Translations under genes and position numbers: made by a program
DNA from: Escherichia coli
GTDB lineage: Bacteria > Pseudomonadota > Gammaproteobacteria > Enterobacterales > Enterobacteriaceae
Direction: 5' to 3' (one strand)
Length of the DNA: 64,000 nt
NCBI RefSeq assembly: GCF_003790525.1
Contig: NZ_CP033635.1
The notes under the pieces: generated by a model
Seen by the model: only the letters and a program-made list of their open reading frames with translations
What the model was told of the DNA's origin: nothing
Database searches by the model: none
Part shown: positions 1-64,000 of the stretch, piece by piece
Layout of the letters: the number at the start of each line of letters is the position of its first letter
How positions within the stretch are numbered: the stretch's first letter is position 1

Positions 1-3000
1 GCTCAACCCGCAGCCCATCGCCAACCGCAGCTTTTGCGCGCAAGGTCTGGCCGGGCGTTCGCTGGTGGCCTGGCCGCAGATAGATACACAACAAACCATT
101 CCACTGCTTTACCTGCTGACCTCGACCGGTTATCCCTATGAGGGGACGGTGGCGCTGGCTGAACAGAAAGTGACGCTGAACATCGCGCCCGCACAGGGCG
201 ATTTAATTTCGGTGAGCGCCAGTGGTTATAACGAAACGATCGCGGCGGCAAAAACCACCGTTGGTGGCACTATCACGCTGACCGTCACCACCAAAGATTG
301 TCAGGGCAACGTCGCGGGTAATATTCCGTTTATTATCAAACGTAAAGATGCCCAAAACCGTCAGGGCGCGGTGAATAATACCGCGCCGGTGGTGCTGGGG
401 AGTACCGAGTTAACGACGACGGCAACCGAGTATCGTGGCACATCGGATGCCAACGGTACGGCAACCATCACGGTGACCCAACCTAACGGCCCCGGCGTCA
501 AAACGCCGCTGGTGGCGAGTATTTCCGGCATTGCGCAAACCAGCGAAACGGCGGTGATTTTTACCGTACTTACCAGCCCGGACGTGGCGCAGGCCACGAT
601 GTGGGGCCATATGGCGGAAACGGTTGAGGCACACGGCTACACGTTCAGCAGGCCAAAACTGGCGGCGGAAGTCAGCAATGAAAATGCCACGGTCGTCGAT
701 CACAACGAAACCTGGTCCACTTTCACCTGGAGCGGGGCAGACAGCCATTGCACCGTGCTGCCGGGCATGCGCCATTTCGGCGCACTGGCGACGGTGATTC
801 CCTCCACGGTACAGACTGTCCTTGGCTGGCCGATGCAGGATGATTATTACTGGACATCGCTGGCGGGCACTACCGGGCAGCACCATGCAGCGGATGTCTC
901 TAACCGTGCTGAAGCGCAAAAGCCGGATAGCACCACGTTTCTTGTAAGCTGCGTGGACAAACCCGCGCCTGACGTCGAACCGAAAATCGTCCTTACGCCA
1001 GAAAACTATGATGATACGGCACAGGCGATGAAAGCGAAGGTGGGTGAGGATGCCACGATGCGTCTGACGATCACCGACAATAAAAACAACGATCAACCGC
1101 TGGCGTATTATTACTTCTCGCTGCATCTGGATGACGGCGTTAACCGTAAGAATCAAACCGACTCCGCCTGGGAAGCCCATCCGGTGCAGATTACTGGCGG
1201 CAGTAATTTTCGCCAGGTCGACGCACATACCTATGAAGGCATGACCGACGCCAACGGCCAGGCTTCGCTCACCCTGAGCCAGCCCGGCGGCGCGGGGGTG
1301 AAAACCCATATCACGGCGAAAATGCGCAGCGATTTTAACGCCACGGATGCCAAAGATGTGATTTTTACCGTAATCACCAGCCCGGACAGCGACAAAGCGC
1401 GGATGTGGGGCCATATGCGCGGCATTATTGAGTCCGGCAGTCTGTATAAACGCCCGTTGCTGGCGGATGAAACCGAGCATGAACTGGGAACAGTGCGGGA
1501 AAACAACGAAGACTGGGCGTTGTACGATCAAAACACCAGTATGCAGGCGGAATGCGGGGTGGGTCATATACCGCGTCAGAGCTCACTGGAAAGCCTGTTT
1601 TCAGCCCATCCCGGTAACGCGATTGGCACTGAGTATGGCTGGCCTACCGCACAACAGAGCTACCTAAGCGCGGTGGAGCAAGAAACGCATTCATCGGTGA
1701 ATCTGGGGAACGGGAGCGTCGACAGCTATTCCGGCTTTAAGCAGAATTACCTCTCCTGTTCGGGTAATGAGATGGTAGCGAATGTTGAAGTCAGCACCGA
1801 TCATGATGTGTCTGTTGGCACCCAAGCGCAAGCCAAAGTGGGTGACACCATCGTAATGACCGTGCGTACGATTAACGCGCTAAATAATTCCCCGGTACCC
1901 TTTAGCGCATTCACCATTACCAAAGGTATGGGATATAACCGAGCGGGACAGGTGAGCGGGTTTGATGACCCGAGTAGCGGCTCAATCACGATGGATAACT
2001 CGCAATATGGTACATCACAGCCATCGATGGTTTATGCGGGAACAACCGATGTCCGGGGCGTGGCGACGGTCGAGATTAAGCAACCACAGGGCGTCGGGCT
2101 AAAAACGGTGCTGAGCGTAACACCGGTAAATTCCTACCTGCCGAATACCGTTAACTACAGCGTTATTTTTACTACCCCAACCAGCCCGGACGTTTCCGGC
2201 GCGCAGATGTGGGGCCATATGGATGAAACGATTACCGTTGATTCATCAACCTTTACCCGGCCTAGGCTGGCGGCGGAAATCGCCAGCCCGGACGGAACCC
2301 TGACTGAAAATAACGAAATCTGGGCGCGCGTGAGCCAGGCCAATACGTCCAGTACCAGCAAAGGCGGCTGCGGCACCAATATGCTGCCGCGTCGCTCCCA
2401 GCTAAGCGCGTTGTATAGCGCCAACAGTGGTAATGCAGTGCAAACGACGCACGGCTGGCCAACGCAGCGTCAGCCCTACTGGAGCAGCTCTCCGGCGGAT
2501 GTGACGCCGCACTTTTTCACGATAGCGCTGAACGATGGCGCACAAGCTATCGGCGGCGATACGCCGGTTTACGTCAGTTGCCTGACGACGGCGAACAAAC
2601 CTGCCAGCAGCATTACGCTGGAGGTGGTTGATAAAGCGCAATGGAATGCCGGGAATAACGCGGCAACGCTGAAAAAAGGCGAAACGCTACAGGTTAAGGT
2701 GACGGTAAAAGATGCACAGGGCAACGCGTTAGCGGATATGCCATTTACCCTCAGTCGCGGTGATGGCTATACCCGTAGCGGCGAAAAACATATTGCCGGT
2801 AGCGGCGATGCGCTGGTGGCGCCGGTGGTGGTCAATGGCGGGCTGGCCGATGAAACAACGTTGAATGACACCGCAACGGTGTATACCGCCATGACCGGCA
2901 GTGACGGCAGCAAAATTCTTAATATTACCCGTCCGGATACCCACGGCACCAAAACGGCGCTGACGGCAACGCTTTACTCCGATGCGACGAAAAAAGACAG

Positions 3001-6000
3001 CCTGGACACGATCTTTACGGTGGTTACCAGCCCGGATAGCAGCCAGGCGAAAATGTGGGGGCATATGCCGGAAACGGTGACGGCTGAGGACGGTACGGTC
3101 TTTAAACGCCCGCGGTTACTGAAGGAACTGAGCAGTCAGACTGGGCGAACATCAACGCTTGAAGACAACGAAAACTGGGCGTTGTTTAACATTAATTATG
3201 CGAGCTCTTCCACGACGTATAGTGGCTGTGGAACCAACTATATTCCGACTCAGGCCGGTCTGACGTCACTGTTTGCTAATAATGCGGGCAACACCATGAA
3301 AACCGTGCAGGGCTGGCCGGTGGCAACGCGCTATTTGTCCAACACGTCCGACAATGGCAGCATGGAGCAGCGTAACTACAAGGCGGTCGATCTCAGCAAT
3401 GGCACGAGTGCGGCAGTGTCATCAACGGCGCTGCAACTGCTGACCTGTCAGACTACACCGGTAACCACGGTGAGCCAAATCCTGCTGGAAGCGGCAGATC
3501 CGGCGACGCTGGATACCACCTATAACGTGGTAAAAGCGAAAAAAGGCGAAGAATCCGTGGTGCGCGTCACCACCAAAGATGCACAAGGCAACCTGGTGGG
3601 CAATACGGCATTTATCCTGACGCGTGCCAACAGCGTGAGTCGGGCTAATGCATCAGCGACGATGAGCGTGGGCTCGTTGACGGTGACGGATGCCTGGGGC
3701 AATACGCGAAATAATTTCCAGTCGACAAGTGAAACCATTTACGGCGTGACCGGTGCCGACGGGTCAACGACATTGACCCTGAAACAGGATAACAGTACCG
3801 GGTTAAGAACCGATCTCACGGCAAAACTGGATACGTCCAGCAGCGTCAAGGCAACGCTACCGGTGGTCTTTACCGTCGTGACCAGCCCGGATTCGCCAAA
3901 AGCGAATTTTTGGGGACATATGGCCGAAACGGTGGCGGCCTCCGATGGTTCAGTCTATAAACGCCCACTGTTGCTGGCAGAGCTGGCCAACACTGGCGGG
4001 CGACAAATCAGTTCAGAGAACGGGGAAAGCTGGGTACGATTCACCTGGAATCAGTCGACAGATCCTTCTGTAAGCGGCTGCGGCGTTGCGTATATGCCAA
4101 CGTTGGCAGGCCTGCAAGCGTTGTATGACGCTAATAGTGGTAATGCAATGAGTACGGTACAGGGATGGCCGGTAAAAGCGACCTATCTCACCAATACCCC
4201 AAGTGACACGCAAACGGGGAGCCGTTACTACAATGTGGTGCAACTGGATTCTGGCGCAGCCTCGCAAATCACGACGAACACGGGTGTACTGCAAACCTGC
4301 CGTACAACGCCGTTGACGGCTGCCAGCCAGATTACGCTGGAGGCCGCGGATCCTGCGCAATTTGTCAGCATTGACAGCACGCTTAGCGCTGTCAAAGTGC
4401 AGAAAGGCGATAGCGTGCCGATCCGCATTTCGACTAAAGATGCGCAGGGCAATTTCGTCGGCAATACGCCGTTTGCCCTGAAACACGCGAACTCGATCAA
4501 TCGTCAAAATGTGTCGTCATCGCAGAAAGTGTCGGTCACGACGGAGGTGGGTACGACGGTGGATACCAGTGCAACAACCACCCTGTATGGCGTAACCGGG
4601 CCAGACGGAACCACCACGATGACGCTCCGACAGGATGCGTCCACCGGGTTAAGAACCGACTTTTATGCCCTGTTGAACGATACCGGCGTGTCGTCGGACA
4701 CCTTGCCGGTGATCTTTACCGTCATCACCAGCCCGGATACGCCGCTGGCGGCCAACTGGGGCCATATGGCGGAAACCTTTACCAGTAGCGAAGGCGTCAC
4801 CTTCAAGCGGCCTTCCCTCAAAGCTGAACTCTCTGGCGGTACGGCCATAACGGTCAATAATGAAGTCTGGTCGCGCCTGACAGCGGCGGAGAAAGTGGAT
4901 GCCAGCAAGGCCGGGTGTGATGAGACGTATCAACCGCTGGTGAATGACATGCAGGGGTTGTATGCGGATTACCCTAACGGCCAGTTAGGATCGGTGCTCG
5001 GCTTGCCGACGTCTGCCGGGTATTGGTGGGCCTACGACATGATGATGGTTTCTGGCAACTGGACTAATCAGGCATTTTCACCTGTTAATGGTCAGTTGAT
5101 GCAGGCATCGTCCAGCTATACGGCGATCGTGATGTGTCTGGTAGAACCACATACGGAAGCAGCCACAATAGAGCTTACTTCAACGGCGCAGGACGCAGCA
5201 AAATCGGCCAGTAATGGTGGACGACCGAGCGCCGTAGCGAAGAAAGGCGAGACGATTCCGTTGACGGTGACCGTGCGTGATAGCGCCGGGAACCCGATGC
5301 CATATGCTGAGTTTACCCTCACGCGTGAAACGACGCTGGATCGCTCGAAAGCAACCGTTAACACGAGTGCGGACGACCTTACCGTAACGGCATTGGTACC
5401 CGCGAATACAAATAGTGTGTTGGCAGCAAGTGGAGCAAAACTGATCGGCACGACGGGCAGCGATGGCAAAGCGACCTTTGAGGTGAGTCAGAATGCGACG
5501 ACCGGGCTGGCGACGCCGTTAACCGTGACGCTGGCGCGTGATACGACGAAAGCCGCCACGCTGGATGTTATCTATACGGTGATCACCAGCCCGGATTCGC
5601 CGAGTGCGAAATTCTGGGGGCATATGCCGGACACCTTTACCAGCTCGACGGGCGTCACCTTCAAACGACCGCTGCTGAAAGCAGAAACCAGCTCAGGCTC
5701 ATCGATTAGCTCTAACGGCGAAGTTTGGTCATATATGAGCAACGCGCAAAATTTAACATCGACAGATTGCCCGCTCGAAAATCAACCGCGCAGTAATGAG
5801 CTGTTGGATTTGTATAGTGATCACCCGAACGGCACGCTAATGACCGACCTGGGGTTACCCGTATATGCAGGTAACTGGTGGGCCTATGATATGGTCATGC
5901 TGAGTGGAACGTCGTGGACTTATCAACTCATCAGCCTGAAAGACGGAACCATTACGCAGAAGGGGACAACCAGTGCGTTGATGCTTTGCCTGGCACAGCC

Positions 6001-7684
6001 GCATCCGGCCGGCGTCAGCGTAACATTGACGTCATCCGCACAGGATGACGCCAGAACCACCAGCAATGGCGGCCGTCCCAGCGCGTCAGCGAAAAAAGGT
6101 AACTCAATACCGATTGTGGTAACGGTAAAAGATCGTGATGGCAACCCGTTGGCGGGCGAAGCGGTGACGCTCAAACGTGATTCAGCGTTGAGCCGTTCAG
6201 GAACAATCGTGGGGACGCCAGCGAATGAAATAAAGTTGACGGAACTGACGCCCGTGTCGGCGACATTCCCGCTGGTTTCAAATGGTACACAATGGCTTGG
6301 TTTCACCGGTAGCGATGGTACGGCGACATTCAATGTTGAACAGCCTGATACTGTCGGCCTGGCAATCCCCTTTAACGCCATCCTGGCCCGTGACACGGCA
6401 AAGGTATCTACTCTGGATCTGATTTTTACCGTCCTCACCAGCCCGGATGCCGCATTAGCAACTTACTGGGGCCATATGCCGGATACCGTCACGGCGGAAA
6501 ACGGTGCTGTCTTTGAGCGCCCTAAACTGTGGAAAGAGCTGCCGTCGACATCCGGGGTAAGTCAGATAACGAATAGCAATGAAGCCTGGCCAGTGTTTAA
6601 CGCAACGCAGAGGGCTGACAGCAATCTCAGCCCTTGTGAAGCGGCGCGTCGACCATTGAGCGATGATTTAGAAGCGCTCTATACACGTTATCCAGGAAAC
6701 ACGATTACCGCGCAAATTGGCTGGCCTACGCAGTATGCATGGTGGGCGGTGGATAACTGGGAAGGGGGCAGTAATCCGCAGGCCGTCAGCCTGGTAAATG
6801 GTTCGAGAGGCCAATATAATCCCGCTCATCAGGCCTGCCTGGTTAACCCGCGTGCGAGCGTTTCCAGCGTCACGCTGACATCAACGGCGCTGGATGACGC
6901 CACACAGGCGGCGACGGTGAAAAAAGGCGACGCCGCGCCCATTGTCGTTACCGTAAAAGACAGCGCCGGGAAGCCGGTGCCGAATATCGCTTTTATCCTA
7001 AAACGCGGTGAGGCCGTGCCGCGTAACAGCGGGGCGACGCTGTATGGCGATGTGGATGCGATGGACGATTTGACTGTGCAACCTTCATCCGGTGCGGCAG
7101 TCACGTTGGCTGACAGTGGAAATACCATCGACGGAGTCACGGGAGCGGACGGTACGGCAAGCTTTACCGTTCGTCAGGATAATACGCCAGGATATAAAAC
7201 GCCGTTGACGGTGACGCTGACGGATAACGCCACCATAACGGCGACGCTGGACACGATTTTCACCGTGCCGACCAGCCCGAATGTCGCCACGGCGTATTTC
7301 TGGGGTCATATGGCGGATACCGCCACGGTAAGTGGCAAGACGCTGCATCGCCCGCTATTAAAATCGGAGTTGCCGTCAGGCGCTACCGCAGCAGCAACGC
7401 CTGATGTAAATAATGAAACCTGGGCACTGGCGCATGTTATGGATTCCTCTAAATGGGATGTCGCGCAGCAGTGTGGCAGTATGAATAACGTGCCGAGCAG
7501 TGCCGAATTACAAACATTACACTCCGGCTTTAGCACATTGGGATGGCCGTCCTCGATAAGCTTCCCGTATTTATCTACTGATAAGGCTGGGTCGTTCTAT
7601 TGTGGTGTTGATGAAGGCTCTGGCAGTCTCAACTGTGGCATTCAGCCTGCGAAAACGCCGGGGTTTGCAACCTGCTTCCAGTAA
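1..7684 (+). CDS. giant surface adhesin, 5'-truncated by window edge; tandem Big_1-like (invasin/intimin-type) repeats; RatA/RatB/SinH-like
   Basis: Reading frame is open from position 2 to stop at 7684 (ORF track starts at a GTG at 65). About 9 repeats of ~280 aa each end in a TSPD-x5-WGHM motif (e.g. [35 protein letters not shown]). Lies next to xseA, where such adhesin loci occur in enterobacteria. Confidence 0.6.
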
Positions 7685-7715
7685 CCTTATCCACCTTGTC
7701 AATATGAGGTTCCGA

Positions 7716-9135
<1,420 letters not shown>

Positions 9136-9266
9136 TTATTCAGTCGATAGTAACCCGCCCTCCGGGGATAGCAAGCATTTTTTGCAAAAAGGGGTAGATG
9201 CAATCGGTTACGCTCTGTATAATGCCGCGGCAATATTTATTAACCACTCTGGTCGAGATATTGCCC

Positions 9267-10733
9267 ATGCTACGTATCGCTAAAGAAGCTCTGACGTTTG
9301 ACGACGTTCTCCTCGTTCCTGCTCATTCTACCGTTCTGCCGAATACTGCTGACCTCAGCACCCAGCTGACGAAAACTATTCGTCTGAATATCCCTATGCT
9401 TTCCGCAGCAATGGATACCGTAACGGAAGCGCGCCTGGCTATTGCTCTGGCTCAGGAAGGCGGTATCGGCTTTATCCACAAAAACATGTCCATTGAACGC
9501 CAGGCAGAAGAAGTTCGCCGTGTGAAAAAACACGAATCTGGCGTGGTAACTGATCCGCAGACCGTGCTGCCGACAACCACCCTGCGTGAAGTGAAAGAAC
9601 TGACCGAGCGTAACGGCTTTGCGGGCTACCCGGTGGTTACCGAAGAAAACGAACTGGTCGGCATCATCACCGGTCGTGACGTGCGTTTTGTGACCGATCT
9701 GAATCAACCGGTTAGCGTTTACATGACGCCGAAAGAGCGTCTGGTAACCGTGCGTGAAGGCGAAGCCCGTGAAGTGGTGCTGGCAAAAATGCACGAAAAA
9801 CGCGTTGAAAAGGCGCTGGTGGTTGATGACGAATTCCACCTGATCGGCATGATCACTGTGAAGGACTTCCAGAAAGCGGAACGTAAACCGAACGCGTGTA
9901 AAGACGAACAAGGCCGTCTGCGTGTAGGTGCAGCGGTTGGCGCGGGTGCGGGTAACGAAGAGCGTGTTGATGCGCTGGTTGCCGCAGGCGTTGACGTTCT
10001 GCTGATCGACTCCTCTCACGGTCACTCTGAAGGTGTTCTGCAGCGTATCCGTGAAACTCGCGCTAAATATCCTGACCTGCAAATCATCGGCGGCAACGTG
10101 GCAACAGCAGCAGGTGCCCGCGCGCTGGCAGAAGCCGGTTGCAGTGCCGTTAAAGTGGGTATCGGCCCTGGTTCTATTTGTACTACCCGCATTGTTACTG
10201 GCGTCGGTGTTCCGCAGATCACCGCCGTTGCTGACGCAGTAGAAGCCCTGGAAGGCACCGGAATTCCGGTTATCGCTGACGGTGGTATTCGTTTCTCCGG
10301 CGACATCGCCAAAGCTATCGCCGCTGGCGCAAGCGCGGTAATGGTGGGTTCCATGCTGGCAGGTACTGAAGAATCTCCGGGTGAAATTGAACTCTACCAG
10401 GGCCGTTCTTACAAATCTTACCGTGGTATGGGTTCCCTGGGCGCGATGTCCAAAGGTTCTTCTGACCGTTACTTCCAGAGCGACAACGCTGCCGACAAAC
10501 TGGTGCCGGAAGGTATCGAAGGTCGCGTGGCCTATAAAGGTCGCCTGAAAGAGATCATTCACCAGCAGATGGGCGGCCTGCGCTCCTGTATGGGCCTGAC
10601 CGGCTGTGGTACTATCGACGAACTGCGTACTAAAGCGGAGTTTGTACGTATCAGCGGTGCGGGCATTCAGGAAAGCCACGTTCACGACGTGACCATTACT
10701 AAAGAGTCCCCGAACTACCGTCTGGGCTCCTGA
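9267..10733 (+). CDS. guaB: IMP dehydrogenase
   Basis: Translation from ATG 9267 [27 protein letters not shown]..., 488 aa, CBS pair and catalytic GSICTTR loop; ORF track's upstream start at 9198 rejected. Confidence 0.95.
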
Positions 10734-10801
10734 TTCTCTTCGCCCGACTTCATGTCGGGCGATTTATATTATCTGTTTCACTTGCCTCGGAATAAGCGTC
10801 A

Positions 10802-12379
10802 ATGACGGAAAACATTCATAAGCATAGCATCCTCATTCTGGACTTCGGTTCCCAGTATACTCAACTGGTTGCGCGCCGCGTGCGTGAGCTGGGCGTTTAC
10901 TGCGAACTGTGGGCGTGGGATGTGACAGAAGCACAAATTCGTGACTTCAATCCAAGCGGCATTATTCTTTCCGGCGGCCCGGAAAGCACCACCGAAGAAA
11001 ACAGCCCGCGTGCGCCGCAGTATGTCTTTGAAGCAGGCGTACCGGTATTCGGCGTTTGCTATGGCATGCAGACCATGGCGATGCAGTTGGGTGGTCACGT
11101 TGAAGCCTCTAACGAACGTGAATTTGGCTACGCGCAGGTTGAAGTCGTAAACGACAGCGCACTAGTTCGCGGTATCGAAGATGCGCTGACCGCAGACGGT
11201 AAACCTCTGCTCGATGTCTGGATGAGCCACGGCGATAAAGTTACCGCTATCCCGTCCGACTTCGTCACCGTAGCCAGCACCGAAAGCTGCCCGTTTGCCA
11301 TTATGGCTAACGAAGAAAAACGCTTCTATGGCGTACAGTTCCACCCGGAAGTGACTCACACCCGCCAGGGTATGCGCATGCTGGAGCGTTTTGTGCGTGA
11401 TATCTGCCAGTGTGAAGCCCTGTGGACGCCAGCGAAAATTATCGACGATGCTGTAGCCCGTATCCGCGAGCAGGTAGGCGACGATAAAGTCATCCTCGGC
11501 CTCTCTGGTGGCGTGGATTCCTCCGTGACCGCAATGCTGCTGCACCGCGCTATCGGTAAAAATCTGACTTGCGTATTCGTCGATAACGGCCTGCTGCGTC
11601 TCAACGAAGCAGAGCAGGTTCTGGATATGTTTGGCGATCACTTTGGTCTGAACATTGTTCACGTTCCGGCAGAAGATCGCTTCCTGTCAGCGTTGGCCGG
11701 CGAAAACGATCCGGAAGCAAAACGTAAAATCATCGGGCGCGTTTTCGTTGAAGTATTCGATGAAGAAGCACTGAAACTGGAAGACGTGAAGTGGCTGGCG
11801 CAGGGCACTATCTACCCTGACGTTATTGAATCTGCCGCATCTGCAACCGGTAAAGCACACGTCATCAAATCTCACCACAACGTGGGCGGCCTGCCGAAAG
11901 AGATGAAGATGGGCCTGGTTGAACCGCTGAAAGAGCTGTTCAAAGACGAAGTGCGTAAGATTGGTCTGGAGCTGGGCCTGCCGTACGACATGCTGTACCG
12001 TCACCCGTTCCCGGGACCAGGCCTTGGCGTTCGTGTTCTGGGTGAAGTGAAGAAAGAGTATTGTGACCTGCTGCGCCGTGCTGACGCCATCTTCATTGAA
12101 GAACTGCGTAAAGCGGACCTGTACGACAAAGTCAGCCAGGCGTTCACCGTCTTCCTGCCGGTACGTTCCGTTGGCGTAATGGGCGATGGTCGTAAGTATG
12201 ACTGGGTTGTCTCTCTGCGTGCTGTCGAAACCATCGACTTTATGACCGCACACTGGGCGCATCTGCCGTACGATTTCCTCGGTCGCGTTTCCAACCGCAT
12301 TATCAATGAAGTGAACGGTATTTCCCGCGTGGTGTATGACATCAGCGGCAAGCCGCCAGCTACCATTGAGTGGGAATGA
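10802..12379 (+). CDS. guaA: GMP synthase (glutamine-hydrolysing)
   Basis: 525-aa translation [40 protein letters not shown]... ends IEWE; immediately downstream of guaB. Confidence 0.95.
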
Positions 12380-12381
12380 TT
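12365..12381. repeat. attL core, 17-bp direct repeat ATTGAGTGGGAATGATT spanning the guaA stop codon
   Basis: Exact copy at 51948-51964; encodes the last guaA codons (I E W E stop). Confidence 0.8.
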
Positions 12382-12427
12382 AACAGCTAACTCATAGCAA
12401 CTCATTCCTATTCAGACACTAATTTAA

Positions 12428-12452
12428 CCCTCTGTTTTTACAGAGGGTTTTT
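12428..12452 (+). terminator. rho-independent terminator after guaA (prophage-side copy)
   Basis: ccctctg ttttta cagaggg hairpin plus T-run; a near-identical hairpin is present at attR (51994-52018). Confidence 0.6.
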
Positions 12453-12514
12453 GTTTTTATGTATTCATTTCTATTCACTCTACACCATATTTTTTGGCGG
12501 TACAGGTGACGGTA

Positions 12515-12529
12515 TTACCTTAAAGGTAT
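12515..12529. promoter_or_regulatory. TTACC-N5-GGTAA palindromic operator-like site (TTACC TTAAA GGTAT), upstream of int
   Basis: Core palindrome TACCTTAAAGGTA; one of ~14 related sites in the prophage. Confidence 0.45.
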
Positions 12530-12571
12530 ACTCTCATACCGTCATGAAAATGGTTTCTATACGGGTGAATT

Positions 12572-13822
12572 GTGCTTACCGATACAAAATTAAAGAACCT
12601 CAAGCCACAGGACAAACTGTACAAAGTTTCCGATCGTGACGGGCTGTATGTAGCTGTGCTTACGTCAGGTACGGTCTCGTTTCGCTATGACTACCGTATC
12701 AACGGTCGCCGCGAAACACTGGTAATCGGGCAGTATGGGCGTGACGGTATCAGCCTGGCAGAAGCGCGAGAAGAACTGATTGCTGCAAAGAAGCTGCTTA
12801 AAGCAGGCCAGTCGCCGGCTGCGGCTAAACGTGACGGTATCAAAAAGATTCGTGGTGCCGAGACGTTTGCGGTACATACCGACAGTTATATGAAACACGT
12901 CATCCTGGCTGAAAGTACCCGCGCAATGAAGCAGGCAGTGATCGACCGTGACATACTTCCTGTTCTTGGCAACAAAATGATGACTGAAATTACCACATCG
13001 ATGGTTCGTGATTTGTGTGACCGGATTGTCGAACGCGGTGGTCGGGCAACAGCAGTACAGGCCAGGGAGATCATTAGCAGCGTATACCGTCACGCCAATG
13101 ACCGTGGTCATGGTTTGTTTAATCCTGCGGCTGACATTAAACCTTCGTCTATCGCCATATTTAAACCACGAGAGCGAACACTGACACCAGAAGAAATTGG
13201 TCTGTTCTTCCGCACGCTGGATGCCATTGGTGCTATGGGCACTATGAAAATGGCTTTAAAGCTGGTGCTTATCACTATGGTTCGTAAAGGCGAATTCACC
13301 AATGCAACGTGGGACGAAATAGATTTTAAAAAATGGACATGGACAATTCCTTCAGACCGCATGAAGGGAAGCCGGGCGCACGTTATTTACCTGCCAAAAC
13401 AGGCACAGGATATATTGGTTGGGTTGCAGATGTGCGCTGGTGGAAGTGAATATCTGGTTCCTGGTCGTTACAATTTCCGGAAGCCATTATCTAATGCCGC
13501 ACTGAACTCTCTGATCGACAGAACGGTGAAAATAATAAATGAAGATGGTGAGCATATTCAGGGCTTCACCGTACACGATATGCGCCGTACAGCCAGTACG
13601 TTGTTGCATGAGGCTGGTTATCCTTCAGACTGGATTGAAAAGGCTCTGGCACATGAGCAGAAAGGTGTGCGCGCCGTATATAACAAAGCGGAATACGCCA
13701 GACAGCGCGCCTACATGTTGCAGCAGTGGGCCGATATGATTGATTCCTGGATTAACGGGGAGCATACGGATCTAATTCCGTTCTCCCCGTCGAAGTTTGA
13801 GAAGTGGATGGCGGGGGAATAA
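12572..13822 (+). CDS. int: tyrosine-type phage integrase (P4-like family)
   Basis: GTG start; N-terminus MLTDTKLKNLKPQDKLYKVSDRDGLYVAV and C-terminal catalytic region VHDMRRTASTLLHEAGY...AHEQKGVRAVY typical of tyrosine recombinases; adjacent to attL. Confidence 0.9.
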   Translation: MLTDTKLKNLKPQDKLYKVSDRDGLYVAVLTSGTVSFRYDYRINGRRETLVIGQYGRDGISLAEAREELIAAKKLLKAGQSPAAAKRDGIKKIRGAETFAVHTDSYMKHVILAESTRAMKQAVIDRDILPVLGNKMMTEITTSMVRDLCDRIVERGGRATAVQAREIISSVYRHANDRGHGLFNPAADIKPSSIAIFKPRERTLTPEEIGLFFRTLDAIGAMGTMKMALKLVLITMVRKGEFTNATWDEIDFKKWTWTIPSDRMKGSRAHVIYLPKQAQDILVGLQMCAGGSEYLVPGRYNFRKPLSNAALNSLIDRTVKIINEDGEHIQGFTVHDMRRTASTLLHEAGYPSDWIEKALAHEQKGVRAVYNKAEYARQRAYMLQQWADMIDSWINGEHTDLIPFSPSKFEKWMAGE

Positions 13823-13825
13823 CGT

Positions 13826-14020
13826 TTAATAGTTCTGCTGATTTTCTTCCATCTCTGCTTCTGCTGCCAGTGATTCAATTTTGTTTTCGAATATTGCTGA
13901 CAGTGTTGCAAATTCAGCATCAGTGACAGCGGGAATTGGAACAAACCTGATCCCGCTGTGTGCAAGCATGTTTGCAGTTTCAAGGCATTTTCTTAAATCT
14001 GCTGGTGATGCCCTGTTCAT
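13826..14020 (-). CDS. small hypothetical protein (64 aa), translationally coupled to the methyltransferase (ATGA overlap)
   Basis: ATG at 14020 overlaps the MTase TGA stop; translation MNRASPADLRKCLETANMLAHSGIRF... Confidence 0.35.
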   Translation of the reverse strand: MNRASPADLRKCLETANMLAHSGIRFVPIPAVTDAEFATLSAIFENKIESLAAEAEMEENQQNY

Positions 14021-14679
14021 GCAGCACGCTCCCGCCCCTGGTTGTCTGTTGGTGACAGCGGAGAATTGCTGAATGCATTTGTTAATCCGCCAATATCCAA
14101 CGCGTATCCAGGGTGTAGTTGCACTGCCGAGTTTTCGCACTGATTACCCCAAACATCGAAGCCATGAGACGACTGGCGGGCGAACAGTTCAATGCGAGAA
14201 ACATCGCCTAACAATTGCACAAGTTTTTCACGAACGACATCTGGTTTTCTTGAGTGCTCAAGCCGCGGTGCGGTAAATGACTGAACGATCCCTGCATTAA
14301 TGCGCGGAGGTAGTTTTCCCTTTACCGCAAACAGGCAATCTTCACTATTGGCGCGGGTCATGTGTCCCATACCCATAACCAGTTTATCTGGTTGTCGACT
14401 ACCACATTTTATCCACGTGAAGCCCTTCATGGTCATAAGACGAAATCCCCAGGCTTCAACAACTTTTAGTGCTTCGAGTGGTTGTGTTGGCACCCACCAC
14501 ATGGCCAACAGACAGTTTTCAGCGGCCAAATCCCACACAGGAAGGCGGCAGATATCCAGCACACTCATAACTGGATATTTAAAACCGGCACCGCGATTAC
14601 CATCTGCGGCTTTGTCCCGGTATACCCAGGGTGGATCTGCATAGATTAGTGTGTATTTCTTAGTCATAAACCACCCCAC
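14017..14679 (-). CDS. DNA N6-adenine methyltransferase, MT-A70 family (orphan, no cognate nuclease seen)
   Basis: DPPW catalytic motif in LIYADPPWVYRD near N-terminus; 220 aa. Confidence 0.8.
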   Translation of the reverse strand: MGWFMTKKYTLIYADPPWVYRDKAADGNRGAGFKYPVMSVLDICRLPVWDLAAENCLLAMWWVPTQPLEALKVVEAWGFRLMTMKGFTWIKCGSRQPDKLVMGMGHMTRANSEDCLFAVKGKLPPRINAGIVQSFTAPRLEHSRKPDVVREKLVQLLGDVSRIELFARQSSHGFDVWGNQCENSAVQLHPGYALDIGGLTNAFSNSPLSPTDNQGRERAA

Positions 14680-14959
14680 AACATCCTATGCCGCCATAGT
14701 CGCCACGGCGAAGGCCGTTACCTTTTGTGATACATTGGTCCCTGCGAACCGCGATCCTTGCACGCTCAACATCACCAGAAGCAACATCCATACACTGAAG
14801 CCAAAGGTGAGCGGCAATGCGGAACTGCCCTTTTTTCTCTCTTTCAATCGCGCGTTTTTCGATCTCTATCGCCGCAGGAGTAACGGCGACAATCTTTGAC
14901 GGACTGCGCATTGAAACCTTGTTCATGTGATATTTTTCAAGTCGGCTTAACTTTCTCAC
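14660..14959 (-). CDS. hypothetical protein overlapping MTase start (true start uncertain)
   Basis: ORF in operon context between alpA-like gene and MTase; no recognisable motif. Confidence 0.3.
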   Translation of the reverse strand: MRKLSRLEKYHMNKVSMRSPSKIVAVTPAAIEIEKRAIEREKKGQFRIAAHLWLQCMDVASGDVERARIAVRRDQCITKGNGLRRGDYGGIGCCGVVYD

Positions 14960-15068
14960 TTAATCCAACCCTCTCTGAAAATTAATGCCAGCAGATAAAG
15001 CCATGCTGAAACAGAGGCCAGGAATAAGTACCATCCTGACCATTTGCTCCAGTGCCTTAGCAGCACAC

Positions 15069-15317
15069 TCATGCAGCGTTGCTCACAGGACGATATACAC
15101 GTTGCTGAACAGGAGGCTTTTTACCCTGGAACTCTGCCGGGCTTGCTGCCTGACGTTCATCAAGCCAACGCTCAACTTCATCACGGTTCCATGCGCAGCG
15201 TTTATCGGTGATATACCAGCGTTTAGGAAATTCCCCTGCGCGCTCCATACGGTCGATAGTGCTCCATGACAGTGGCACCACCGCCAGGAGTTCCTTCTTA
15301 CCTAATGCACCTTTCAT
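15069..15317 (-). CDS. AlpA/excisionase-like small DNA-binding protein
   Basis: 82 aa; LLAVVPLSWSTIDRMERAGEFPKRWYITDKRCAWNRDEVERWL resembles AlpA/Xis-type HTH proteins. Confidence 0.65.
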   Translation of the reverse strand: MKGALGKKELLAVVPLSWSTIDRMERAGEFPKRWYITDKRCAWNRDEVERWLDERQAASPAEFQGKKPPVQQRVYRPVSNAA

Positions 15318-15366
15318 AAATACCTCTCTTGGTTGCAGTGCGGCGCGCGTGGCGCCGCGGTGGTGG

Positions 15367-16248
15367 TTACATAGATGTTTCGTTTAATTCTTCCCGACGA
15401 ACGCTGTAAACGTCGGTGGCTTTTGCCAGCAGTTCGTCATCATCTGAAAGTTTTTGTGCAATGTATTTGTAAGCCTTATCCAGTTCGGAGACAGTGCTGT
15501 AATTCATCGCTGCGCTGGTAAAGGCCATCAGCATTTCTTCTGGCTCACGGCTATCCGCTTTACGCGTTTGCTCATCAGGCTTTTTCACTGATTTAGCGTT
15601 GATCAGACTGTTCATTCCCGCAGCCGTAGTCATTTGCGGAGTAATGTCTCGCTCAACGCGCGGTGCCGTTTCCTGTAATTCGTCAGGGGTGTAAACACCG
15701 AGAAGTACATCAGGAGCGTGCAGGCGAGCCCATCGTTTCGTGCAAAGATATGCAAGTTGCTGGCGCGGATCCTGTTCCCACAATGGAGAGTTACGCACTC
15801 CTGCTTGCGCCATACTGATGGTAAGCTCACGTGGTTCTGCTTCTCCTTTAAGAACTGCTGACACAGTTACCGTCAGATTCGGTGATTTATCTGTTTTGCC
15901 GTTAACATTCGACCAGTCACCGCTCCAGCGATAATTCAGGCGTGTCGCCAGCAGGCTGGAAGAGGATACGACCGCGTTTACCAACTGTGCTTCGTAGCCT
16001 AACGTTCCGTTTACCACATGCGTTTTCTGCGCCACGGCGAAAGGGTTCATTCCCCACTGTGCCGCCTGCATGGTCACCGCCAGGCAATCGGCAGGTTTGC
16101 CTTCAAGATGTTTCGGTACAGTCGCTTTGCTTTGTGACATCAACTCCGCGAAACGCACCAGTTGATTCATACCCTCGGGGCTGAAGATTGCAGCAGCAGT
16201 GCCTACAGTTGCGCCTGGTTGTGATGTGATTGCGATATCATTGCTCAT
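15367..16248 (-). CDS. RecT-family single-strand annealing recombinase
   Basis: 293 aa; position immediately downstream of and coupled (ATGA overlap) to the exonuclease gene; RecT-like sequence. Confidence 0.75.
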   Translation of the reverse strand: MSNDIAITSQPGATVGTAAAIFSPEGMNQLVRFAELMSQSKATVPKHLEGKPADCLAVTMQAAQWGMNPFAVAQKTHVVNGTLGYEAQLVNAVVSSSSLLATRLNYRWSGDWSNVNGKTDKSPNLTVTVSAVLKGEAEPRELTISMAQAGVRNSPLWEQDPRQQLAYLCTKRWARLHAPDVLLGVYTPDELQETAPRVERDITPQMTTAAGMNSLINAKSVKKPDEQTRKADSREPEEMLMAFTSAAMNYSTVSELDKAYKYIAQKLSDDDELLAKATDVYSVRREELNETSM

Positions 16249-17066
16249 ACGTACATATCCTGTTTACGTGCCCAGTCAGGGCGTTTAATAATTTCCACTC
16301 CGCCCCATTCATCGTTGATGCGGCATTCGTGATAGGTATTCAGATCCCGGCGGAACAGAGCGTGCCCGGCATCGACATCCTGCGCATCCAGCTCGAACAC
16401 GCGTACCGGATACCGACCACAATCAATGCTTTCGCTCACGGCAAGAAAGAAAAAACCATGCGGCTGACCAGTAACCATCATTGCGCCTTCGCGGTACATT
16501 GCGTCCTGCACGTGGTAGCGGAATTCCTCGATGTGGCGTGCAAAACGGTCCATATCTGCAACCTTTTTCACGTCGACGATCACGTTGTGCTCGTTCAGCC
16601 ATTTGTCTGGACGAATTCGGCACAACTCCCCCGTCTCTTCATCGTTCCAGTACATTGATGCTTCGCAGTAACCAGGTGCTTCCAGCATCCAGCGTGCCGC
16701 CGGGTGAGCCATTGCGCTATCACGCATCAGCTCCAGTTTCCGCCACTGCTCGGCATCAAGTACCGTAATCCCCATATCCGCCACATCACGAAGAAATTCC
16801 TCTTCGTCAGCTTTACCTTGTTTCGTCCGACGATCGAATTTCGGTGAAACAATGAAGCGTTTGTCGAACTCTCCAGGCTCCAGAAGCAGACAGTGCAATG
16901 CGGTTCCCATATCCAGTGCAGACTTTTTCTCTTCGTCTTCTGGTGCTGCCTGAACCCATTTAAGAAGCGCCGGATTCTTGGCAACCATGTCCAGTTGCGA
17001 CTTACTCACGCCGTCACCGGCGTGGTAGTCTTCGTTGCTGATGTCGAAATAAATTCCCGGTTTCAT
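16245..17066 (-). CDS. phage recombination exonuclease (RecE C-terminal / PD-(D/E)XK-like)
   Basis: 273 aa; MKPGIYFDISNEDYHAGDGVSKSQLD... N-terminus typical of this exonuclease family; partner of RecT. Confidence 0.7.
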   Translation of the reverse strand: MKPGIYFDISNEDYHAGDGVSKSQLDMVAKNPALLKWVQAAPEDEEKKSALDMGTALHCLLLEPGEFDKRFIVSPKFDRRTKQGKADEEEFLRDVADMGITVLDAEQWRKLELMRDSAMAHPAARWMLEAPGYCEASMYWNDEETGELCRIRPDKWLNEHNVIVDVKKVADMDRFARHIEEFRYHVQDAMYREGAMMVTGQPHGFFFLAVSESIDCGRYPVRVFELDAQDVDAGHALFRRDLNTYHECRINDEWGGVEIIKRPDWARKQDMYV

Positions 17067-17362
17067 GCCGCGTCCCTCTGCCCATCAAGCTGATCAGCCA
17101 GATCCCAGCGGGCGATAATTGCCATTGCCTCGCGCCGGTAGGCATCCATTAGTTCTTCGAACTCAGGGCTGTCTTTAGCGGCCTCCAGTACTTCCTGGCG
17201 AACGCCTTTAACTGTTACAACGTCGAAAGTTGATGCCAGTTGATGAAGCCGGATACTCTCAATCAGTTCAACTTGTCGGTCATATAGCTGTTCTGACAGA
17301 CGGTAGTCCTTGTCGAATGCCAGCATGATTTTTTGAAGATTTTTCTGCTGATTAACGTTCAT
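17063..17362 (-). CDS. hypothetical early protein (start MNVNQQ)
   Basis: ATGA overlaps with flanking genes; SD GGGAGGG upstream. Confidence 0.4.
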   Translation of the reverse strand: MNVNQQKNLQKIMLAFDKDYRLSEQLYDRQVELIESIRLHQLASTFDVVTVKGVRQEVLEAAKDSPEFEELMDAYRREAMAIIARWDLADQLDGQRDAA

Positions 17363-17364
17363 TA

Positions 17365-17517
17365 TCAGCCCTCCCATATCTCGTTATCGTTGGCCACATC
17401 GCGAGCTTCTTTGCTGACGAAAGCCCACTTAATGCCTTCCTGTAAGGTGCGGAACTTCCAGCTCATGAATCCGCATGCAGTAACGCAGTACCAACCGTTG
17501 ATGATTTTCCACTGCAT
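17365..17517 (-). CDS. small Cys-containing early protein (50 aa), first gene of leftward early operon
   Basis: ATG 17517 with SD GAGGTAA; MQWKIINGWYCVTACGFMSWKF...; not in ORF track (<60 aa). Confidence 0.3.
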   Translation of the reverse strand: MQWKIINGWYCVTACGFMSWKFRTLQEGIKWAFVSKEARDVANDNEIWEG

Positions 17518-17536
17518 AACTTGTTACCTCGGTCTG

Positions 17537-17551
17537 TTACCGTTGAGGTAA
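17537..17551. promoter_or_regulatory. TTACC-N5-GGTAA operator-like site (perfect), leftward early promoter region
   Basis: TTACC GTTGA GGTAA. Confidence 0.5.
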
Positions 17552-17598
17552 TAATTATGCGTATATGGTTTGATGTCAATAGATATGAGTTAAAAAAA

Positions 17599-17613
17599 TT
17601 ACCCGTTAGGTAA
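17599..17613. promoter_or_regulatory. TTACC-N5-GGTAA operator-like site (perfect), leftward early promoter region
   Basis: TTACC CGTTA GGTAA. Confidence 0.5.
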
Positions 17614-17622
17614 TCGAATAGG

Positions 17623-17650
17623 CAATAAAAAAGCCGCCATAAGGCGGCTT
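17623..17650 (-). terminator. rho-independent terminator after repressor gene
   Basis: aagccgcc ataa ggcggctt hairpin with T-run on minus strand. Confidence 0.55.
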
Positions 17651-17670
17651 ACTTACTGAAAAATATGGTT

Positions 17671-18255
17671 TTATTGTTTGTTTTTTTCGTTCTGGTTGAT
17701 GACAAATTCAATGTAACTTTCGATCTTTGCTTTCTCGGTTTCGGGTAACAATGCGTAGCGCGAGCGATCATAGTTGATGGTCGCAGGGTCATGCGGATGA
17801 ATCAGTAGTTCATATCCGTGACGCCCGAATGCAGATGCAACATTCTCCAGGGTGGAAATGGAAACGCTGACCTCATTGTTTAACAGGCGGCTTATTGTCA
17901 CCTGGGCGACGCCGGATGCGCGGTGAAGTTTTCCCTGAGTTGAAAGGTCGCGGCTTTCACTCATCCAGCGTTCCAGGTTGTGAGCCGCCAGCTGACCTAT
18001 ATCACTCGGGCCGACAGGCTGAAAACCCTCCTGAGAAAGCGAGCGATCAATATCAAGCCAGTTACGGGGTTTATTGGCGGCAGCTTCAATTTTTCGCGCA
18101 ACCTGGTCGCCGATAACCTTCTTGCCAAGAGCCCAGCGGTTTACCAGATTTGCCTGAGTTCCAAGTTTTTCTGCCATCCGCGTCTGAACACCATTGAATT
18201 CACGGTCGATCAAGTCGTTGAGATTTTGCCTGCGGACGTCCTGGATACTTTTCAT
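17671..18255 (-). CDS. putative immunity repressor with two HTH regions, no S24 peptidase domain
   Basis: 194 aa; HTH-like segments TRMAEKLGTQANLVNRWALG and ASGVAQVTISRLLNNEVSVSISTLENVASAF; divergent from cro-like gene across an operator cluster. Confidence 0.6.
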   Translation of the reverse strand: MKSIQDVRRQNLNDLIDREFNGVQTRMAEKLGTQANLVNRWALGKKVIGDQVARKIEAAANKPRNWLDIDRSLSQEGFQPVGPSDIGQLAAHNLERWMSESRDLSTQGKLHRASGVAQVTISRLLNNEVSVSISTLENVASAFGRHGYELLIHPHDPATINYDRSRYALLPETEKAKIESYIEFVINQNEKNKQ

Positions 18256-18310
18256 TTTCTGGAAAATCGCCTCATATATGAATCAGTAGATGATTCAATT
18301 TAAAGCAATA

Positions 18311-18325
18311 TTACCCAACAGGTAA
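18311..18325. promoter_or_regulatory. operator-like site 1 of 3 in repressor/cro intergenic region (perfect TTACC CAACA GGTAA)
   Basis: Palindrome in divergent promoter region. Confidence 0.55.
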
Positions 18326-18327
18326 AT

Positions 18328-18342
18328 GCACCTCATGGGTAA
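18328..18342. promoter_or_regulatory. operator-like site 2 of 3 (GCACC TCATG GGTAA, one degenerate half)
   Basis: Adjacent to site 1. Confidence 0.35.
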
Positions 18343-18358
18343 CTATCCTTGATTTTTG

Positions 18359-18373
18359 TTACCTTATGGGTGA
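18359..18373. promoter_or_regulatory. operator-like site 3 of 3 (TTACC TTATG GGTGA), overlaps putative rightward promoter
   Basis: Possible -35 TTGATT at 18349-18354 and -10-like GAATAT at 18372-18377. Confidence 0.4.
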
Positions 18374-18409
18374 ATATTTATTATCTGAAATAAATATCAG
18401 GCAATAGCT

Positions 18410-18640
18410 ATGAGCGATAACGGACATTTCGATTTCAAAAAGCACTGGCTTGCACTTACTCCGGATGAGCGTGAAGCCTTCGCACAGGAAGCCGGAACGA
18501 CGAGTCACTATATCCAGACTCACTTAACAGGTAAGCGCAAAATGCCAGGTAAAGTATTGATGAATGGGCTTTTTAAAGCCTGTAAAACAAGACAATGGCT
18601 GCGCTCAAAAGCAGAACTGGCATACTTCTTCTACTCATGA
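18410..18640 (+). CDS. Cro-like small regulatory protein
   Basis: 76 aa; divergent from repressor; MSDNGHFDFKKHWLALTPDEREAFAQEAGTTSHYIQTHLTGKRK. Confidence 0.5.
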   Translation: MSDNGHFDFKKHWLALTPDEREAFAQEAGTTSHYIQTHLTGKRKMPGKVLMNGLFKACKTRQWLRSKAELAYFFYS

Positions 18641-18695
18641 TATCCAGCTACAACCCTCTGTAGACCGCCACCCGGCGGTCTTTTCATATCTATTC

Positions 18696-18710
18696 GTACC
18701 TCAAAGGTAA
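18696..18710. promoter_or_regulatory. TTACC-N5-GGTAA-like site (GTACC TCAAA GGTAA)
   Basis: Between cro-like gene and next ORF. Confidence 0.35.
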
Positions 18711-18788
18711 TAAAAAACCAAATCTGGTTGATCAAATTTTCCAATTGTGCAAAATAGCCAATATCAATAACAAAAAGGTGCGGAAAAA

Positions 18789-19001
18789 TTGAAGATAGTA
18801 ACCAGAATGGAGGCCGCAAAAGCCGGGTTAAATCGCTATTTCACAGGAAAGCGGTGCCGTCACGGCCATCTCTCTGAAAGGTATGTTCTGAACGGAACAT
18901 GTGTTGAATGTGCAATGAATAGCGCCAACCGCCATCGTAATGAATTTGCTTGTGCACTAAAGAGTGCAAGAGGGGAAACCTATGGCAAGCAGCTGGATTA
19001 A
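18789..19001 (+). CDS. small Cys4 zinc-ribbon protein (hypothetical), alternative start
   Basis: CRHGH...CVEC pattern; start codon uncertain (TTG). Confidence 0.3.
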   Translation: MKIVTRMEAAKAGLNRYFTGKRCRHGHLSERYVLNGTCVECAMNSANRHRNEFACALKSARGETYGKQLD

Positions 19002-19812
19002 GGTTGAAGTTATCACTCCTGATAAACCTGAAATTTTTCAGATAGCAGAAATTCTGGGTATTGATCCAGATGCTGTTCTTGGAAAGCTGGTTCGTATATG
19101 GGCATGGGCTGACCAGCAAACAATAGACGGTAACGCTGGCAGCGTTACAAAAGGAGTACTTGATAGACTCGCTTTTATTACAGGATTTGCTGACGCCCTC
19201 ATTAGCGTCGGATGGCTTGCTTATCATGACGGCAAACTAATTCTTCCAAACTTTGAGCGACACAATGGAGAATCATCGAAAAAACGTGCACTTACGAATA
19301 GAAGAGTGGCAGAGCATCGAAAACGAGTAACGCAAAAAGTAACGCCAACAGCGTTACAAAAGGAGTTACCAGAGGAAGAGGAAGAGGAAGATATATATAA
19401 AACCCCACACATAGCGCACGTGCGCGAGGGGGCTACGACCAGTGAAGCGAACGGTATGCCGTTGCAGGTGGCTGAACCTGAATTTCTGGATGGCCTGAGT
19501 GAACCCATCGGGAAATTTCCGATGACCGATGACTGGCATCCGTCGCCGGATTTTCGACGGCGTGCTGCGCTGTGGGGAACGGCCCTGCCGGAACCGGAAT
19601 TTACACCTGCTGAACTTGCTGCATTCCGGGATTACTGGATGGCTGAGGGCAAAGTGTTCACGCAGGTTCAGTGGGAACAAAAATTCGCCAGGCACGTAAA
19701 TCATATCAGGGGAAAATCAAAAAACGCCGGGAAAAGCGATGAGCTTGACTGGAATAACACTGACTGGATAGAAGGGGTGTGGGATGAAATCAACTCCAGA
19801 ACTTCTCAATGA
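18982..19812 (+). CDS. phage replisome organiser (lambda O-like role)
   Basis: MASSWIKVEVITPDKPEIFQIAEILGIDPDAVLGKLVRIWAWADQQ N-terminal domain; precedes P-like gene. Confidence 0.6.
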   Translation: MASSWIKVEVITPDKPEIFQIAEILGIDPDAVLGKLVRIWAWADQQTIDGNAGSVTKGVLDRLAFITGFADALISVGWLAYHDGKLILPNFERHNGESSKKRALTNRRVAEHRKRVTQKVTPTALQKELPEEEEEEDIYKTPHIAHVREGATTSEANGMPLQVAEPEFLDGLSEPIGKFPMTDDWHPSPDFRRRAALWGTALPEPEFTPAELAAFRDYWMAEGKVFTQVQWEQKFARHVNHIRGKSKNAGKSDELDWNNTDWIEGVWDEINSRTSQ

Positions 19813-20560
19813 GTACGATCGCTTACGTGAGCATGGTGTTGCTGTGCATGAAGAGCGGCGTGACAGCAATGGCAAAAAGGAGCAGGTCGCTAGAATTTTC
19901 AATGAACTATTTGTCCAGTTACAGGCTGCATTTCCCGCAAGCGTTTCGACCATAAGGGAGCAGAACAAACTTAATGAATTCCGTAAGCAATGGATGCTTG
20001 CGTTTCTGGAGAATGGGATCACAACAATGGAACAGGTTAACGCTGGTATGCGCCACGCCCGCGCCAGTGAGTCTCCGTTCTGGCCGTCGCCAGGGCAATT
20101 TATCAAGTGGTGTAAAGACAGCAAGATGGTTCTTGGCGTCACCATTGACGATGTGATGGCGGAGTTTCACCGGTACAGCAAGGAAAAAAGTTTATATCCT
20201 GGTGGTCCCGAAAGATTCCCGTGGCGGCATCCGGTTATGTACTGGGTCGTATGTGATACCCGCCGTGCAATGTATCAGCGCCAGCTTAGCGAGATTGAAG
20301 TTGAGAAACACGCGCGCAGGCTGCTCGATGATTGGGCGAAAAAGGTGGCTTCCGGGCAGCAGATACCCGATCCGGTGATCAGCATACAGGCAAAGCCAGA
20401 ACCCATGAGTACGCCTCCGGACACAGGGAGAGACGTTTACCACCCGCCAGGGCGAAGTTTCGGGTGCATGCCTAACGCCGCCACCCTTGGGGGAATAACA
20501 CCGGCTCAGTGGCTGATGGAGGAATACAGGCGGGGAAAGGCGGCAGGATTTATCAAGTAA
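19784..20560 (+). CDS. replication protein P-like (DnaB helicase loader)
   Basis: Segment FPASVSTIREQNKLNEFRKQWMLAFLENGITTMEQVNAGMRHAR closely resembles lambda P as recalled. Confidence 0.7.
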   Translation: MKSTPELLNEYDRLREHGVAVHEERRDSNGKKEQVARIFNELFVQLQAAFPASVSTIREQNKLNEFRKQWMLAFLENGITTMEQVNAGMRHARASESPFWPSPGQFIKWCKDSKMVLGVTIDDVMAEFHRYSKEKSLYPGGPERFPWRHPVMYWVVCDTRRAMYQRQLSEIEVEKHARRLLDDWAKKVASGQQIPDPVISIQAKPEPMSTPPDTGRDVYHPPGRSFGCMPNAATLGGITPAQWLMEEYRRGKAAGFIK

Positions 20561-20597
20561 TACCAGCGCGATAGCGCATTTTTTTACGCCTTGATAA

Positions 20598-20612
20598 TTA
20601 CCTGTAGGGTAA
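20598..20612. promoter_or_regulatory. TTACC-N5-GGTAA operator-like site (perfect)
   Basis: TTACC TGTAG GGTAA. Confidence 0.5.
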
Positions 20613-20659
20613 CAAAATATTCTAAACTCTATTGATTTCGTGTCTTATGTGGTTTTTAA

Positions 20660-20674
20660 TTACCTCAGAGGTAA
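20660..20674. promoter_or_regulatory. TTACC-N5-GGTAA operator-like site (perfect), ends 4 nt before ATG 20678
   Basis: TTACC TCAGA GGTAA; GAGGT half doubles as SD. Confidence 0.5.
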
Positions 20675-20677
20675 ATC

Positions 20678-21022
20678 ATGAGAAAACAGATACAGGCTCT
20701 TGGTCGACTCAAAACAGGCCAGATGAACAAAACAGAATCTGCGTATTGCCAGCACCTTGAGCTGCGTAAACGTGCAGGGGAAATCGCCTGGTATCGATTC
20801 GAGGGTATCAAGCTGCGGTTAGCTGACAACACGTTCTATACGCCCGATTTTGCTGTGATGCTCGCCACCGGCGAGATGGAACTGCACGAAGTGAAAGGTT
20901 TCTGGACCGACGACGCTAGGGTGAAAACCAAAGTCGCCGCAGATCAGTATCCGTTCCGAATCATCGGGGTAACGGTTAAACCAAAGAAAGCAGGTGGTGG
21001 CTGGAACATCGAAGAGTTCTGA
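20678..21022 (+). CDS. small phage protein (DUF1064-like, uncertain)
   Basis: 114 aa; MRKQIQALGRLKTGQMNKTESAYCQHLELRKRAGEIAWYRFEGIKLRL. Confidence 0.4.
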   Translation: MRKQIQALGRLKTGQMNKTESAYCQHLELRKRAGEIAWYRFEGIKLRLADNTFYTPDFAVMLATGEMELHEVKGFWTDDARVKTKVAADQYPFRIIGVTVKPKKAGGGWNIEEF

Positions 21023-21083
21023 ATCGACGATCTTTTTAGTTATCAATGTAATCAATAAGTTATGTGGATAAGCGAGGGTAAAG

Positions 21084-21626
21084 ATGGAAAGTAATATCAA
21101 AGGGTTAGTTGCCGCCGGGCATGAGATGGCTTCGGAACTGAAAGCTGAATGTGGTGCCGTTGATATGCGTAGTGTGGCAAAGCTGCTCAGCGATTTGGCA
21201 ACGCAACTGGAAGTGCAACTGGTGCGTGCTAATGCGCTGGCCGAAGACCAACAGAGAGCGATTGAGTCAATTAAGCAGGCTGATTCGGCTGTTAAGTTGG
21301 CACACAAGAAGTTTTCGGAGCTGGCAGCGGAGAATGCGGCACTGAAGGCTGCGCACCCTCAACCATTCGGACCTGAGATGATGAAGGCTCTTGATGCGTA
21401 TGAGAAGTATCAGGATGAAGTGCCGGAGACTGGGATGCTCAATGCATTTTTCATCTTGCGCGACAGTATCCGTGTTGACACCCCAGCCACCGACGCTTTC
21501 CTAGCTGAAGTTCGAGCGCAGGGTGTAGATATGGCAGCTTGCGCCCTTGATAACGTAAACCAGTTCAATTACGCAAACATGCTCGATGATTTAGCGCAGA
21601 AGATTCGCAAAGGAGTGCAGTCATGA
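21084..21626 (+). CDS. hypothetical coiled-coil protein
   Basis: 180 aa ORF with SD; stop overlaps next ATG. Confidence 0.4.
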   Translation: MESNIKGLVAAGHEMASELKAECGAVDMRSVAKLLSDLATQLEVQLVRANALAEDQQRAIESIKQADSAVKLAHKKFSELAAENAALKAAHPQPFGPEMMKALDAYEKYQDEVPETGMLNAFFILRDSIRVDTPATDAFLAEVRAQGVDMAACALDNVNQFNYANMLDDLAQKIRKGVQS

Positions 21627-21808
21627 AAAACCGTAAAGCCAAAATCATCGTTCTTCGCGCTCTGAAAAACTGCTACCCGCGCCAATGGCTGAATGTAAGC
21701 AATCGACGCATGGTTCTCTTCACGCTAGGTGGTGTTAGCCGTGAAGGGCATCAATTCAAAAACAGCGCAGCACAGAATCGCTGGAAGAATCATGCGAGGT
21801 TCCAATGA
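21623..21808 (+). CDS. small basic protein, MKNRKAK family copy A
   Basis: N-terminus MKNRKAKI and C-terminus SAAQNRWKNH shared with copy C; synonymous differences in the shared C-terminal codons. Confidence 0.4.
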   Translation: MKNRKAKIIVLRALKNCYPRQWLNVSNRRMVLFTLGGVSREGHQFKNSAAQNRWKNHARFQ

Positions 21809-21914
21809 GCAATATCGACAAGCGGCCTCTACGTGACAAGCTGTCACCGTATGACACAGAAGAGATGCTTGAGGCTATGCGTATTTTTCTGTAAGAACAG
21901 GGAGGTGAGCAAAA

Positions 21915-22232
21915 ATGACGATCACAAAACAACGGGTAGAAGAAATCATATCCCGCATTGAAATGTATGGGCATGGCGCAGGGTATACCGCCGAAGAGGT
22001 TTATGACCTGGCTGTACTGGCGCTGAATTTATCAAATATCGCAAAACTCAAGCGATACGAGCTTGATATGGATGGTTGTGACTCGTTCGGTCAGGATTGT
22101 GGCGCTGACATGACTGAAGATTCTGATGGCGATTATGTCCTGTTTGATGACGTGGTTAAGTTGTTTGAGTTTGATACAACCACTCAGAAGATAGAAAGCC
22201 CAGCAAAGGAGGCAACCAGTGAGCAAGATTGA
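21915..22232 (+). CDS. hypothetical acidic protein
   Basis: 105 aa ORF, SD GGAGG upstream. Confidence 0.35.
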   Translation: MTITKQRVEEIISRIEMYGHGAGYTAEEVYDLAVLALNLSNIAKLKRYELDMDGCDSFGQDCGADMTEDSDGDYVLFDDVVKLFEFDTTTQKIESPAKEATSEQD

Positions 22233-22773
22233 CTATCAGGCACTGCGTGAAAAGGCAGAGAAAGCAACGTGTGGTGTATGGTCGATCGAATATGGAGAGA
22301 GCCGATTTGATGGTGATGATGCGTTAATTCACCGTGAAGTTGCTGGATATATTCCCATTTGCAGAATTGAAGGAGCGCATCCTGAAAGCGGTTTCGATGA
22401 AGATTTCCAAACTGAACAGCAGGCCAATGCTGAATTCATCGCCGCAGCCAATCCGGCTACTGTGCTGGCGCTTCTGGATGAACGGGAAAGAAACCAGCAA
22501 TACATCAAACGCCGCGACCAGGAGAACGAGGATATTGCGCTAACGGTAGGGAAGCTGCGCGTTGAGCTGGAAGCCGCAGAGAAGCGCATAGCAGAACTGG
22601 AAGCGCGGGAAATACTGCTCCCTGAACGTAGCAGCATGCTTCATCGAACAGATTTTCACGATGATTACCAAACGGTAATGGCATACAAAGTTTCTGAAGT
22701 CATCGATGCAATCCGCGCTACTGGCATTTGCATCAAAGGAGACGCAGGAGAGCAAAACGATGAAAAACCGTAA
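22219..22773 (+). CDS. Ead/Ea22-like early protein (uncertain)
   Basis: Contains NAEFIAAANPATVLALLDERE segment typical of this family as recalled; coiled-coil C-terminus. Confidence 0.45.
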   Translation: MSKIDYQALREKAEKATCGVWSIEYGESRFDGDDALIHREVAGYIPICRIEGAHPESGFDEDFQTEQQANAEFIAAANPATVLALLDERERNQQYIKRRDQENEDIALTVGKLRVELEAAEKRIAELEAREILLPERSSMLHRTDFHDDYQTVMAYKVSEVIDAIRATGICIKGDAGEQNDEKP

Positions 22774-22936
22774 AGCAAAATTACTTCTTTTATCGCGTTC
22801 GACGGGGTACGAGAAGCTACCAATCAGCAATCACAAACGGGCGGTGATCGGCATGTTTGGTAGGGTGGTATTCGCATTTAACTATAAACCCACCGCGTCG
22901 CGGAACAGACGAGAGAAGGGGTACGCAGTGCGATGA
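22760..22936 (+). CDS. small basic protein, MKNRKAK family copy B
   Basis: Starts with conserved ATGAAAAACCGTAAAGC; overlaps upstream gene end. Confidence 0.3.
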   Translation: MKNRKAKLLLLSRSTGYEKLPISNHKRAVIGMFGRVVFAFNYKPTASRNRREKGYAVR

Positions 22937-23124
22937 AAAACCGTAAGGCAAAGATGCTGATAGCAAAGCCCGGGCAGCGTATCCGTATCTCAAATCGGCT
23001 TGTTATTTACTATAGATATCTGGGTTTTAGGGGGTGTTCCTCTATTCGTTTTTACGGTGTCTGGCGAAACAGAAGCGCAGCACAAAACCGCTGGAAAAAC
23101 CACTTTCGCACTAAAGGAGAGTGA
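22933..23124 (+). CDS. small basic protein, MKNRKAK family copy C
   Basis: MKNRKAKM...SAAQNRWKNHFRTKGE. Confidence 0.4.
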   Translation: MKNRKAKMLIAKPGQRIRISNRLVIYYRYLGFRGCSSIRFYGVWRNRSAAQNRWKNHFRTKGE

Positions 23125-23125
23125 T

Positions 23126-23875
23126 ATGACCACTTTCACCGACAAAGAACTGATTAAAGAAATCAAAGAGCGTATCAGCAGCCTGGACGTTCGAGACAAT
23201 ATTGAACGCCGGGCTTATGAAATTGCACTGGCATCGCTGGAAGCAGATCCAGTTGCTTATATTTTCAAACATCCGGCCGGGAAATTATTCTGGGCTTTGA
23301 CGGATGAAAGCAATAAAGAGCAATCGGACGTTATTCCTGTTTATGCCGCCCCTCCAGTGCCAGTAGTACCTGAAGAAAAACCAATGCCTAACCCTCTTAA
23401 AATGTACGCGGTCGATGCTGTTGCCGCTATTGCAGAGGTGAGAGGCTGGAACGCCTGCCGCGCCGCCATGCTTCAGGCCGAACCTGTAAGTAATAGTGAT
23501 GAGTTACCGCTGGACTATCTGCAAGGACACAAAGACGGCCTGGAGTGGGCTGCACAATTGGCAGAAGCCAATCATCCGCAAACAGGTGACTGGTTGTACG
23601 ACGACCCAATCGATCTTGCCAGGGCGATTCGCAAAGGTCCTGATATGCCTACTGTTCAGGCTGGCAACTATCCGGTAACTCCGGATGGTTGGATAAGCTG
23701 TAGTGAGCGAATGCCCGCTCAAGATGATTGGATTTTTATTTATTCAAAGCACGGCGAGTATATGGCAGGACAGGTACAAGGGGAATACGTGGAGTTGAGC
23801 GACGGCACTTTATCGTGGTTAGGGAACGCCTTGTACTGGATGCCTCTACCGGAACCGCCGCAGGAGGTTAATTGA
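23126..23875 (+). CDS. DUF551-like phage protein
   Basis: Start MTTFTDKEL with SD AAGGAGAG; C-terminus GEYVELSDGTLSWLGNALYWMPLPEPP. Confidence 0.45.
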   Translation: MTTFTDKELIKEIKERISSLDVRDNIERRAYEIALASLEADPVAYIFKHPAGKLFWALTDESNKEQSDVIPVYAAPPVPVVPEEKPMPNPLKMYAVDAVAAIAEVRGWNACRAAMLQAEPVSNSDELPLDYLQGHKDGLEWAAQLAEANHPQTGDWLYDDPIDLARAIRKGPDMPTVQAGNYPVTPDGWISCSERMPAQDDWIFIYSKHGEYMAGQVQGEYVELSDGTLSWLGNALYWMPLPEPPQEVN

Positions 23876-24159
23876 TGGTCTCCTTCGCGAAATATACGAT
23901 TATTGACTGGATAGCATTCATTCAGGTTTTGCTCATCTGGTTTTATATGGCTTACAGGAGTGGACAGTGGATTGTCAGTGTAGCCTGTAGCAATGGATGG
24001 CGTTGGTGGAACCGAAAGAATAAAAAAGCGCTGGCCTTGGCTTCGTTTTACGAAGCATTCAATCTTAACAGTCTTCAGCCTGGTTCTGTCGTTGTAGTCA
24101 CCACTCAAAGCGGCATGACGATACAAATTCACAAGCCAAAGGAGGAAGGTCGTGGCTAA
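23872..24159 (+). CDS. hypothetical small membrane protein
   Basis: 95 aa, hydrophobic N-terminal half. Confidence 0.3.
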   Translation: MMVSFAKYTIIDWIAFIQVLLIWFYMAYRSGQWIVSVACSNGWRWWNRKNKKALALASFYEAFNLNSLQPGSVVVVTTQSGMTIQIHKPKEEGRG

Positions 24160-24433
24160 CCTGCAACTTGCCGTTAAAGGTGAATACTTCGATGCCATGA
24201 TTCGCGGGGAGAAAACGGAAGAGTATCGCCTGTGTAATGACTACTGGAATAAGCGAATTATGTTCCGCGAGTATGACCGCCTGATTATCACAAAGGGATA
24301 TCCGAAGCGCGACGATTCCAGCCGCAGAATTGACGTCCCGTATGACGGATATGAAATCAAGACAATCACACATCCGCACTTCGGCGATAAACCGGTAAAG
24401 GTGTTCGCTATAAAGGTGAATATTGATGGCTAA
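24152..24433 (+). CDS. ASCH-domain protein
   Basis: 93 aa; GEYFDAMIRGEKTEEYR matches ASCH GxKxxExR signature. Confidence 0.5.
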   Translation: MANLQLAVKGEYFDAMIRGEKTEEYRLCNDYWNKRIMFREYDRLIITKGYPKRDDSSRRIDVPYDGYEIKTITHPHFGDKPVKVFAIKVNIDG

Positions 24434-24764
24434 ATCAGCAGCAGAGCGCAAAGCCGCGCAGCGCGCTCGGCAGTCCGCCGCCGGTGAGCGCAAAATTGAA
24501 CTGGTGCTGGATAAGCAGGAGCAGGAAATGCTGGCGCGGAACTGCGCCGCCCGGCGCCCTGGTCACGATCCCTATGAAATGGCCGAGTACATCGCGCTGC
24601 TGATCCGCCAGGATGATGCACGTGTGCGCGGGCGTATAAAATCGATCAGTAGAAAACGTTGCGGTAAGTGCGGCGAGAGAGTTCCAGTTAATTCATGTCC
24701 GTGTAATGGTGACTCGCAATGCTGGGTGACTAAAGGCTGGCATGAAACGAAATTAATAGTGTGA
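24423..24764 (+). CDS. small zinc-ribbon protein immediately upstream of the late operon (candidate late regulator)
   Basis: C-terminal CGKCGERVPVNSCPCNGDSQC cluster; stop codon lies inside GTGACATGTCAC palindrome. Confidence 0.35.
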   Translation: MMAKSAAERKAAQRARQSAAGERKIELVLDKQEQEMLARNCAARRPGHDPYEMAEYIALLIRQDDARVRGRIKSISRKRCGKCGERVPVNSCPCNGDSQCWVTKGWHETKLIV

Positions 24765-24772
24765 CATGTCAC
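24761..24772. promoter_or_regulatory. 12-bp perfect palindrome GTGACATGTCAC (copy 1)
   Basis: Identical copy at 44886-44897. Confidence 0.4.
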
Positions 24773-24813
24773 GAGTAGATTATGCATGATGAATTTGATG
24801 GGTTTTGAATACT

Positions 24814-24839
24814 GCCGCCAACTATGGCGGCTTTATTTT
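24814..24839 (+). terminator. rho-independent terminator at end of early/replication region
   Basis: gccgcca acta tggcggc hairpin then tttatttt. Confidence 0.55.
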
Positions 24840-24850
24840 GCATGGTACTA

Positions 24851-24865
24851 TTACCACAACGGTAA
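24851..24865. promoter_or_regulatory. TTACC-N5-GGTAA operator-like site (perfect) upstream of terminase small subunit
   Basis: TTACC ACAAC GGTAA; degenerate second copy at 24869-24883. Confidence 0.5.
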
Positions 24866-24882
24866 CTATTACCACGGTGGTT

Positions 24883-25479
24883 ATGATGCCTGCTGAACCT
24901 AAAACCTATAAACGCAAATCAACGCAATTTAAGCCGCTCACAGCAATGCAGGAGGCTTATTGCCAGTCATACATCAAAACGCCTGAAAACCAGACTCAGG
25001 CAGCGATTAACGCAGGATTCTCCCCAAATACAGCGGCAGTTAAAGCCAGTGTCATGATGCGCGATGAACGCATTCAAAAACGGATTGCCGAGTTGATGGA
25101 GGAGCGCAACAAACGAATGCGCGTCAGTGCTGATTACGTTCTCATGCGCCTGGTGGAGATCGACCAGATGGACGTGATCGATATCCTCAACGACGATGGG
25201 AGCCTTAAACCAATCCGTGAGTGGCCGAAAATCTGGCGCACTACGCTTAGTGGCTTTGATCTGTCATCGACCATCATGAACATGAACGAGGATTCGATAG
25301 AGACAATCCTCAAAAAAATTAAATGGCCTGACAAGGTGAAGAACCTCGAACTGATTGGTAAGCACGTCGACGTTAACGCGTTCAAAGAACGTCTGGATGT
25401 TAATGTGAATGTGACAATTGCTGATCGCATAGCAGCAGCCAGGAAGCGACTCAAAGAACGTCAGGATGGTAATCAGTGA
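24883..25479 (+). CDS. terminase small subunit
   Basis: Start MMPAEPKTYKRKSTQFKPLTAMQEAYCQSYIKT...; directly precedes terminase large subunit. Confidence 0.6.
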   Translation: MMPAEPKTYKRKSTQFKPLTAMQEAYCQSYIKTPENQTQAAINAGFSPNTAAVKASVMMRDERIQKRIAELMEERNKRMRVSADYVLMRLVEIDQMDVIDILNDDGSLKPIREWPKIWRTTLSGFDLSSTIMNMNEDSIETILKKIKWPDKVKNLELIGKHVDVNAFKERLDVNVNVTIADRIAAARKRLKERQDGNQ

Positions 25480-26950
25480 CAGATACAGCGTTATCTCCTG
25501 AAGAGCAGTTGATCGAGGATATTGCAGGGTTCACTCACGATCCGCTTGGCTATGCCCTCTATGCGTTCCCGTGGGGGAAGAGGGTACTGAACTGGCACAT
25601 GCCACCGGCCCACGTCAGTGGCAGGCTGATGCGTTCCGAGAGATACGTGATCACCTGCAGAATCCAGAGACGCGCTATCAGCCGCTTATGCTGGCACGCG
25701 CTTCTGGTCACGGTATTGGTAAATCCGCATTCATCTCAATGCTGATCAACTGGGGCATGTCCACTTGCGAGGATTGTAAGGTCGTGGTGACCGCCAACAC
25801 CGACAACCAGCTACGAACTAAGACCTGGCCGGAAATTATCAAGTGGTCGAACCTTGCTATCACGAAAGACTGGTTTACCTGTACCGCTACCGCGATGTAC
25901 AGCAATGATCCTGGGCACGACAAGCGGTGGCGAGCTGACGCAATCCCTTGGTCTGAGCACAACACTGAGGCATTCGCCGGACTACACAACGAGCGTAAAC
26001 GCATCATCGTGGTATTTGATGAAGCGTCGAACATTGCGGATCTGGTGTGGGAAGTTGCCGAGGGTGCGCTAACGGACGAAGACACTGAGATTATCTGGGT
26101 GGCGTTCGGAAACCCTACACGTAACACCGGACGTTTCCGCGAATGTTTCCGCAAATATAAACACCGCTGGAAAACTGCGCAGATTGACAGCCGAACGGTG
26201 GAAGGCACTAACAAACAGCAGTTGCAGAAATGGGTTGATGACTACGGGGAAGACAGCGACTTCGTTAAAATCCGTGTGCGCGGCATATTCCCTGATGCAT
26301 CTGAATTGCAGTTTATCCCTACCGGTCTTACTGATGAGGCAATGAAACGGGTGGTGACCGCTGCGCAGGTGGCGCATGCTCCGGTGATAATCGGTGTTGA
26401 CCCGGCATATTCAGGCGTTGATGACGCGGTGATATACCTGCGGCAGGGGCTACACAGTAAGGTGCTGTGGACTGGCAACAAGACTACCGACGATCTGATT
26501 ATGGCGAAGCGTATCGCTGACTTTGAAGACCAGTATCAGGCTGACGCGGTGTTCATCGACTTCGGTTACGGAACCGGTTTGAAGTCAATCGGTGATGGCT
26601 GGGGACGTACATGGCAACTTGTTCCGTTCGGTGGCGCGTCTACTGACCCGCAGATGCTCAACAAGCGTGGGGAGATGTTCAACTCATGCAAGACATGGCT
26701 GAGGCTCGGCGGCATGCTGGATGACCAGGAAACTGCAGACGACCTGTCGGCGGCAGAGTACAAAGTTCGTGTGGACGGTAAAATCGTTATCGAACCGAAG
26801 GAAGATATCAAAGAGCGGCTTGGGCGTTCGCCTGGTAAAGGCGATGCGCTACTGCTGACGTTTGCTTTCCCGGTGTCAAAGCGCCTGCGACTTCCCGGGC
26901 AGCAGAACCAGCAAGGCAAGGCGCTTACCGAGTACGATCCATATGCTTAG
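25476..26950 (+). CDS. terminase large subunit; frame changes (-1) in a G5 run at 25573-25577, so either frameshifted or it starts at GTG 25571
   Basis: Walker A ASGHGIGKS in frame of 25571-26950; upstream 32 codons (GTG 25476, overlapping terS stop, SD AGGA) are in the other frame. Confidence 0.7.
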
Positions 26951-27765
26951 TCTTTATTTTTATCCTCGAAACCTGATAATCCAGATAGAACACCAAAGTT
27001 ATTAAAAACGTTTGGCTTACCAGATTTTAATCCGGATAAGTTGTGTTGCTCCAAAAAGTTACTAATTGTTTGGCCGTTGCCAAGTGCAAGGCTTTTTATT
27101 TGAGATTTTTCAGGGTATTTGAGTTTGTATTCGTCGAAATCATTTTGGAGGGTCTTATATGCCTCATTCATTCTTCCAAGAGTTTCCGATATCTCTTTTA
27201 ATGAATGATTTAGAGCTGCTAACTGAGCACTGGCGGATCTCAATTCGTCATCTTTAGCTTTCAACTCGGCAGTCAATTCACCCATACTATTCTTTGATCG
27301 AATAATCTCTTCTTTCATCTCTTGGATGTCTTTTTCCGCGCCAGTCTTAACTTTGTCGTATGTAACATCTTTTTTAGCCAATAACCTCTGCAGTCTTGTT
27401 TCACGCTGGATTTTTCTTGCCTTCAGGTGATTTTCGATTGAGTCATTATTATCAAGAGGCTTTGCTTGCCATACGTTAATGATATTGTTTACCCATGGTA
27501 ATAGGCAGCAGATAGCAATTACAGATAAGCATGGATAAAACATAACAGTTTTCCATGTGCTGTTATCTGAGATATATGAAATTTTATCTATTATGTTTGA
27601 TTTGCTAAAAAATAGATAAAGAATTGATTTCCAGTTGAAGGCGCACCAGGACATAACAAAAGCACCAAGCACAGGGTTTTTGGCTCGATTCACGGCAGTA
27701 TTGGCAGTAGATAAAAACAGCTCTTTGAACGATTCAAACATGCTAATTACCTTGAAGTTTTTCAT
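26947..27765 (-). CDS. membrane-anchored coiled-coil protein, antisense to the packaging/structural genes (candidate accessory or exclusion protein)
   Basis: Start MKNFKVISMFESFKE; two hydrophobic segments then long coiled-coil; AT-rich; own upstream palindromic motif. Confidence 0.5.
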   Translation of the reverse strand: MKNFKVISMFESFKELFLSTANTAVNRAKNPVLGAFVMSWCAFNWKSILYLFFSKSNIIDKISYISDNSTWKTVMFYPCLSVIAICCLLPWVNNIINVWQAKPLDNNDSIENHLKARKIQRETRLQRLLAKKDVTYDKVKTGAEKDIQEMKEEIIRSKNSMGELTAELKAKDDELRSASAQLAALNHSLKEISETLGRMNEAYKTLQNDFDEYKLKYPEKSQIKSLALGNGQTISNFLEQHNLSGLKSGKPNVFNNFGVLSGLSGFEDKNKD

Positions 27766-27769
27766 GATT

Positions 27770-27784
27770 ATACCTTTAAGGTAA
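27770..27784. promoter_or_regulatory. TTACC-N5-GGTAA-like site (ATACC TTTAA GGTAA) immediately upstream of minus-strand membrane protein gene
   Basis: Core palindrome TACCTTTAAGGTA. Confidence 0.45.
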
Positions 27785-27901
27785 TTTGCGGTCATCAAGC
27801 AAAAAAATGCCCGGCGAACCGGGCGAACTGGAAGCAATGAGTTATGCCTTCCGTGGCTGTACGGGTTTACAGCATGAAGTCATCGCAATGGCGTCCTGCT
27901 G

Positions 27902-27944
27902 TAAAAAGGGCGGTGATAGTCCTTCAAGGGAAACCATCACCGCC
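27902..27944 (-). terminator. rho-independent terminator downstream of tRNA-Arg
   Basis: ggcggtgat...atcaccgcc hairpin followed by T6 on minus strand. Confidence 0.55.
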
Positions 27945-27987
27945 AAGCCCCTGGAACTTCTGGCATCACGGTCCTTAGGCGTGATTC

Positions 27988-28064
27988 TGGCGCGGCATGC
28001 AGGATTCGAACCTGCGACCAACCGCTTAGAAGGCGGTTGCTCTGTCCAACTGAGCTAATGCCAC
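27988..28064 (-). tRNA. tRNA-Arg (anticodon UCU), phage-encoded
   Basis: 77-nt cloverleaf folded by hand: acceptor GUGGCAU/AUGCCGC, D-stem GCUC/GAGC, anticodon stem ACCGC/GCGGU with loop CUUCUAA, T-arm GCAGG-UUCGAAU-CCUGC, encoded CCA. Confidence 0.85.
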
Positions 28065-28386
28065 AACGCTGAGAGCACTTAGCCTGTTAAGGCACCACAC
28101 TTTGTCGCGGCTCCATAAATGCTCTCATCGTTGCACCCTCGTCTCTTCCGAGGTGTCACACCGAATCGCCGGGATGGTGAATCCCCGTGCGCGGAATAAA
28201 ACCGCTCGACTTGCACATTCCGGCTACCTGGTTCGTTTGCCCGAGCAAGGGAGGGTGCCCCTTAAACGTATCCAGACCGCTATCGGCGCATGTGCCATAC
28301 ACCGTACTGCTCAAAATAAAAGCTCACCCCACCTGTTCAATTTAACGACAAGCCAGTCAGGTTAATAACCGGAATGAACTCTTTGC

Positions 28387-28401
28387 TTACCTGAAAGGTA
28401 A
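28387..28401. promoter_or_regulatory. TTACC-N5-GGTAA operator-like site (perfect) upstream of portal operon
   Basis: TTACC TGAAA GGTAA. Confidence 0.5.
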
Positions 28402-28480
28402 TAATTAGTGCAGTATCTACGATAAATAAATCACATGTGGTTAAATTGGTAATAATTTAATTGCGTACGGAGTCATTGAT

Positions 28481-28687
28481 ATGTGCATGGGTAGCTCACC
28501 ATCAGTGCCTGCAACACCAGAAGTTCAGGCAGCACCACAGGAGCAGGATGCCGCCGTTGTTGATGCCCGCGACGAAGAAACTCGTCGCCGTCGCGCTGCT
28601 GCTGGTCGTAGTTCTACGCTGCTTACCGGTTCTCAGGGCGACACATCAACCGCTAATACCAGCGGTAAAACGCTGCTTGGTCAGTAA
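28481..28687 (+). CDS. small protein preceding portal gene (hypothetical)
   Basis: Same SD context (GGAGTCATTGA-ATG) as portal gene. Confidence 0.35.
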   Translation: MCMGSSPSVPATPEVQAAPQEQDAAVVDARDEETRRRRAAAGRSSTLLTGSQGDTSTANTSGKTLLGQ

Positions 28688-28701
28688 CCGGAGTCATTGA
28701 A

Positions 28702-30381
28702 ATGGCGGAAACAACTAAAGAGCGATTGAACAAACAGTTCGCACAACTTGAAAGCGAGCGTCAGTCGTTCGAGCCGCACTGGCGCGAGTTGAGTGATTAC
28801 ATCAACCCGCGTGGTTCCCGCTTTCTGACTTCTGAGGTCAACCGTAACGATCGACGCAATACACGCATTATTGATTCGACCGGGACTATGGCGGCGCGCA
28901 CTCTCGCCAGCGGCATGATGTCAGGCATCACAAGCCCCGCGCGTCCGTGGTTTCGCCTGGCTACGCCAGATCCTGAAATGATGGATTATGGCCCTGTTAA
29001 GTTGTGGCTTGAGGCGGTGCAGAACCGCATGAACGATATGTTCAATAAGTCGAATCTCTACCAGTCTCTTCCGCAGTTATACGGAAGCCTCGGCACATAC
29101 AGCACTGGTGCAATGGCGGTGCTGGAGGATGACGAGGACATCATTCGCACAATGCCATTCCCGATAGGCAGTTACTACCTGGCTAACTCACCTCGTGGCA
29201 GTGTGGACACCTGTTTTCGCAAGTTCTCTATGACTGTTCGTCAGCTTGTTCAGGAGTTCGGGCTAAATAACGTCAGCGAATCCGTAAAAAGCATGTGGGA
29301 AAGCGGCACCTACGAGAAGTGGATTGAAGTGATGCATTCGGTTTACCCGAACATTGACCGCGATACATCGAAGCTGGATAGCAAGAACAAGCCATTCAAA
29401 TCGGTTTATTACGAGGTTGGTGGCGATAACGACAAGTTGTTGCGTGAGTCCGGATTCGATGAGTTTCCAATTATGGCTCCGCGCTGGGAAGTTAACGGCG
29501 AAGATGTTTATGGATCATCATGCCCGGGTATGCTGGCGCTTGGACCTGTTAAGGCATTGCAGCTTCTCCAGAAGCGCAAGTCGCAGTTGATTGATAAAGC
29601 CACCAATCCGCCGATGGTTGCTCCGACTTCCCTCAAGAATCAGCGCGCCTCCCTTCTTCCTGGCGACATAACGTATATCGATCAGATTACTGGTCAGGAT
29701 GGTTTCAGGCCTGCTTATCTGGTTAACCCCAGTACAGCAGATCTGGTAGCAGACATTCAGGACACCCGCCAAATCATTAACAGCGCCTACTTTGTCGATC
29801 TGTTCATGATGTTGCAGAACATCAATACCCGCTCGATGCCTGTTGAAGCGGTGATCGAAATGAAAGAAGAAAAACTTCTGATGTTGGGGCCGGTTCTGGA
29901 GCGTCTGAACGACGAATGTCTTAATCCTCTCATTGACCGCGCTTTCTCGATGATGGTGCGTAAAAACATGCTGCCGCCACCGCCTGACGCGATGGAAGGT
30001 ATGCCCCTGAAGGTCGAATACATTTCTGTCATGGCTCAGGCGCAGAAGTCTATCGGCCTGTCCAGTCTGGCGTCTACGGTCAACTTCATTGGTCAACTTG
30101 CGCAAGCGAAACCAGAAGCTCTCGACAAACTCAATGTTGATCAGGCGATCGATGCATTCGCTGATATGTCCGGAGTGTCTCCAACCGTCATTGTTCCGCA
30201 GGAACAGGTTGAGCAGGCTCGCCAGCAACGGGCACAGCAGCAACAGCAGCAACAAATGATGGCGATGGGAATGGCGGCGGCACAGGGCGCCAAGACGCTA
30301 AGCGAAGCTAAAACTTCGGATCCGAGTGTTTTGTCAGCTATGGCGAATGCAGTTAGTGGTCAGGGTGGGCAATCACAATGA
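28702..30381 (+). CDS. portal protein
   Basis: 559 aa; position after terminase, before scaffold and capsid; size typical for portal. Confidence 0.65.
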   Translation: MAETTKERLNKQFAQLESERQSFEPHWRELSDYINPRGSRFLTSEVNRNDRRNTRIIDSTGTMAARTLASGMMSGITSPARPWFRLATPDPEMMDYGPVKLWLEAVQNRMNDMFNKSNLYQSLPQLYGSLGTYSTGAMAVLEDDEDIIRTMPFPIGSYYLANSPRGSVDTCFRKFSMTVRQLVQEFGLNNVSESVKSMWESGTYEKWIEVMHSVYPNIDRDTSKLDSKNKPFKSVYYEVGGDNDKLLRESGFDEFPIMAPRWEVNGEDVYGSSCPGMLALGPVKALQLLQKRKSQLIDKATNPPMVAPTSLKNQRASLLPGDITYIDQITGQDGFRPAYLVNPSTADLVADIQDTRQIINSAYFVDLFMMLQNINTRSMPVEAVIEMKEEKLLMLGPVLERLNDECLNPLIDRAFSMMVRKNMLPPPPDAMEGMPLKVEYISVMAQAQKSIGLSSLASTVNFIGQLAQAKPEALDKLNVDQAIDAFADMSGVSPTVIVPQEQVEQARQQRAQQQQQQQMMAMGMAAAQGAKTLSEAKTSDPSVLSAMANAVSGQGGQSQ

Positions 30382-30674
30382 CAGATTACGAAGATGATCA
30401 ACTGAAAGAAGAAAACGCCCGTAAGCAACGTGACATGGCACAGCGTGAAATTGATGACATTCGCTTTGTCATGAGCAGTGAACAGGGGCGTCGCGTTGTC
30501 TGGTCGGTGCTGGAGAAAGGCCGTGTGTTTTCCGCTATCTCACCGATGGACGCTATGGCAATGGCATTTAATGAGGGGCAACGCAATCTGGCGCTGGAAC
30601 TGTTTCAGCGCGTTATGGCGCATTGCCCTGAACAGTATTTGAAGATGGCCAAAGAGGCCAGTGAACAGGAGTGA
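30378..30674 (+). CDS. hypothetical head protein
   Basis: 98 aa, coupled to neighbours. Confidence 0.35.
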   Translation: MTDYEDDQLKEENARKQRDMAQREIDDIRFVMSSEQGRRVVWSVLEKGRVFSAISPMDAMAMAFNEGQRNLALELFQRVMAHCPEQYLKMAKEASEQE

Positions 30675-31372
30675 TCATGAATTTATTTGAGCGTTTGCTG
30701 TATCGCCGTCTTTGCAATGAGCAACCAGTCGATGGTGGAGCAGCTCCGGCTGCGTCAGAACCGTCAGCGCCTGCAGGTGATAACCCTGCTCCAGTTGGTG
30801 ATCCATCACAACCGGAAGGTGATAAGCCACAACCTGTTGCTGATGGCGATAAACCTGCTGATGACAAAAAGCCTGAAAACGATAAGCAGGATGAAAAAAA
30901 GGACGGCGATAAACCAGAGGGTGCGCCTGAGAAGTACGAGTTTCAGGCTGCCGAAGGCGTAGAGCTGGATACAGAAGCGTTGAAGGAATTCGAGCCGGTG
31001 GCGCGAGAACTAAACCTGACCAACGAGCAAGCGCAAAAGCTGGTTGATGCTTATCCGAAGATTCTGGCAGGTGTTCAGCAGCGCCAGGCAGAAGCCTGGC
31101 AGAAAACAACCGAGCAGTGGGCTACGGATGTAAAAGCTGACAAAGAAATCGGTGGCGACAAGTTGATTTCTAACCTTAGCGCCGCACAGCGTGCGCTTGA
31201 CCAGTTCGGGACACCTGAACTCAAAGAATATCTGAACACCACCGGGCTGGGTAATCACCCTGATCTGGTCAAAACGTTCGTGAAAATCGGAAAGGCGATG
31301 TCTGAAGATGGCATGGTCACCGGTGGTAATGAAGGCCAGCGTAGTGCGGCCGAAGTGCTCTATGGCAAATAA
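30671..31372 (+). CDS. putative scaffolding protein
   Basis: Acidic, Pro/Asp/Lys-rich low-complexity N-terminal half; precedes major capsid gene. Confidence 0.45.
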   Translation: MIMNLFERLLYRRLCNEQPVDGGAAPAASEPSAPAGDNPAPVGDPSQPEGDKPQPVADGDKPADDKKPENDKQDEKKDGDKPEGAPEKYEFQAAEGVELDTEALKEFEPVARELNLTNEQAQKLVDAYPKILAGVQQRQAEAWQKTTEQWATDVKADKEIGGDKLISNLSAAQRALDQFGTPELKEYLNTTGLGNHPDLVKTFVKIGKAMSEDGMVTGGNEGQRSAAEVLYGK

Positions 31373-31380
31373 GAGAGGAA

Positions 31381-32373
31381 ATGACAATGGCTGTTAAAGG
31401 CTTAACTGCGCTAACGCTGGCTGACTGGGGTAAGCGCGTCGATCCAAACGGGAAAGTAGATAAGATTATCGAGCTTCTCGGTCAAACTAACCCGATCCTT
31501 CAGGATATGCCTTTTGTCGAAGGGAACCTTCCTACCGGACACCGAACCACCATTCGTTCTGGTTTACCTTCAGCTACCTGGCGTTTGCTGAACTATGGCG
31601 TACAGCCAAGCAAATCAACCACAGTGCAGGTAACCGATTCCGTTGGCATGCTGGAAACCTATGCTGAAGTCGATAAGTCACTGGCTGATCTGAACGGCAA
31701 TACCGCTGAATTCCGCCTGTCTGAAGACCGCGCATTTATTGAAGCGATGAATCAGCAGATGGCGCAGACGCTGTTTTATGGTGATTCCAGCGTTAACCCT
31801 CAGCAGTTTATGGGACTGTCCTCCCGCTATTCCAGCCTGTCTGCGGGTAATGCTCAGAACATCATTGATGCTGGTGGCACGGGTACAGATAACACCTCAA
31901 TCTGGTTAGTGGTGTGGGGCGAAAACACCGTGCATGGCATCTTCCCGAAAGGGCAGAAGGCTGGCATCCAGATGGAAGATAAAGGCCAGGTGACACTGGA
32001 AGATGCGAATGGCGGCAAGTACGAAGGCTACCGTACCCATTACAAATGGGACAACGGACTTGCTCTGCGTGACTGGCGTTATGTTGTTCGCATTGCAAAC
32101 ATCGATGTCAGCAATCTTTCAGAACCTTCCTCTGCCGCAAATATTGCGAAGTTGATGGTTAAAGCACTGCATCGCATTCCAAATCGTGGCATGGGTCGCC
32201 CGGTGTTCTACATGAACCGCACTGTAGGCCAGGCTCTTGATCTGCAATCTCTGGAGAAAACATCTCTGGCGATCAGCGTAAAAGAGACAGAAGGCGAGTG
32301 GTGGACTTCATTCCGTGGTGTACCAATCCGTGAAACTGATGCGCTTCTGGAAACAGAAGCCCGCGTGGTGTAA
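31381..32373 (+). CDS. major capsid protein
   Basis: 330 aa, strong SD GAGAGGAAATGACAATG; position after scaffold. Confidence 0.6.
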   Translation: MTMAVKGLTALTLADWGKRVDPNGKVDKIIELLGQTNPILQDMPFVEGNLPTGHRTTIRSGLPSATWRLLNYGVQPSKSTTVQVTDSVGMLETYAEVDKSLADLNGNTAEFRLSEDRAFIEAMNQQMAQTLFYGDSSVNPQQFMGLSSRYSSLSAGNAQNIIDAGGTGTDNTSIWLVVWGENTVHGIFPKGQKAGIQMEDKGQVTLEDANGGKYEGYRTHYKWDNGLALRDWRYVVRIANIDVSNLSEPSSAANIAKLMVKALHRIPNRGMGRPVFYMNRTVGQALDLQSLEKTSLAISVKETEGEWWTSFRGVPIRETDALLETEARVV

Positions 32374-32424
32374 CGCCTGTTATTAACCTGTGGGTCGTAA
32401 CAGACCCACTAATGGAGAAAGAAG

Positions 32425-32862
32425 ATGATCACCGACAAACTGTTGATGTTCTCCGAAGCTCAGGCGGTTACGAATACCGCGGCTTCTACTGACGTAATCG
32501 ATCTCGGTCCAATTGACGGAAAACGTCGTGATATCGGCGTGGGTTACCCGCTTGAGTTTTGGGCGCTGGTTAACACAGCCGCCGCGGCAAGCGGTGATGC
32601 AACTGTAAACATCCAGTTGCAGACGAGTGAGAATAACAGCTCATGGACCACTATTTATGATAGTGGCGCACTGGCAAAGACCGCCCTGACAGCAGGTAAA
32701 CGAGTTGTTTCTGCAAAGGTGCCTGCCGGTGTTCAGCGATATCTGCGTGTTAACTACTCCGTCGCAACTGGCCCACTAACGGCTGGCGAATTCACTGCTG
32801 GTATCAGTCTTGATGTTGATGCCAATACGCCGTATCCGATCCGCTCAAAAGTAACTGGTTAA
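32425..32862 (+). CDS. virion protein (possible capsid decoration/staple)
   Basis: 145 aa following capsid gene. Confidence 0.35.
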   Translation: MITDKLLMFSEAQAVTNTAASTDVIDLGPIDGKRRDIGVGYPLEFWALVNTAAAASGDATVNIQLQTSENNSSWTTIYDSGALAKTALTAGKRVVSAKVPAGVQRYLRVNYSVATGPLTAGEFTAGISLDVDANTPYPIRSKVTG

Positions 32863-32863
32863 G

Positions 32864-33208
32864 GTGATATCGATGTCAGGTGAGAAACCAAGATACCGCG
32901 TTCTGCGCCTCTCTCATATCCATAACACTCTGTGGCCGGAGGGGGCAGAAATCGAATACGAAGGTGAGCCCGGTAGCGCACTGGAACCTGTTAACGATGC
33001 AGCCAGACAGGCAAAAGCAAAAATTGCAGGAAAGGTGTCAATGGCAGCAACCAGCACCAAAATCATCAACGATGTGTCAGATGATGGTGAACTGGATAAG
33101 CTCCGTGAAGAGTACGAATTGCTCTTTAACGAGAAGCCACACCATAACGCCAAAGCCGAAACGCTCCGCGAGAAGATCGCAGATAAGCGTAAAGAACTGG
33201 GCGTGTAA
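32864..33208 (+). CDS. hypothetical virion protein
   Basis: 114 aa ORF in structural operon. Confidence 0.3.
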   Translation: MISMSGEKPRYRVLRLSHIHNTLWPEGAEIEYEGEPGSALEPVNDAARQAKAKIAGKVSMAATSTKIINDVSDDGELDKLREEYELLFNEKPHHNAKAETLREKIADKRKELGV

Positions 33209-33252
33209 GCCTCGCGGATCAGACAAGGGGCTTCGGCCCCTTTATTGCAGGA

Positions 33253-33582
33253 GTGTATATGGAACTCGTAAACCTCAAAACCGGCACTGACAGCTACCAG
33301 GATGAGAGCGGAGAAACCAGAACTCGCGATGAATACCCGTGGGGGCTGTGCATCACTCTTAATAACGACACATTGAATAAGCTGAAGGCGCAACCTCAGG
33401 GCGTCGGAACAGAAGTGATGATAACTGCAAAGGCTGTTATTCGAGGCCTGTCTGCCAGAGAAACTGACGATGGTGTTAATCGCAGCGCCGATCTGCAGAT
33501 CACTGATATGGCGATCGCTCCTGTTTCCGGGGATGTAGAAAAATCAGCGGCTGAAACCCTGTACGGCAATGGGGGTGAGTAA
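33253..33582 (+). CDS. hypothetical virion protein
   Basis: 109 aa ORF in structural operon. Confidence 0.3.
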   Translation: MYMELVNLKTGTDSYQDESGETRTRDEYPWGLCITLNNDTLNKLKAQPQGVGTEVMITAKAVIRGLSARETDDGVNRSADLQITDMAIAPVSGDVEKSAAETLYGNGGE

Positions 33583-34187
33583 TGGCCTCTGTAGTAGAGA
33601 TCTGCAATCGTGCGCTGTCCAATATTGGCAATAGCCGCAGCATTAACAGCCTGACGGAAGCCAGCAAGGAAGCGGGGGAATGTTCGCTGCACTTTGAGGC
33701 CTGCCGTGATGCTGTGCTTTCTGATTTTGACTGGAACTTTGCTACCAAACGCGTGGCGCTTGCAGATACGAGCAATCCACCGCCTGACTGGGAATATGCG
33801 TACCAGTACCCGTCAGATTGTCTGCGCATTACTGAAATTATGCTTCCTGGTGTACGCAATCCAACAGCAGCAATGCGCGTTCAGTACGAAGTTGGTGCAG
33901 ACACCAACGGAACAGGAAAGTTGATCTACACAGACCAGCCTCAGGCATGGCTCAAGTATGTCTCTCTCGTTACAGATGTGAACATGTTTGATGCCATTTT
34001 TATGGAGGCGTTGGCCTGGCGTCTTGCGGCAGCTATTAACATGGCGCTGACTGGGAATGCAGACCTCGGTACGTTTGCCCTCAATATGTACAATCGCGTG
34101 ATTCTTAGTGCTGGCTCGCATAGCCAGAATGAATCACAGGAACCACAGCCACCGGTTGATGAGTTTACCATTGCGAGGTTGTCCTGA
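33582..34187 (+). CDS. hypothetical virion protein (possible head-tail adaptor)
   Basis: 201 aa, coupled. Confidence 0.35.
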   Translation: MASVVEICNRALSNIGNSRSINSLTEASKEAGECSLHFEACRDAVLSDFDWNFATKRVALADTSNPPPDWEYAYQYPSDCLRITEIMLPGVRNPTAAMRVQYEVGADTNGTGKLIYTDQPQAWLKYVSLVTDVNMFDAIFMEALAWRLAAAINMALTGNADLGTFALNMYNRVILSAGSHSQNESQEPQPPVDEFTIARLS

Positions 34188-36658
34188 TGGCTATCAGTTG
34201 GATCCAGCCCAGCTTTGCCGGTGGTGAGATTGGACCGTCGTTGTACGGGCGTATTGACATGGCGAAGTACCAGGTAGCATTGCGCAAGTGCGATAACTTT
34301 ATCGTGCGGCAGTATGGCGGCGTTGAGAATCGACCTGGTACGCGTTTTGTCGGTGCCGCCAAATACCCAAATCGGAAATGCCGCCTGATCCCGTTCCAAT
34401 TCTCGACGGTTCAGACTTATGCTCTGGAGTTCGGACACCAGTACATGCGCGTTATCAAAGATGGTGCGTTGGTGCTGAACAGCAGCAATGTTATTTATGA
34501 AATTGCCACGCCATATACTGAAGCCGATCTGTTCCGAATTAAATTCACGCAAAGCGCCGACGTGCTTACGCTGGTTCACCCGGCATACCCGCCGAAAGAG
34601 CTGCGCCGCTATGCGCATGACAACTGGCAACTGGTTGATGTGGTAACGAAGAACGGGCCATTTGAAGATATCAATATTGATGAGTCAGTGACGGTTTATG
34701 CCAGCGCCAGCACCGGGACAATTACGTTAACGGCAAGCGCCTCTATTTTTGGCGCGGAGCAGGTAGGCAAATTGTTCTATCTGGAACAGCCTGCAGTGGA
34801 TTCTGTGCCGGTATGGGAAACCAGTAAGAGTACGTCGATTGGCGATATTCGCCGTGCAGACAGTAACTACTATCGCGCCGTTACAGCAGGCAAAACAGGC
34901 ACTTTGCGCCCTTCGCATACAGAAGGCACATCATGGGATGGCTGGGGCGGATCCGGTGATGATGATACTGGCATTGAGTGGGAGTATCTGCACAGTGGTT
35001 TTGGCATTGCCCGTATAACTGCTGTAAATGGCACTACTGCAACTGCTGAGGTGATTTCCTATATCCCTTCGCAGGTCGTTGGCGAGGATAATGCCAGCTA
35101 TAAATGGGCTAAATATGCCTGGAACAGTGTTAATGGTTATCCTGGCACTGTTGTTTATTATCAACAACGTCTTTACTTCGCCGCATCGACTGCGTTCCCT
35201 CAGACCATCTGGGCCAGCCGTACCGGGGATTATAAGGATTTTGGCAAAAGCAATCCTACGCAGGATGACGACAGAATTATCTACACCTATGCCGGGCGTC
35301 AGGTTAATGAGATCCGTCACCTGATTGATGTTGGTTCTCTGGTGGCGCTGACTTCCGGAGGTGAGTACGTCATCACCGGCGACCAGAACAAAGTGTTAAC
35401 CCCATCATCATTTGCATTCAGCTCTCAGGGATCAAATGGCTCGAGTAATGTCCCACCAATTGCCGTAGCGAATATTGCTCTGTTCGTCCAGGAGAAAGGC
35501 AGTGTTGTCCGTGATCTGGCCTACTCATTCGATGTTGACGGCTATCAGGGGAACGACCTGACCATCCTTGCCAATCATCTTTTTCAGAAGCACAGCATTG
35601 TTGACTGGTGCTTCTCGATTGTCCCTTACTCCAGCGCCTTCTGCATCCGTGATGACGGTAAATTACTGGTGATGACCTATTTGCGTGATCAACAGGTTTT
35701 TGCATGGGCACCACAGTCCAGTACCGGAAAATATGAAAGCACATGCAGTATCAGCGAAGGCAATGAAGATGCGGTGTATTTCGTCGTTAACCGAACCGTT
35801 AACGGGCAAACAGTGAGATACATCGAGAGACTGTCCAGCCGTTTATTTACCAGCGATGAAGATGCTTTCTTTGTTGATTCTGGCCTTAGCTATGATGGAA
35901 GAAATACGTCTGACAGAACGATGACCATCACTGGTGGTTCTGGTGAATGGGATTACCGCGCGGAATATACAATCAGTGTTTCTGGTGGTGCGTACTTCAC
36001 CAGTAGTGATGTCGGTGCGCAACTACAGTTCCCTTATACCGGAACTGATCCTGATACTGGCGATGAAGTGTCAAAAGAATTACGTTGCGACATTATTTCT
36101 GTAACCAGCAATACCGCTGTAGTGGTTCGTGCTAACAGGAACGTCCCGCCATCCCTCAGGAATGTGGCCACCACGAACTGGCAGATGGCGCGCCGGACAT
36201 TTGGAGGCCTGTCTCATCTTGAAGGCCAGACCGTAAACATTCTTTCTGATGCGAATGTTGAGCCACAGAAAGTTGTTTCCGGAGGTGCCGTCACACTGGA
36301 ATCACCGGGGGCTGTAGTGCACATCGGCCTGCCAATAACTGCTGAATTCGAAACACTGGATATCAACATTAACGGACAGGAAACGCTGCTGGACAAAAAA
36401 CAGGTGATCCCCTCCGTTACTCTGGTTGTGAATGCCAGCCGCGGCATCTGGGCGACTACGCCTGGCGGTAAATGGTACGAACATCCACAGCGTGAATTCG
36501 AGTTCTACGATGATCCTGTTGATGATGCTACCGGAAAAGTAGAAGTGAAACTGGACAGTAACTGGGGCAAAAACGGACGTGTAAAAATCCGTCAGCTTGA
36601 CCCGTTGCCGCTGTCTGTTCTTGCCGTTATTCCTCGCCTTACTGTTGGGGGATTCTGA
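34187..36658 (+). CDS. large tail tube/nozzle-type structural protein
   Basis: 823 aa in tail region of a podovirus-like module. Confidence 0.4.
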   Translation: MAISWIQPSFAGGEIGPSLYGRIDMAKYQVALRKCDNFIVRQYGGVENRPGTRFVGAAKYPNRKCRLIPFQFSTVQTYALEFGHQYMRVIKDGALVLNSSNVIYEIATPYTEADLFRIKFTQSADVLTLVHPAYPPKELRRYAHDNWQLVDVVTKNGPFEDINIDESVTVYASASTGTITLTASASIFGAEQVGKLFYLEQPAVDSVPVWETSKSTSIGDIRRADSNYYRAVTAGKTGTLRPSHTEGTSWDGWGGSGDDDTGIEWEYLHSGFGIARITAVNGTTATAEVISYIPSQVVGEDNASYKWAKYAWNSVNGYPGTVVYYQQRLYFAASTAFPQTIWASRTGDYKDFGKSNPTQDDDRIIYTYAGRQVNEIRHLIDVGSLVALTSGGEYVITGDQNKVLTPSSFAFSSQGSNGSSNVPPIAVANIALFVQEKGSVVRDLAYSFDVDGYQGNDLTILANHLFQKHSIVDWCFSIVPYSSAFCIRDDGKLLVMTYLRDQQVFAWAPQSSTGKYESTCSISEGNEDAVYFVVNRTVNGQTVRYIERLSSRLFTSDEDAFFVDSGLSYDGRNTSDRTMTITGGSGEWDYRAEYTISVSGGAYFTSSDVGAQLQFPYTGTDPDTGDEVSKELRCDIISVTSNTAVVVRANRNVPPSLRNVATTNWQMARRTFGGLSHLEGQTVNILSDANVEPQKVVSGGAVTLESPGAVVHIGLPITAEFETLDININGQETLLDKKQVIPSVTLVVNASRGIWATTPGGKWYEHPQREFEFYDDPVDDATGKVEVKLDSNWGKNGRVKIRQLDPLPLSVLAVIPRLTVGGF

Positions 36659-37122
36659 TGATCGATGTTCGAATTATTCCCGCTACCGAAGAGCATCTTC
36701 AGATGATTTTGCCGGATGTTCGTCAGGCTGATATTGACGAACTGTATGCGGTATCGCTGATGACTACCGAAGATGCGCTGCGCGTTGGTCTGCGCACTGC
36801 GACTATGGCCTGGTCAGGGTTCGCGAACGGAGAACTGGTAACCATGTTTGGTGTATCTCCGGCGTCAATGATCGGTGGCAATGGTACACCCTGGCTGGTC
36901 GGGACCAGCCGTATTGAAAAATATCAGAAGACATTTCTGCGCCACTGCCGCCCTGTATTGCAGCAGATGCTGGCAGTTTATCCGCGCCTGGAAAACTACG
37001 TCGACGAGCGAAACTATGTTGCCAAAGCATGGCTGCACTGGCTTGGATTCAGGCTTGAAGAGGCCGCGCCTTATGGTGCTCTTGGTCTTAATTTCCACAG
37101 ATTTCACATGGAGAGAAAATAA
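36658..37122 (+). CDS. hypothetical virion protein
   Basis: 154 aa, coupled. Confidence 0.3.
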   Translation: MIDVRIIPATEEHLQMILPDVRQADIDELYAVSLMTTEDALRVGLRTATMAWSGFANGELVTMFGVSPASMIGGNGTPWLVGTSRIEKYQKTFLRHCRPVLQQMLAVYPRLENYVDERNYVAKAWLHWLGFRLEEAAPYGALGLNFHRFHMERK

Positions 37123-37667
37123 TGTGCGATCCGGTTATTGCTGGTGGCGCAATGCTCGCCATGAGTGGCATTCAGGCATACACCCAGTACCAACAGGGAA
37201 AGTATGCCTCGAAGGTTGCAGAAGCGAACGCAGATATAGCCACTGCTCAGGCAAATGATGCAATAAACATAGGTAACGCTGAAGCTGAGCAACGGCGCAG
37301 AGAGACCCGACAGCGGCTTGGTACACAGGCGGCGACAATGGGGGCTACCGGCGCTGATTTATCTACAGGTAACGCGCTGGATATATTTGGCGACACTGCT
37401 CAGTTTGGCGCTCTTGATGCGCTGACGACGGTGAATAACGCGCAACGCGAGGCTTACGGTTATCAGATGCAGGCTGCTAACTATAAAGCAGAAGCCAGTT
37501 CAGCCCGTAAACAGGGGAATGTGGGAGCAGCAACAACATTGCTCACTGCGCCTCTGAAGGCATACGGTGCGTACCAGATGTTTGGTGGGACGTGGAGTCC
37601 GTTTACTCAAAGCACTCCTGCGCCAATCGGGGCAGCAGCAGGAACCAGATTACCCGGAGGATTATAA
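37122..37667 (+). CDS. hypothetical virion protein (Ala/Gln-rich)
   Basis: 181 aa; TAATG overlap with next gene. Confidence 0.3.
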   Translation: MCDPVIAGGAMLAMSGIQAYTQYQQGKYASKVAEANADIATAQANDAINIGNAEAEQRRRETRQRLGTQAATMGATGADLSTGNALDIFGDTAQFGALDALTTVNNAQREAYGYQMQAANYKAEASSARKQGNVGAATTLLTAPLKAYGAYQMFGGTWSPFTQSTPAPIGAAAGTRLPGGL

Positions 37668-40180
37668 TGCCAGTCGTACCAACAGTATCCGGACGTCAGG
37701 TTGAGAGCCGTGGAGTTCAGTCAGCAGGCTTGCAGACGTTTTCTCAGCCAGGTATTGGTGATGCTTTTGTTCTGGCAGGGGAAGAGGCAATTGATGTTTT
37801 TGGGCAGGCAAAACAGCGTGCCAATATTGCCTTGGCTCAGGAGGCATCTCTTAACCTCAGTCAGATAAGCAGTGATTTGCTGAATAATCCTGAAACAGGA
37901 TTGCTTAACCTGAAAGGGAAAAATGCTATTGGAAAAGGCCATGAGTATACGCAGCAGTTTGATGCTCAGGTCGAACAATTGGCTATGTCGCTGCCGGATG
38001 AACAGGCTCGTAATGCTTTCATGCAGCAGGCGCAGCAGCAGCGCATTCAGTTCACTACGCAGGCCGGGCGGCACGAGATAGGGCAAATAAATGCCTACGA
38101 AGAAGGCCAGTTTCAGGCGACGCTGCTGAACAATGGTAAAAATGCCGCAGCATTGTATGGCGACAACGCCGCATACGTATTGGCTAATAAGCAAACTTTC
38201 CAGCAAATTGAGGATTACGGCATTGCGCATGGCTGGAGCGACGAGCAAATCCAGGCCAAGAAAATCGAGTTTAAAGAGAAGGTTGCTGATGCCGCATTGT
38301 CCCAGTGGTCGGCAAACAATGCGACCGCATTCATCCAAAGTAATGGCGAGTTAAGTGATACTGCTGCTGGAGCTCGCCGTGCTGTAGCAGATAGTGACTC
38401 TTCCGAGCGTGCCCGTGGCATACGCAACAATAACCCAGGAAATCTCGAATACAGCAAAACTAATCCGTGGGTAGGCCAGACCGGTGATGATGGTCGATTT
38501 GCTAAATTCGAAACACCTGAACACGGGATTCGTGCATTAGGGCGGAACCTGATGTCGTATCAGAGGCAGGGTATTGATACCGTCAGCGAGATAATTAATC
38601 GCTGGGCACCGCCTACTGATAAAAATGACACTATGTCGTATATCAAAGCAGTGTGCGAACAACTTGGCGTTTCTGCTGATGAGCCTCTCGATGCATCTAA
38701 TCCTGATACCCTGAAGGCGCTTTGTGCAGCCATTATCCATCATGAGAACGGTAGCCAGCCATACAGTGATCAGCAGTTAACTGCTGGTGTCAGTGCAGCA
38801 CTTGGTTTATCAACAATTCCAACCAACATCAAACGCTATACCGGTAATGCAGCATTCGATGCGGCATCTCCTGAGGCGCAGGCAAGTTTTATGCGACAGG
38901 CGGATCAACTGCGTCGGCAGCAGCAGGCTGAATATAAAACGATGATTGACAGCCAGGTTCGCGATGCGACAGCTGCGTATATGCGTGGCGTTGAATTTCC
39001 TAACCCACCTGGTGAGGCTGATTTTATTGCAGCTTATGGAGTCAGAGAAGGAAACCTGCGATATACCGAGTTCAGAAATGCGCAAATCGCCGGACAGTAT
39101 ATAGGCTCTTTCCGCAACATGCCGACAAGCAGCATTACATCATATGTTGAGCAATTACGCCCGGATACTGGTGAGACAGGGGAGGGTTATGCGGCACGAG
39201 CCGCTCTTTATGACAACGTTGTGTCGGCTGCAAGTCAGGTGATAAAGCAGCGACAGGCTGATCCTGTACAGTTCTCTCTTGCCGCCGGACAGGCAAAGCC
39301 TATCGACATGAGCAATAAGGATAACTTTGGACAGAGCGTTGCCTTGCGTGCCGCTCAGGTCAGTGACCTTGCTAAGTCATATGGCACTCCACTGACGTTC
39401 TTTTCCAAAGACGAGGCCAATCAGATCGGTGTTTTCTTTCGTGATGCGCCCGTTTCCCAACAGGCAGCATATCTCGATACCATCAGGCAGAGCACTGGTG
39501 GTGGGCAGGTGTATATGTCAGCACTACAGCAGATCAGTGCCAACGCTCCATCTGCTGCCGTTGCCGGGATACTGATGGATAAGCCAGGTGGTATTTTGGC
39601 AGAAAAAAACTGGTTTAATCCGGATGTTTCCGTGTCTCCTGAAACCGCTGCGCAGACAATTCTTGCTGGCGCGGCGGCTCGTAAAGGTACTGATGACGCG
39701 AAAGGTATTCCGATGCCTAAAGATGCTGATCTTCGCCTTGAGTTTTCTGACATGGTGAAGGATGCATTTGCTGGTGATGCTCAGGGGGCATCAATGGCAT
39801 ACGAGATCGCAAAGGACTATTACGCTGGTGTGATGGCGAAAAAAGGCGTGGTATCAGGCGAAATTGACAATGATATCTGGAAACAGGCTGTTAACGTAGC
39901 TACAGGTGGCGTGCATGACTATAACGGAATGGGGAATGTTCTTTTGCCGTGGGGAATGTCTGCAGAGCAATTCGATAAGCAGGTTAATCAGGCTTGGAAT
40001 GAACAAGTTGTTGGCACAGGGATAAAAACACCGCCTGGTCAGTATGGTTTGCAAAGTTACGGCGATAGTCAGTACCTGGTGAAACTTGGTACTGGTTATC
40101 TGCTAAAAGATGATGGTTCTCCCGTTGTTCTTGATCTGACACAGAAGCGTCAGAGATTCTCCGGAGATATTCCGAAATGA
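37667..40180 (+). CDS. internal virion/ejection protein
   Basis: Start MPVVPTVSGRQ with SD GGAGGATTATA; 837 aa. Confidence 0.4.
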   Translation: MPVVPTVSGRQVESRGVQSAGLQTFSQPGIGDAFVLAGEEAIDVFGQAKQRANIALAQEASLNLSQISSDLLNNPETGLLNLKGKNAIGKGHEYTQQFDAQVEQLAMSLPDEQARNAFMQQAQQQRIQFTTQAGRHEIGQINAYEEGQFQATLLNNGKNAAALYGDNAAYVLANKQTFQQIEDYGIAHGWSDEQIQAKKIEFKEKVADAALSQWSANNATAFIQSNGELSDTAAGARRAVADSDSSERARGIRNNNPGNLEYSKTNPWVGQTGDDGRFAKFETPEHGIRALGRNLMSYQRQGIDTVSEIINRWAPPTDKNDTMSYIKAVCEQLGVSADEPLDASNPDTLKALCAAIIHHENGSQPYSDQQLTAGVSAALGLSTIPTNIKRYTGNAAFDAASPEAQASFMRQADQLRRQQQAEYKTMIDSQVRDATAAYMRGVEFPNPPGEADFIAAYGVREGNLRYTEFRNAQIAGQYIGSFRNMPTSSITSYVEQLRPDTGETGEGYAARAALYDNVVSAASQVIKQRQADPVQFSLAAGQAKPIDMSNKDNFGQSVALRAAQVSDLAKSYGTPLTFFSKDEANQIGVFFRDAPVSQQAAYLDTIRQSTGGGQVYMSALQQISANAPSAAVAGILMDKPGGILAEKNWFNPDVSVSPETAAQTILAGAAARKGTDDAKGIPMPKDADLRLEFSDMVKDAFAGDAQGASMAYEIAKDYYAGVMAKKGVVSGEIDNDIWKQAVNVATGGVHDYNGMGNVLLPWGMSAEQFDKQVNQAWNEQVVGTGIKTPPGQYGLQSYGDSQYLVKLGTGYLLKDDGSPVVLDLTQKRQRFSGDIPK

Positions 40181-41979
40181 GTTACTTTGGCCTTAATCCA
40201 GTAAACCAGAATCAGCAGCTTGACGAAGCAGCATCAAATCCAGTTGGCTTTAACAGCGATGTTGGTTTTTTCGACAATGCTGTAGGAGCGGCATTGTCTG
40301 GTTTGTACTCCGGGCTGGTGGCAAAGCCTGATCAGTTGCTCTGGGCAGGGATGGATAAAATCGTATCCCCGATTGCTCAGTTTGTTAACGAAAACACCTC
40401 GCTCAATGACACTTCAGTTTCATACATTGCCGAGCAGAGAAAACTAGCAGAGCAGCAGGTTAAGCGGCTGACGCCTGATGCCGCGACAACCGGAACCGCC
40501 GGGCAGGTTCTTTATGGGTTGTTCGATATGGGCGGGCAGGCTGTTATCGGTACAACGCTCGGTGGTCCGGTCGGAGGTGCTGCGGCGGTAACTTCGCTAC
40601 AGGGTTTTTCTGAGTTTGAACGGCTGACAGCACAGGGTGTTGATTTCAGGACGGCGCAGGAAGCGGGATTAGTGCAGGGTATTACTGCTGGTGCCGGAAC
40701 ACTGATCCCTATGAGCCTCGGGTTACGTGCTGGTGGTGCGCTGGCGGAAGGTGTGGCGGCTCAGCTTGCGCGGACGGGTGAAAGTTCAGTGCGACGCGCC
40801 GCAGCAACAGCAGTACGTGCAACGCCAGATATTGCCTATGCCGCAGGTACAAATATTGCGTTCGGTATGGCACAGCGTGGGCTTACTGCAAAAACGCTTC
40901 GTGATGGTGGCTATAGCGAAATGGCTAACCAGTATGATGTGTTGGATCGACAGGCAATTGCTATTGATGCTGTTCTTGGGGTGGCGTTTGGTGGTGTCGG
41001 CAGATTTATTAACTCTCGCGGCGAGTCTACAAGCGCACCAAATTTTTCACCAGTTGATATCGATGCTGCACTGGCGGCGAATGCCGCTCATCATGCTGAA
41101 ATTGATATTGCTCCCGGTGTGCCGATCAACGTGCTTTCGCGTAATTCGCACATTCAGGCTCTGCGAAAAGCCATGTCTGATGTTAGCCAGGGGAGACCTG
41201 TAGACGTTGCCAGCATTGTTGAGTCTGCATCTTTCAGTGAAATTCCTGGGCGCAAGAGTCTGCTTTCTCAGGCAGTTAATGAGGCTCTGTCATCTGTAGA
41301 TGATGGAGTAACGGCGCGCGCTATAGAAAATCGGTTGCTTGAAGAACAGGCCGCGCAGCTTTTGCCGCGTGGCGATAGACAGGTTTACCAGTCTGAAATC
41401 GCTAATAGCCAACGAATTATTGAAAATCTCACTGAACAGCGCGCACAAATTCTTGCAGAAGAGCCAACCGGTAGCGGTAAAGCTTTGTCTCGTGCTCGAT
41501 CAGATAAACAGGCCAGACTTCGCGATATTGATCAACGAATCCGGCAGGCACAAGAACGCCTGGAGTTTTCCCGTAACGCGTTGGCTCCGCACGAGCCTGG
41601 CGGTCAGTTTTTTGAAGCTCGAGCAGAACTGGCACGACGACAGCAGGCAGAAAGTGAACTTAATGCTCAGGCTGTTTCATTCTATAAAACAGCAGAGGTC
41701 AGGACGCCAGACGAAGTAGCTCCTTTTGAGCCCGGTAAGATATTGCAACAGACAGAACAAAAAATGATGGCAGATCCGGCAGGAGATATTGATCTGCGTA
41801 TAGCTGAAGACTCGCTGCTTGAATCTCCGGACATGATAATCACCGTGCTGGATGATGATGGTAATCCACAATCGCGCAGTGCGCGTGAAGTACTGGATGA
41901 AGCGAACAGGGAAAGTGAGCAGGCAATACAGGATTCCAGCCTGTTTGATGTTGCTGTGGCGTGTTTCTTGAGAGGTTAA
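40177..41979 (+). CDS. internal virion/ejection protein
   Basis: 600 aa, Ala/Gly-rich N-terminal half. Confidence 0.35.
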   Translation: MSYFGLNPVNQNQQLDEAASNPVGFNSDVGFFDNAVGAALSGLYSGLVAKPDQLLWAGMDKIVSPIAQFVNENTSLNDTSVSYIAEQRKLAEQQVKRLTPDAATTGTAGQVLYGLFDMGGQAVIGTTLGGPVGGAAAVTSLQGFSEFERLTAQGVDFRTAQEAGLVQGITAGAGTLIPMSLGLRAGGALAEGVAAQLARTGESSVRRAAATAVRATPDIAYAAGTNIAFGMAQRGLTAKTLRDGGYSEMANQYDVLDRQAIAIDAVLGVAFGGVGRFINSRGESTSAPNFSPVDIDAALAANAAHHAEIDIAPGVPINVLSRNSHIQALRKAMSDVSQGRPVDVASIVESASFSEIPGRKSLLSQAVNEALSSVDDGVTARAIENRLLEEQAAQLLPRGDRQVYQSEIANSQRIIENLTEQRAQILAEEPTGSGKALSRARSDKQARLRDIDQRIRQAQERLEFSRNALAPHEPGGQFFEARAELARRQQAESELNAQAVSFYKTAEVRTPDEVAPFEPGKILQQTEQKMMADPAGDIDLRIAEDSLLESPDMIITVLDDDGNPQSRSAREVLDEANRESEQAIQDSSLFDVAVACFLRG

Positions 41980-41984
41980 ATTAA

Positions 41985-44459
41985 ATGAGACAGGAATGTA
42001 TACAAGCGGTCCAGCAGGCGGCGCAGCGCACGTTAACGGCGCGAGAAATACAGAACATTGAAGACCGCATTTATCGAAATATGCGCTCCATTGCTCGTGA
42101 TGACCCGATGTCGTGGCGACAACTTTCCGAATCAGAACGGTTGTATCGTGCAGCACAATTGGCATCTGAAGAATTACAGCGAGAAGCGGCATTAAAGAAA
42201 CGTCGTGTGGCCCTCACTATAGCCGCACGTCAGAGATTGGATAAATTTATCAATAGCTATCAAGGGGCTGATGGGAAACTTGGCGCTCTTAACCGTACTA
42301 TTGCTTTTAATGCAGACGGTAAATCGAATTTCCTCTCTGTTGAATCCAGAACAAAAGCCACCCGTGATTATGCATTGAGTCAATTGCAGGAGGCATTCGA
42401 AGCAGTTGATCCTCGCTTTTTTGGTCTGTTTGAAGATGAAGCGGGCGTACGTGACCTGGTATATGAAATGCGGGGGCAAAATACTGGCAATGCTAAAGCA
42501 AGAAAAGGTGCTAAGGCGTGGAGAGAAGTTACAGAGCTGCTGCGCCGCCGGTTTAATGATGCTGGTGGGGACATTGGCTATCTCGAAAACTGGGGGATCC
42601 CTCAACATCATTCTATGGAAAAGGTTGGGGCGGTATCAAAGGATAAGTGGGTTAGCGATGTTATAGGTAAGCTGGATCGCAAATATTATACCCGAGCCGA
42701 TGGACAACTGATGAACGATGCCGAGTTGTCTGAATTTCTTGGAGAGGCTTATAACACGATCGCTACTGGTGGGCTGAATAAGCTTACTGATACCGGAATG
42801 CGAATTTCCGGCGCACGTGCTAACCGTGGTAATGCATCACGACAGATACATTTCAAAGATGCAGATTCCTATCTGCAATATCAGCAACTTTATGGCGATC
42901 GCTCTCTATGGGAAATCATGGTCGGTCACCTGGAAGGTATCAGTAAAGATATTGCGCTGGTGGAAACATATGGCCCAAACCCCGATCATGTTTTCCGCTC
43001 CCTTCTTGATCAGGTTAAGGCAGAAACGGCAACAGCTAACCCGAGTAAAACCGGTAGCGTCGAGCGTCTGGCGAACAAAACAGAGAACTTGTACAACTTT
43101 ATTTCCGGAAAAACACAGCCTGTAGCGAATCCGCACATCGCGCGATGGTCTGACAATATCCGCAACTGGCTGGTTGCCAGCAGACTCGGATCCGCGTTGC
43201 TGTCATCGTTCTCTGATCTTGGAACCATGTATCTGTCTGCGAAGGTTACCAACCTTCCAATGAACCAGTTATTTCGCAACCAGCTTGAAGCTATGGACCC
43301 AACGAACCGTACAGAACTTGCGCGGGCGCGCCGCGCTGGCCTGGCGATGGAATCTCTACTTGGCAGCGTTAACCGCTGGGCGATGGATAATATGGGGCCG
43401 TCTGTGTCTCGTTGGGCGGCAACGGCGGTAATGCGTGCCAGTGGGCTTACAGCATGGTCAGATGCGCACAAGCGCGCCTATGGCGTAACCATGATGGGAA
43501 GCCTGGGAGAAGTAGTGTCACGGACACCAGACCTTCGTAGCCTCGATGACTCTGATTTTCGTATCCTGAAAAGCAAAGGGATTACTGACACAGACTGGAG
43601 CGTATGGAAGCTGGCGCAACAGGAGGACTGGGGGAACGGTAATAATACGATGCTGACACCGGAAAGCATTATGCGTATCCCTGATTCAGCAGTTAAACAT
43701 CTTGGTGAGCCTGAACGCGTGAAATTTGAGGCAATGCGTAAACTGCTCGGTGCCGTAACTGAAGAAGTTGATATGGCTGTTATTACACCGGGCGCACGTG
43801 AACAGATGTTCGTAGGGTCTGGTCTTCAGCGTGGAACATGGAAAGGTGAATTAACGAGAAGTGTTTTCCTGTTTAAATCGTTCCCTATCTCGGTAGTTAT
43901 GCGTCACTGGCATAGAGCTATGGGGATGCCGTCTGCTGGTGGGCGTGCGGCATATATAGCAACGTTTTTAGCAAGCACAACCATGCTTGGTGCTCTTTCC
44001 ATGCAGATTACTGATCTTATTAATGGGAGAAATCCAAAAGAAATGACCGGTGACAACATGGTTAAATTCTGGATAAATGCATTTTTAAAAGGTGGTGGGG
44101 CAGGGTTGTATGGTGATTTTCTTTTCTCTGACCACACCAGGTACGGGAGCGGCGCACTAGCGTCGATGCTTGGCCCGGTAGCTGGTCTGGTTGATGACGT
44201 AGTGAAGATTGCTCAGGGCATACCGTTAAATGCTGTGGAAGGGAAGAATGAGCAGACTGGTGGTGATCTGGTTAAGCTTGGGAAAGGTTTGATGCCTGGT
44301 GCGAATCTCTGGTACTTGAAGGCGGCTCTCGATCACATGATCTTTAATCAGATGCAGGAGTATTTTTCACCAGGCTATTTGCGTAAAATGGAGCAACGTT
44401 CGAAGAAAGAGTTTAACCAGACATACTGGTGGCGACCTCAGGATGTCACTCCGCAATAA
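41985..44459 (+). CDS. large internal virion/ejection protein
   Basis: 824 aa, last gene of core structural block. Confidence 0.4.
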   Translation: MRQECIQAVQQAAQRTLTAREIQNIEDRIYRNMRSIARDDPMSWRQLSESERLYRAAQLASEELQREAALKKRRVALTIAARQRLDKFINSYQGADGKLGALNRTIAFNADGKSNFLSVESRTKATRDYALSQLQEAFEAVDPRFFGLFEDEAGVRDLVYEMRGQNTGNAKARKGAKAWREVTELLRRRFNDAGGDIGYLENWGIPQHHSMEKVGAVSKDKWVSDVIGKLDRKYYTRADGQLMNDAELSEFLGEAYNTIATGGLNKLTDTGMRISGARANRGNASRQIHFKDADSYLQYQQLYGDRSLWEIMVGHLEGISKDIALVETYGPNPDHVFRSLLDQVKAETATANPSKTGSVERLANKTENLYNFISGKTQPVANPHIARWSDNIRNWLVASRLGSALLSSFSDLGTMYLSAKVTNLPMNQLFRNQLEAMDPTNRTELARARRAGLAMESLLGSVNRWAMDNMGPSVSRWAATAVMRASGLTAWSDAHKRAYGVTMMGSLGEVVSRTPDLRSLDDSDFRILKSKGITDTDWSVWKLAQQEDWGNGNNTMLTPESIMRIPDSAVKHLGEPERVKFEAMRKLLGAVTEEVDMAVITPGAREQMFVGSGLQRGTWKGELTRSVFLFKSFPISVVMRHWHRAMGMPSAGGRAAYIATFLASTTMLGALSMQITDLINGRNPKEMTGDNMVKFWINAFLKGGGAGLYGDFLFSDHTRYGSGALASMLGPVAGLVDDVVKIAQGIPLNAVEGKNEQTGGDLVKLGKGLMPGANLWYLKAALDHMIFNQMQEYFSPGYLRKMEQRSKKEFNQTYWWRPQDVTPQ

Positions 44460-44468
44460 GGAACAACA

Positions 44469-44882
44469 ATGAAGGAATTATTGCTGTTATCGGTATTTTT
44501 GATATCCGCTTGCTCGACATCCTATGATGTTTATGACGGTGTTGATAAGGCATATTGCGACAAAGTTAAAATGGATTTTTCTCTTGCCAAGACGGCGAAG
44601 GATAGTTGTATTGATCACTACGTCAAGACTTATACCAAGCCAGCCTCATCGGCATCTGATATTGCTGAAGGTGCTGTGTTTGAGTGTAACAAGGTGATAT
44701 CCATCGCAGCGAGTTCTTCATACGATGCTGCTGTATGTGCAATGGCTGAAAGAAACGGCATGTCAGTGCAAAAAATTAATAGCATGATAAGCAGTAATGA
44801 CGAAGCCAAAATAAGAACTGATATCAGCTCGGTGAAAAAAGATGCCATGAACAGAGTTGTAAAATATCAGTCATCTTTATAA
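44469..44882 (+). CDS. lipoprotein (candidate superinfection-exclusion/cargo)
   Basis: Signal peptide with lipobox LISAC; low GC; followed by terminator. Confidence 0.5.
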   Translation: MKELLLLSVFLISACSTSYDVYDGVDKAYCDKVKMDFSLAKTAKDSCIDHYVKTYTKPASSASDIAEGAVFECNKVISIAASSSYDAAVCAMAERNGMSVQKINSMISSNDEAKIRTDISSVKKDAMNRVVKYQSSL

Positions 44883-44885
44883 GTC

Positions 44886-44897
44886 GTGACATGTCAC
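44886..44897. promoter_or_regulatory. 12-bp perfect palindrome GTGACATGTCAC (copy 2)
   Basis: Identical to 24761-24772; followed by hairpin aggccgc tttc gcggcct plus T-run. Confidence 0.4.
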
Positions 44898-44920
44898 AGG
44901 CCGCTTTCGCGGCCTTGTTT

Positions 44921-45082
44921 TTAACGAATGCCACCGCCACCCGGGCGGGAATCCGCAGAACGCCCACCGCAGCGGGAGCCGTCAGCAGCAGTGTCGCTGT
45001 CGTGCTGACAACGACCGGCAAAGGCCTGAGTTGAAGCTACCAGAGACAACAAAACGAACAGTGCAGCAAATGCTTTTTTCAT
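44921..45082 (-). CDS. small secreted Gly/Arg-rich peptide with two Cys (53 aa precursor)
   Basis: MKKAFAALFVLLSLVASTQAFA signal peptide then GRCQHDSDTAADGSRCGGRSADSRPGGGGIR. Confidence 0.3.
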   Translation of the reverse strand: MKKAFAALFVLLSLVASTQAFAGRCQHDSDTAADGSRCGGRSADSRPGGGGIR

Positions 45083-45152
45083 TGTGAAATTTCCATCTAT
45101 AAGCCACCTCAATGTGGCGTCAATGAGTGTAGCACTGACTTTTGTTTCGCCC

Positions 45153-45175
45153 ACAAAAAAGCCCGCAGCGCGGGC
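45153..45175 (-). terminator. rho-independent terminator after two-gene cassette
   Basis: gcccgc agcg cgggc hairpin with T-run on minus strand. Confidence 0.5.
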
Positions 45176-45615
45176 TATTCTTCTTCATCATTAAAAAGCG
45201 GATTGTTGTTTCCATCTGATGAAAGGAAAGGTATGTGTTCTCTTGAAAATCCAACAATGACAATTTCATTATCATTTTTTGCATAATGAATGCATTCATT
45301 AGAATGCCTTCCGCCAGGGTTGAAATTTAAGTTAATGGTATAATTCTTAAATGTGTTTGGATACCATGTTGGCCCACAATGATAATGCCAATAATTCTCT
45401 TGCTCATAATTGTCTGAGCCGGGAATTTTATCATGGTTATCATCAACCCACGAGGGCTTGTTTTTTCCAACAAGCGCCCTTCCATTGGCAACATCCTCTA
45501 AAAAACTTTGTATGATTTTTATTTCATCATCAGTAAGGAAAGGTCCGTCTACAGCGAAAGGGGTGTTGCTTTCCCCATGTAGAAAACTATTAGATATTCT
45601 AATGTTAAACTTCAA
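45175..45615 (-). CDS. hypothetical ~147-aa protein, downstream gene of two-gene cassette (candidate toxin/effector)
   Basis: TTG start with SD AGGAG 6 nt upstream (an in-frame ATG at 45756 has no SD and overlaps the upstream gene); contains WHYHCGP and GGRHSNECIH segments; low GC. Confidence 0.4.
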   Translation of the reverse strand: MKFNIRISNSFLHGESNTPFAVDGPFLTDDEIKIIQSFLEDVANGRALVGKNKPSWVDDNHDKIPGSDNYEQENYWHYHCGPTWYPNTFKNYTINLNFNPGGRHSNECIHYAKNDNEIVIVGFSREHIPFLSSDGNNNPLFNDEEE

Positions 45616-45635
45616 GGAAAACTCCTGATGTGCTT

Positions 45636-45803
45636 CTATTTGGAGCGAAATGCCGCCTTGAAGTCGCTGAAAGATGTTCCTGTCTGGTAAACCATATCCT
45701 TGTCGCGCTCTTTGCTTGCGCGGCCAAGCATAACTTTTCCAATGACATCCCAGCATTGCTTGGCTTGTTCATTGTGCTGAGTACGATTTTTCAACGCTGT
45801 CAT
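45636..45803 (-). CDS. hypothetical 55-aa protein, upstream gene of two-gene cassette (candidate antitoxin/regulator)
   Basis: ATG with SD AGGAGG; MTALKNRTQHNEQAKQCWDVIGKVMLGRASKERDKDMVYQTGTSFSDFKAAFRSK; not in ORF track (<60 aa). Confidence 0.4.
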   Translation of the reverse strand: MTALKNRTQHNEQAKQCWDVIGKVMLGRASKERDKDMVYQTGTSFSDFKAAFRSK

Positions 45804-45815
45804 ATCGCGCCTCCT

Positions 45816-45830
45816 TTACCTTTAAGGTAA
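45816..45830. promoter_or_regulatory. TTACC-N5-GGTAA operator-like site (perfect) upstream of two-gene cassette
   Basis: TTACC TTTAA GGTAA. Confidence 0.5.
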
Positions 45831-45902
45831 TAGTACGCTATTCACCCACAGTCTGCAATCTGTACAGAATTATTTAAAGGCACATCCCTGTGCCGCCGCC
45901 CG

Positions 45903-46592
45903 TCAGAAGAACCCAGCCTTGTCGTTGATGTACTCCGCGTGGGTCTGGATATCACGCAGGCATTTGCTCACACCAACAATGTAGCAGAACATGGTGGTCA
46001 GCTCCGCCGCCGCGCCCGATACGTCGTGCCCGTCTTCCTGTAACTGGTTCAGCAGATTCATCAGCAGTGAGTTCTCCGTCAGGCCGAGAACACCAGACGG
46101 AGAATGAATCAGGCTGCGGTAGCCGGGCTTCAGTGGGGCACTGTAGGTTTTGTTCTCTATCTTCATTGCCTGCATCACTGCTGATGCTGTGGCGTTGGCT
46201 ACCTGGTCGGCAACTATCTTTATGCGTTCTTCCTGCGGGAGCGAGTTTTTAATGTAACTTCCGGTGCGGCGGATCTGAGGAAGAACCTCACCTGTAACCC
46301 ATTTACGAAAGCGGTAGGGGATAGTGCCTGGTGTCACTGCGTCGCGGCAGCGGAGGATCAGTGTGTAGAGGCCTGACTCGTTGATAATATTGGTTTCACC
46401 TTGACGGCCTAAGTTAAATTTAGCCCTTTCATCATCATCAAGAGATTTTATTGACATAGTGGGGTTTGTCAGTTGAAGAGCTTTAATAACGTCTTTGGCA
46501 ACAAACCAAGGATTTCCATCAATAACAATGGCTCGAATGGTGGCTTCTGATTCAAAATGAAAAACAGATGGGGTTACGTTAGCAGTCATAGT
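45903..46592 (-). CDS. Bro-N domain protein (antirepressor-like)
   Basis: Start MTANVTPSVFHFESEATIRAIVIDGNPWFVAKDVIKALQL typical of Bro-N/KilA-N-type N-terminus; SD AAAGGTGAT. Confidence 0.55.
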   Translation of the reverse strand, partial: TMTANVTPSVFHFESEATIRAIVIDGNPWFVAKDVIKALQLTNPTMSIKSLDDDERAKFNLGRQGETNIINESGLYTLILRCRDAVTPGTIPYRFRKWVTGEVLPQIRRTGSYIKNSLPQEERIKIVADQVANATASAVMQAMKIENKTYSAPLKPGYRSLIHSPSGVLGLTENSLLMNLLNQLQEDGHDVSGAAAELTTMFCYIVGVSKCLRDIQTHAEYINDKAGFF

Positions 46593-46855
46593 GATCACCT
46601 TTGTAGTTAGGTTAATCACCACTACCGACGCCAATCGGTTGGTGGTGAACTGTGCAGGGTTGGCGTAACCGGCTACAAAGGACCCGGCGCACCTTTCGGT
46701 GCCCCCACACAGCCCACCATAGAATAGGTGCGCTTTACACATAAAAAAACCGCTTATGCGGCATATGTGCCTCTGTAGTAACCCGGGACGCCAATCCCGG
46801 CACTGGATTTTGCCAGTGCCCGATTACTATGGCACAAGAGGAGTGCGATGTAAAT

Positions 46856-46870
46856 TTACCGAAAAGGTAA
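46856..46870. promoter_or_regulatory. TTACC-N5-GGTAA operator-like site (perfect)
   Basis: TTACC GAAAA GGTAA. Confidence 0.5.
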
Positions 46871-46901
46871 TAATAAACACTCTACTTGGTAATTGCAAAC
46901 C

Positions 46902-47159
46902 TTATCTGGTTTGTTTTCGTAATTGTTCGGCACAATAGTCGAGATGTGTTTGCAGATCCCGCATAGACATCTGTGAGCTGGTGACGTAGTTAATCAGTGC
47001 AGTCAGTTCGGCAAGTGGGCCATCGACATTAAATCCATCCTTATCGAGATCCCGGAGTAATTTCATCAAGTGCGATCCCTCCACCAGTGACCTGACGCCT
47101 CCCGGCGTGTGAATCCTTTCGGTAAATCCGTCTTCCAGTGGATAGTGATACTGCTGCAT
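46902..47159 (-). CDS. small protein homologous to the C-terminal domain of the adjacent Bro-N protein
   Basis: IHTPGGVRSLVEGSHLMKLLRDLDKDGFNVDGPLAELT aligns with IHSPSGVLGLTENSLLMNLLNQLQEDGHDVSGAAAELT of 45903-46592. Confidence 0.45.
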   Translation of the reverse strand: MQQYHYPLEDGFTERIHTPGGVRSLVEGSHLMKLLRDLDKDGFNVDGPLAELTALINYVTSSQMSMRDLQTHLDYCAEQLRKQTR

Positions 47160-47235
47160 CTTATCTTCTCCATGCAATAACTGTATATTTATACAGTATC
47201 AAATAATTTGTTTGCTATCCAGCACGTTTTGCAAA

Positions 47236-47250
47236 TTACCCGAAAGGTAA
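47236..47250. promoter_or_regulatory. TTACC-N5-GGTAA operator-like site (perfect) in divergent region upstream of tailspike
   Basis: TTACC CGAAA GGTAA. Confidence 0.5.
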
Positions 47251-47354
47251 TATCTATTCGTATTTACAGTCTTTCTATCCATATGTGGTTTTTCAGGTAA
47301 TAGAATAACCAGATATGCGGCGCAACGGGTGCTGCGACTATCTGGAGATTTAAC

Positions 47355-49544
47355 ATGACGGTCTCAACCGAAGTTGACCACAACGAATACACCGGTAACG
47401 GCGTTACGACATCATTTCCGTATACCTTCCGTATTTTCAAAAAAACCGACCTGGTTGTTCAGGTGTCTGACCTGAACGGGAACGTAACAGAATTGGTTCT
47501 GGATACCGGTTATAAGGTAACTGGAGCGGGCACTTATAGTGGCGGTGAAGTGGTTCTCCAGTCGCCGCTTGCTGCTGGCTGGCGAATTACGATAGAGCGT
47601 GTGCTTGATGTGGTGCAGGAGACTGATCTTCGCAATCAGGGAAAATTTTTCCCCGAAGTTCATGAAGATGCATTTGACTACCTGACGATGCTGATCCAGC
47701 GATGTTTTGGGTGGTTCAGACGTGCATTGATGAAACCATCTTTGCTTGCAAAATATTACGATGCAAAGCAAAACAAAATTTCTAACCTTGCAGATCCATC
47801 ATTTGAGCAGGACGCTGTAAATAATCGCTCAATGCGTAATTATGTCGATGCTGCAATCGCCGGGGTTGTTGGTGGTTTTGGTTGGTTTATACCGTCAGGA
47901 AGCGGGGCAAGACAACGAACATTTCAAAGCAAAATGAGGGATATAATTTCTCCTTGTGATTACGAAGATAATATTTTTATGATTAAGGAGTTGATATCCA
48001 AAGGCAAAAATGCCGCTGTTTTTAACTCATATTATACTTTTGTTATTACTGTTGGCGAATGGGGTGATTTCCCTACACTCAAAGATGCAATCATTGCAGC
48101 CCAGTCAATGAGACCTATGTGGGATGGTGGTAATGCTTTCTGCGAAATAAGAATTAAGACCGGGCATATTATCAACTATCAAATTGAATTCAGTTCAGGT
48201 GTTGATTTGTCTTGGATTAAAATAACATCAGAAGACTCAGTGGTTTTCTCTGACACTCGTTTGTTTACTAAAATCGTTAGAACGTATTACGAATACAAGT
48301 ATTTATTTTACATTTGCGATGCAGCAAAAAGTCCTGTATTTGCTATTCAGATCGAAGAAAATAGAGATGATAGCGATGTTTGTGCATTTATTGTAACTCA
48401 AAAAGCTGAACTTAATTTCTATCCGTATTCAGGTGCTCGAAAGTTCTACGTTGGAATTCATGGTAGTTTTGGTGCAAAAATTAGTGCATATCATACCGGA
48501 TGTGCTCCTGATGAGGAAAGTGTTGCTGCATATATGCCAGAAGGGTATTACGTATGTGATTTTTCTTATAGCAGATACTCTTCCCTGCAACTGGTAAATA
48601 ATGTCAAGGCATCAATGCCTGTAAGCAAGTTTGAACGGTGCACAGAGAGTACGGTTGCGTCAGTTAATTGTATTTATAATGTTAAAGCAGATTTTCAGGG
48701 GTCAAGTGCAAGCTATTGTTATATAGGATGGAATGTAAGAGATGGTTCAAATGTTAATATACGCGACCATAAAACTATACATTGCTCATATCGTGGATTA
48801 ACCTGCATTCATACAGCATATGTTGATGCAAGACGACATGACGTTGAAGAAAGTGATGCAGAAACAAGTGGTAAAGTCCTTGAACCAAATATTGAAAAAG
48901 GTTTTTATGGATGTGCACTTGGTGTGCGTATTGATGGTGCGGGTTGCGTTGATGTTGCTGGTAATGATATGCGCAATTGTGGAACAGCCGTTAATGCAGA
49001 CACTGGTGCTGTTATTTCAGGAAAGGCTGTAGATATCTCAGGGGCTGAGCTGGGATTTGATTGCCATGCAGGAGCATCTGTTAATTTTCCAAGGCTATGG
49101 GGTACAGATATAAAAAAATTAATGCACCTCCAAGATGGTGTAAGGTTTAACTCTAATATTTGTCATGTATTTGGTGCAAATCCCACAAAAGATATTAGAT
49201 GGATTGATGTAGAGAGATCTGAAGCTTCTTTTATGAATGCAACGCTGGATGCAGATTCAGGATTTATTGCCGACTGTGGTAGTAGGATAACCATTGAAGG
49301 AAGTAAAGTTAAAAACCAAACAATAAGAAGTTTTTTTGGATCATATGTGGCTATAAATAATACTGTTGCTGACAGAACTTATTCAGATATAGCCGATGTT
49401 CCGCAGTTGACTATTAGTGGAGGATCTTTTATTTCTGCTACAGGATATTCTAATTCTGACTCCAGCCCTCTGAGGTTGAGCACAACACGAAATACACTTG
49501 GCGTTGGAGGAGCCATATTTTCAACCAATGGGGAAGTTTCATGA
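47355..49544 (+). CDS. tailspike/tail fiber protein
   Basis: 729 aa; conserved-looking N-terminal particle-binding region then AT-rich C-terminal region with repetitive beta-rich sequence. Confidence 0.65.
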   Translation: MTVSTEVDHNEYTGNGVTTSFPYTFRIFKKTDLVVQVSDLNGNVTELVLDTGYKVTGAGTYSGGEVVLQSPLAAGWRITIERVLDVVQETDLRNQGKFFPEVHEDAFDYLTMLIQRCFGWFRRALMKPSLLAKYYDAKQNKISNLADPSFEQDAVNNRSMRNYVDAAIAGVVGGFGWFIPSGSGARQRTFQSKMRDIISPCDYEDNIFMIKELISKGKNAAVFNSYYTFVITVGEWGDFPTLKDAIIAAQSMRPMWDGGNAFCEIRIKTGHIINYQIEFSSGVDLSWIKITSEDSVVFSDTRLFTKIVRTYYEYKYLFYICDAAKSPVFAIQIEENRDDSDVCAFIVTQKAELNFYPYSGARKFYVGIHGSFGAKISAYHTGCAPDEESVAAYMPEGYYVCDFSYSRYSSLQLVNNVKASMPVSKFERCTESTVASVNCIYNVKADFQGSSASYCYIGWNVRDGSNVNIRDHKTIHCSYRGLTCIHTAYVDARRHDVEESDAETSGKVLEPNIEKGFYGCALGVRIDGAGCVDVAGNDMRNCGTAVNADTGAVISGKAVDISGAELGFDCHAGASVNFPRLWGTDIKKLMHLQDGVRFNSNICHVFGANPTKDIRWIDVERSEASFMNATLDADSGFIADCGSRITIEGSKVKNQTIRSFFGSYVAINNTVADRTYSDIADVPQLTISGGSFISATGYSNSDSSPLRLSTTRNTLGVGGAIFSTNGEVS

Positions 49545-49837
49545 TTAAGAGCATTGATGTCACTCCATTTCTTCACTCGCTTTGCGCTTTTGCGGCTCAG
49601 GTACTGGTTGGTATTTTTACCGGAAACTGGGCTTACGGTGCGATAGCCGGTTGTACGTTCTTCATTGCGCGTGAACACACCCAGGCAGAATATCGCTGGA
49701 TAGAAAAGTTTGGGAAAGGGAAACGTATCAACATGCCGTGGTGGGGAGGTTTTGATCCACGCGTGTGGGATGTGGGAAGTCTGTTGGATTTTGCTGTTCC
49801 TGTTGTTTTTTGTTTTTGTGTTTATTTCTCTATTTGA
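49541..49837 (+). CDS. small membrane protein (holin or serotype-conversion candidate)
   Basis: 98 aa with hydrophobic segments; ATGA overlap with tailspike stop. Confidence 0.35.
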   Translation: MIKSIDVTPFLHSLCAFAAQVLVGIFTGNWAYGAIAGCTFFIAREHTQAEYRWIEKFGKGKRINMPWWGGFDPRVWDVGSLLDFAVPVVFCFCVYFSI

Positions 49838-50030
49838 CTGCTACCGCGCCATTAAATGGTGCGGTATTCAACCTGCTCTTCACTGTTTGTTTCTTCAGAG
49901 TCATGTAAAAGGTGAGCTTTATTCTCGGCATGAAAAACAGGGAATTGACGATGTTAAAGTAACAAAAAACCATAAATGGTTTATTATGCGTAATGCTTTA
50001 CTGTTCAGGAGGTTGTTATGCATATAAACG

Positions 50031-50444
50031 GTGGAAAACATGTCAGCTCAACTAACCAGTGAAACTTTAAATCAGTGGCTTAGCATGAGTTCTCTGGCGG
50101 CGGTGATAGCAGGAGTTCCTCCTGAGGTTGCTTTGGGTGCTTTGGCTGGAGCGGTAATTTTTGTTACCTCTGCAGTAGAGTACCCCATCCGTCGCCGGGT
50201 GCTCCTGTCGATGCTCAGCTTTCTTTGCGGCCTTCTCTTTTACAAACCAGCAGCATCAATTCTTATCGGCATAGCCAGCCTGATCCCTACCATCACGCAG
50301 GACTCTTTTGAAAAAGGGATTGTTTTCTCTGCAGGCGCATTCGTGTCAGCAATTGTCGCTGTGCGTATTGGTATATGGCTCTATCACCGTTCCGATAATC
50401 CACGCGAGTTAATTCCGGGGAGAAAAGACGATGGTAACGCATGA
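50031..50444 (+). CDS. membrane protein, holin-like
   Basis: 137 aa, multiple TM segments, immediately upstream of lysis genes. Confidence 0.4.
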   Translation: MENMSAQLTSETLNQWLSMSSLAAVIAGVPPEVALGALAGAVIFVTSAVEYPIRRRVLLSMLSFLCGLLFYKPAASILIGIASLIPTITQDSFEKGIVFSAGAFVSAIVAVRIGIWLYHRSDNPRELIPGRKDDGNA

Positions 50445-50739
50445 GTTTTTTTTGCTTATCACCAATGCAGTTATTTGCACTGGCATAGCAATTCGCGTTG
50501 TCACATTCCGGCGTAACGGCTCTCAACACCGAAGGTGGGGAGGATGGCTTGCTTATTTCCTGATTGTTGCTGCGGCCAGTATTCCTGTTCGTGTCGCCTA
50601 TGCAATCTGGTTACGTACGCCAATGGCTGTGGATTTATCTGAGGTCATTATCAACGCTGTCATGCTAGCTGCGGTTATTAAAACGCGCGGTAACGTCGTT
50701 CAAATTTTCAAAGTATCGAGGTCTAAACATGGAGATTAA
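50431..50739 (+). CDS. membrane protein, holin-like
   Basis: 102 aa, about 3 TM segments, directly precedes endolysin. Confidence 0.45.
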
Positions 50740-51358
50740 ACAATTCCAGCGAGCTGCTGGTATCAGCGAGGCACTGGCCGCACGCTGGTTCTCGCATATA
50801 ACTTCTGCGATGAAAGAGTTTGGTATCAGCAAACCAGAAGATCAGGCTATGTTTATTGCTCAGGTCGGGCATGAGTCTGGAGGCTTCACCCGGTTGCAGG
50901 AGAATTTCAACTACAGCGTCAGCGGACTGGCTAACTTTGTTCGGGCTGGGCGTCTCACTCAGGGACAGGCCAACGCATTGGGGCGACGTGCAGGCGAACC
51001 ACCATTGCCACTTGAGCGCCAGAGAGCGATTGCCAATCTGGTGTACAGCAAACGCATGGGGAACAATGCCCCTGGTGATGGCTGGAACTACCGTGGGCGC
51101 GGGCTTATCCAGGTTACCGGTTTGAATAACTATCGTGACTGTGGAAACGGTCTTAAGGTTGACCTGCTGGAGAGTCCTGAACTGCTGGCGCAGGACGAAT
51201 ACGCGGCTCGTAGCGCGGCGTGGTTCTTTGCCAGCAAAGGATGCATGAAGTATACCGGCGATATTGCACGTGTAACTCTGATTATCAATGGTGGCCGGAA
51301 CGGCATCGACGACCGGCGCGCGCGATACATCAATGCCAGTAAGGTGCTGGCGGTATGA
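50729..51358 (+). CDS. endolysin, glycoside hydrolase family 19 (chitinase-like lysozyme)
   Basis: [12 protein letters not shown] and [16 protein letters not shown] motifs typical of GH19 phage endolysins. Confidence 0.75.
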
Positions 51359-51837
51359 TCTGGGCATTCGTAAAAGCATACTGGAAACAGTTGGTTATCA
51401 TGGCGATGCTTGCTGTTCTGGTCATATCAGGAGTTGTAGCCTGGAATGCACACGGTAGTCGTCAGTACGACGCCGGGTATGCGCAGGCGGAAGAAGACCG
51501 CAAAGACGAAGAAGACAAAGTTCGTCAGTACTACGAACAGGAGAAAGTGACCAATGAACGTGAAGCGCAGCAAAGAATCGACCAGGCGCGCAATGATGCT
51601 CTTGATGCTGCCGCTCGCGCTGGCAGGTTGCAGCAACAACTCTTTGCCATCCGTGAGCAGCTCAGGCAGTATAACGCCATTGTCGGCGCTGGGACGTCAG
51701 CCGCAGACACCGGAGTTTTGCTTGCCGACGTGCTCAGCAAATCTCTCGAGAGAAACAGACAACTGGCAGAGTATGCTGACCGGGCAGCCGAAGCCGGAAG
51801 AGTCTGCGAAAAACAGTACGACACCCTGACCAGATAG
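51355..51837 (+). CDS. Rz-like i-spanin
   Basis: N-terminal TM segment plus coiled-coil periplasmic domain; follows endolysin. Confidence 0.6.
51554..51829 (+). CDS. Rz1-like o-spanin lipoprotein, embedded in a different frame within Rz
   Basis: Lipobox LALAGC followed by Pro/Ser-rich sequence; fully nested in 51355-51837. Confidence 0.55.
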   Translation: MNVKRSKESTRRAMMLLMLPLALAGCSNNSLPSVSSSGSITPLSALGRQPQTPEFCLPTCSANLSRETDNWQSMLTGQPKPEESAKNSTTP

Positions 51838-51947
51838 CATGGTATTTTTCATGGCACTGATTTCCGGTGACGGTATATAAAACGGTACGGGAAAAGTTGA
51901 GCTTTGGAAAAATGTTATCACTCAATTGGTTATGGTGTCCGTGAATA

Positions 51948-51964
51948 ATTGAGTGGGAATGATT
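51948..51964. repeat. attR core, 17-bp direct repeat ATTGAGTGGGAATGATT
   Basis: Exact copy of 12365-12381. Confidence 0.8.
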
Positions 51965-51993
51965 TTGATCCCTGCACTATGAATGAACAAAAC

Positions 51994-52018
51994 CCTCTGT
52001 TACTACAGAGGGTTTTTT
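51994..52018. terminator. bidirectional terminator between prophage end and yfgI (presumed original guaA terminator)
   Basis: ccctctg ttacta cagaggg hairpin flanked by A-run and T-run. Confidence 0.6.
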
Positions 52019-52056
52019 ATACTCACGAATCATAGGCTTGAAGTTACTGACATCGC

Positions 52057-52596
52057 TTAGTTAAACCAGCTGTCCGATTTGTTCTCTTCTGCTTTGCCCA
52101 CGCTTTTCATCAGATCGCGACCGCCTTCAGTCATATTTCTGTTTGCGTCAGCTTCAGATTGCACCACATCGGTTTGCGCAGCTTTGTGCTTCAGTTCCTG
52201 ATCGATAAATTCGTTTTCTCGCTTAACGCGGGCTTCTTCTTTCGCCAGCGCCAGTTTTTGTTTCTGAATCTCTAAGCTGCGTAGCTCATCTTCATAACTT
52301 TGATCGCGTTTTTTGTCCGCAGTGGCTTCGGCGTCCAGTTTATCCTGACGAGCTTTCTTATTCGCTGCTGCCGTTGCCGCTCTTTTATTAGCCGCGGCCT
52401 GGGCGTTTGCGCGACGTTGCTTCTCTTGCTGGATTTCCCTGTTGCGCTCCGCGACCCATTCGTCATGCTGCCTTTGCTCTTCATTTTTACCTTGCTGTTC
52501 CGCTTCTGCGACAGCAGAGAGTTGATCCTGCAATGATGAGGCGATAGCCGGATAGCTTAAGGAGGCTAAGATGGCGCAAAGAAAAACTTTCTTCAT
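52057..52596 (-). CDS. yfgI: periplasmic protein YfgI
   Basis: 179 aa, signal peptide, Lys/Glu/Gln-rich; synteny with yfgH/yfgG/pdeF. Confidence 0.7.
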   Translation of the reverse strand: MKKVFLCAILASLSYPAIASSLQDQLSAVAEAEQQGKNEEQRQHDEWVAERNREIQQEKQRRANAQAAANKRAATAAANKKARQDKLDAEATADKKRDQSYEDELRSLEIQKQKLALAKEEARVKRENEFIDQELKHKAAQTDVVQSEADANRNMTEGGRDLMKSVGKAEENKSDSWFN

Positions 52597-52611
52597 GACT
52601 CCTCCTGATTA

Positions 52612-53130
52612 TTAGCTCTTTTCAGGACATTTGGTATTTGGCTGAATACGCGTTTCGTTATACGTCGTGGTAATAACAACGGCTAAACCTGTCGTAAACT
52701 GGCACTCTTTACCCACCTGGGTGGAGGTATACACTTTGGTGCCTTCCTTATACGTTAGAGAAACACCTTCCACTAAGGTTTTATCATTCACCATAGAACC
52801 CGCTGCCGCGCCAACAGCTCCGCCGCCAACTGCACCTGCCGTCGTTCCGGAATTGCTGCCAGACCCCACGTTGTGGCCGATTACACCGCCAGCGACTGCA
52901 CCAATAAGTGCGCCGAAGGCTTGTGCGTTTCGTTTATTTTGGGAGTTGTCTACGGCAACTTTTGCGGGAAGAATGGAAATAATATTAACGGTTTTAGTTT
53001 CTTGTTTGGTATTCAGTTGATCGGTTTGATAAACATCGGCGGCATGATCATCAGCATTTGACTGGCATCCTGCCAGAGTGAATGACGCTAACATTGCCAC
53101 AGGCAGAAGACATTTTTTAAATTTCATCAC
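52612..53130 (-). CDS. yfgH: outer-membrane lipoprotein YfgH (glycine-zipper)
   Basis: 172 aa; lipobox LAGC; Gly-rich GALIGAVAGGVIGHNVG segment. Confidence 0.75.
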   Translation of the reverse strand: MMKFKKCLLPVAMLASFTLAGCQSNADDHAADVYQTDQLNTKQETKTVNIISILPAKVAVDNSQNKRNAQAFGALIGAVAGGVIGHNVGSGSNSGTTAGAVGGGAVGAAAGSMVNDKTLVEGVSLTYKEGTKVYTSTQVGKECQFTTGLAVVITTTYNETRIQPNTKCPEKS

Positions 53131-53440
53131 TATTCCTTGTTATACACATTACGAAAAATAAGACATTTAAGATCATCAAAAGAGGAAAGTAAATGTATTG
53201 CGTATAAAGGAATAGATTAAATTTATTAAAATTCATGTGGGAAATAATTTATAAAAATACATCATTAAAATATATGTATTAATTTTATATTTATTTCGCA
53301 GCCAAACAGGATAAACATCAGTCAGGACAAAGACGTAAAATTTAAGATGAAAGAATATCTGCCGCTTTGATAATCCCAAAGAGCAAAAGCATCCGACAGC
53401 GAGGTGCCGTTATGTTCTGTGAAAGTGGAGAAGGTAACCG

Positions 53441-53632
53441 CTAACGTTGTACCGGTGATTCGACGGAGAGTGTGGATTGCTGAGCTTCTTTTTTGCTCTG
53501 ATGGTGCTGCCATGCACCGACGGACGAGTAGATAAAACGGCCAAAGAAGAAGATAAAGCTGATGAGCAGTACGATACGGGTCATGCGACTGTTAAATCGG
53601 TGTCGTTTTCGCATACTGGTTGCCTGACTCAC
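53441..53632 (-). CDS. yfgG: small membrane protein YfgG
   Basis: 63 aa with one TM segment; conserved position between yfgH and pdeF. Confidence 0.6.
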   Translation of the reverse strand: MSQATSMRKRHRFNSRMTRIVLLISFIFFFGRFIYSSVGAWQHHQSKKEAQQSTLSVESPVQR

Positions 53633-53983
53633 AAAAGGTTCCTTGAAGTATGTCCCACGCTGTGGACAGTACTTACATTAAGGCACAACAGGACAAAATG
53701 GTCAATTCTTCGTTATGTAAAAAAGCGTCAGTGGATACATATTTTAATGTTATGGAAGTTAATTTAATTATTTACAATGATGATGTAATAATGATGAATT
53801 AACATGATAAACGTAATAATTCATTAATCAGGGTTATTTTGTTTGATATATATCAATTGGAACTTTCATATGACACTTAGAATCAATGCTCTCTATAGTG
53901 ATGAATAATCATCATTCGAAGTCAGGTGGGATGCCTGTCTGAATACACCTCCTTCAGGATGTGGGGGATTCTGCTGAGCATCT

Positions 53984-56227
53984 ATGAAACTGAATGCAAC
54001 TTATATAAAAATACGTGATAAATGGTGGGGGCTTCCGCTGTTCCTGCCTTCTTTAATCTTGCCCATTTTCGCCCACATTAATACTTTCGCGCATATTTCT
54101 TCCGGTGAGGTTTTTCTCTTTTATCTGCCTCTGGCTCTGATGATCAGCATGATGATGTTTTTCAGCTGGGCGGCATTGCCAGGGATCGCCTTAGGGATTT
54201 TTGTCCGCAAATATGCAGAGCTGGGTTTTTACGAAACGCTCTCATTAACGGCTAATTTTATTATCATTATCATTCTCTGTTGGGGCGGTTACAGGGTCTT
54301 TACTCCCCGGCGTAACAACGTTTCACATGGTGATACCCGTTTAATTTCCCAGCGTATATTCTGGCAGATTGTGTTTCCTGCAACGCTGTTTCTGATACTT
54401 TTCCAGTTTGCTGCGTTTGTAGGATTACTGGCGAGCAGAGAAAATCTGGTCGGCGTCATGCCTTTTAACCTCGGGACCTTAATCAATTATCAGGCCTTAC
54501 TGGTGGGCAATCTGATTGGTGTCCCGCTGTGCTACTTCATCATTCGTGTAGTGCGAAATCCGTTTTATTTACGCAGTTATTATTCGCAATTAAAACAGCA
54601 GGTTGATGTCAAAGTCACCAAAAAAGAGTTCGCACTCTGGCTACTGGCATTAGGTGCTTTACTGCTGCTGTTATGCATGCCGTTAAATGAAAAAAGCACA
54701 ATTTTTAGCACCAACTATACCTTGTCATTATTGCTGCCCCTGATGATGTGGGGAGCGATGCGCTATGGTTATAAGCTGATTTCGCTGCTCTGGGCGGTCG
54801 TGTTGATGATCAGCATCCACAGCTATCAAAATTACATTCCCATTTATCCTGGCTATACCACGCAACTGACCATAACCTCCTCCAGTTATCTGGTATTCTC
54901 TTTTATTGTCAATTATATGGCTGTACTGGCAACCCGTCAGCGAGCGGTAGTCAGACGCATTCAGCGGCTTGCGTATGTGGACCCGGTGGTTCATCTGCCA
55001 AATGTTCGCGCCCTGAATCGCGCGTTGCGTGATGCCCCCTGGTCTGCGCTTTGTTATTTACGCATCCCTGGCATGGAAATGCTGGTTAAGAACTATGGCA
55101 TCATGCTACGGATTCAATACAAGCAAAAACTTTCTCACTGGCTGTCACCCTTGCTGGAACCGGGTGAAGATGTTTATCAGCTTTCGGGTAACGATCTCGC
55201 GCTGCGACTGAATACAGAATCGCACCAGGAGCGCATTACCGAACTGGATAGCCATCTCAAGCAATTTCGTTTCTTTTGGGATGGAATGCCGATGCAACCG
55301 CAGATTGGCGTCAGTTACTGCTATGTGCGCTCGCCAGTGAATCATATCTACCTGCTGCTGGGAGAGCTAAATACGGTCGCCGAGCTTTCCATCGTGACCA
55401 ACGCCCCGGAAAATATGCAGCGTCGCGGGGCAATGTATTTGCAACGCGAATTGAAAGATAAAGTCGCGATGATGAATCGGCTACAGCAGGCGCTGGAACA
55501 CAACCATTTTTTCCTGATGGCCCAGCCGATTACCGGTATGCGTGGTGATGTCTACCATGAAATTCTTCTGCGCATGAAAGGTGAGAATGATGAACTGATC
55601 AGCCCCGACAGCTTCTTGCCGGTCGCGCACGAATTTGGTTTATCGTCGAGTATCGACATGTGGGTCATTGAGCATACGCTGCAATTTATGGCTGAAAACA
55701 GAGCGAAGATGCCCGCTCACCGTTTTGCGATTAATCTGTCGCCAACCTCGGTATGTCAGGCGCGTTTTCCCGTTGAAGTCAGTCAGCTGCTGGCTAAATA
55801 TCAAATTGAAGCGTGGCAACTTATTTTTGAAGTCACCGAAAGTAATGCTCTGACCAATGTTAAGCAGGCGCAAATCACCTTGCAGCATCTTCAGGAATTA
55901 GGCTGCCAGATTGCGATTGATGATTTCGGCACCGGCTATGCCAGCTATGCGCGGCTTAAAAATGTGAATGCCGATTTGCTTAAAATTGACGGCAGTTTTA
56001 TCCGCAATATTGTGTCAAATAGTCTGGATTATCAGATAGTGGCGTCGATTTGCCACCTGGCGCGAATGAAGAAAATGCGGGTAGTGGCAGAGTACGTTGA
56101 AAACGAAGAGATCCGCGAGGCGGTGTTCTCTTTGGGGATCGATTATATGCAGGGTTATCTTATTGGTAAGCCGCAACCGTTAATTGATACGCTGAATGAA
56201 ATCGAACCCATTCGCGAAAGTGCCTGA
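53984..56227 (+). CDS. pdeF: cyclic-di-GMP phosphodiesterase PdeF (MASE1-degenerate GGDEF-EAL)
   Basis: 747 aa; N-terminal multi-TM domain and C-terminal EAL region (QPITGMRGDVYHEILLRM...IDDFGTGYAS). Confidence 0.85.
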   Translation: MKLNATYIKIRDKWWGLPLFLPSLILPIFAHINTFAHISSGEVFLFYLPLALMISMMMFFSWAALPGIALGIFVRKYAELGFYETLSLTANFIIIIILCWGGYRVFTPRRNNVSHGDTRLISQRIFWQIVFPATLFLILFQFAAFVGLLASRENLVGVMPFNLGTLINYQALLVGNLIGVPLCYFIIRVVRNPFYLRSYYSQLKQQVDVKVTKKEFALWLLALGALLLLLCMPLNEKSTIFSTNYTLSLLLPLMMWGAMRYGYKLISLLWAVVLMISIHSYQNYIPIYPGYTTQLTITSSSYLVFSFIVNYMAVLATRQRAVVRRIQRLAYVDPVVHLPNVRALNRALRDAPWSALCYLRIPGMEMLVKNYGIMLRIQYKQKLSHWLSPLLEPGEDVYQLSGNDLALRLNTESHQERITELDSHLKQFRFFWDGMPMQPQIGVSYCYVRSPVNHIYLLLGELNTVAELSIVTNAPENMQRRGAMYLQRELKDKVAMMNRLQQALEHNHFFLMAQPITGMRGDVYHEILLRMKGENDELISPDSFLPVAHEFGLSSSIDMWVIEHTLQFMAENRAKMPAHRFAINLSPTSVCQARFPVEVSQLLAKYQIEAWQLIFEVTESNALTNVKQAQITLQHLQELGCQIAIDDFGTGYASYARLKNVNADLLKIDGSFIRNIVSNSLDYQIVASICHLARMKKMRVVAEYVENEEIREAVFSLGIDYMQGYLIGKPQPLIDTLNEIEPIRESA

Positions 56228-56232
56228 ATAAT

Positions 56233-56259
56233 GCGGGCCGACATTTCTCGTCGGCCCGC
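56233..56259. terminator. hairpin between convergent pdeF and ppx
   Basis: gcgggccgac atttc tcgtcggcccgc inverted repeat; no strong T-run. Confidence 0.4.
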
Positions 56260-56265
56260 AAAGCA

Positions 56266-59878
<3,613 letters not shown>

Positions 59879-60049
59879 TACCACTTTTACTCCGTTTTAT
59901 TCACGGGACACTGCCTGGATATTATGGCGAGCAATATTGGCAGATGTCCAACTATGCCAGAAAAGGGGGAAAAAAACTGCTGGAGCTTGCGATTTACAGG
60001 TGAATTGAAAAACGCCAGCGGCAGAGCTGGCGCTTTAACTACGGGGGCA

Positions 60050-60687
60050 TTACTCGTCGGCAGCGTAGCCCTGCGGCGGCAGACGTTGACCATCCAGCCA
60101 CGCGGCGTTTTCGTGCATTTTCAGACGACCATCGGCAAACCAGCTAATCACCAGTGGATAAATAGCGTGTTCCTGGGTTTGCACGCGGGCGGTGATGTCA
60201 TCTTCCGTATCACCAGCAAATACCGGGACTTTCGCCTGTAAAATAACCGGGCCACCGTCCAGTTCATCGGTGACGAAATGCACCGATGTACCGTGCTCCT
60301 CATCGCCATTTTCCAGCGCCTGACGATGGGTGTGTAATCCGGGATATTTCGGCAGCAGAGAAGGGTGAATGTTCAGCAAACGCCCGGCATAATGGGAGAC
60401 AAACGCCGGGCTGAGAATGCGCATAAAACCAGCCAGCACGACCACATCGGGTGCGTACATGTCGATTTCATGAATCAACTCCCGGTCATAGGCTTCACGA
60501 CTGTCAAACGCGCTGGTGATGAGCGTATGTGTTGCAATACCCGCCTGGCGGGCGCGTTCAAGGCCGAACGCGTCGGCCTTATTGCTGAAAACTGCCCGTA
60601 CGGTGCCTTTAATTTTGTTGGTTTTGCAGGCGTCAATAATTGCCTGCAAATTACTTCCGTTGCCGGAAATAAGCACCACAATATTCA

Positions 60688-60688
<1 letters not shown>
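60050..60688 (-). CDS. purN: phosphoribosylglycinamide formyltransferase
   Basis: 212 aa; MNIVVLISGNGSNLQAIIDA; ATG overlaps purM stop by 1 nt. Confidence 0.9.
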
Positions 60689-61743
<1,055 letters not shown>

Positions 61744-61788
61744 TTACTTGCGGTAGAAAAATAAAATTCGGCGCAATTCTAACAGGGA

Positions 61789-61804
61789 AAGCAAACGTTT
61801 GCGA
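61789..61804. promoter_or_regulatory. PurR operator (PUR box) in purMN/upp divergent control region
   Basis: AAGCAAACGTTTGCGA contains palindrome GCAAACGTTTGC. Confidence 0.6.
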
Positions 61805-62049
61805 GACTGCTTTACACAACCTTTTTGTACGTCTTTTCCCCAGGCGCGCGGCAAAAGAATACTTGTACCAGGGTAAAGGTTAGTTTTCGGATGGAATAAT
61901 CTTCTTCCATAACCATTTGAATATAAAATAACTTTATCTCAAACCGTTATCATTTTGACTAAAGTCAACGAAAATAATATTGCCGCCTTGAAGAAAGGAG
62001 GTATAATCCGTCGATTTTTTTTGTGGCTGCCCCTCAAAGGAGAAAGAGT

Positions 62050-62676
62050 ATGAAGATCGTGGAAGTCAAACACCCACTCGTCAAACACAAGCTGGGACTG
62101 ATGCGTGAGCAAGATATCAGCACCAAGCGCTTTCGCGAACTCGCTTCCGAAGTGGGTAGCCTGCTGACTTACGAAGCGACCGCCGACCTCGAAACGGAAA
62201 AAGTCACTATCGAAGGCTGGAACGGCCCGGTAGAAATCGACCAGATCAAAGGTAAGAAAATTACCGTTGTGCCAATTCTGCGTGCCGGTCTGGGGATGAT
62301 GGACGGTGTGCTGGAAAACGTTCCGAGCGCGCGCATCAGCGTCGTCGGTATGTACCGTAATGAAGAAACGCTGGAGCCGGTACCGTACTTCCAGAAACTG
62401 GTTTCTAACATCGATGAGCGTATGGCGCTGATCGTTGACCCAATGCTGGCAACCGGTGGTTCCGTTATCGCGACCATCGACCTGCTGAAAAAAGCGGGCT
62501 GCAGCAGCATCAAAGTTCTGGTGCTGGTAGCTGCGCCAGAAGGTATCGCTGCGCTGGAAAAAGCGCACCCGGACGTCGAACTGTATACTGCATCGATTGA
62601 CCAGGGACTGAACGAGCACGGATACATTATTCCGGGCCTCGGCGATGCCGGTGACAAAATCTTTGGTACGAAATAA
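62050..62676 (+). CDS. upp: uracil phosphoribosyltransferase
   Basis: Start [22 protein letters not shown]; 208 aa. Confidence 0.9.
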
Positions 62677-62692
62677 AGAATAAAAATAATTA

Positions 62693-62725
62693 AAGCCGAC
62701 TTTAAGAGTCGGCTTTTTTTTGAGT
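62693..62725 (+). terminator. rho-independent terminator after upp
   Basis: agccgact ttaag agtcggct hairpin plus T8. Confidence 0.6.
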
Positions 62726-62761
62726 AAAGCGCCTATAACACATAATACAGAGGATAATACT

Positions 62762-64000
62762 ATGACGCGCCGTGCTATCGGGGTGAGTGAAAGACCGCCA
62801 CTTTTACAGACAATCCCGCTTAGTTTGCAACATTTGTTCGCCATGTTTGGTGCAACCGTCCTGGTGCCCGTCTTATTTCATATTAACCCGGCGACTGTAC
62901 TGTTATTTAACGGTATAGGAACGCTGCTGTATCTCTTCATCTGTAAAGGGAAAATCCCGGCTTATCTTGGTTCCAGCTTTGCCTTTATTTCACCGGTATT
63001 GTTACTGTTGCCGTTAGGGTATGAAGTCGCGCTGGGCGGCTTTATTATGTGCGGCGTGCTGTTCTGCCTGGTTTCTTTTATCGTGAAGAAAGCGGGGACC
63101 GGCTGGCTGGACGTGCTGTTTCCACCTGCGGCAATGGGCGCAATCGTTGCCGTCATCGGTCTGGAGTTGGCGGGCGTAGCTGCCGGTATGGCAGGTTTAC
63201 TCCCGGCTGAAGGGCAAACGCCAGACTCCAAAACCATCATCATCTCCATTACCACCCTGGCGGTCACGGTTTTAGGTTCCGTGCTGTTTCGTGGTTTCCT
63301 GGCAATTATCCCGATTTTAATTGGCGTGCTGGTGGGCTACGCGCTCTCTTTCGCAATGGGAATTGTCGATACCACGCCGATTATTAATGCTCACTGGTTT
63401 GCGCTGCCAACCCTCTATACGCCGCGCTTCGAGTGGTTTGCCATTCTGACTATTCTACCAGCGGCGTTAGTGGTTATTGCCGAACACGTAGGGCACCTGG
63501 TGGTAACGGCTAATATCGTCAAAAAAGATCTGCTGCGCGATCCAGGTCTGCACCGTTCGATGTTTGCTAACGGCTTGTCGACCGTGATCTCCGGCTTCTT
63601 TGGCTCCACGCCAAACACCACTTACGGAGAAAACATTGGCGTGATGGCGATCACCCGTGTTTACAGTACCTGGGTTATCGGCGGTGCGGCGATTTTCGCT
63701 ATCCTGCTTTCCTGCGTCGGTAAACTGGCTGCTGCTATCCAGATGATTCCATTGCCGGTGATGGGCGGCGTTTCGCTGCTGCTTTACGGTGTCATCGGTG
63801 CTTCCGGTATTCGTGTGTTGATCGAATCGAAAGTGGATTACAACAAAGCACAGAACCTGATCCTGACTTCCGTTATTTTGATCATCGGCGTCAGTGGCGC
63901 GAAGGTAAACATTGGCGCGGCGGAGCTGAAAGGTATGGCGCTGGCGACCATCGTCGGTATCGGCTTAAGTTTGATCTTCAAACTGATTAGTATGCTGCGC
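62762..64000 (+). CDS. uraA: uracil permease, 3'-truncated by window edge
   Basis: Frame open from ATG 62762 to window end (so absent from ORF track); MTRRAIGVSERPPLLQTIPLSLQHLFAMFGATVLVP. Confidence 0.85.
   Translation, partial: MTRRAIGVSERPPLLQTIPLSLQHLFAMFGATVLVPVLFHINPATVLLFNGIGTLLYLFICKGKIPAYLGSSFAFISPVLLLLPLGYEVALGGFIMCGVLFCLVSFIVKKAGTGWLDVLFPPAAMGAIVAVIGLELAGVAAGMAGLLPAEGQTPDSKTIIISITTLAVTVLGSVLFRGFLAIIPILIGVLVGYALSFAMGIVDTTPIINAHWFALPTLYTPRFEWFAILTILPAALVVIAEHVGHLVVTANIVKKDLLRDPGLHRSMFANGLSTVISGFFGSTPNTTYGENIGVMAITRVYSTWVIGGAAIFAILLSCVGKLAAAIQMIPLPVMGGVSLLLYGVIGASGIRVLIESKVDYNKAQNLILTSVILIIGVSGAKVNIGAAELKGMALATIVGIGLSLIFKLISMLR

Follow-up and report, generated by a model that had tools for sequence, protein, structure and literature searches.

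A tRNA-Arg gene in a prophage of Escherichia coli has as its leader a conserved, pseudoknotted noncoding RNA of about 245 nt, here named RNA-A, which extends from position 28308 to 28065 on the minus strand of the window (the whole 64,000-nt stretch of contig NZ_CP033635.1, assembly GCF_003790525.1, that was analyzed). RNA-A is almost certainly a real, strand-specific and conserved RNA, and the region that contains it, 28420-27903 on the minus strand, is best explained as an early noncoding transcription unit, complete in itself, of a prophage of the phiV10/epsilon15 type (Uetakevirus). Annotations of phage tRNAs are routine, and the tRNA-Arg is itself ordinary and already annotated in phiV10-like phages; an RNA preceding a prophage tRNA-Arg is not routine, and the leader half of the locus is the more interesting one. 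RNA-A is absent from Rfam 15. Of 5426 complete E. coli genomes, 1812 (about a third) carry its core, which is borne by prophages and P1-type plasmids.

The large terminase gene lies on one side of the module and the portal operon on the other, with the module on the opposite strand. An earlier note on this DNA had placed the tRNA on the minus strand inside the structural region; the module is an early, repressor-controlled accessory cassette and does not belong to the structural operon. At its upstream end stands the perfect palindrome TTACCTGAAAGGTAA (28387-28401), an operator for the prophage repressor; sites of this family number 18 in the window against 1.4 expected, a count reached in none of 100 shuffles, and the epsilon15 record annotates a “repressor” site at the equivalent position, so the palindromic, operator-like site that the earlier note saw at the end of the leader is substantiated. 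In relatives, promoter alignment shows this operator overlapping the -10 and +1 of a leftward promoter, TTGACA-17-TACCTT, of which the window retains a remnant (28402-28420, minus strand) recognized by alignment with O157 typing phage 9 and epsilon15. The window prophage has lost the -35 TTGACA, still present in phiV10-like phages and epsilon15, to an 11-bp deletion (junction 28412/28411), and matches in E. coli span 712 nt where the window counterpart spans 701 nt. Since the missing element is the -35 of the operator-controlled promoter, the window copy of RNA-A may be poorly expressed. That the leader might hold a promoter or a structured RNA, as had been suggested, is thus well founded, given RNA-A itself and the operator-overlapped promoter of the relatives. 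The 5′ spacer between operator and structured RNA (28309-28386, minus strand), as read from the sequence, contains a weak pair, TTGAAC (28340-28335) and TATTTT (28318-28313), with 8 of 12 consensus matches and under the scan threshold, which could be taken for a promoter-like site.

On the far side of the tRNA, a trailer hairpin, AUCACG-CCUAAGGAC-CGUGAU (27965-27985, minus strand), is conserved 3′ of the tRNA or of a tRNA-like RNA, the same hairpin recurring 3′ of the tRNA-like RNAs of loci L013, L017 and L042 and of other related cassettes. The noncoding cassette is closed by an intrinsic terminator made of a 14-pair hairpin and a T-run (27903-27944, minus strand), the terminator of its own with which the tRNA had been credited, and a terminator scan finds a second terminator-like hairpin, GCCCGGUUCGCCGGGC followed by U7, at 27802-27824 on the same strand. 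The accessory ORF downstream (26947-27795, minus strand; PHROG 4780; ATG at 27766 the most likely start) has its own promoter, ATGACC-17-TATAAT, overlapped by an operator copy at 27770-27784, which counts in favor of the self-containment of the cassette; phiV10-like relatives carry a different gene in this position.

The tRNA gene (28064-27988, minus strand) is assigned as tRNA-Arg(tct) by ARAGORN, and its 77 nt end in GCCA, with CCA encoded. Its score against the Rfam tRNA model RF00005 is 69.4 bits (gathering score 29), and its UCU anticodon and a cloverleaf above the curated threshold mark it as an arginine isoacceptor under that model; both programs accept the fold, in agreement with the earlier description of a 77-nt tRNA with encoded CCA. 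The host gene argU has the same anticodon and likewise encodes CCA, and K-12 argU is identical at 65 of 77 positions. The D-stem, anticodon loop and T-arm are the same in both tRNAs, with one change in the D-loop, and the changes in the acceptor and anticodon stems are all compensatory or U-G. The prophage tRNA thereby keeps functional stems and its encoded CCA along with A20, C35 and U36, the latter two in the anticodon, all three being identity elements of tRNA-Arg. Unlike the prophage gene, argU has no RNA-A upstream, and the element is also missing from K-12 prophage CPS-53, so a host origin of the leader was rejected. AGA and AGG account for 14-16% of arginine codons in the prophage versus 3.9% in the left host flank, so these codons are enriched in the phage. 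There is no bias toward late genes, the share being 13.6% in late and 15.6% in early genes; head genes contain almost no AGA or AGG, and the AGA codons of the structural region are nearly all in tail/injection genes (34187-44882). On these figures, the proposed support of late-gene translation explains the tRNA in part at most.

RNA-A is built of helices P1-P6, one pseudoknot and a near-invariant joining strand of 19 nt. Its core (28135-28308, minus strand) matches the covariance model R1 at 137.1 bits (E=7e-41, model positions 1-158), and comprises, all on the minus strand, P1 (28304-28284); P2 (28280-28273 with 28230-28223), which encloses a variable insert; the near-invariant 19-mer GGUAGCCGGAAUGUGCAAG (28228-28210) as joining strand; the variable hairpin P3 (28205-28191); P4 (28185-28171); a pseudoknot between the loop CACC (28179-28176) and GGUG (28162-28159); and P5 (28153-28137). 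A 3′ domain with a variable insert (28064-28134, minus strand) is closed by P6, a long helix, also seen in the MFE fold, in which CAACGAUGAGAGCAUU (28133-28118) pairs with AGUGCUCUCAGCGUUG (28079-28064) and whose last G is nucleotide 1 of the tRNA. Every element that defines the proposed RNA-A family (P1, P2, P4, P5, the pseudoknot and the 19-mer, on the tRNA strand) is present in the window sequence.

The evidence for this structure is comparative. Across the 158-position core, pairing is found in 97.1% of cells versus 27-48% when partners are slid, 14 of the 29 core pairs have changed on both sides, and the observed values were not matched in any of 500 shuffles. The strand of RNA-A is fixed by three G-U pairs with little or no variation, kept in 54, 53 and 52 of 54 sequences. 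For P6, duplex energies were the measure of choice because gapless alignment goes out of register for bulged sequences: the mean is -22.4 kcal/mol for its own strands, -8.4 for shuffled strands and -16.1 for swapped partners, the own partner is better than 95% of swaps, and the gapless count gives 71% paired versus 34-58% when slid. Single-sequence folding of the leader yields unremarkable z-scores on both strands (-1.18 and -1.66), so it is the comparative data only that reveal the structure. GCACAU, invariant at the top of P1, could pair with AUGUGC, likewise invariant, in the joining strand, making two alternative folds possible, and GUUG at the end of P6 has two possible partners. On a wide alignment, RNAalifold preferred to pair P1 at long range with the strand of the 19-mer; this pairing was set aside and is kept only as an alternative, the covariation of P1 favoring a local hairpin.

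Neither strand of 28065-28386 contains an ORF longer than 87 aa. In relatives, all three residues modulo 3 occur among the distances that separate conserved blocks (12/22/20 and 16/26/12) and among core lengths (22/18/14), so no reading frame is preserved, a coding reading of the leader was discarded, and the statement that the roughly 320 bp 5′ of the tRNA lack a convincing ORF is upheld. A protein-coding gene, or a site that works as DNA (an operator, an origin or a recombination site), is a barely conceivable alternative to an RNA in the leader. Public records do show hypothetical CDSs on the strand opposite RNA-A (mEp460_037 and phiSTEC1575 genes 15 and 16), and 42 of 54 cores have at least one open frame on the antisense strand; against this stand the block distances just given, together with compensatory changes and near-invariant G-U pairs that are valid on one strand only. 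RNA-A instead flags these CDSs as probably misannotated. An Rfam scan, which had been proposed as a check, gave no curated family over 28065-28386, whether the window was scanned at gathering score or the leader with E values of up to 10; six related loci, too, had no match in Rfam 15 over the homologous regions at E up to 0.5. Among the RefSeq matches listed, no feature is annotated beneath any RNA-A match, and a literature search on structured or put-like phage RNAs, prophage sRNAs, Uetakevirus tRNA and P1 transcriptomics turned up no description of it. The prophage-encoded Pas sRNAs, sited in the late region, are unrelated to RNA-A.

The RNA-A family is spread among unrelated phages of Enterobacterales, with the core carried by phiV10-like podophages, lambdoid and Stx2c phages, P1/P7 and an N4-like Klebsiella phage, and with R1 scores of 130-137 bits in the window and Stx phages. 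The exact 19-mer is present in at least 120 IMG/VR contigs and, when copies are found by way of an independent anchor, in 89 of 104; species representatives with the 19-mer all belong to Enterobacterales except for two short MAG contigs. Each phage has one copy. ETEC H10407 is among the strains with the core (NC_017633.1, around 5081284-5081453). At least 55 of 127 loci share one order, namely a cI-like gene, the terminator of that gene, a promoter with an operator and then RNA-A, 0-125 nt from the predicted +1. The P1 copy is in the ban operon, which C1 controls, immediately 3′ of trnI. RNA-A lies 3′ of a repressor-controlled early promoter in podophage, lambdoid and P1 settings alike. Lambdoid phages place cassette and terminator between pL and every early-left gene, and in mEp460 no sigma70-like promoter follows the cassette and terminator that separate pL from the first of these genes. 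A tRNA lies within 600 nt of RNA-A in 32 of 127 loci, on the same strand every time, and tRNA-Arg is found at several different spacings. Judged in the 122 loci of sufficient length, the downstream slot holds tRNA-Arg in 29, a tRNA-like RNA with the same flanks in 58 and neither in 35, P1 included; a hairpin with U-tract is found within 260 nt in all 29 of the tRNA loci and 51 of the 58 tRNA-like ones (80 of 87 together). Neighboring genes vary with context, and for this reason a conserved protein partner beside RNA-A was rejected; nine neighbor proteins that were scanned comprise eight in PHROGs without assigned function and one ParB-like partition protein, with no annotated antiterminator.

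With a confidence somewhat short of even, and on the strength of sequence comparison, we favor the reading that RNA-A is released by tRNA processing and acts in trans on a conserved host component. In the relatives, the unit would be transcribed from the operator-overlapped promoter and hence made upon derepression or infection. RNase P cutting at the 5′ end of the tRNA, exactly where P6 ends, would free RNA-A with helices enclosing both its ends; the signal for maturation of its 3′ end would be the tRNA or, in most other phages, the tRNA-like RNA that takes its place, and tRNA-Arg would have a double role, as this signal and as a rare-codon tRNA. The freed RNA would then work through its invariant unpaired segments, which are the same across phage types and immunity groups and so suggest that the target is a component of the host and not of a particular phage. 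RNase P cannot define every 3′ end, given the 35 loci with neither tRNA nor tRNA-like RNA, and the lambdoid layout, with cassette and terminator ahead of the early-left genes, fits a role in cis at least as well. More generally, the arrangement suggests a second function for some phage tRNA genes, as signals for the processing of neighboring RNAs. A further reading, possible though on balance doubtful, is that RNA-A belongs to a novel class of regulatory RNAs of phages and interacts directly with a conserved machine of the host, with the adjoining tRNA or tRNA-like module as a natural “tRNA scaffold” that would mature and stabilize it. Such an RNA could be one, unrelated to put, that makes RNA polymerase resist termination, or, as the first transcript after derepression, an inhibitor of, or decoy for, a host factor that binds RNA or targets tRNAs. 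If RNA-A acts on RNA polymerase, an RNA-processing enzyme or a defence factor, it would be a new RNA player at the earliest step of a temperate phage; P1 and lambdoid phages are systems thought to be well mapped, and, were the host-machine reading true, P1 and Stx-converting phages would carry an unrecognized RNA effector.

The main rival to release and action in trans, itself unlikely, is that RNA-A is a cis-acting, protein-independent processive antiterminator or attenuator similar to put of phage HK022, with the nascent RNA binding the RNA polymerase that transcribes it and causing read-through of the cassette terminator and of later ones into early genes. RNA-A is always in sense orientation, after an early promoter and before terminators, of which the window has two in tandem; in mEp460 the cassette terminator precedes the first early-left gene with no promoter-like site between them; the first proteins downstream lack a PHROG function, with no N-like antiterminator annotated among them; and invariance across phage types suits a conserved host target, RNA polymerase for example. 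RNA-A is also alike in position to putL and putR, RNA elements between repressor-controlled early promoters and terminators, and, as with put, which needs no phage protein and is restricted to enterobacterial hosts, the same would hold for RNA-A. However, the best R1 match in the whole HK022 genome is at noise level (4 bits, E=2.5), so a put homologue was rejected; put RNA, of about 70 nt, consists of two stem-loops, compared with a pseudoknotted core of about 160-245 nt in RNA-A; put sites occur in both early operons of HK022, as opposed to the single copy of RNA-A per phage; and RNA-A, unlike put, is present also in non-lambdoid contexts and usually has a tRNA-type processing site 3′ of it. 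Such a site, tRNA or tRNA-like, separates RNA-A from the terminator in 87 of 122 loci, where cleavage would sever the tether that put needs, as is reported by Sen, King and Weisberg (2001). Moreover, nothing essential lies downstream in the window or in phage SopranoGao, and the next ORF of the window has its own promoter. Nor does the leader contain the boxA and boxB of a lambda-type nut site: a strict boxA 3′ of the core is found in 1 of 94 unique contexts, with GCUCUUUAA-like strings detected by eye in about three more and none in the window, and a nut/boxA reading of the GCUCU strand of P6 was dropped because this strand pairs within a helix that covaries and strict boxA is rare.

Two other accounts fare less well. 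It seems improbable from its sequence that RNA-A heads the early transcript as a riboswitch-like element that senses a ligand or as a new class of self-cleaving ribozyme. The pseudoknot and long invariant unpaired segments are typical of aptamers and ribozymes, and the alternative folds of GCACAU with AUGUGC and the two partners of GUUG would suit a switch, yet there is no match to any Rfam riboswitch or ribozyme at E up to 10, and no conserved expression platform, the core being followed by tRNA, tRNA-like RNA or other sequence, with a terminator no more than 150 nt away in just 8 of 106 contexts by a strict hairpin scan. Very improbable is a mere 5′ leader serving tRNA-Arg maturation, stability or promoter spacing, an idea to which the direct contact with the tRNA, P6 ending at its nucleotide 1, and the 29 loci with tRNA-Arg downstream lend some appeal. 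It is largely refuted by the distribution, with 93 of 122 loci having no tRNA and the P1 copy lying 3′ of one, and also by the lack of such a leader at host argU and by conservation and covariation far above what a spacer needs.

The proposed release of RNA-A has parallels in known systems. The phage RNAs C4 and CI are cut from longer early transcripts with RNase P maturation, and C4 of P1, CI of P4 and isrK (RF01695, RF01394) resemble RNA-A in this proposed origin from an early transcript; the same prophage contains a C4 and isrK pair at 46638-46819, as detected with Rfam, the C4 copy being at 46638-46724. The leader has no match to the C4/CI family models (RF01695, clan CL00128) at E up to 10, and C4-type RNAs are immunity-specific antisense RNAs of about 80 nt with targets in their own transcript, whereas RNA-A is constant across immunity types. 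The variable insert of the neighboring tRNA-like RNA shows no consistent same-strand complementarity of at least 10 nt in 16 loci, and a C4-like antisense role for it was rejected for want of targets within the loci. Stable RNA species 1 and 2 of phage T4 (rnaC and rnaD) are structured, co-transcribed with tRNAs and released by tRNA-processing enzymes, a layout that would resemble that of RNA-A; T4 is virulent and its RNAs have no repressor-controlled promoter, in contrast to RNA-A, and no sequence relationship between them is known. MALAT1-mascRNA, although eukaryotic, also consists of a large structured RNA followed by a tRNA-like module, and RNase P cleavage at the latter forms its 3′ end, as would the putative cleavage at RNA-A. 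GOLLD and ROOL are large, ornate RNAs often found in prophages and near tRNA genes; with lengths of about 580-800 nt, a distribution mostly in Firmicutes and other phyla and entries in Rfam, they differ from RNA-A, which is smaller and has no Rfam match. An ERIC-like repeat, considered on account of GGGGAUUCAC and GGGGUGAGC strings, was set aside since the orientation of the motifs does not fit. The genes yfdP-yfdT of K-12 CPS-53 resemble those downstream of many RNA-A copies.

The 5′ region of the prophage tRNA-Arg gene, suspected in the earlier note of holding a further structured RNA, does encode one, a conserved element of about 245 nt referred to here as RNA-A. In a sensitive blastn comparison of 28065-28400 with phage records, the central ~170-240 nt of this leader recurred at 70-83% identity in unrelated phages, which include cdtI, mEp460, mEp390, Ayreon, 2H10 and Stx2c/Stx2k/Stx2a phages, P1, P7, D6, SJ46 and RCS47, the N4-like Klebsiella phage SopranoGao, Enterobacter phages, and one phage recorded as a Stenotrophomonas phage. 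A 19-mer within it (GGTAGCCGGAATGTGCAAG, minus strand, 28228-28210) is exact in at least 120 IMG/VR contigs; as that set had been chosen by the 19-mer itself, the scan was repeated with an independent anchor in helix P1 and the next joining strand, and among the 104 unique copies obtained the 19-mer was exact in 89, carried one or two changes in 8 and was truncated in 7. Pairing was counted in A3, an alignment of 54 non-redundant cores (the 158-position conserved part), for a structure comprising helices P1, P2, P4 and P5 plus a pseudoknot in which the P4 loop CACC pairs with GGUG further downstream, P3 being a variable hairpin. Standard pairs fill 97.1% of A3 cells versus 27-48% with partners slid by 1-3 columns, 14 of the 29 pairs change on both sides (among them 3/4 P4 pairs and 5/5 P5 pairs), and the observed values were reached by none of 500 shuffles. 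For example, P1 pair 10:36 is A-U in 30 sequences and G-C in 21, and P2 pair 50:108 is C-G in 39 and U-A in 14. Three invariant or near-invariant G-U pairs (47:111 in 54/54 sequences, 48:110 in 53/54 and 11:21 in 52/54) would be mismatches on the opposite strand, and the RNA strand is thus assigned as that of the tRNA. On this comparative evidence, RNA-A is shown to be a strand-specific, conserved structured RNA.

R1, the covariance model built from A3 (158 positions), scores 137.1 bits on the window (28308-28135, E=7e-41) and 130-132 bits on two Stx phages, while epsilon15 retains a truncated remnant alone (32.8 bits); a weak partial match at 60485-60559 (minus strand, 9.3 bits, E=0.13) is probably noise. 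On the 3′ side of P5, helix P6 (28133-28118 with 28079-28064, minus strand) encloses a variable insert, with a mean duplex energy of -22.4 kcal/mol for its own strands, versus -8.4 after shuffling and -16.1 when partners are exchanged between divergent classes, 95% of such exchanges scoring worse than the own partner; because bulges shift the register, its gapless column count is 71% paired versus 34-58% slid. P6 ends at nucleotide 1 of the tRNA-Arg, and the full RNA-A of the window therefore measures ~245 nt (28308-28065). The ORF scan found nothing above 87 aa in 28065-28386, as expected of a leader without a convincing ORF, and a coding reading of RNA-A was discarded, the distances between conserved blocks falling in all residue classes modulo 3. 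Hypothetical CDSs lying across or beside RNA-A in public records, namely mEp460_037 (L001, mEp460, 2934-3302, +) and phiSTEC1575Stx2k_15 and _16 (L128 2438-2815, -), are probably misannotations, since block spacing is not kept in frame; the epsilon15 record has an "RNaseIII" site in such a position (L005 2533-2632, +).

Even with E allowed up to 10 the leader has no Rfam 15 match, six related loci gave none in their homologous regions, and neither a description of RNA-A (in work on put-like RNAs, structured phage RNAs, prophage sRNAs and P1 transcriptomics) nor its literal sequence was found in the literature searched, which lay mostly outside subscription journals. Of 5426 complete E. coli genomes, 1812 carry the core at ≥80% coverage, at 2467 places of which 553 are on plasmids, with no feature annotated beneath it in RefSeq among the matches listed; K-12 lacks RNA-A in CPS-53 and at argU. 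When each species is represented by a single genome, 24 contigs contain the 19-mer unchanged; they belong to Enterobacterales (Citrobacter, Klebsiella, Kosakonia, Escherichia, Erwinia, Phytobacter and others), bar two short MAG contigs, probably misbinned.

The tRNA itself, the single one in the 64-kb window, is real: ARAGORN places tRNA-Arg(tct) on the minus strand at 27988-28064, the Rfam tRNA model scores 69.4 bits (gathering score 29), and the 77-nt gene ends in GCCA, so that CCA is encoded as had been read by eye. It matches E. coli K-12 argU at 65/77 positions and looks functional, judging from a D-stem, anticodon loop and T-arm identical to those of argU and from acceptor and anticodon stem differences that are each compensatory or U-G. 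Among Arg codons, the share of AGA plus AGG is 15.6% for the early region and 13.6% for the structural region, versus 3.9% for the host flank on the left, guaA, side; supply of rare codons by the tRNA is plausible, whereas the proposed link to late genes in particular is not supported. Head genes almost lack these codons, and the AGA codons of the structural region lie nearly all in tail/injection genes (34187-44882). The tRNA is an already known item, one having been reported in Uetakevirus ZX5 (PMC9782041). Its own terminator, also anticipated, is a 14-pair hairpin with a T-run (27944-27903, minus strand), followed on the 3′ side by a second terminator-like site (27824-27809, minus).

At the other end of the leader, the operator-like palindrome proposed earlier proved perfect (TTACCTGAAAGGTAA, 28387-28401). 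The TTACC-N5-GGTAA motif has 18 copies in the window (≤2 mismatches) versus 1.4 expected, including those at 17537, 17599, 18311, 18696, 20660, 27770, 28387 and 45816; copies cluster round a repressor-like ORF (17671-18255), that at 27770-27784 overlaps the next minus-strand ORF's promoter at its -10, and the epsilon15 record annotates a "repressor" site at the place equivalent to 28387-28401, all of which identifies the palindrome as the putative operator of the prophage repressor. Copies spread across the prophage, also preceding the gp3/portal operon and an accessory ORF, suggest that one repressor directly controls many of its promoters. In related Uetakevirus contigs the predicted minus-strand promoter reads TTGACA, 17 nt, TACCTT, with the operator over -10/+1. 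An 11-bp deletion (junction 28412/28411), confined to the window copy, removes the -35 TTGACA of this operator-controlled leftward promoter, which phiV10-like phages and epsilon15 keep, and the cassette may therefore be under-expressed here.

The minus-strand cassette is flanked by two plus-strand units, the large terminase gene (25571-26950) and the gp3/portal operon (28481 onward), in a locus 96-98% identical to phiV10, TL-2011b, O157 typing phages 9 and 10, other Uetakevirus phages and hundreds of E. coli prophages; matching phage records annotate "tRNA-Arg" or hypothetical proteins and nothing else. The accessory ORF (26947-27766, minus; PHROG 4780, no assigned function) is AGA-rich (4/11 Arg codons) and has its own predicted TATAAT promoter, overlapped by an operator; phiV10-like phages carry in its place a 123-aa PHROG 322 protein, of a family that some lambdoid contigs also encode in their first gene past the cassette.

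This Uetakevirus arrangement accounts for 31 of 127 loci, and at least 55 have a cI-like repressor gene directly upstream on the same strand. In cdtI, mEp460 and Stx phages, RNA-A shares the strand of the cI-type repressor gene and separates that gene from the early-left genes. Across the cI contexts the order is cI stop, cI terminator, operator repeats with a predicted sigma70-type promoter, then RNA-A, with helix P1 starting roughly 0-125 nt from the predicted transcription start. In phage P1 it belongs to the C1-controlled ban operon, whose strand it shares, and is flanked by trnI and ban. Three unrelated phage groups thus show RNA-A behind predicted early promoters that bear repressor operators. 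All tRNAs found within 600 nt of RNA-A are on its strand (127 loci): tRNA-Arg(tct) follows it at spacings of +157 to +469, and in P1-like contigs tRNA-Ile2(cat) immediately precedes it. Where tRNA-Arg is missing, the slot after ...GCGUU|GUGG is usually filled by a tRNA-like RNA (L001 3003-2873, minus, in mEp460; also L013, L027, L042 and L067), called by neither ARAGORN nor Rfam, with an acceptor-like closing helix (GUUGUGGUG/CACCACAAC), a D-arm-like hairpin whose stems covary, a variable insert (34-144 nt), for which no antisense target was found in 16 loci, and a T-arm-like hairpin, canonical (GGTTCGAATCC or GGTTCGATTCC) in L027 and L042; some copies end in ACCA, and the trailer hairpin and terminator that follow are those found after the window tRNA. 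In 122 loci long enough to judge, tRNA-Arg occupies the slot in 29, the tRNA-like RNA in 58 and neither in 35, and a hairpin plus U-tract follows within 260 nt in 29/29 and 51/58 of the former two; these counts define the predicted unit as promoter and operator, RNA-A, tRNA or tRNA-like RNA, trailer hairpin and terminator, and show RNA-A physically coupled to its tRNA-type module and terminator.

We class the locus with structured phage RNAs that, by prediction here, are transcribed together with tRNAs and processed with them. The cassette would be transcribed on derepression and RNase P would cut at the tRNA 5′ end, releasing an RNA-A that has hairpin P1 at its 5′ end and is closed at its 3′ end by P6, and that might act in trans on a conserved host component via its invariant unpaired segments (CCGGAAUGUGCAAGYC, UUCACCA, GGCGAU, GGUGUGAC and GAAGAGA). 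The constancy of these segments from one phage type or immunity group to another favours a host target over a phage-specific one, and the two terminators of the unit, together with the operator-controlled TATAAT promoter of the next ORF, argue against an obligatory cis role in the window. The main rival, a put-like cis antiterminator, would fit mEp460, where the cassette terminator separates the first early-left gene from pL and is followed by no promoter-like site, and the lack of a recognised N-like protein downstream of RNA-A; yet RNA-A has no homology to HK022 put, is present in one copy per phage, and is separated from the terminator by a predicted tRNA-type processing site. A riboswitch or ribozyme stays conceivable given possible alternative pairings, of the invariant GCACAU (top of P1) with the invariant AUGUGC of the 19-mer and of GUUG with either of two CAAC strings, but no conserved expression platform follows RNA-A. 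The P4 loop AUUCACCA (28182-28175) has 8-nt complementarity to UGGUGAAU, the 5′ end of the tRNA-like RNA, and none to tRNA-Arg; this pairing, or GCACAU/AUGUGC, could be alternative or intermolecular.

The left prophage end lies just past a guaA-sized ORF (10802-12379), near an integrase-sized ORF (12572-13822), in agreement with the Uetakevirus ZX5 attB at the 3′ end of guaA (PMC9782041); high AGA use right of 47.3 kb suggests that the prophage reaches further right than that. Rfam places a C4 antisense RNA (79.5 bits) adjoining isrK (74.7 bits) at 46638-46819, minus strand, with ORF 45903-46742 alongside and operator copies nearby at 45816, 46856 and 47236, a stretch we take as a putative antirepressor-type immunity region of this prophage; mEp460 likewise has an isrK and C4 pair, in its rightward operon (L001 5351-5539). 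The ban operon of phage P1 (L004; 4800-4901 and 3493-3612 of interest) is an early operon rich in RNA genes, with a dicF-like region, tRNA-Asn, tRNA-Thr, a weak STnc100-like match (33 bits, below threshold), tciABC, tRNA-Ile2 and RNA-A, all preceding ban.

Follow-up and report, generated by a model that had tools for sequence, protein, structure and literature searches.

Toxins of the RelE/ParE superfamily share a compact alpha/beta fold in which an N-terminal strand and two helices precede an antiparallel sheet of three to four strands, and His, Lys, and Tyr residues clustered on the strands of this sheet are characteristic of the RNase branch (YafQ, YoeB, and HigB) and not of ParE. In classical type II toxin-antitoxin systems, the antitoxin is autoregulating and carries a DNA-binding domain. 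Among the systems closest to the locus described here is YafN-YafO of Escherichia coli, in which YafO is a ribosome-dependent mRNA interferase (PMC7781912). Another is formed by the hotspots of P2 and P4 phages, where conserved flanks enclose a short region occupied by mutually exclusive, mostly AT-rich gene sets (PMC9122126). The two-gene prophage cassette that we analyze here probably encodes a type II toxin-antitoxin-like module of a new family, in which a RelE-fold, probable RNase toxin would be bound and neutralized by the core of its partner while transcription is provided by a slot of the phage.

The window, a stretch of 64 kb, carries an epsilon15/phiV10-like (Uetakevirus) prophage whose edges are marked by the att core ATTGAGTGGGAATGATT at positions 12365 and 51948. 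For phiV10, epsilon15, and ZX5, this core has been described as lying at the 3' end of guaA (PMC9782041), and the nearest phage records are HEMP4, phiv142-3, TL-2011b, ZX5, and phiV10. The cassette lies within a leftward block, with rightward virion genes (including those for an 824-aa protein and a lipoprotein) on one side and the rightward tailspike gene on the other. In the 5'-to-3' order of the minus strand, this block comprises a 91-aa gene, a promoter/operator, an isrK/a1b1-like leader (Rfam, 74.7 bits), a C4 antisense RNA (Rfam, 79.5 bits), a Bro-N/ant gene matching PHROG 130, the two-gene cassette, and a conserved gene for a 53-aa secreted peptide. The C4 antisense RNA and the a1b1/isrK-like leader before ant resemble the immI locus of P1/P7 (c4-icd-ant), with the difference that a toxin-antitoxin-like cargo follows ant in the present phage. 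The slot of the cassette occupies the distal end of the C4-RNA/ant (immI-like) block. The features of the cassette and its surroundings are as follows.

45636-45803, minus strand: partner gene (putative antitoxin), 55 aa, ATG start.
45175-45615, minus strand: putative RelE/ParE-fold toxin gene, 146 aa, TTG start.
45816-45810, minus strand: Shine-Dalgarno sequence AAGGAGG for the 55-aa gene, with 6 nt between it and the ATG at 45803.
45626-45622, minus strand: Shine-Dalgarno sequence AGGAG of the toxin gene, within the 20-nt gap, 6 nt before the TTG at 45615.
45830-45816, no strand assigned: perfect TTACC-N5-GGTAA palindrome TTACCTTAAAGGTAA upstream of the cassette, the right-hand boundary of the slot.
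45176-45160, minus strand: intrinsic terminator hairpin AGCCCGCGCTGCGGGCT with a T-run to about 45150, the left-hand boundary of the slot, from a terminator scan.
45853-45858, minus strand: candidate -35 element TTGCAG of the slot promoter, separated from TACTAT by 17 nt.
45830-45835, minus strand: putative -10 hexamer TACTAT, the last T of which is the first base of the palindrome.
45879-45894, minus strand: hairpin GGCACA-GGGA-TGTGCC followed by TTTAAATAATT, directly 3' of the ant stop codon, found by inspection.

Both genes lie on the minus strand, 20 nt apart and with good Shine-Dalgarno sequences, exactly where an earlier note on this DNA had placed them, and the perfect palindrome upstream and the hairpin terminator downstream, which overlaps the stop codon of the toxin gene, are likewise present. 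The description of the cassette as AT-rich holds for the whole (40.2% GC versus 48.7% for the prophage, within the lowest 5% of windows of equal size), with the refinement that the low GC comes mainly from the larger gene, since the toxin gene has 35.6% GC and the partner gene 47.0%. We observe a dN/dS of 0.13 to 0.16 for the partner gene and a dN of 0.13 to 0.15 with saturated dS for the toxin gene, and these substitution patterns indicate two real genes under purifying selection. Because the reading frames, their signals, the low GC, and the purifying selection all hold, the cassette itself is confirmed. A longer, 193-aa reading of the toxin frame (ATG at 45756) was rejected, since homologues begin at the MKF/MKI position and the extra N-terminal part overlaps the partner gene out of frame. 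The only Rfam signal in the cassette, Trp_leader, was below threshold (21.5 bits versus a gathering score of 41, E 0.71) and was treated as chance. All 15 distinct enterobacterial sequences start the toxin with TTG or GTG, and distant clades use ATG. In the putative slot promoter, only three of the six bases of TTGCAG agree with the -35 consensus. The hairpin at 45879-45894, kept in all slot variants in an alignment of the prophages, was absent from the output of the terminator scan and may be a weak terminator that separates ant from the slot.

Prophages with different cargo are identical in alignment from the ant stop codon through ...GTGAATAGCGTACTATTACC-N5-GGTAA, and their sequences begin to diverge right after GGTAA. 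At the other end, five of the six other cargo types run into the same hairpin and T-run; their stop codon abuts the hairpin stem, and the conserved 53-aa gene comes next. As prophages with unrelated cargo carry both elements, we assign the palindrome and the terminator to a slot in the phage backbone and not, as had been proposed, to the cassette as its own operator and terminator. Within 80 IMG/VR loci containing a conserved 20-mer upstream of the slot, we find the following cargos.

55+146 aa: the present pair, 10 loci in addition to the 64-kb window.
72+125 aa: 17 loci.
59+181 aa: at least 16 loci, with a toxin that matches Pfam YafO (E 1.7e-4).
108+170 aa: 9 loci, with a toxin that is YafO-like by eye only.
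69+251/288 aa: a membrane protein.
210-211 aa: a single protein.
62+110 aa: both membrane proteins.

The slot thus holds at least seven mutually exclusive cargos in related prophages, two of them YafO-like pairs, and is empty of cargo in phiV10. The earlier suspicion of a moron position is borne out by these alternative gene sets in the exact slot, and the comparison of equivalent positions in related prophages that had been suggested as a check indeed returned different cargo. A 748-bp cassette query was found at 100% identity in E. coli MS 198-1 and complete in 76 of 5,426 E. coli genomes, and in approximately 292 further E. coli genomes the match is confined to the 85 bp that precede the first start codon. 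The slot is present in 368 of the 5,426 complete genomes, 76 of which carry the cargo of the pair. In its framed, mutually exclusive, and mostly AT-rich cargo the Uetakevirus slot is similar to the P2/P4 hotspots; it differs from them in the phage genus and in its boundaries, which consist of a promoter/operator and a shared terminator. None of the seven slot cargos matches PADLOC v2, and a literature search on toxin-antitoxin and defense systems of Uetakevirus returned nothing on the slot or on the pair family.

The palindrome at the slot boundary belongs to a motif that is spread over the whole prophage. TTACC-N5-GGTAA occurs in 10 exact copies in the window and, with up to one mismatch, in 17 copies versus 1.08 expected; phiV10 shows the same network, with 14 sites versus 0.81 expected. 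Copies stand on both sides of the gene for a cI-like protein of 194 aa (17671-18255) and in the interval that separates it from a cro-like gene, and others precede further transcription units, one of them the ant leader (46856-46870). At 17537 (minus strand), 20598 (plus), 20660 (plus), 24851 (plus), and 46856 (minus), the left half-site overlaps with a hexamer of -10 type, with promoter-like layouts such as TTGACA-17-AATTAT at 17537 (minus) and TTGCAA-17-TATTAT at the ant leader. The TTGCAG-17-TACTAT of the slot stands in the same register as the ant-leader layout by the operator at 46856-46870. Outside this prophage, Uetakevirus-like loci have many copies of the motif, a single copy precedes the pair in Klebsiella, and none is present in 210 kb of pair-bearing Pasteurellaceae loci. 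We therefore rejected the palindrome as an operator private to the cassette or a site of the 55-aa protein, given the 10 prophage copies, their position around cI and cro, and the unrelated cargos downstream; the missing motif in these Pasteurellaceae loci likewise speaks against both readings.

On the simplest reading, the prophage repressor would use the motif as its operator, with copies dispersed in the manner of the C1 operators of P1. This is a second likeness to P1/P7 immunity, where an operator-like motif is also dispersed over many transcription units, and differs from it in that the present motif is a symmetric TTACC-N5-GGTAA and the repressor is cI-like (two helix-turn-helix motifs in the phiV10 record). 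If the motif is indeed the operator of the repressor, the slot would be a repressor-controlled expression site, and its operator-like sequence suggests that it may be repressed in stable lysogens.

The absence of both proteins from recognized families, noted from the sequence at the outset, was upheld by database searches. The 146-aa protein has no match in Pfam (even at E ≤ 10), NCBIfam, or PADLOC, and none of the named Pfam or NCBIfam families of RelE/ParE type (RelE, ParE_toxin, YafQ, YoeB, HigB, and YafO) includes it; the only match is to PHROG 5954, annotated as "unknown function." Its relatives, comprising 34 clusters at 90% identity, are all named "hypothetical," and a literature search on protein accessions and on YafO-like phage genes returned nothing on the pair family. 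A profile search extended the family to 122 representatives at 50% identity (E ≤ 1e-3), ranging across Enterobacterales, Pasteurellaceae, Aeromonas, Neisseria, and Moraxella, with homologues of the proteins of the pair detected down to 38% identity. Pfam yielded no match at E ≤ 0.001 for any of 30 distant toxin relatives sampled. Across an alignment of 92 divergent members, H79 and H127 are invariant, and G50, N52, K53, S55, H77, Y78, H110, Y111, and F130 are nearly so; the conserved motifs are GKNKPSW, WHYHxG, (V/C)IHY, and SxxHxPF.

The AlphaFold model of the 146-aa protein (pLDDT 92.4, pTM 0.87) displays the strand-helix-helix-sheet arrangement of the RelE/ParE superfamily at the level of the predicted fold. 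In structure comparison against the PDB, the RNases RelE, YafQ, YoeB, and HigB rank above all ParE entries, and Foldseek against AFDB50 recovers uncharacterized relatives only. A sequence search of the PDB with the family profiles gave only spurious matches (a cytochrome trimer, Cks1, and a designed repeat protein), which were discarded. At the sequence level, hhalign of the toxin family against the YafO alignment gives a weak though suggestive signal (P 0.007, probability 5.5%) that aligns the motifs in register; a broader profile gave P 0.057, YafO probabilities overall ranged from 1 to 5%, and local hhalign against two prophage YafO-like proteins gave P 0.57. No signal was obtained by hhalign of the family against the slot cargo proteins of 251, 125, and 181 aa, used as single-sequence templates. 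Because the sequence link to YafO is weak, we place the protein by its predicted fold in the RelE/ParE superfamily without assigning it to the YafO family. The searches with hidden Markov models and structure prediction called for in the earlier note thus returned no named family and a RelE/ParE-type predicted fold. This toxin differs from RelE, YafQ, YoeB, and HigB in length (146 aa versus approximately 85 to 100 aa), with extra N-terminal and loop elements, and from RelE/ParE-type toxins at large in its own motifs, GKNKPSW and WHYHCG, and in having no Pfam or NCBIfam match within the clan. With regard to YafN-YafO, neither the present toxin nor the 30 distant relatives match Pfam YafO (PF13957), the antitoxin is unrelated to YafN, and the dinB/SOS operon context is absent.

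Its 55-aa partner has no match in Pfam, NCBIfam, or PADLOC and no meaningful sequence match in the PDB, Pfam being equally blank for 11 partners; it matches only PHROG 8607, also annotated as "unknown function." No ribbon-helix-helix (RHH), helix-turn-helix (HTH), or Phd DNA-binding domain was found in it, and it represents a new family distinct from the antitoxins of RelE/ParE-type systems. The coupling of the two genes was surveyed in 80 loci with a toxin homologue, 77 of them from IMG/VR and the others from Serratia, Klebsiella, and Erwinia. In all 80, a co-oriented open reading frame ends between -29 and +31 nt from the toxin start. In the 43 loci whose toxin is at least 50% identical, an HMM recognizes the upstream frame as homologous to the 55-aa protein (E ≤ 8e-17), and in the other 37 loci the partner has 69 aa or 185 to 195 aa and the same C-terminal core. 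This core, the last ~32 residues, reads hhL(G/S)R-x6-9-(Y/F)-x3-4-S(F/V)x(D/E)(F/I/L)KxA. Residue R28 of the partner is invariant in 23 of 23 aligned pairs, and both W18 and R28 are invariant among 11 partners from closer clades. Pairwise identities of partners and toxins correlate with r = 0.84.

The partners of 185 to 195 aa come from Pasteurellaceae and carry a hydrophobic segment at the N terminus, an uncommon trait among antitoxins.

The genomic settings of the pair are diverse. It adjoins Bro-N/ant genes in E. coli, Serratia, and Pectobacterium, lies in the nin region of a lambdoid prophage in Klebsiella (with a third upstream gene of 95 aa), among tail genes in Pantoea, and next to a MuF polyvalent protein gene in Pasteurellaceae. 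In Erwinia persicina it stands alone between accA and an IF-2B-family gene, and phage genes are absent nearby. This distribution indicates that the pair moves as a unit across several phage types and one nonphage chromosomal site. The genes are adjacent, co-oriented, and inherited together, a small one and a larger one, as expected of a type II gene pair, and the toxin-antitoxin-like layout that was first noticed is thereby strengthened, with a RelE/ParE-superfamily predicted fold for the larger protein and a partner upstream in every locus surveyed. It also favors this reading that further cargos of the slot consist of a small and a larger gene, one of them with a toxin that matches Pfam YafO and one with a toxin that is YafO-like by eye. 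The DNA-binding, autoregulating antitoxin of the classical systems is not seen here, as the partner has no such domain and the palindrome is phage-wide and precedes unrelated cargos.

We modeled the pair as a fusion of partner, (GGGGS)6 linker, and toxin in AlphaFold with a paired alignment. The partner is predicted as a long helix, a loop, and a short helix, with pLDDT values of 82 to 95 for residues 11 to 50 and 91 to 95 for residues 21 to 50. One beta bridge joins the two parts, and the sole beta segment of the partner (residues 37 and 38) can pair only with the toxin. The fused model is supportive rather than decisive for binding of the partner to the toxin.

Under the toxin-antitoxin-like reading, the larger protein would be a toxin of the RelE/ParE superfamily, most likely an mRNA endonuclease, with a predicted active surface composed of GKNKPSW (strand 2), WHYH (strand 3), IHY (strand 4), and SxxH after strand 5. 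The partner would act as a direct protein inhibitor, predicted to bind via its ~32-residue C-terminal core. The antitoxin gene comes first, with an ATG and a strong Shine-Dalgarno sequence, and 20 nt further on the toxin gene begins at a conserved but weak codon (TTG or GTG), an order that would favor an excess of antitoxin; the weak start codon fits keeping the toxin below the antitoxin. The pair would function without autoregulation, its transcription being handed to the phage slot, which would consist of a weak sigma-70-like promoter overlapped by an operator copy, then the cargo, then the shared terminator. Since the slot promoter is overlapped by a copy of the prophage-wide operator, expression is probably tied to the prophage repressor. 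In this model, the pair would work like the RelBE, DinJ-YafQ, and YafNO classes. A further comparison is offered by the three-component PaaR2-PaaA2-ParE2 modules of E. coli O157 cryptic prophages, where PaaA2 is likewise a short antitoxin without a DNA-binding domain. That system includes a regulator gene and the present cassette does not; control would instead come from the phage-wide operator network, and the present toxin looks closer to the RNase branch.

A role of the pair in defense or abortive infection is plausible by analogy with the logic of hotspots. In its full form, this account would make the slot a repressor-wired hotspot for phage-competition genes and the pair a RelE-fold abortive-infection module gated by the operator network, firing when the repressor is inactivated or titrated, for instance upon induction or by the antirepressor of a superinfecting phage. 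If so, the other six cargo types would represent further defense or counterdefense systems. However, if the palindrome is the operator of the repressor, the module may be silent in lysogens, which makes a poor fit with abortive infection that protects the lysogen, and we regard this account as possible, though somewhat unlikely.

A different view is that the RelE-fold protein is a nontoxic accessory factor that cooperates with the small protein, e.g., in ribosome or RNA modulation, antidefense, or lytic takeover of the host. The operator-like site and the location at the end of the ant block suggest expression on induction and not in lysogeny, which would suit such a factor, as would the long Pasteurellaceae partners with their hydrophobic N-terminal segment. 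However, the pair is found alone in the Erwinia chromosome without nearby phage, as addiction modules are, the weak toxin start and antitoxin-first order suit the control of a harmful product, and neighboring slot cargos include YafO-like toxins. We consider an accessory role unlikely. Somewhat more doubtful still is a toxin-antitoxin pair whose effector is a ParE-like gyrase poison or acts by another non-RNase chemistry: the RNases outrank every ParE entry in the PDB comparison, and the toxin family conserves the His, Lys, and Tyr cluster on the sheet strands.

The position of the genes between virion genes and the tailspike gene could also indicate conserved structural or assembly proteins of the virion, a possibility that the earlier note had named as fatal to its proposal. 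This reading is effectively refuted, as phiV10 and most related prophages lack the pair (only 76 of the 368 slot-bearing E. coli genomes have it), the pair is also found elsewhere, both in other phage types at positions unrelated to this one and outside phages, and the predicted fold is RelE-like. The HEPN-type RNase once suspected from the R-x6-H segment GGRHSNECIH, in which the spacing of R103 and H110 follows the Rx4-6H motif, is refuted by conservation pattern and predicted fold, given that K, M, E, L, or Q stands in place of R103 in close homologues, that H104 varies too, that an alpha/beta sheet is predicted versus the all-helical HEPN fold, and that a Pfam scan gives no HEPN match.

For the toxin-antitoxin-like reading, what is new is the sequence family of the pair, and its kind, a RelE-fold toxin-antitoxin system, is already known; one further family of this kind will in itself not surprise specialists. 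Nevertheless, a family called "hypothetical" in every database now has a proposed fold and a testable mechanism, and its cognate partner is defined together with the conserved core through which that partner is predicted to bind. The main interest lies in the precisely framed multicargo slot and its tie to the operator network. Uetakevirus prophages are common in E. coli (368 of 5,426 genomes) and offer a precisely bounded slot with at least seven cargos, none of which appears in current defense catalogues, and so the slot is a compact place in which to seek new phage-competition functions. Its link to the operator network could, in turn, reveal how the prophage times the expression of its cargo genes.

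The cargo slot that follows ant, running from the putative operator to the common terminator (window 45160-45830), was compared with loci L092-L171, and among E. coli Uetakevirus prophages we observe at least seven mutually exclusive contents:

55 + 146 aa (the pair of this prophage, putative antitoxin and putative RelE/ParE-fold toxin)
72 + 125 aa
59 + 181 aa, YafO-like
108 + 170 aa, YafO-like
69 + 251/288 aa, membrane
single protein of 210/211 aa
62 + 110 aa, membrane

The slot of phiV10 is without cargo. All slot cargos carry the PHROG label "unknown function", and none was matched by PADLOC. Downstream of the slot, in nearly all of its variants, lies a conserved 53-aa gene with a promoter region of its own (TTGACG-17-ATAGAT-like), whose product (WP_000708858) belongs to PHROG 14503, "membrane associated protein," in the moron category.

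44921-45082, minus strand, 53-aa gene with signal peptide (MKKAFAALFVLLSLVASTQAFA...)
44469-44882, plus strand, 137-aa lipoprotein gene (PHROG 8691), after the gene for the 824-aa virion protein

The position of the lipoprotein gene is a second variable site, filled by a 46-aa membrane protein in phiV10, a 118-aa open reading frame (ORF) in phiv142-3, and a 98-aa ORF in H10407. The third is an insertion point by the ant leader, where in MS 198-1, STEC1585, and H10407 an extra segment of approximately 840 bp, containing a 243-aa ORF on the plus strand, separates the leader from the 85/91-aa gene; for E. coli MS 198-1 (L004 5837-6565) the comparison was made with window positions of about 46750-46900, which are without the insertion, and in TL-2011b a related misc_feature is annotated. 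The prophage itself spans approximately 39.6 kb and is bounded by two exact copies of ATTGAGTGGGAATGATT (12365-12381 and 51948-51964), a sequence reported as the att core in the 3' end of guaA for phiV10, epsilon15, and ZX5 (PMC9782041).

Three Rfam matches were found upstream of the Bro-N/ant gene:

46638-46724, minus strand, C4 antisense RNA (79.5 bits)
46743-46819, minus strand, isrK (74.7 bits)
46780-46832, minus strand, c4-a1b1 target (near-threshold)

These matches place ant under an RNA switch of the P1/P7 immI type. The 279-aa call for ant (start at 46742) runs over the C4 RNA, which makes the start given by RefSeq (46589, 228 aa) the more likely one. Upstream of the leader, a 91-aa ORF (46902-47177, minus strand) is homologous to the Ant C-terminal domain (45903-46150, minus strand), both being matched by PHROG 450 and PHROG 15539, so that this domain is also encoded free-standing beside ant.

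The palindrome at the head of the slot is one of many. Allowing at most one mismatch, TTACC-N5-GGTAA occurs 17 times in the window, against 1.08 expected, and is spread through the prophage:

exact: 17537, 17599, 18311, 20598, 20660, 24851, 28387, 45816, 46856, 47236
one mismatch: 12515, 18359, 18696, 24869, 27770

Palindromes lie on either side of the cI-like gene (17671-18255), including the gap to the cro-like gene, and others at the start of most transcription units, some in pairs spaced by 48 or 62 bp. The same network is seen in phiV10 (14 sites, 0.81 expected). TTACC-N5-GGTAA is probably the operator of the prophage repressor, dispersed as are the P1 C1 operators; no description of the network was found in the searchable literature.

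The toxin gene is miscalled in public annotations. In phiv142-3, Orf10 (L002 2491-2649) is a 52-aa out-of-frame ORF inside the unannotated 146-aa gene, and UniProt entry A0A3A6T6D0 (AFDB) is an over-extended 193-aa ORF overlapping the partner gene.

Modules with homologous toxins are also found in other hosts. In a distant clade from IMG/VR (L055-L091), the toxin is 38-46% identical and the partner, of 185-195 aa, has a hydrophobic N-terminal segment (MTNLSLNPIFE...KTAAMSALFIAPLA), and all that it shares with the 55-aa protein is the C-terminal core; this points to a variant of the putative antitoxin that is anchored in the membrane. Klebsiella lambdoid prophages encode a homologous three-gene module in the nin region, ordered as 95 aa, 102 aa (a protein whose C-terminus holds the partner core), and toxin. 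It is preceded by one ATTACC-N5-GGTAAT (L011/L012, 2391-2405; L052/L054, 2343), with no further copies in these loci, and this lone site could be a trace left when the module was transferred out of a Uetakevirus-like backbone, or could reflect a functional tie.

What the first reader, a model, noticed from the sequence alone, without database searches (positions are those of the whole stretch)
45903..47159. Bro-N antirepressor-like gene accompanied by a free-standing paralog of its C-terminal domain
The 85-aa product of 46902-47159 aligns at roughly half identity with the last ~80 residues of the Bro-N protein (45903-46592), but has no Bro-N domain. The prophage repressor has no recognisable autocleavage (S24) domain, so induction may depend on an antirepressor. 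A domain-only paralog could modulate that antirepressor or be a remnant of module exchange.
Basis: partly seen in the sequence, partly recalled or inferred. Interest (0 to 1): 0.5.

Follow-up and report, generated by a model that had tools for sequence, protein, structure and literature searches.

The report
Two antirepressors sharing one targeting domain
The small protein is this prophage's already-characterised DNA-damage-triggered antirepressor, and the Bro-N protein next to it is a second, RNA-gated antirepressor that carries a diverged copy of the same domain, so this is a tidy but largely known arrangement.

Summary
The 85-aa product of 46902-47159(-) aligns without gaps to the last ~80 residues of the Bro-N protein (true CDS 45903-46589(-)). 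Identity is 41%, E=2e-20, and these are the only two copies in the window.

The small protein is the ortholog (87% identity) of Ant of Salmonella phage SPC32H, solved in complex with its repressor (PDB 5D50). It has a near-consensus LexA box 22 nt upstream. The prophage repressor (17671-18255) is a homolog of SPC32H Rep and has no S24 domain.

The Bro-N gene lies behind an IsrK sRNA and a C4 antisense RNA. The C4 loops are complementary to the Bro-N ribosome-binding site. This is a P1-immI / Gifsy-1 isrK-anrP type of RNA gate.

The Ant-type C-terminal domain is fused elsewhere to Bro-N, AntA, P22_AR_N, Rha or ORF6N N-terminal domains, always behind a regulatory module. Free and fused copies form two old clades, both under purifying selection.

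Most likely one repressor is attacked through two inputs: SOS via LexA and the small Ant, and an RNA switch via Bro-N-Ant. Binding of the fused domain to Rep is inferred, not shown. I rate it a new member of known kinds, of modest interest.

The parts
46902..47159 (-). ant: free-standing 85-aa antirepressor, ortholog of SPC32H Ant
   Evidence: PDB 5D50 chain E 'Anti-repressor protein', E=1.4e-46. Annotated 'ant' in SPC32H/SPC32N. phrog_450, 7e-48. dN/dS 0.06.
47179..47198 (-). LexA (SOS) box TACTGTATAAATATACAGTT, 18/20 to consensus, 22 nt upstream of the ant ATG
   Evidence: It is the only CTGT-N8-ACAG match in the window with an AT-rich spacer. The same offset is conserved in phiV10, SPC32H, TL-2011b, Tyrion and HEMP4.
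47236..47250 (.). ATTACC-N5-GGTAAT palindrome (inferred Rep operator) upstream of ant
   Evidence: 17 copies in the window against 1.1 expected. The same site lies upstream of SPC32H ant.
46856..46870 (.). Same palindrome, abutting the -35 of the isrK promoter
   Evidence: The juxtaposition palindrome + (A/T)TTTACA is conserved in TL-2011b, Tyrion, Klebsiella, HEMP4, L009 and L011.
46826..46854 (-). Predicted sigma-70 promoter P_isrK (TTTACA-17-CATAGT with TG); it places the start at about 46819, the 5' end of IsrK
   Evidence: Consensus scan. Position relative to the Rfam isrK match.
46743..46819 (-). IsrK sRNA with its terminator; carries decoy sites b1 (UUGGCGU, 46794-46788) and a1 (CUACAGAGG, 46778-46770)
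   Evidence: Rfam RF01394, 74.7 bits (gathering 50), and RF03163 c4-a1b1, 44.1 bits. Complementarity.
46638..46724 (-). C4 antisense RNA
   Evidence: Rfam RF01695, 79.5 bits (gathering 45), full length.
46598..46634 (-). C4 target sites on the Bro-N mRNA leader: b2 UUGGCGU (46634-46628) and a2 CUACAAAGG (46606-46598), the latter covering the Shine-Dalgarno AAGGUG
   Evidence: Exact complementarity to the C4 loops CCUUUGUAG and ACGCCAA. The b sites covary with C4 in Klebsiella and L009, where they read AGACCAA / UUGGUCU.
45903..46589 (-). Bro-N-Ant fusion, 228 aa: Bro-N domain (~46278-46538), helical linker, Ant-type C-terminal domain (45906-46151)
   Evidence: Pfam Bro-N 1.3e-19. C-terminus vs 5D50_E, E=1.1e-13. 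AF2 model of the domain has pLDDT 88.8 and its only Foldseek PDB matches at high probability (1.00) are 5D50_E/G, TM 0.81, rmsd 1.4 A.
45816..45830 (.). Third palindrome, overlapping a TTGCAG-17-TACTAT promoter-like site and the 5' UTR of the downstream 55-aa ORF
   Evidence: sequence.
17671..18255 (-). Rep: prophage repressor, the inferred common target
   Evidence: PDB 5D50 chain A 'Repressor', E=4e-42. Pfam HTH only, no S24. Flanked by palindromes at 17537, 17599, 18311 and 18359.

Best explanation
The window carries an epsilon15/phiV10-like prophage whose lysogeny is held by an SPC32H-type repressor (Rep, no self-cleavage domain). Two antirepressor genes sit side by side next to the tailspike gene, and both end in the same kind of small helical domain. 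(1) The free-standing 85-aa protein is Ant. LexA sits on its promoter region. DNA damage removes LexA and Ant is made. By homology to the SPC32H crystal structure, an Ant tetramer then grips the C-terminal domains of Rep dimers and pulls Rep off its operators. (2) The Bro-N protein is a second antirepressor in which a diverged Ant-type domain is the C-terminal, repressor-targeting module. Its expression is gated as in P1 immI and Gifsy-1 isrK-anrP. A promoter abutted by a Rep-operator-like palindrome makes IsrK, and read-through makes C4. The C4 loops pair with the Bro-N ribosome-binding site (a2/b2) and keep it untranslated. IsrK carries matching decoy sites (a1/b1) that can titrate C4. No terminator separates ant from isrK. 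SOS-driven ant transcripts and Rep release should therefore both raise IsrK-containing RNA and unlock Bro-N-Ant, giving a feed-forward step or an SOS-independent route to induction or anti-immunity. Shown here: homology, the RNA elements, base complementarity with covariation, the LexA box and its conservation, co-occurrence with Rep, and purifying selection. Inferred: that the fused domain binds this Rep, that the palindrome is the Rep operator, and the feed-forward logic.
For: Small protein equals SPC32H Ant and Rep equals SPC32H Rep. The published mechanism is summarised in PMC9638917. The LexA box is conserved at a fixed offset. C4, IsrK and c4-a1b1 were found with Rfam; C4 and IsrK score above their gathering cutoffs, c4-a1b1 just below its own (44.1 vs 46.7 bits). 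These RNA elements recur upstream of the fused Ant gene in phiV10, TL-2011b, Tyrion, Klebsiella, HEMP4, L009 and L011. The 9-nt a2 and 7-nt b2 sites lie at the Bro-N SD, and the b sites covary with C4. The leader folds with z=-6.0, with IsrK a1/b1 paired in cis to the C4 loops. The Bro-N C-terminus is an Ant domain by sequence and by predicted fold. In the phage collection all 35 records with an Ant domain also encode a full-length Rep homolog. The same C-terminal domain, identical or nearly identical in sequence, is fused to AntA (P0122) and to P22_AR_N behind arc/sar in TL-2011b; more diverged copies of the domain are fused to Rha and ORF6N. In every case a regulatory module sits upstream. 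dN/dS is 0.06 and 0.23-0.26. No terminator-like site lies between the ant stop and the IsrK terminator. Gifsy-1 has the same two-channel logic, with LexA controlling GfoA (PMC3121763) and IsrK controlling AnrP, which induces the prophage (PMC4825925).
Against: No binding data exist for the fused domain. It is only 41% identical to Ant, and I could not map the 5D50 interface residues. The Bro-N gene is dispensable in nature: it is absent from SPC32H/epsilon15, PAS61, BUCT554 and BUCT711, and frameshifted in phiV10. Free Ant is 87% identical between this prophage and SPC32H although the Rep C-terminal domains are only 37% identical, so the specificity rules are unclear. The co-occurrence with Rep is phylogenetically non-independent, because all records belong to one phage group. 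No consensus sigma-70 promoter was found for ant. The primary SPC32H papers could not be read here.
Confidence: 0.65

Rival explanations
1. The fused domain does not bind Rep. Instead it co-assembles with the small Ant, which is tetrameric in SPC32H, so that Bro-N-Ant tunes, sequesters or recruits Ant.
For: The fold is shared and SPC32H Ant is reported to be an oligomer. 21 columns are invariant across free and fused copies. The two genes are adjacent and possibly co-transcribed.
Against: The two clades are old and only 37-41% identical within each phage. The identical fused domain sits on P22_AR_N- and AntA-type antirepressors, which have their own control circuits. That pattern is easier to explain if the domain is the warhead. 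Many phages carry Ant without any fused partner.
Confidence: 0.12
2. Bro-N-Ant is an anti-immunity weapon aimed at Reps of related resident prophages, or is used only on superinfection or lytic entry. It is not part of induction of its own prophage.
For: phiV10's copy was annotated 'anti-immunity protein'. P1 and P22 immI antirepressors act this way (established knowledge). Trans-acting antirepressors cross-target non-cognate repressors in Salmonella (PMC3121763). The diverged domain could have a different specificity from Ant.
Against: Identity of the fused domain to the window's copy tracks Rep identity in the three lineages available: 100% with 100%, 78% with 78%, and 53% with 45%. That fits a cognate target. 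In Gifsy-1 the IsrK-AnrP route does induce the resident prophage.
Confidence: 0.15
3. The Bro-N gene is a dispensable, decaying passenger with no present role.
For: It is frameshifted in phiV10 and absent from many homoimmune relatives. It lies in a moron-rich slot.
Against: dN/dS is 0.2 over the full length across genera. The RNA gate is conserved, with compensatory changes. The same layout is retained in distant relatives that have swapped the N-terminal domain.
Confidence: 0.08

Closest known systems
Rep-Ant antirepression system of Salmonella podophage SPC32H (Kim & Ryu 2013, J Virol 87:11775; Kim et al. 2016, PNAS 113:E2480; PDB 5D50, 5D4Z)
   Same: The small protein is ~87% identical over its full length. 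The genome position is the same, divergent from the tailspike gene. The LexA box is at the same offset and the same palindrome lies upstream. The Rep homolog is of the same two-domain, non-cleavable type.
   Different: SPC32H has only the free Ant, followed by a terminator. This prophage adds an IsrK-C4-gated Bro-N protein carrying a second, diverged Ant-type domain. Rep is only 42% identical overall: 52% in the N-terminal domain and 37% in the C-terminal domain.
Gifsy-1 isrK-orf45(STnc1160/C4)-anrP locus (Hershko-Shalev et al. 2016, PMC4825925), together with the LexA-controlled GfoA (Lemire et al. 2011, PMC3121763)
   Same: The RNA layout is the same: isrK, then C4, then an antirepressor gene. 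The overall logic is also the same: a small LexA-controlled antirepressor plus a larger RNA-gated one in a single prophage.
   Different: The proteins are unrelated. AnrP vs the Bro-N protein gives E=4.3, AnrP vs GfoA gives E=8.2, and Ant vs GfoA gives no alignment. In Gifsy-1 the two antirepressors are not paralogs. Here the a2 site lies directly on the Bro-N SD and there is no separate orf45; the upstream reading frame runs in-frame into Bro-N.
Phage P1/P7 immI (c4 antisense RNA - icd - ant1/2)
   Same: There is a C4 RNA with a'/b' loops, a1/b1 targets upstream, and a2/b2 targets downstream over a ribosome-binding site. An operator for the main repressor lies at the promoter, and repressor operators are dispersed around the genome.
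   Different: There is no icd-like leader gene. The host phage is an epsilon15-like podovirus. The antirepressor's C-terminal domain is of the SPC32H Ant type. An extra LexA-controlled mini-antirepressor sits immediately upstream. Homology to P1 Ant itself was not tested.
P22 immI (arc-sar-ant)
   Same: The sister phage TL-2011b carries an Arc-like gene, a sar RNA and a P22_AR_N protein that ends in a C-terminal domain identical to the one here.
   Different: The window itself has no P22_AR_N, arc or sar. Control here is by C4/IsrK.

Membership tests
SPC32H-type Ant (free-standing antirepressor, PDB 5D50 chain E) | Full-length sequence homology to SPC32H Ant, ~86 aa, single domain | tested here: met
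   E=1.4e-46 over residues 2-84 of 85; 86.7% identity by tblastn.
SPC32H-type Ant (free-standing antirepressor, PDB 5D50 chain E) | LexA operator at the ant promoter | tested here: met
   TACTGTATAAATATACAGTT at 47179-47198, conserved in position with SPC32H. LexA binding itself was not testable.
SPC32H-type Ant (free-standing antirepressor, PDB 5D50 chain E) | Cognate non-cleavable Rep-type repressor in the same phage | tested here: met
   Rep 17671-18255 vs 5D50_A, E=4e-42. No S24 domain. 35/35 co-occurrence in phage records.
SPC32H-type Ant (free-standing antirepressor, PDB 5D50 chain E) | Tetramer that binds Rep C-terminal domains and releases Rep from DNA | not testable with these tools
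   Known for SPC32H only (secondary source PMC9638917).
Ant-type domain (applied to the Bro-N C-terminus) | Sequence and fold of SPC32H Ant | tested here: met
   E=1.1e-13 to 5D50_E. AF2 pLDDT 88.8. Foldseek top hits 5D50_E/G, TM 0.81, rmsd 1.4 A; no other hit has probability above 0.10.
Ant-type domain (applied to the Bro-N C-terminus) | Binds Rep | not testable with these tools
   Inferred from co-occurrence with Rep and from domain shuffling only.
P1-type immI / IsrK-C4 gated antirepressor | C4 RNA and IsrK / a1b1 element upstream of the antirepressor gene | tested here: met
   RF01695 79.5 bits, RF01394 74.7 bits, RF03163 44.1 bits. The same layout is found in Gifsy-1.
P1-type immI / IsrK-C4 gated antirepressor | C4 loops complementary to sites over the downstream RBS and to upstream decoy sites, with covariation | tested here: met
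   a2, b2, a1 and b1 located. The b sites covary in Klebsiella and L009.
P1-type immI / IsrK-C4 gated antirepressor | Leader ORF (icd / orf45) translationally coupled to ant | tested here: not met
   There is no separate ORF. The frame from ATG 46742 runs in-frame into Bro-N, and a2 sits on Bro-N's own SD.
P1-type immI / IsrK-C4 gated antirepressor | Antirepressor protein homologous to AnrP | tested here: not met
   BLASTP E=4.3.
BRO family (Pfam PF02498) | Bro-N domain above the Pfam threshold | tested here: met
   i-Evalue 1.3e-19, residues 19-105.
Gifsy GfoA/GftA small antirepressors | Sequence homology | tested here: not met
   No alignment between Ant and the presumed GfoA (STM2621.1n). 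It works like these proteins but is not a member.

The most novel reading that the evidence does not exclude
The SPC32H-Ant fold may be a portable repressor-targeting 'warhead'. On its own it is the SOS-triggered antirepressor. Fused behind interchangeable N-terminal modules (Bro-N, AntA, P22_AR_N, Rha, ORF6N), each with its own control circuit (C4/IsrK RNA switch, Arc/Sar), it lets one phage feed two or three independent signals into the same repressor; TL-2011b and HEMP4 carry three copies. If so, the variable C-termini of the large and poorly understood 'Bro/KilA/Rha antirepressor' families in general would be the specificity determinants, and the conserved N-terminal domains would do something else.
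Probability: 0.45. Interest if true: 0.55.

Novelty: new member of a known kind. Interest (0 to 1): 0.33.

Why it matters
The result reassigns a PHROG of 'unknown function' (phrog_450), and hundreds of 'hypothetical protein' annotations in E. coli, Salmonella, Klebsiella and Enterobacter prophages, to a structurally defined antirepressor. It also gives a concrete, testable role to the C-terminus of one class of Bro-N, Rha, AntA and ORF6N 'antirepressors', whose mechanism is mostly unknown. The locus is a compact natural system for asking how a prophage combines an SOS input with an sRNA switch on a single repressor. For phiV10-type O157 typing and therapy phages and their prophage relatives, it predicts which genes control induction.

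Tried and rejected
- Pfam, NCBIfam and PADLOC gave nothing for the small protein or the Bro-N C-terminus.
- The word-indexed homolog search returned only close free-standing copies. The exhaustive profile search was needed to see the fusions.
- The full-length AF2 model of the Bro-N protein was poor (pLDDT 58) and was not used. A domain-only model with a 29-sequence alignment worked.
- I tested whether Gifsy-1 shows the same paralogy between AnrP and GfoA. It does not, so the 'big Ant = N-domain + small-Ant-like domain' rule cannot be generalised from this case.
- I looked for a Rep homolog next to distant fused-Ant genes (L009-L011). None lies within the 10-kb flanks, which is uninformative because Rep is ~28 kb away in this prophage.
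- The consensus scan found no clear sigma-70 promoter for ant. Candidates picked by eye were weak, so I do not assign one.
- The primary SPC32H papers are not in the library. Mechanistic statements about Ant and Rep rest on PDB titles, a secondary description and my own recollection of the abstracts.
- No paper was found describing the Bro-N/Ant-domain fusion. This is absence of evidence only.

Full report
**Context.** The window is E. coli chromosome carrying an epsilon15/phiV10-like (Uetakevirus-type) prophage.
- The 3.1 kb around the finding is 100% identical to E. coli WWCOL-236 and 92-97% identical in parts to phages HEMP4, phiv142-3, TL-2011b and phiV10.
- RefSeq annotates the two genes as 'Bro-N domain-containing protein' (window 45903-46589) and 'hypothetical protein' (46902-47159). 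They lie between the last large virion/ejection-type gene and the divergently transcribed tailspike.

**Observation.** It is confirmed.
- BLASTP aligns the 85-aa product to residues 148-225 of the Bro-N protein without gaps, at 41% identity and E=2e-20.
- A tblastn of either domain against the whole window finds no third copy.
- Pfam sees only Bro-N (residues 19-105, 1.3e-19) in the larger protein and nothing in the small one. NCBIfam sees nothing in either.
- PHROGs places the small protein in phrog_450 ('unknown function', 7e-48) and finds the same family on the Bro-N C-terminus.

**What the small protein is.**
- It matches PDB 5D50 chain E, 'Anti-repressor protein' of the Rep-Ant complex of Salmonella phage SPC32H, at E=1.4e-46 over its whole length. 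SPC32H and SPC32N annotate the ortholog as ant.
- The prophage repressor (17671-18255, 194 aa) matches 5D50 chain A 'Repressor' at E=4e-42. It has only HTH-type Pfam hits and no Peptidase_S24.
- A near-consensus LexA box (TACTGTATAAATATACAGTT, 18/20) lies 22 nt upstream of the ant ATG. It is the only AT-rich CTGT-N8-ACAG site in 64 kb.
- The box sits at the same offset in SPC32H, phiV10, TL-2011b, Tyrion and HEMP4. More distant relatives have ATGT-N8-ACAG there.
- From the literature as I recall it, and as summarised in PMC9638917: SPC32H Rep binds DNA as a tetramer, and tetrameric Ant binds two Rep dimers and breaks the tetramer. By my own recollection of the primary papers, ant is de-repressed when LexA is cleaved. 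I could not open the two primary papers.
- The gene is strongly constrained, with dN/dS 0.06 against SPC32H and Tyrion.

**What controls the Bro-N gene.**
- Rfam finds three elements between the two genes on the coding strand. C4 antisense RNA lies at 46638-46724 (79.5 bits, cutoff 45). IsrK lies at 46743-46819 (74.7 bits, cutoff 50). The c4-a1b1 element also matches.
- The C4 loop CCUUUGUAG is exactly complementary to CUACAAAGG at 46606-46598, which covers the Bro-N Shine-Dalgarno. With one G-U pair it also matches CUACAGAGG inside IsrK.
- C4 ACGCCAA is complementary to UUGGCGU both in the Bro-N leader (46634-46628) and in an IsrK loop (46794-46788). This is the a1/b1 - c4 - b2/a2 design of P1 immI.
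- In Klebsiella and in metagenomic locus L009 the b element reads AGACCAA in C4 and UUGGUCU in both targets. That is a compensatory change.
- The 251-nt leader folds far better than shuffles (z=-6.0), with the IsrK a1/b1 sites paired in cis to the C4 loops.
- A TTTACA-17-CATAGT promoter predicts a start at the IsrK 5' end.
- The same isrK-C4 pair precedes AnrP in Gifsy-1. There, IsrK in trans unlocks translation of the antirepressor and induces the prophage (PMC4825925).
- No terminator-like site separates the ant stop codon from IsrK. SPC32H, which lacks the Bro-N module, has a hairpin terminator right after ant.

**The palindrome.**
- TTACC-N5-GGTAA, usually ATTACC-N5-GGTAAT, occurs 17 times in the window against 1.1 expected. 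Fifteen of the 17 lie within the prophage; the other two, each with one mismatch (7317, 56155), lie outside it. It occurs 18 times in SPC32H against 0.65 expected.
- In SPC32H three copies lie between rep and the divergent cro-like gene and three just downstream of rep. In the window the corresponding sites are 18311/18359 and 17537/17599.
- I therefore infer that it is the Rep operator. This is not proven.
- One copy precedes each of the three transcription units in the finding's region: ant (47236), P_isrK (46856, abutting the -35, a juxtaposition conserved across genera), and the downstream 55-aa ORF (45816).

**The domain family.**
- An exhaustive profile search of 1.84 billion representative proteins finds only 59 clusters. 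Most are free-standing proteins of 82-91 aa.
- The rest carry the domain at the C-terminus of larger proteins. Pfam assigns their N-terminal domains to Bro-N, AntA, P22_AR_N, Phage_pRha (two proteins) and ORF6N.
- P0122 (AntA) and TL-2011b gp42 (P22_AR_N) have C-terminal domains identical to the window's. TL-2011b gp42 sits next to an Arc-like gene and a sar RNA.
- TL-2011b and HEMP4 have three Ant-domain copies.
- Distant epsilon15-like loci keep the whole layout but swap Bro-N for ORF6N (L009) or Rha (L011). The layout is tailspike, small Ant with an SOS-like box, palindrome, P_isrK, isrK, C4, then the fused Ant.
- A neighbour-joining tree separates a free-Ant clade from a fused-domain clade. 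In both, the Escherichia and Enterobacter (Tyrion) copies group more closely than the Klebsiella copy. The duplication is therefore old, not a recent event in this phage.
- The fused domain is constrained, with dN/dS 0.23-0.26.
- A domain-only AF2 model (pLDDT 88.8) has 5D50 chains E and G as its only Foldseek PDB matches at high probability (1.00) (TM 0.81, rmsd 1.4 A).

**Link to Rep.**
- In the phage collection all 35 records with an Ant domain also encode a full-length Rep homolog. Of the Rep-encoding records, only BP9 (PP488543) lacks an Ant domain.
- Identity of the fused domain to the window's copy tracks Rep identity: 100% with 100%, 78% with 78%, and 53% with 45%.
- Free Ant does not track it. 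It is 87% identical to SPC32H Ant although Rep is 42% identical overall and 37% in the C-terminal domain.
- All these phages are related, so this evidence is weak.

**Mechanism proposed** (confidence ~0.65). Two inputs converge on one repressor: LexA de-repression of ant, and the C4/IsrK switch on Bro-N-Ant. A likely feed-forward exists, because Rep release and ant read-through both raise IsrK-containing RNA, which can titrate C4.
- Rival 1: hetero-oligomerisation of the two paralogs (0.12).
- Rival 2: an anti-immunity role against other Reps (0.15).
- Rival 3: a decaying passenger gene (0.08). phiV10's copy is frameshifted and several homoimmune phages lack the gene.

**Comparison and novelty.** The small gene is already known. 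The RNA gate is a known kind (P1 immI, Gifsy-1 isrK-anrP). The Bro-N protein is unrelated to AnrP, and Ant is unrelated to GfoA. What I did not find described is that the Bro-N C-terminus, and that of four other antirepressor architectures, is an SPC32H-Ant domain. Overall this is a new member of known kinds. Interest is modest (0.33), with a more interesting but unproven modular-warhead reading.

Noticed in passing
window 12515-47250 (15 sites, e.g. 17537, 17599, 18311, 18359, 18696, 20598, 20660, 24851, 24869, 27770, 28387, 45816, 46856, 47236): The ATTACC-N5-GGTAAT palindrome is scattered at intergenic or 5'-UTR positions throughout the prophage (17 matches against 1.1 expected), and likewise in SPC32H (18 against 0.65). 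This looks like a P1-C1-style dispersed operator network for Rep. Two copies (24851, 24869) lie inside the annotated 5' end of the small terminase gene.
   Followed up: partly
window 46590-46742 (-): An ATG at 46742, just after the IsrK terminator, opens a 50-codon frame that runs through the C4 RNA in-frame into the Bro-N ATG. Database proteins such as P0131 and P0123 include such C4-derived N-terminal extensions, which are probably mis-annotations. In Gifsy-1 the equivalent stretch is the functional 'orf45'.
   Followed up: partly
window 45175-45803 (-) and 44921-45082 (-): Downstream of Bro-N lie a 55-aa ORF (phrog_8607), a 146-aa ORF (phrog_5954) and a 53-aa ORF. None has a Pfam, NCBIfam or PADLOC hit, and they have their own palindrome and promoter. 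TL-2011b has a YafO-family toxin pair in the same slot, and the Klebsiella phage has a HicAB-like pair between ant and isrK. The slot looks like a moron or toxin-antitoxin hot spot.
   Followed up: partly
L002 (phiV10) 3571-4250: In the type phage phiV10 the Bro-N gene is split into a 194-aa CDS and a 29-aa ORF, and the Ant-type domain is recovered only as two tblastn pieces. This is an apparent frameshift that removes the C-terminal domain.
   Followed up: no
L004 (TL-2011b) 7777-8961; L007 (HEMP4): TL-2011b carries a third antirepressor: P22_AR_N fused to the identical Ant-type domain, next to an Arc-like gene and a sar RNA (Rfam 44.8 bits). HEMP4's Bro-N has a different N-terminal subtype but the same linker and C-terminal domain, which points to recombination at the domain boundary.
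   Followed up: partly
window 44469-44882 (+): A 137-aa predicted lipoprotein (signal sequence plus Cys; phrog_8691, unknown function) lies between the 824-aa virion protein gene and the immI-like region. SPC32H and phiV10 have a small membrane protein at this position. It may be a superinfection-exclusion or moron gene.
   Followed up: no
window 47355-49544 (+) vs L001 22956-24971: The tailspike ORF in the window is 729 aa, whereas the RefSeq CDS in the otherwise identical strain WWCOL-236 is 671 aa. The window may derive from a different strain, or the receptor-binding part may differ. The N-terminal ~110 residues are the conserved epsilon15-type head-binding module.
   Followed up: no
window Rep 17671-18255 vs SPC32H Rep: Free Ant is 87% identical between this prophage and SPC32H, although the Rep C-terminal domains it is supposed to grip are only 37% identical. 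Either the contact surface is a small conserved patch or Ant is constrained by something else. This is unexplained.
   Followed up: partly

What the first reader, a model, noticed from the sequence alone, without database searches (positions are those of the whole stretch)
46593..46901. About 300 bp GC-rich, hairpin-dense noncoding stretch between the Bro paralog and the Bro-N gene
No credible ORF (the 60-aa plus-strand ORF at 46756-46938 lacks support). The stretch contains a perfect operator-like site (46856-46870), a weak hairpin with T-run on the minus strand (about 46746-46761), and several stable hairpins (46689-46702 GCACC-TTTC-GGTGC; 46782-46800; 46801-46818 CACTGG-ATTTTG-CCAGTG). This could be a structured 5' leader or a small regulatory RNA controlling the antirepressor-like gene.
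Basis: partly seen in the sequence, partly recalled or inferred. Interest (0 to 1): 0.45.

Follow-up and report, generated by a model that had tools for sequence, protein, structure and literature searches.

The report
Antisense RNA switch controlling phage antirepressor
The 300-bp spacer encodes, on the minus strand, two already-described phage small RNAs (an IsrK-like RNA and a C4 antisense RNA) that can base-pair with each other and with the ribosome-binding site of the next gene, an antirepressor; it is a genuine P1-type immunity switch in an E. coli phiV10-like prophage, but of a known kind.

Summary
The transcript folds far better than shuffles (z = -6.2). The stretch as a whole is not GC-rich: 49.8% against a window mean of 49.9%.

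On the minus strand the spacer is a complete P1 immI-type cassette:
- an operator-like palindrome flanked by two promoter-like sites;
- an IsrK-like RNA (Rfam isrK, 74.7 bits), made of two hairpins, a linker and a terminator, which carries target sites a1 and b1;
- a C4 antisense RNA (Rfam C4, 79.5 bits), with b' in a hairpin loop and a' in a single-stranded junction;
- a second copy of the targets, a2 in a hairpin loop and b2 on the Shine-Dalgarno sequence of the Bro-N antirepressor gene.

Across 31 variants from related prophages and 13 other phages (P1, Gifsy-1, APSE, Stx phages and others), a'/a1/a2 and b'/b1/b2 change together, including a matched one-base deletion at all three b sites.

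The likely mechanism is that C4 blocks translation of ant, and that the a1b1 RNA competes for C4. Expression and processing are untested.

It is a new member of a known kind. It differs from P1 in having no icd gene, a different operator, and a gene with a LexA box immediately upstream.

The parts
46870..46898 (-). Upstream promoter-like site: -35 TTGCAA (46898..46893), 17-nt spacer, -10 TATTAT (46875..46870). Its -10 abuts the operator-like palindrome.
   Evidence: Consensus scan, 9 of 12 matches. The other allele of this segment in relatives also offers a TTGATT/TATCAT pair. No expression data.
46856..46870 (.). Operator-like palindrome TTACC-N5-GGTAA, lying between the -10 of the upstream promoter-like site and the -35 of the promoter-like site in front of the IsrK-like RNA.
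   Evidence: 10 such sites in the window against 0 expected. The arms are invariant and the 5-nt centre varies freely in 31 relatives. The protein that binds it is inferred, not shown.
46826..46854 (-). Promoter-like site for the IsrK-like RNA: -35 TTTACA (46854..46849), 17-nt spacer, TG-extended -10 CATAGT (46831..46826). The -10 ends 7 nt before hairpin 1.
   Evidence: Consensus scan. The stretch TTGTGCCATAGT is invariant in A1. The geometry matches P1 promoter P1c4/P51b and the promoter-like TTGACA-17-TATATT in Gifsy-1.
46743..46819 (-). IsrK-like RNA, equivalent to the P1 a1b1 element plus a terminator. It comprises hairpin 1 (46819..46800), hairpin 2 (46800..46783) with a1 UUGGCGU in its loop (46794..46788), linker site b1 CUACAGAGG (46778..46770), and terminator GCCGC-AUAA-GCGGU plus U7 (46762..46743).
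   Evidence: Rfam isrK 74.7 bits against gathering score 50. Rfam c4-a1b1 44.1 bits against gathering score 46.7. Terminator scan. Hairpins are 100% paired in 31 variants.
46638..46724 (-). C4 antisense RNA. Closing stem 46719..46703 with 46659..46643; hairpin 1 46702..46689; hairpin 2 46688..46668 with b' CCUUUGUAG in its loop (46681..46673); a' ACGCCAA in the single-stranded junction (46666..46660). By homology to P1 the mature RNA would be about 46718..46641.
   Evidence: Rfam C4 79.5 bits against gathering score 45. The minimum-energy fold equals the Rfam consensus. Closing stem: 17 pairs, 100% paired, 3 with compensatory changes. Mature ends are inferred from the P1 record.
46624..46639 (-). 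Target a2: hairpin ACCG-AUUGGCGU-CGGU presenting UUGGCGU (46634..46628) in its loop. A longer stem, 46647..46617, competes with the 3' strand of the C4 closing stem.
   Evidence: Direct reading. a'-a2: 7 pairs, 100% paired, 4 with changes on both sides.
46595..46606 (-). Target b2 CUACAAAGG (46606..46598), overlapping the Shine-Dalgarno sequence AAGGUGA (46601..46595) of ant. The start codon is at 46589.
   Evidence: Perfect 9-bp complement of b'. It covaries with b' and b1, including a matched one-base deletion. The composite a-N-b pattern occurs only at a1b1, at a2b2 and, as its complement, in C4; 0 expected by chance.
45903..46589 (-). Regulated gene: a 228-aa Bro-N antirepressor.
   Evidence: Pfam Bro-N, 1.3e-19. 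PHROG 130 'anti-repressor Ant', 1e-55. RefSeq calls the same start codon.
46902..47250 (-). Upstream context: an 85-aa gene (ATG 47159, stop 46904..46902) that is a paralog of the Ant C-terminal domain. It is preceded by a LexA box TACTGTATAAATATACAGTT (47198..47179) and a second TTACC-N5-GGTAA site (47250..47236). No terminator is predicted between this gene and the IsrK-like RNA.
   Evidence: BLASTP 41% identity, 2e-16. The CTG/CAG arms are kept in 63 of 66 upstream variants while the centre varies. Terminator scan.

Best explanation
The spacer is a P1 immI-type RNA immunity cassette, read on the minus strand in an E. coli phiV10/epsilon15-like (Uetakevirus) prophage. I use the site names of the P1 record: a pairs with the junction of C4, and b pairs with its hairpin-2 loop.

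Proposed sequence of events:
1. Transcription starts at one or two promoters that flank a repressor-operator-like palindrome.
2. It first produces an IsrK-like RNA: hairpin 1, hairpin 2 displaying site a1, linker site b1, and an intrinsic terminator.
3. Read-through transcripts continue into a C4 antisense RNA. This has a long closing stem, two hairpins, b' exposed in the loop of hairpin 2 and a' in the junction. By analogy with P1 it is cut out of the precursor.
4. C4 pairs through a' with a2, which is displayed in a hairpin loop just downstream. It pairs through b' with b2, which covers the 5' half of the Shine-Dalgarno sequence of the Bro-N antirepressor gene.
5. Ribosomes are kept off and no antirepressor is made. 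Because C4 is diffusible, it would also silence ant on an incoming phage with the same a/b sequences.
6. The a1b1 RNA is an even longer complement of the same C4 segment (23 bp). It is therefore expected to compete for C4, either in cis within the unprocessed transcript or in trans as the terminated short RNA, and so to relieve repression. This is what IsrK does experimentally in Gifsy-1.

Shown here: family membership by covariance model, the folds, the complementarities and their co-evolution.
Inferred: transcription, processing, the direction of regulation, and who binds the palindrome.
For: - Rfam hits above gathering score: C4 79.5 against 45 and isrK 74.7 against 50.
- The predicted fold of the C4 stretch equals the family consensus.
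- In 31 distinct leader variants from related prophages, the C4 closing stem is 100% paired with 3 compensatory pairs. a1-a' and a2-a' are 100% paired with 4 of 7 pairs changed on both sides. b1-b' is 100% paired. No shuffle of 500 reaches the observed covariation, and slid controls drop to 37-48% paired.
- Three-way switches can be read directly. b'/b1/b2 are CCUUUGUAG/CUACAGAGG/CUACAAAGG in the window, CCUUUUAG/CUAAAAGG/CUAAAAGG in the phiV10 type, and CCACUUAG/CUAAGUGG/CUAAGUGG in the L064 type. a'/a1/a2 are ACGCCAA/UUGGCGU/UUGGCGU in the window, GUGCAAA/UUUGCAC/UUUGCAC in L039, and AGACCAA/UUGGUCU/UUGGUCU in Tyrion.
- The same rule holds in P1, Stx phages, 2H10, a Klebsiella phage, an Actinobacillus phage and APSE-7, and in Gifsy-1. 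Across the 13 phages, cognate duplexes average about -10 kcal/mol against -5.5 to -7 for non-cognate ones.
- The composite a-N-b site occurs only at a1b1, at a2b2 and, as its complement, in C4, with 0 expected by chance.
- b2 overlaps the Shine-Dalgarno sequence, as b2 does in front of icd in the P1 record, which annotates it as 'repression of icd ant translation'.
- Gifsy-1, where IsrK given in trans raises antirepressor translation more than 100-fold and compensatory mutants map to the b'a' region (paper PMC4825925), has the same isrK-C4 tandem.
- a1b1 pairs with b'a' over 23 bp in the minimum-energy fold. It is the stronger partner in 12 of 14 phages in a crude duplex calculation.
Against: - There are no expression, end-mapping or processing data for this locus.
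- The c4-a1b1 model scores just under its gathering score (44.1 against 46.7).
- RNAcofold gives no net gain for C4 with either target, but it cannot model loop-loop contacts.
- The minimum-energy fold of the unprocessed 227-nt transcript disrupts the canonical C4 fold (-104 against -96.7 kcal/mol). C4 would therefore have to fold co-transcriptionally or after cleavage.
- The palindrome lies 1 nt from the -35 of the promoter-like site in front of the IsrK-like RNA. A bound repressor might shut off C4 synthesis in a lysogen as well, which would not fit a pure P1-style maintenance role.
- There is no icd-like or orf45-like coupled ORF, so details of the P1 and Gifsy-1 mechanisms cannot simply be transferred.
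Confidence: 0.85

Rival explanations
1. Gifsy-1-style activator reading. The main regulator is the short terminated IsrK-like RNA. It acts in trans on a translationally inert read-through mRNA, whose a1b1 is paired in cis with the C4 region. The short RNA displaces that helix and opens the ribosome-binding site. On this reading the C4-like stretch is chiefly an mRNA segment, not a free repressor RNA.
For: - This is the experimental model for the homologous Gifsy-1 locus (PMC4825925), which has the same isrK-C4 tandem.
- The minimum-energy fold of the window's unprocessed transcript is exactly such a cis a1b1:b'a' helix of 23 bp.
Against: - In the window there is no orf45. The AUG at 46720 opens only 15 codons, and the long frame is open in 12 of 31 variants. 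The translational coupling that the Gifsy-1 model requires is therefore absent.
- This reading does not explain why a2 and b2 co-vary with a' and b' just as tightly as a1 and b1 do, or why b2 sits on the Shine-Dalgarno sequence.
- A processed RNA (STnc1160) from this position exists in Salmonella.
- The two readings are compatible rather than exclusive.
Confidence: 0.3
2. Control of transcription elongation rather than translation. C4 pairing with a2/b2 (and a1/b1) causes premature termination upstream of ant. This is how the CI RNA of satellite phage P4 acts with seqA/seqC, and how Rho-dependent polarity follows C4 action in P1.
For: - The architecture (target - RNA - target) matches P4 seqA-CI-seqC; the IsrK paper draws the same comparison.
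- That P1 C4 lowers ant transcription through polarity is my own knowledge of Biere, Citron and Schuster 1992, which I did not retrieve.
Against: - No terminator is predicted between C4 and ant.
- Only 48 nt separate C4 from the start codon.
- b2 covers the Shine-Dalgarno sequence itself, the signature of a translational block.
- Without an upstream ORF there is nothing for polarity to act on before ant itself.
Confidence: 0.15
3. A purely cis-acting structured leader. The hairpins only set mRNA stability or attenuation, and no stable small RNA is released.
For: The leader is very stable (z = -6.2) and contains a terminator.
Against: - Two covariance models of RNAs that are known to be released match above gathering score.
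- Three-way covariation of sites up to about 180 nt apart, with different spacings, is what trans-capable loop-loop pairing predicts.
- The homologous RNAs are detected as separate species in Salmonella.
Confidence: 0.07
4. The stretch is protein-coding: an N-terminal extension of the Bro-N protein (279 aa from ATG 46742), an orf45-like peptide, or the plus-strand 60-aa ORF.
For: In the window the frame is open from ATG 46742 into ant. The IsrK paper notes that in S. dysenteriae orf45 appears fused to anrP.
Against: - The extension is closed within 4-9 codons of the ant start in 19 of 31 variants.
- The plus-strand ORF loses its start codon in relatives.
- One-base and six-base indels are compensated in RNA partners, not in a reading frame.
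- RefSeq starts the gene at 46589.
Confidence: 0.02

Closest known systems
immI operon of phages P1 and P7 (Oc4/Op51, promoters P51a and P51b, a1 b1, c4, a2 b2, icd, ant1/2)
   Same: - The order of parts on one strand is the same: operator, promoters, hairpin 1, a1 in the loop of hairpin 2, b1 in the linker, a terminator-like hairpin, C4 with b' in the hairpin-2 loop and a' in the junction, a2, then b2 on the Shine-Dalgarno sequence of the next ORF (P1 record and sequence).
- The -10 of P51b ends 7 nt before hairpin 1, as here.
- P1's own a1b1 region also matches the isrK model, at 35 bits.
   Different: - There is no icd. b2 sits on the Shine-Dalgarno sequence of the antirepressor itself.
- The antirepressor is a 228-aa Bro-N protein with no significant similarity to Ant1.
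- The operator is a TTACC-N5-GGTAA palindrome abutting the -35, not the asymmetric 17-mer bound by C1 some 40 nt upstream.
- The a and b sequences differ.
- A gene with a LexA box lies immediately upstream.
Gifsy-1 isrK - orf45/STnc1160 - anrP locus of Salmonella (Hershko-Shalev et al. 2016, PMC4825925)
   Same: - The same isrK plus C4 tandem in front of an antirepressor: isrK 79.3 bits and C4 69 bits.
- The same a' ACGCCAA and a1/a2 UUGGCGU.
- b2 directly before the Shine-Dalgarno sequence.
- The same predicted cis helix between a1b1 and the C4 region (against the paper's 'structure A').
   Different: - In Gifsy-1 the C4 stretch is also read as orf45, which is translationally coupled to anrP. 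That ORF does not exist here.
- AnrP is unrelated to the Bro-N protein.
- The Gifsy-1 paper does not name the downstream RNA as C4, and compares IsrK with seqA of P4 instead.
APSE phages of Hamiltonella (Rouil et al. 2020, PMC7313666; record LR794146)
   Same: The record annotates isrK, C4 and its a'/b' segments directly upstream of a Bro-N gene, the same gene type as here. The a and b sites covary in the same way.
   Different: - Different phage genus (Sendosyvirus) and different a/b sequences.
- The record labels the loop a' and the junction b', the reverse of the P1 record.
- No LexA-box gene was seen upstream in the stretch fetched.
CI RNA immunity of satellite phage P4 (seqA - CI/seqB - seqC) and the CA RNA of phage N15
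   Same: A processed small RNA flanked by an upstream and a downstream copy of its target, controlling anti-immunity or replication genes. For P4 this rests on the description; for N15 on my own knowledge, which I did not retrieve.
   Different: P4 CI acts by premature transcription termination and its target is not an antirepressor ribosome-binding site. Neither system was tested here.
sar antisense RNA of the phage P22 immI region
   Same: A small RNA that limits synthesis of an antirepressor (own knowledge).
   Different: sar is transcribed from the opposite strand across the ant start and is fully complementary to it. Here the RNA is on the same strand and pairs through two short, separated sites.

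Membership tests
C4 antisense RNA (Rfam RF01695; P1/P7 c4) | Covariance-model score at or above the gathering score | tested here: met
   79.5 bits against 45, full-length match to model positions 1-87 at 46724..46638 (-).
C4 antisense RNA (Rfam RF01695; P1/P7 c4) | Long closing stem enclosing two hairpins, with an open hairpin-2 loop and an open junction | tested here: met
   The minimum-energy fold equals the consensus. Closing stem: 17 of 17 pairs, 100% paired in 31 variants, 3 compensatory.
C4 antisense RNA (Rfam RF01695; P1/P7 c4) | Loop (b') and junction (a') complementary to two sites downstream (a2, b2), with b2 at the ribosome-binding site of the next ORF | tested here: met
   7-bp and 9-bp perfect complements; b2 overlaps the Shine-Dalgarno sequence. 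Covariation is seen. The composite site is unique in the window.
C4 antisense RNA (Rfam RF01695; P1/P7 c4) | The same two sites repeated upstream of the RNA (a1, b1) | tested here: met
   a1 at 46794..46788 and b1 at 46778..46770. Both helices are 100% paired, with compensatory changes and a matched indel.
C4 antisense RNA (Rfam RF01695; P1/P7 c4) | Located upstream of an antirepressor gene on the same strand | tested here: met
   Bro-N / PHROG 130 'anti-repressor Ant', start 46589 (-).
C4 antisense RNA (Rfam RF01695; P1/P7 c4) | icd-like ORF between C4 and ant, translationally coupled to ant | tested here: not met
   Only 48 nt lie between C4 and the ant start codon, and no conserved ORF is present. 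This is a feature of the P1 operon rather than of the RNA family.
C4 antisense RNA (Rfam RF01695; P1/P7 c4) | Cut out of a precursor (RNase P at the 5' end) to about 77 nt, and repression in trans | not testable with these tools
   Only homology to the annotated P1 ends is available. The CACCACCA 3' end is invariant in A1.
C4 antisense RNA (Rfam RF01695; P1/P7 c4) | Operon promoter under an operator of the prophage repressor | tested here: inconclusive
   A palindrome of a 10-member family overlaps or abuts both promoter-like sites. The binding protein is not identified. The candidate is a 194-aa protein with HTH domains only.
isrK (Rfam RF01394) | Covariance-model score at or above the gathering score | tested here: met
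   74.7 bits against 50, match to model positions 1-77 at 46819..46743 (-).
isrK (Rfam RF01394) | Two 5' hairpins, a linker and an intrinsic terminator with a U tail | tested here: met
   Hairpins 1 and 2 are 100% paired in 31 variants.
isrK (Rfam RF01394) | Sits immediately upstream of the STnc1160/orf45 region and an antirepressor gene, as in Gifsy-1 | tested here: met
   Gifsy-1 has isrK at 34316..34240, C4 at 34214..34131 and the anrP start at 34076. The same tandem is present in all 12 other loci scanned.
isrK (Rfam RF01394) | orf45 translated and coupled to the antirepressor | tested here: not met
   No conserved ORF. The AUG at 46720 gives 15 codons.
isrK (Rfam RF01394) | Hfq binding; activation of antirepressor translation in trans | not testable with these tools
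   Known only for Salmonella.
c4-a1b1 motif (Rfam RF03163) | Covariance-model score at or above the gathering score | tested here: inconclusive
   44.1 bits against 46.7 (E = 5.6e-09) at 46832..46781. Relatives score from 26.9 to 50.6 and P1 itself 51.0. The region is covered by the isrK hit.
P4 CI RNA / seqA-seqC immunity | Small RNA causes premature transcription termination at its flanking targets | not tested
   Only the target - RNA - target layout is shared. No terminator is predicted between C4 and ant.

The most novel reading that the evidence does not exclude
The cassette is an SOS-responsive switch built from an antisense RNA and an anti-antisense RNA.
- After LexA cleavage, transcription from the promoter with the LexA box, in front of the 85-aa Ant-C-terminal paralog, runs without a terminator into the a1b1 element.
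- Because the terminator of the IsrK-like RNA lies between a1b1 and C4, extra transcription yields more a1b1 decoy than C4.
- The decoy pairs with C4 over 23 bp, against 7 + 9 bp for the ant leader. It therefore titrates C4 and frees the ant ribosome-binding site.
- The repressor has only HTH domains and no cleavage domain, so it would be inactivated by antirepressors rather than by RecA.
- The several a/b sequence alleles among otherwise near-identical prophages would then be RNA-encoded immunity specificities that decide which co-resident or incoming relatives are cross-silenced.
Probability: 0.2. Interest if true: 0.5.

Novelty: new member of a known kind. Interest (0 to 1): 0.3.

Why it matters
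- For annotation: this 312-nt spacer is left blank in RefSeq, although it is present at 80% coverage or more in 280 of 5,426 complete E. coli genomes, and in part in about 1,000. The phiV10 record marks only a terminator.
- For biology: the locus links three bodies of work that are usually cited separately, namely P1 c4/a1b1, Salmonella IsrK/STnc1160 and the APSE annotation. The IsrK-like RNA is the a1b1 element plus its terminator, and STnc1160/orf45 is C4.
- It shows that the RNA cassette is portable. It sits in front of unrelated antirepressor genes.
- It offers a natural series of a/b specificity alleles that makes RNA-based heteroimmunity directly testable.
- None of this changes the category. 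The mechanism was established for P1 in 1990 and for Gifsy-1 in 2016.

Tried and rejected
- I first labelled the loop site 'a' and the junction site 'b' (notes). The P1 record and sequence show the opposite naming. I adopted the P1 naming; the APSE record uses the reverse.
- RNAduplex on whole molecules and RNAcofold were uninformative. The first ignores intramolecular structure and the second cannot model kissing loops. I replaced them with segment-level duplexes and cognate-versus-non-cognate matrices.
- The hairpin-1 loop GCAAAAUC was considered as a target site. No complement was seen in C4 or in the ant leader on reading the sequence, and the L015-type variants carry the loop inverted. 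I rejected it as a pairing site.
- Coding potential (the 279-aa extension, an orf45-like frame, the plus-strand 60-aa ORF) was rejected.
- The Trp_leader hit at 45153..45259 (E = 0.59, below gathering score) is a chance or terminator-like match.
- In the MAFFT alignment A1 the L064-type b2 and C4 hairpins 1 and 2 are offset. This produces the 'not paired' cells in helices 5-7; direct reading shows perfect pairing.
- The classic P1 papers (PMC41593, PMC204598) are not held. RNase P processing and icd coupling are therefore cited from memory and from the P1 record only.
Full report
**1. What is in the sequence**

The stretch 46593-46901 lies between two minus-strand genes.
- Downstream is a 228-aa protein starting at ATG 46589. 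It matches Pfam Bro-N (1.3e-19) and PHROG 130 'anti-repressor Ant' (1e-55).
- Upstream is an 85-aa protein (ATG 47159, stop 46904..46902). It is 41% identical to residues 147-224 of that antirepressor (E = 2e-16).

- The palindrome is at 46856-46870.
- The three hairpins are at the stated positions.
- The minus-strand terminator has its stem at 46762..46749, followed by T7.

The 227-nt minus-strand transcript folds at -104 kcal/mol, against -76 +/- 4.5 for shuffles (z = -6.2).

The stretch as a whole is not GC-rich: 49.8% against 49.9% for the window. Only the core reaches 53-56%.

**2. Identification**

A scan with all Rfam models gives two matches above gathering score, both on the minus strand.
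- C4 antisense RNA at 46724..46638: 79.5 bits, gathering score 45.
- isrK at 46819..46743: 74.7 bits, gathering score 50.

A third model, c4-a1b1, scores just below its threshold under the isrK hit (44.1 against 46.7).

The window is an E. coli prophage of the phiV10/epsilon15 group (Uetakevirus). It is 92-97% identical to phiV10, TL-2011b and related phages over this region. The phiV10 record marks only a terminator here, and RefSeq leaves the spacer unannotated.

**3. Anatomy, using the P1 site names**

The fully annotated P1 record shows that 'a' is the site pairing with the single-stranded junction of C4, and 'b' is the site pairing with the loop of hairpin 2 and lying on the ribosome-binding site.

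Read 5' to 3' on the minus strand, the window holds the following parts.
- Promoter-like site: TTGCAA-17-TATTAT, 46898..46870.
- Palindrome TTACCTTTTCGGTAA, 46870..46856.
- Promoter-like site: TTTACA-17-(TG)CATAGT, 46854..46826.
- Hairpin 1, 46819..46800.
- Hairpin 2, 46800..46783, with a1 UUGGCGU in its loop.
- b1 CUACAGAGG, 46778..46770.
- Terminator, 46762..46743.
- C4, with b' CCUUUGUAG (46681..46673) in the hairpin-2 loop and a' ACGCCAA (46666..46660) in the junction.
- Hairpin 46639..46624, with a2 UUGGCGU in its loop.
- b2 CUACAAAGG, 46606..46598, overlapping the Shine-Dalgarno sequence AAGGUGA.
- ATG at 46589.

The targets are ordered a then b, and C4 is ordered b' then a'. The pairing is therefore antiparallel and colinear.

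The composite pattern UUGGCGU-N(5-35)-CUACARAGG occurs in the 64-kb window only at a1b1, at a2b2 and, as its complement, inside C4. None is expected by chance.

**4. Evidence from relatives**

A search with the antirepressor protein returned 79 loci from IMG/VR. Together with phiV10 and Tyrion they give 63 distinct leader sequences. I aligned 31 of them as alignment A1.

Counting pairs on A1:
- The C4 closing stem is 100% paired, with 3 compensatory pairs.
- a1-a' and a2-a' are 100% paired, with 4 of 7 pairs changed on both sides.
- b1-b' is 100% paired.
- No shuffle of 500 reaches the observed covariation.
- Sliding the partners by 1-3 columns drops pairing to 37-48%.

The changes are three-way.

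| Type | b' | b1 | b2 |
|---|---|---|---|
| Window | CCUUUGUAG | CUACAGAGG | CUACAAAGG |
| phiV10 | CCUUUUAG | CUAAAAGG | CUAAAAGG |
| L064 | CCACUUAG | CUAAGUGG | CUAAGUGG |

The phiV10 type has lost one base at all three b sites.

| Type | a' | a1 | a2 |
|---|---|---|---|
| Window | ACGCCAA | UUGGCGU | UUGGCGU |
| L039 | GUGCAAA | UUUGCAC | UUUGCAC |
| Tyrion | AGACCAA | UUGGUCU | UUGGUCU |

The isrK-C4 tandem is present in every further locus I scanned: Stx phages P27, 2851 and Min27, lambdoid phage 2H10, a Klebsiella phage, an Actinobacillus phage, APSE-7, P1 and Gifsy-1. In each, the loop and the junction match that phage's own upstream and downstream sites. Across the 13 phages, cognate duplexes average about -10 kcal/mol, against -5.5 to -7 for non-cognate combinations.

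This is the pattern expected for functional RNA-RNA recognition that diversifies into specificities, as is known for P1 against P7 (own knowledge).

**5. Not coding**

- The frame that runs from ATG 46742 into ant is open in only 12 of 31 variants.
- In the rest it closes 4-9 codons before the ant start.
- The plus-strand 60-aa ORF loses its start codon in relatives.
- Indels of one base are matched in RNA partner sites, not in a reading frame.

**6. Mechanism**

The best-supported account is the P1 one.
- C4 pairs with a2 and b2 and keeps ribosomes off the antirepressor message. The P1 record annotates a2 and b2 as sites of 'repression of icd ant translation', and Citron and Schuster 1990 is cited.
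- The a1b1 RNA is the second partner of C4.
- In the window, a1b1 and the b'a' segment can form 23 base pairs (46798..46770 with 46657..46681). That helix is the minimum-energy fold of the unprocessed transcript, at -104 kcal/mol against -96.7 with the canonical C4 fold.
- In a crude duplex calculation a1b1 is the stronger partner in 12 of 14 phages.

This matches 'structure A' of the Gifsy-1 study. There, IsrK supplied in trans raised antirepressor translation more than 100-fold, and compensatory mutations mapped to what is here the a1/a' helix (PMC4825925). Gifsy-1 'orf45'/STnc1160 is a C4 match at 69 bits.

I therefore read the IsrK-like RNA as a competitor of the ant leader for C4.

What is shown and what is inferred:
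- Shown here: the folds, the complementarities and their co-evolution.
- Inferred: transcription, processing, and the direction of the effect.

Points that sit badly with a simple transfer of the known models:
- The palindrome is 1 nt from the -35 of the promoter-like site in front of the IsrK-like RNA. A bound repressor might also lower C4 synthesis.
- There is no icd-like or orf45-like coupled ORF.

**7. The palindrome**

- TTACC-N5-GGTAA occurs 10 times in the window, against 0 expected.
- Three of these sites surround the gene of a 194-aa protein with HTH domains only and its divergent Cro-like neighbour.
- In relatives the arms are invariant and the five central bases vary freely. This is the signature of a dimeric DNA-binding protein.
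- Calling it an operator is reasonable, but the binder is not proven.

**8. Comparison and novelty**

The cassette is colinear with P1 immI, with the Gifsy-1 isrK locus and with the APSE arrangement. In APSE, isrK, C4 and a'/b' are already annotated in front of a Bro-N gene. Weinberg et al. 2010 list both the c4 and the c4-a1b1 motifs as occurring in proteobacteria and phages.

The window differs in four ways:
- b2 acts directly on the antirepressor's Shine-Dalgarno sequence.
- The operator type is different.
- The regulated protein is unrelated to AnrP, and has no significant similarity to P1 Ant1.
- The upstream gene carries a LexA box.

It is a new member of a known kind.

**9. Context noticed**

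- The 85-aa gene is preceded by a textbook LexA box (47198..47179). Its CTG and CAG arms are kept in 63 of 66 variants while the centre varies.
- It is also preceded by another palindrome (47250..47236).
- No terminator separates this gene from the a1b1 element.
- With a repressor that has no cleavage domain, this suggests induction through antirepressors under SOS control, as described for Gifsy phages (title and abstract of PMC3121763 as listed, plus my own knowledge).
- Whether SOS transcription shifts the ratio of a1b1 to C4 is the most interesting open reading. It is untested.

Noticed in passing
window 47179-47250 (minus strand) and gene 46902-47159: A LexA box TACTGTATAAATATACAGTT (47198..47179) and a second TTACC-N5-GGTAA palindrome (47250..47236) precede the 85-aa gene, which is a paralog of the C-terminal ~80 aa of the Bro-N antirepressor. 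The CTG/CAG arms are kept in 63 of 66 variants while the centre varies. No terminator lies between this gene and the IsrK-like RNA.
   Followed up: partly
window 17537, 17599, 18311, 20598, 20660, 24851, 28387, 45816, 46856, 47236: There are ten TTACC-N5-GGTAA palindromes, against 0 expected, scattered over about 30 kb. This suggests a dispersed operator network like that of P1 C1. The candidate repressor is the 194-aa protein at 17671..18255 (-), which has HTH domains only and no peptidase domain.
   Followed up: partly
L015:1247-1266 (three IMG/VR loci of this type): Hairpin 1 of the IsrK-like RNA is inverted: the loop is AUUUUG instead of CAAAAU, with the same stem. The isrK score drops to 56.7 and the c4-a1b1 score to 26.9. 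This suggests that the stem, not the loop sequence, is what matters.
   Followed up: no
L091 (Gifsy-1) 34131-34316; L083 (P1) 18231-18312: Gifsy-1 'orf45'/STnc1160 is an Rfam C4 match at 69 bits, and the first AUG of orf45 is the AUGG at the 5' end of the C4 closing stem. P1's a1b1 region with its terminator-like hairpin matches the isrK model at 35 bits. So IsrK equals a1b1 plus terminator. None of the papers I read says this outright: the IsrK paper names neither C4 nor a1b1 and the 2025 review lists IsrK and c4 as separate entries.
   Followed up: yes
window 45903-46589, against L091 33516-34076 and L083 18689-19729: The same RNA cassette sits in front of different proteins: the Bro-N Ant here, AnrP in Gifsy-1 (no similarity), and icd-Ant1 in P1 (no significant similarity). 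The cassette behaves as a portable regulatory module.
   Followed up: yes
window 46872-46901 (alignment A1, columns 5-38): The ~30 nt between the stop codon of the 85-aa gene and the palindrome come in two unrelated versions among otherwise near-identical prophages. The conserved sequence resumes a few bases upstream of the operator-like site, which looks like a recombination boundary.
   Followed up: no
window 45636-45830 and 45175-45756 (minus strand): Downstream of ant there is a hairpin followed by T-rich sequence, then another TTACC-N5-GGTAA site (45816-45830), an AGGAGG Shine-Dalgarno sequence, a 55-aa ORF (45803..45636) and a 193-aa ORF (PHROG 5954, unknown function).
   Followed up: no
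window 46617-46647: The stem CACCAC/GUGGUG around the a2 hairpin uses the same CACCA that closes the C4 stem, so the two structures exclude each other in an unprocessed transcript. GUGGUGAUUAA is invariant in 31 variants.
   Followed up: partly
window 27991-28064 (minus strand): A tRNA gene lies inside the prophage region (Rfam tRNA, 69.4 bits).
   Followed up: no
L082 (APSE-7) 1641-1665, against L083 (P1): The APSE record labels the hairpin-2 loop a' and the junction b'. The P1 record implies the reverse. The names are therefore not interchangeable between sources.
   Followed up: yes
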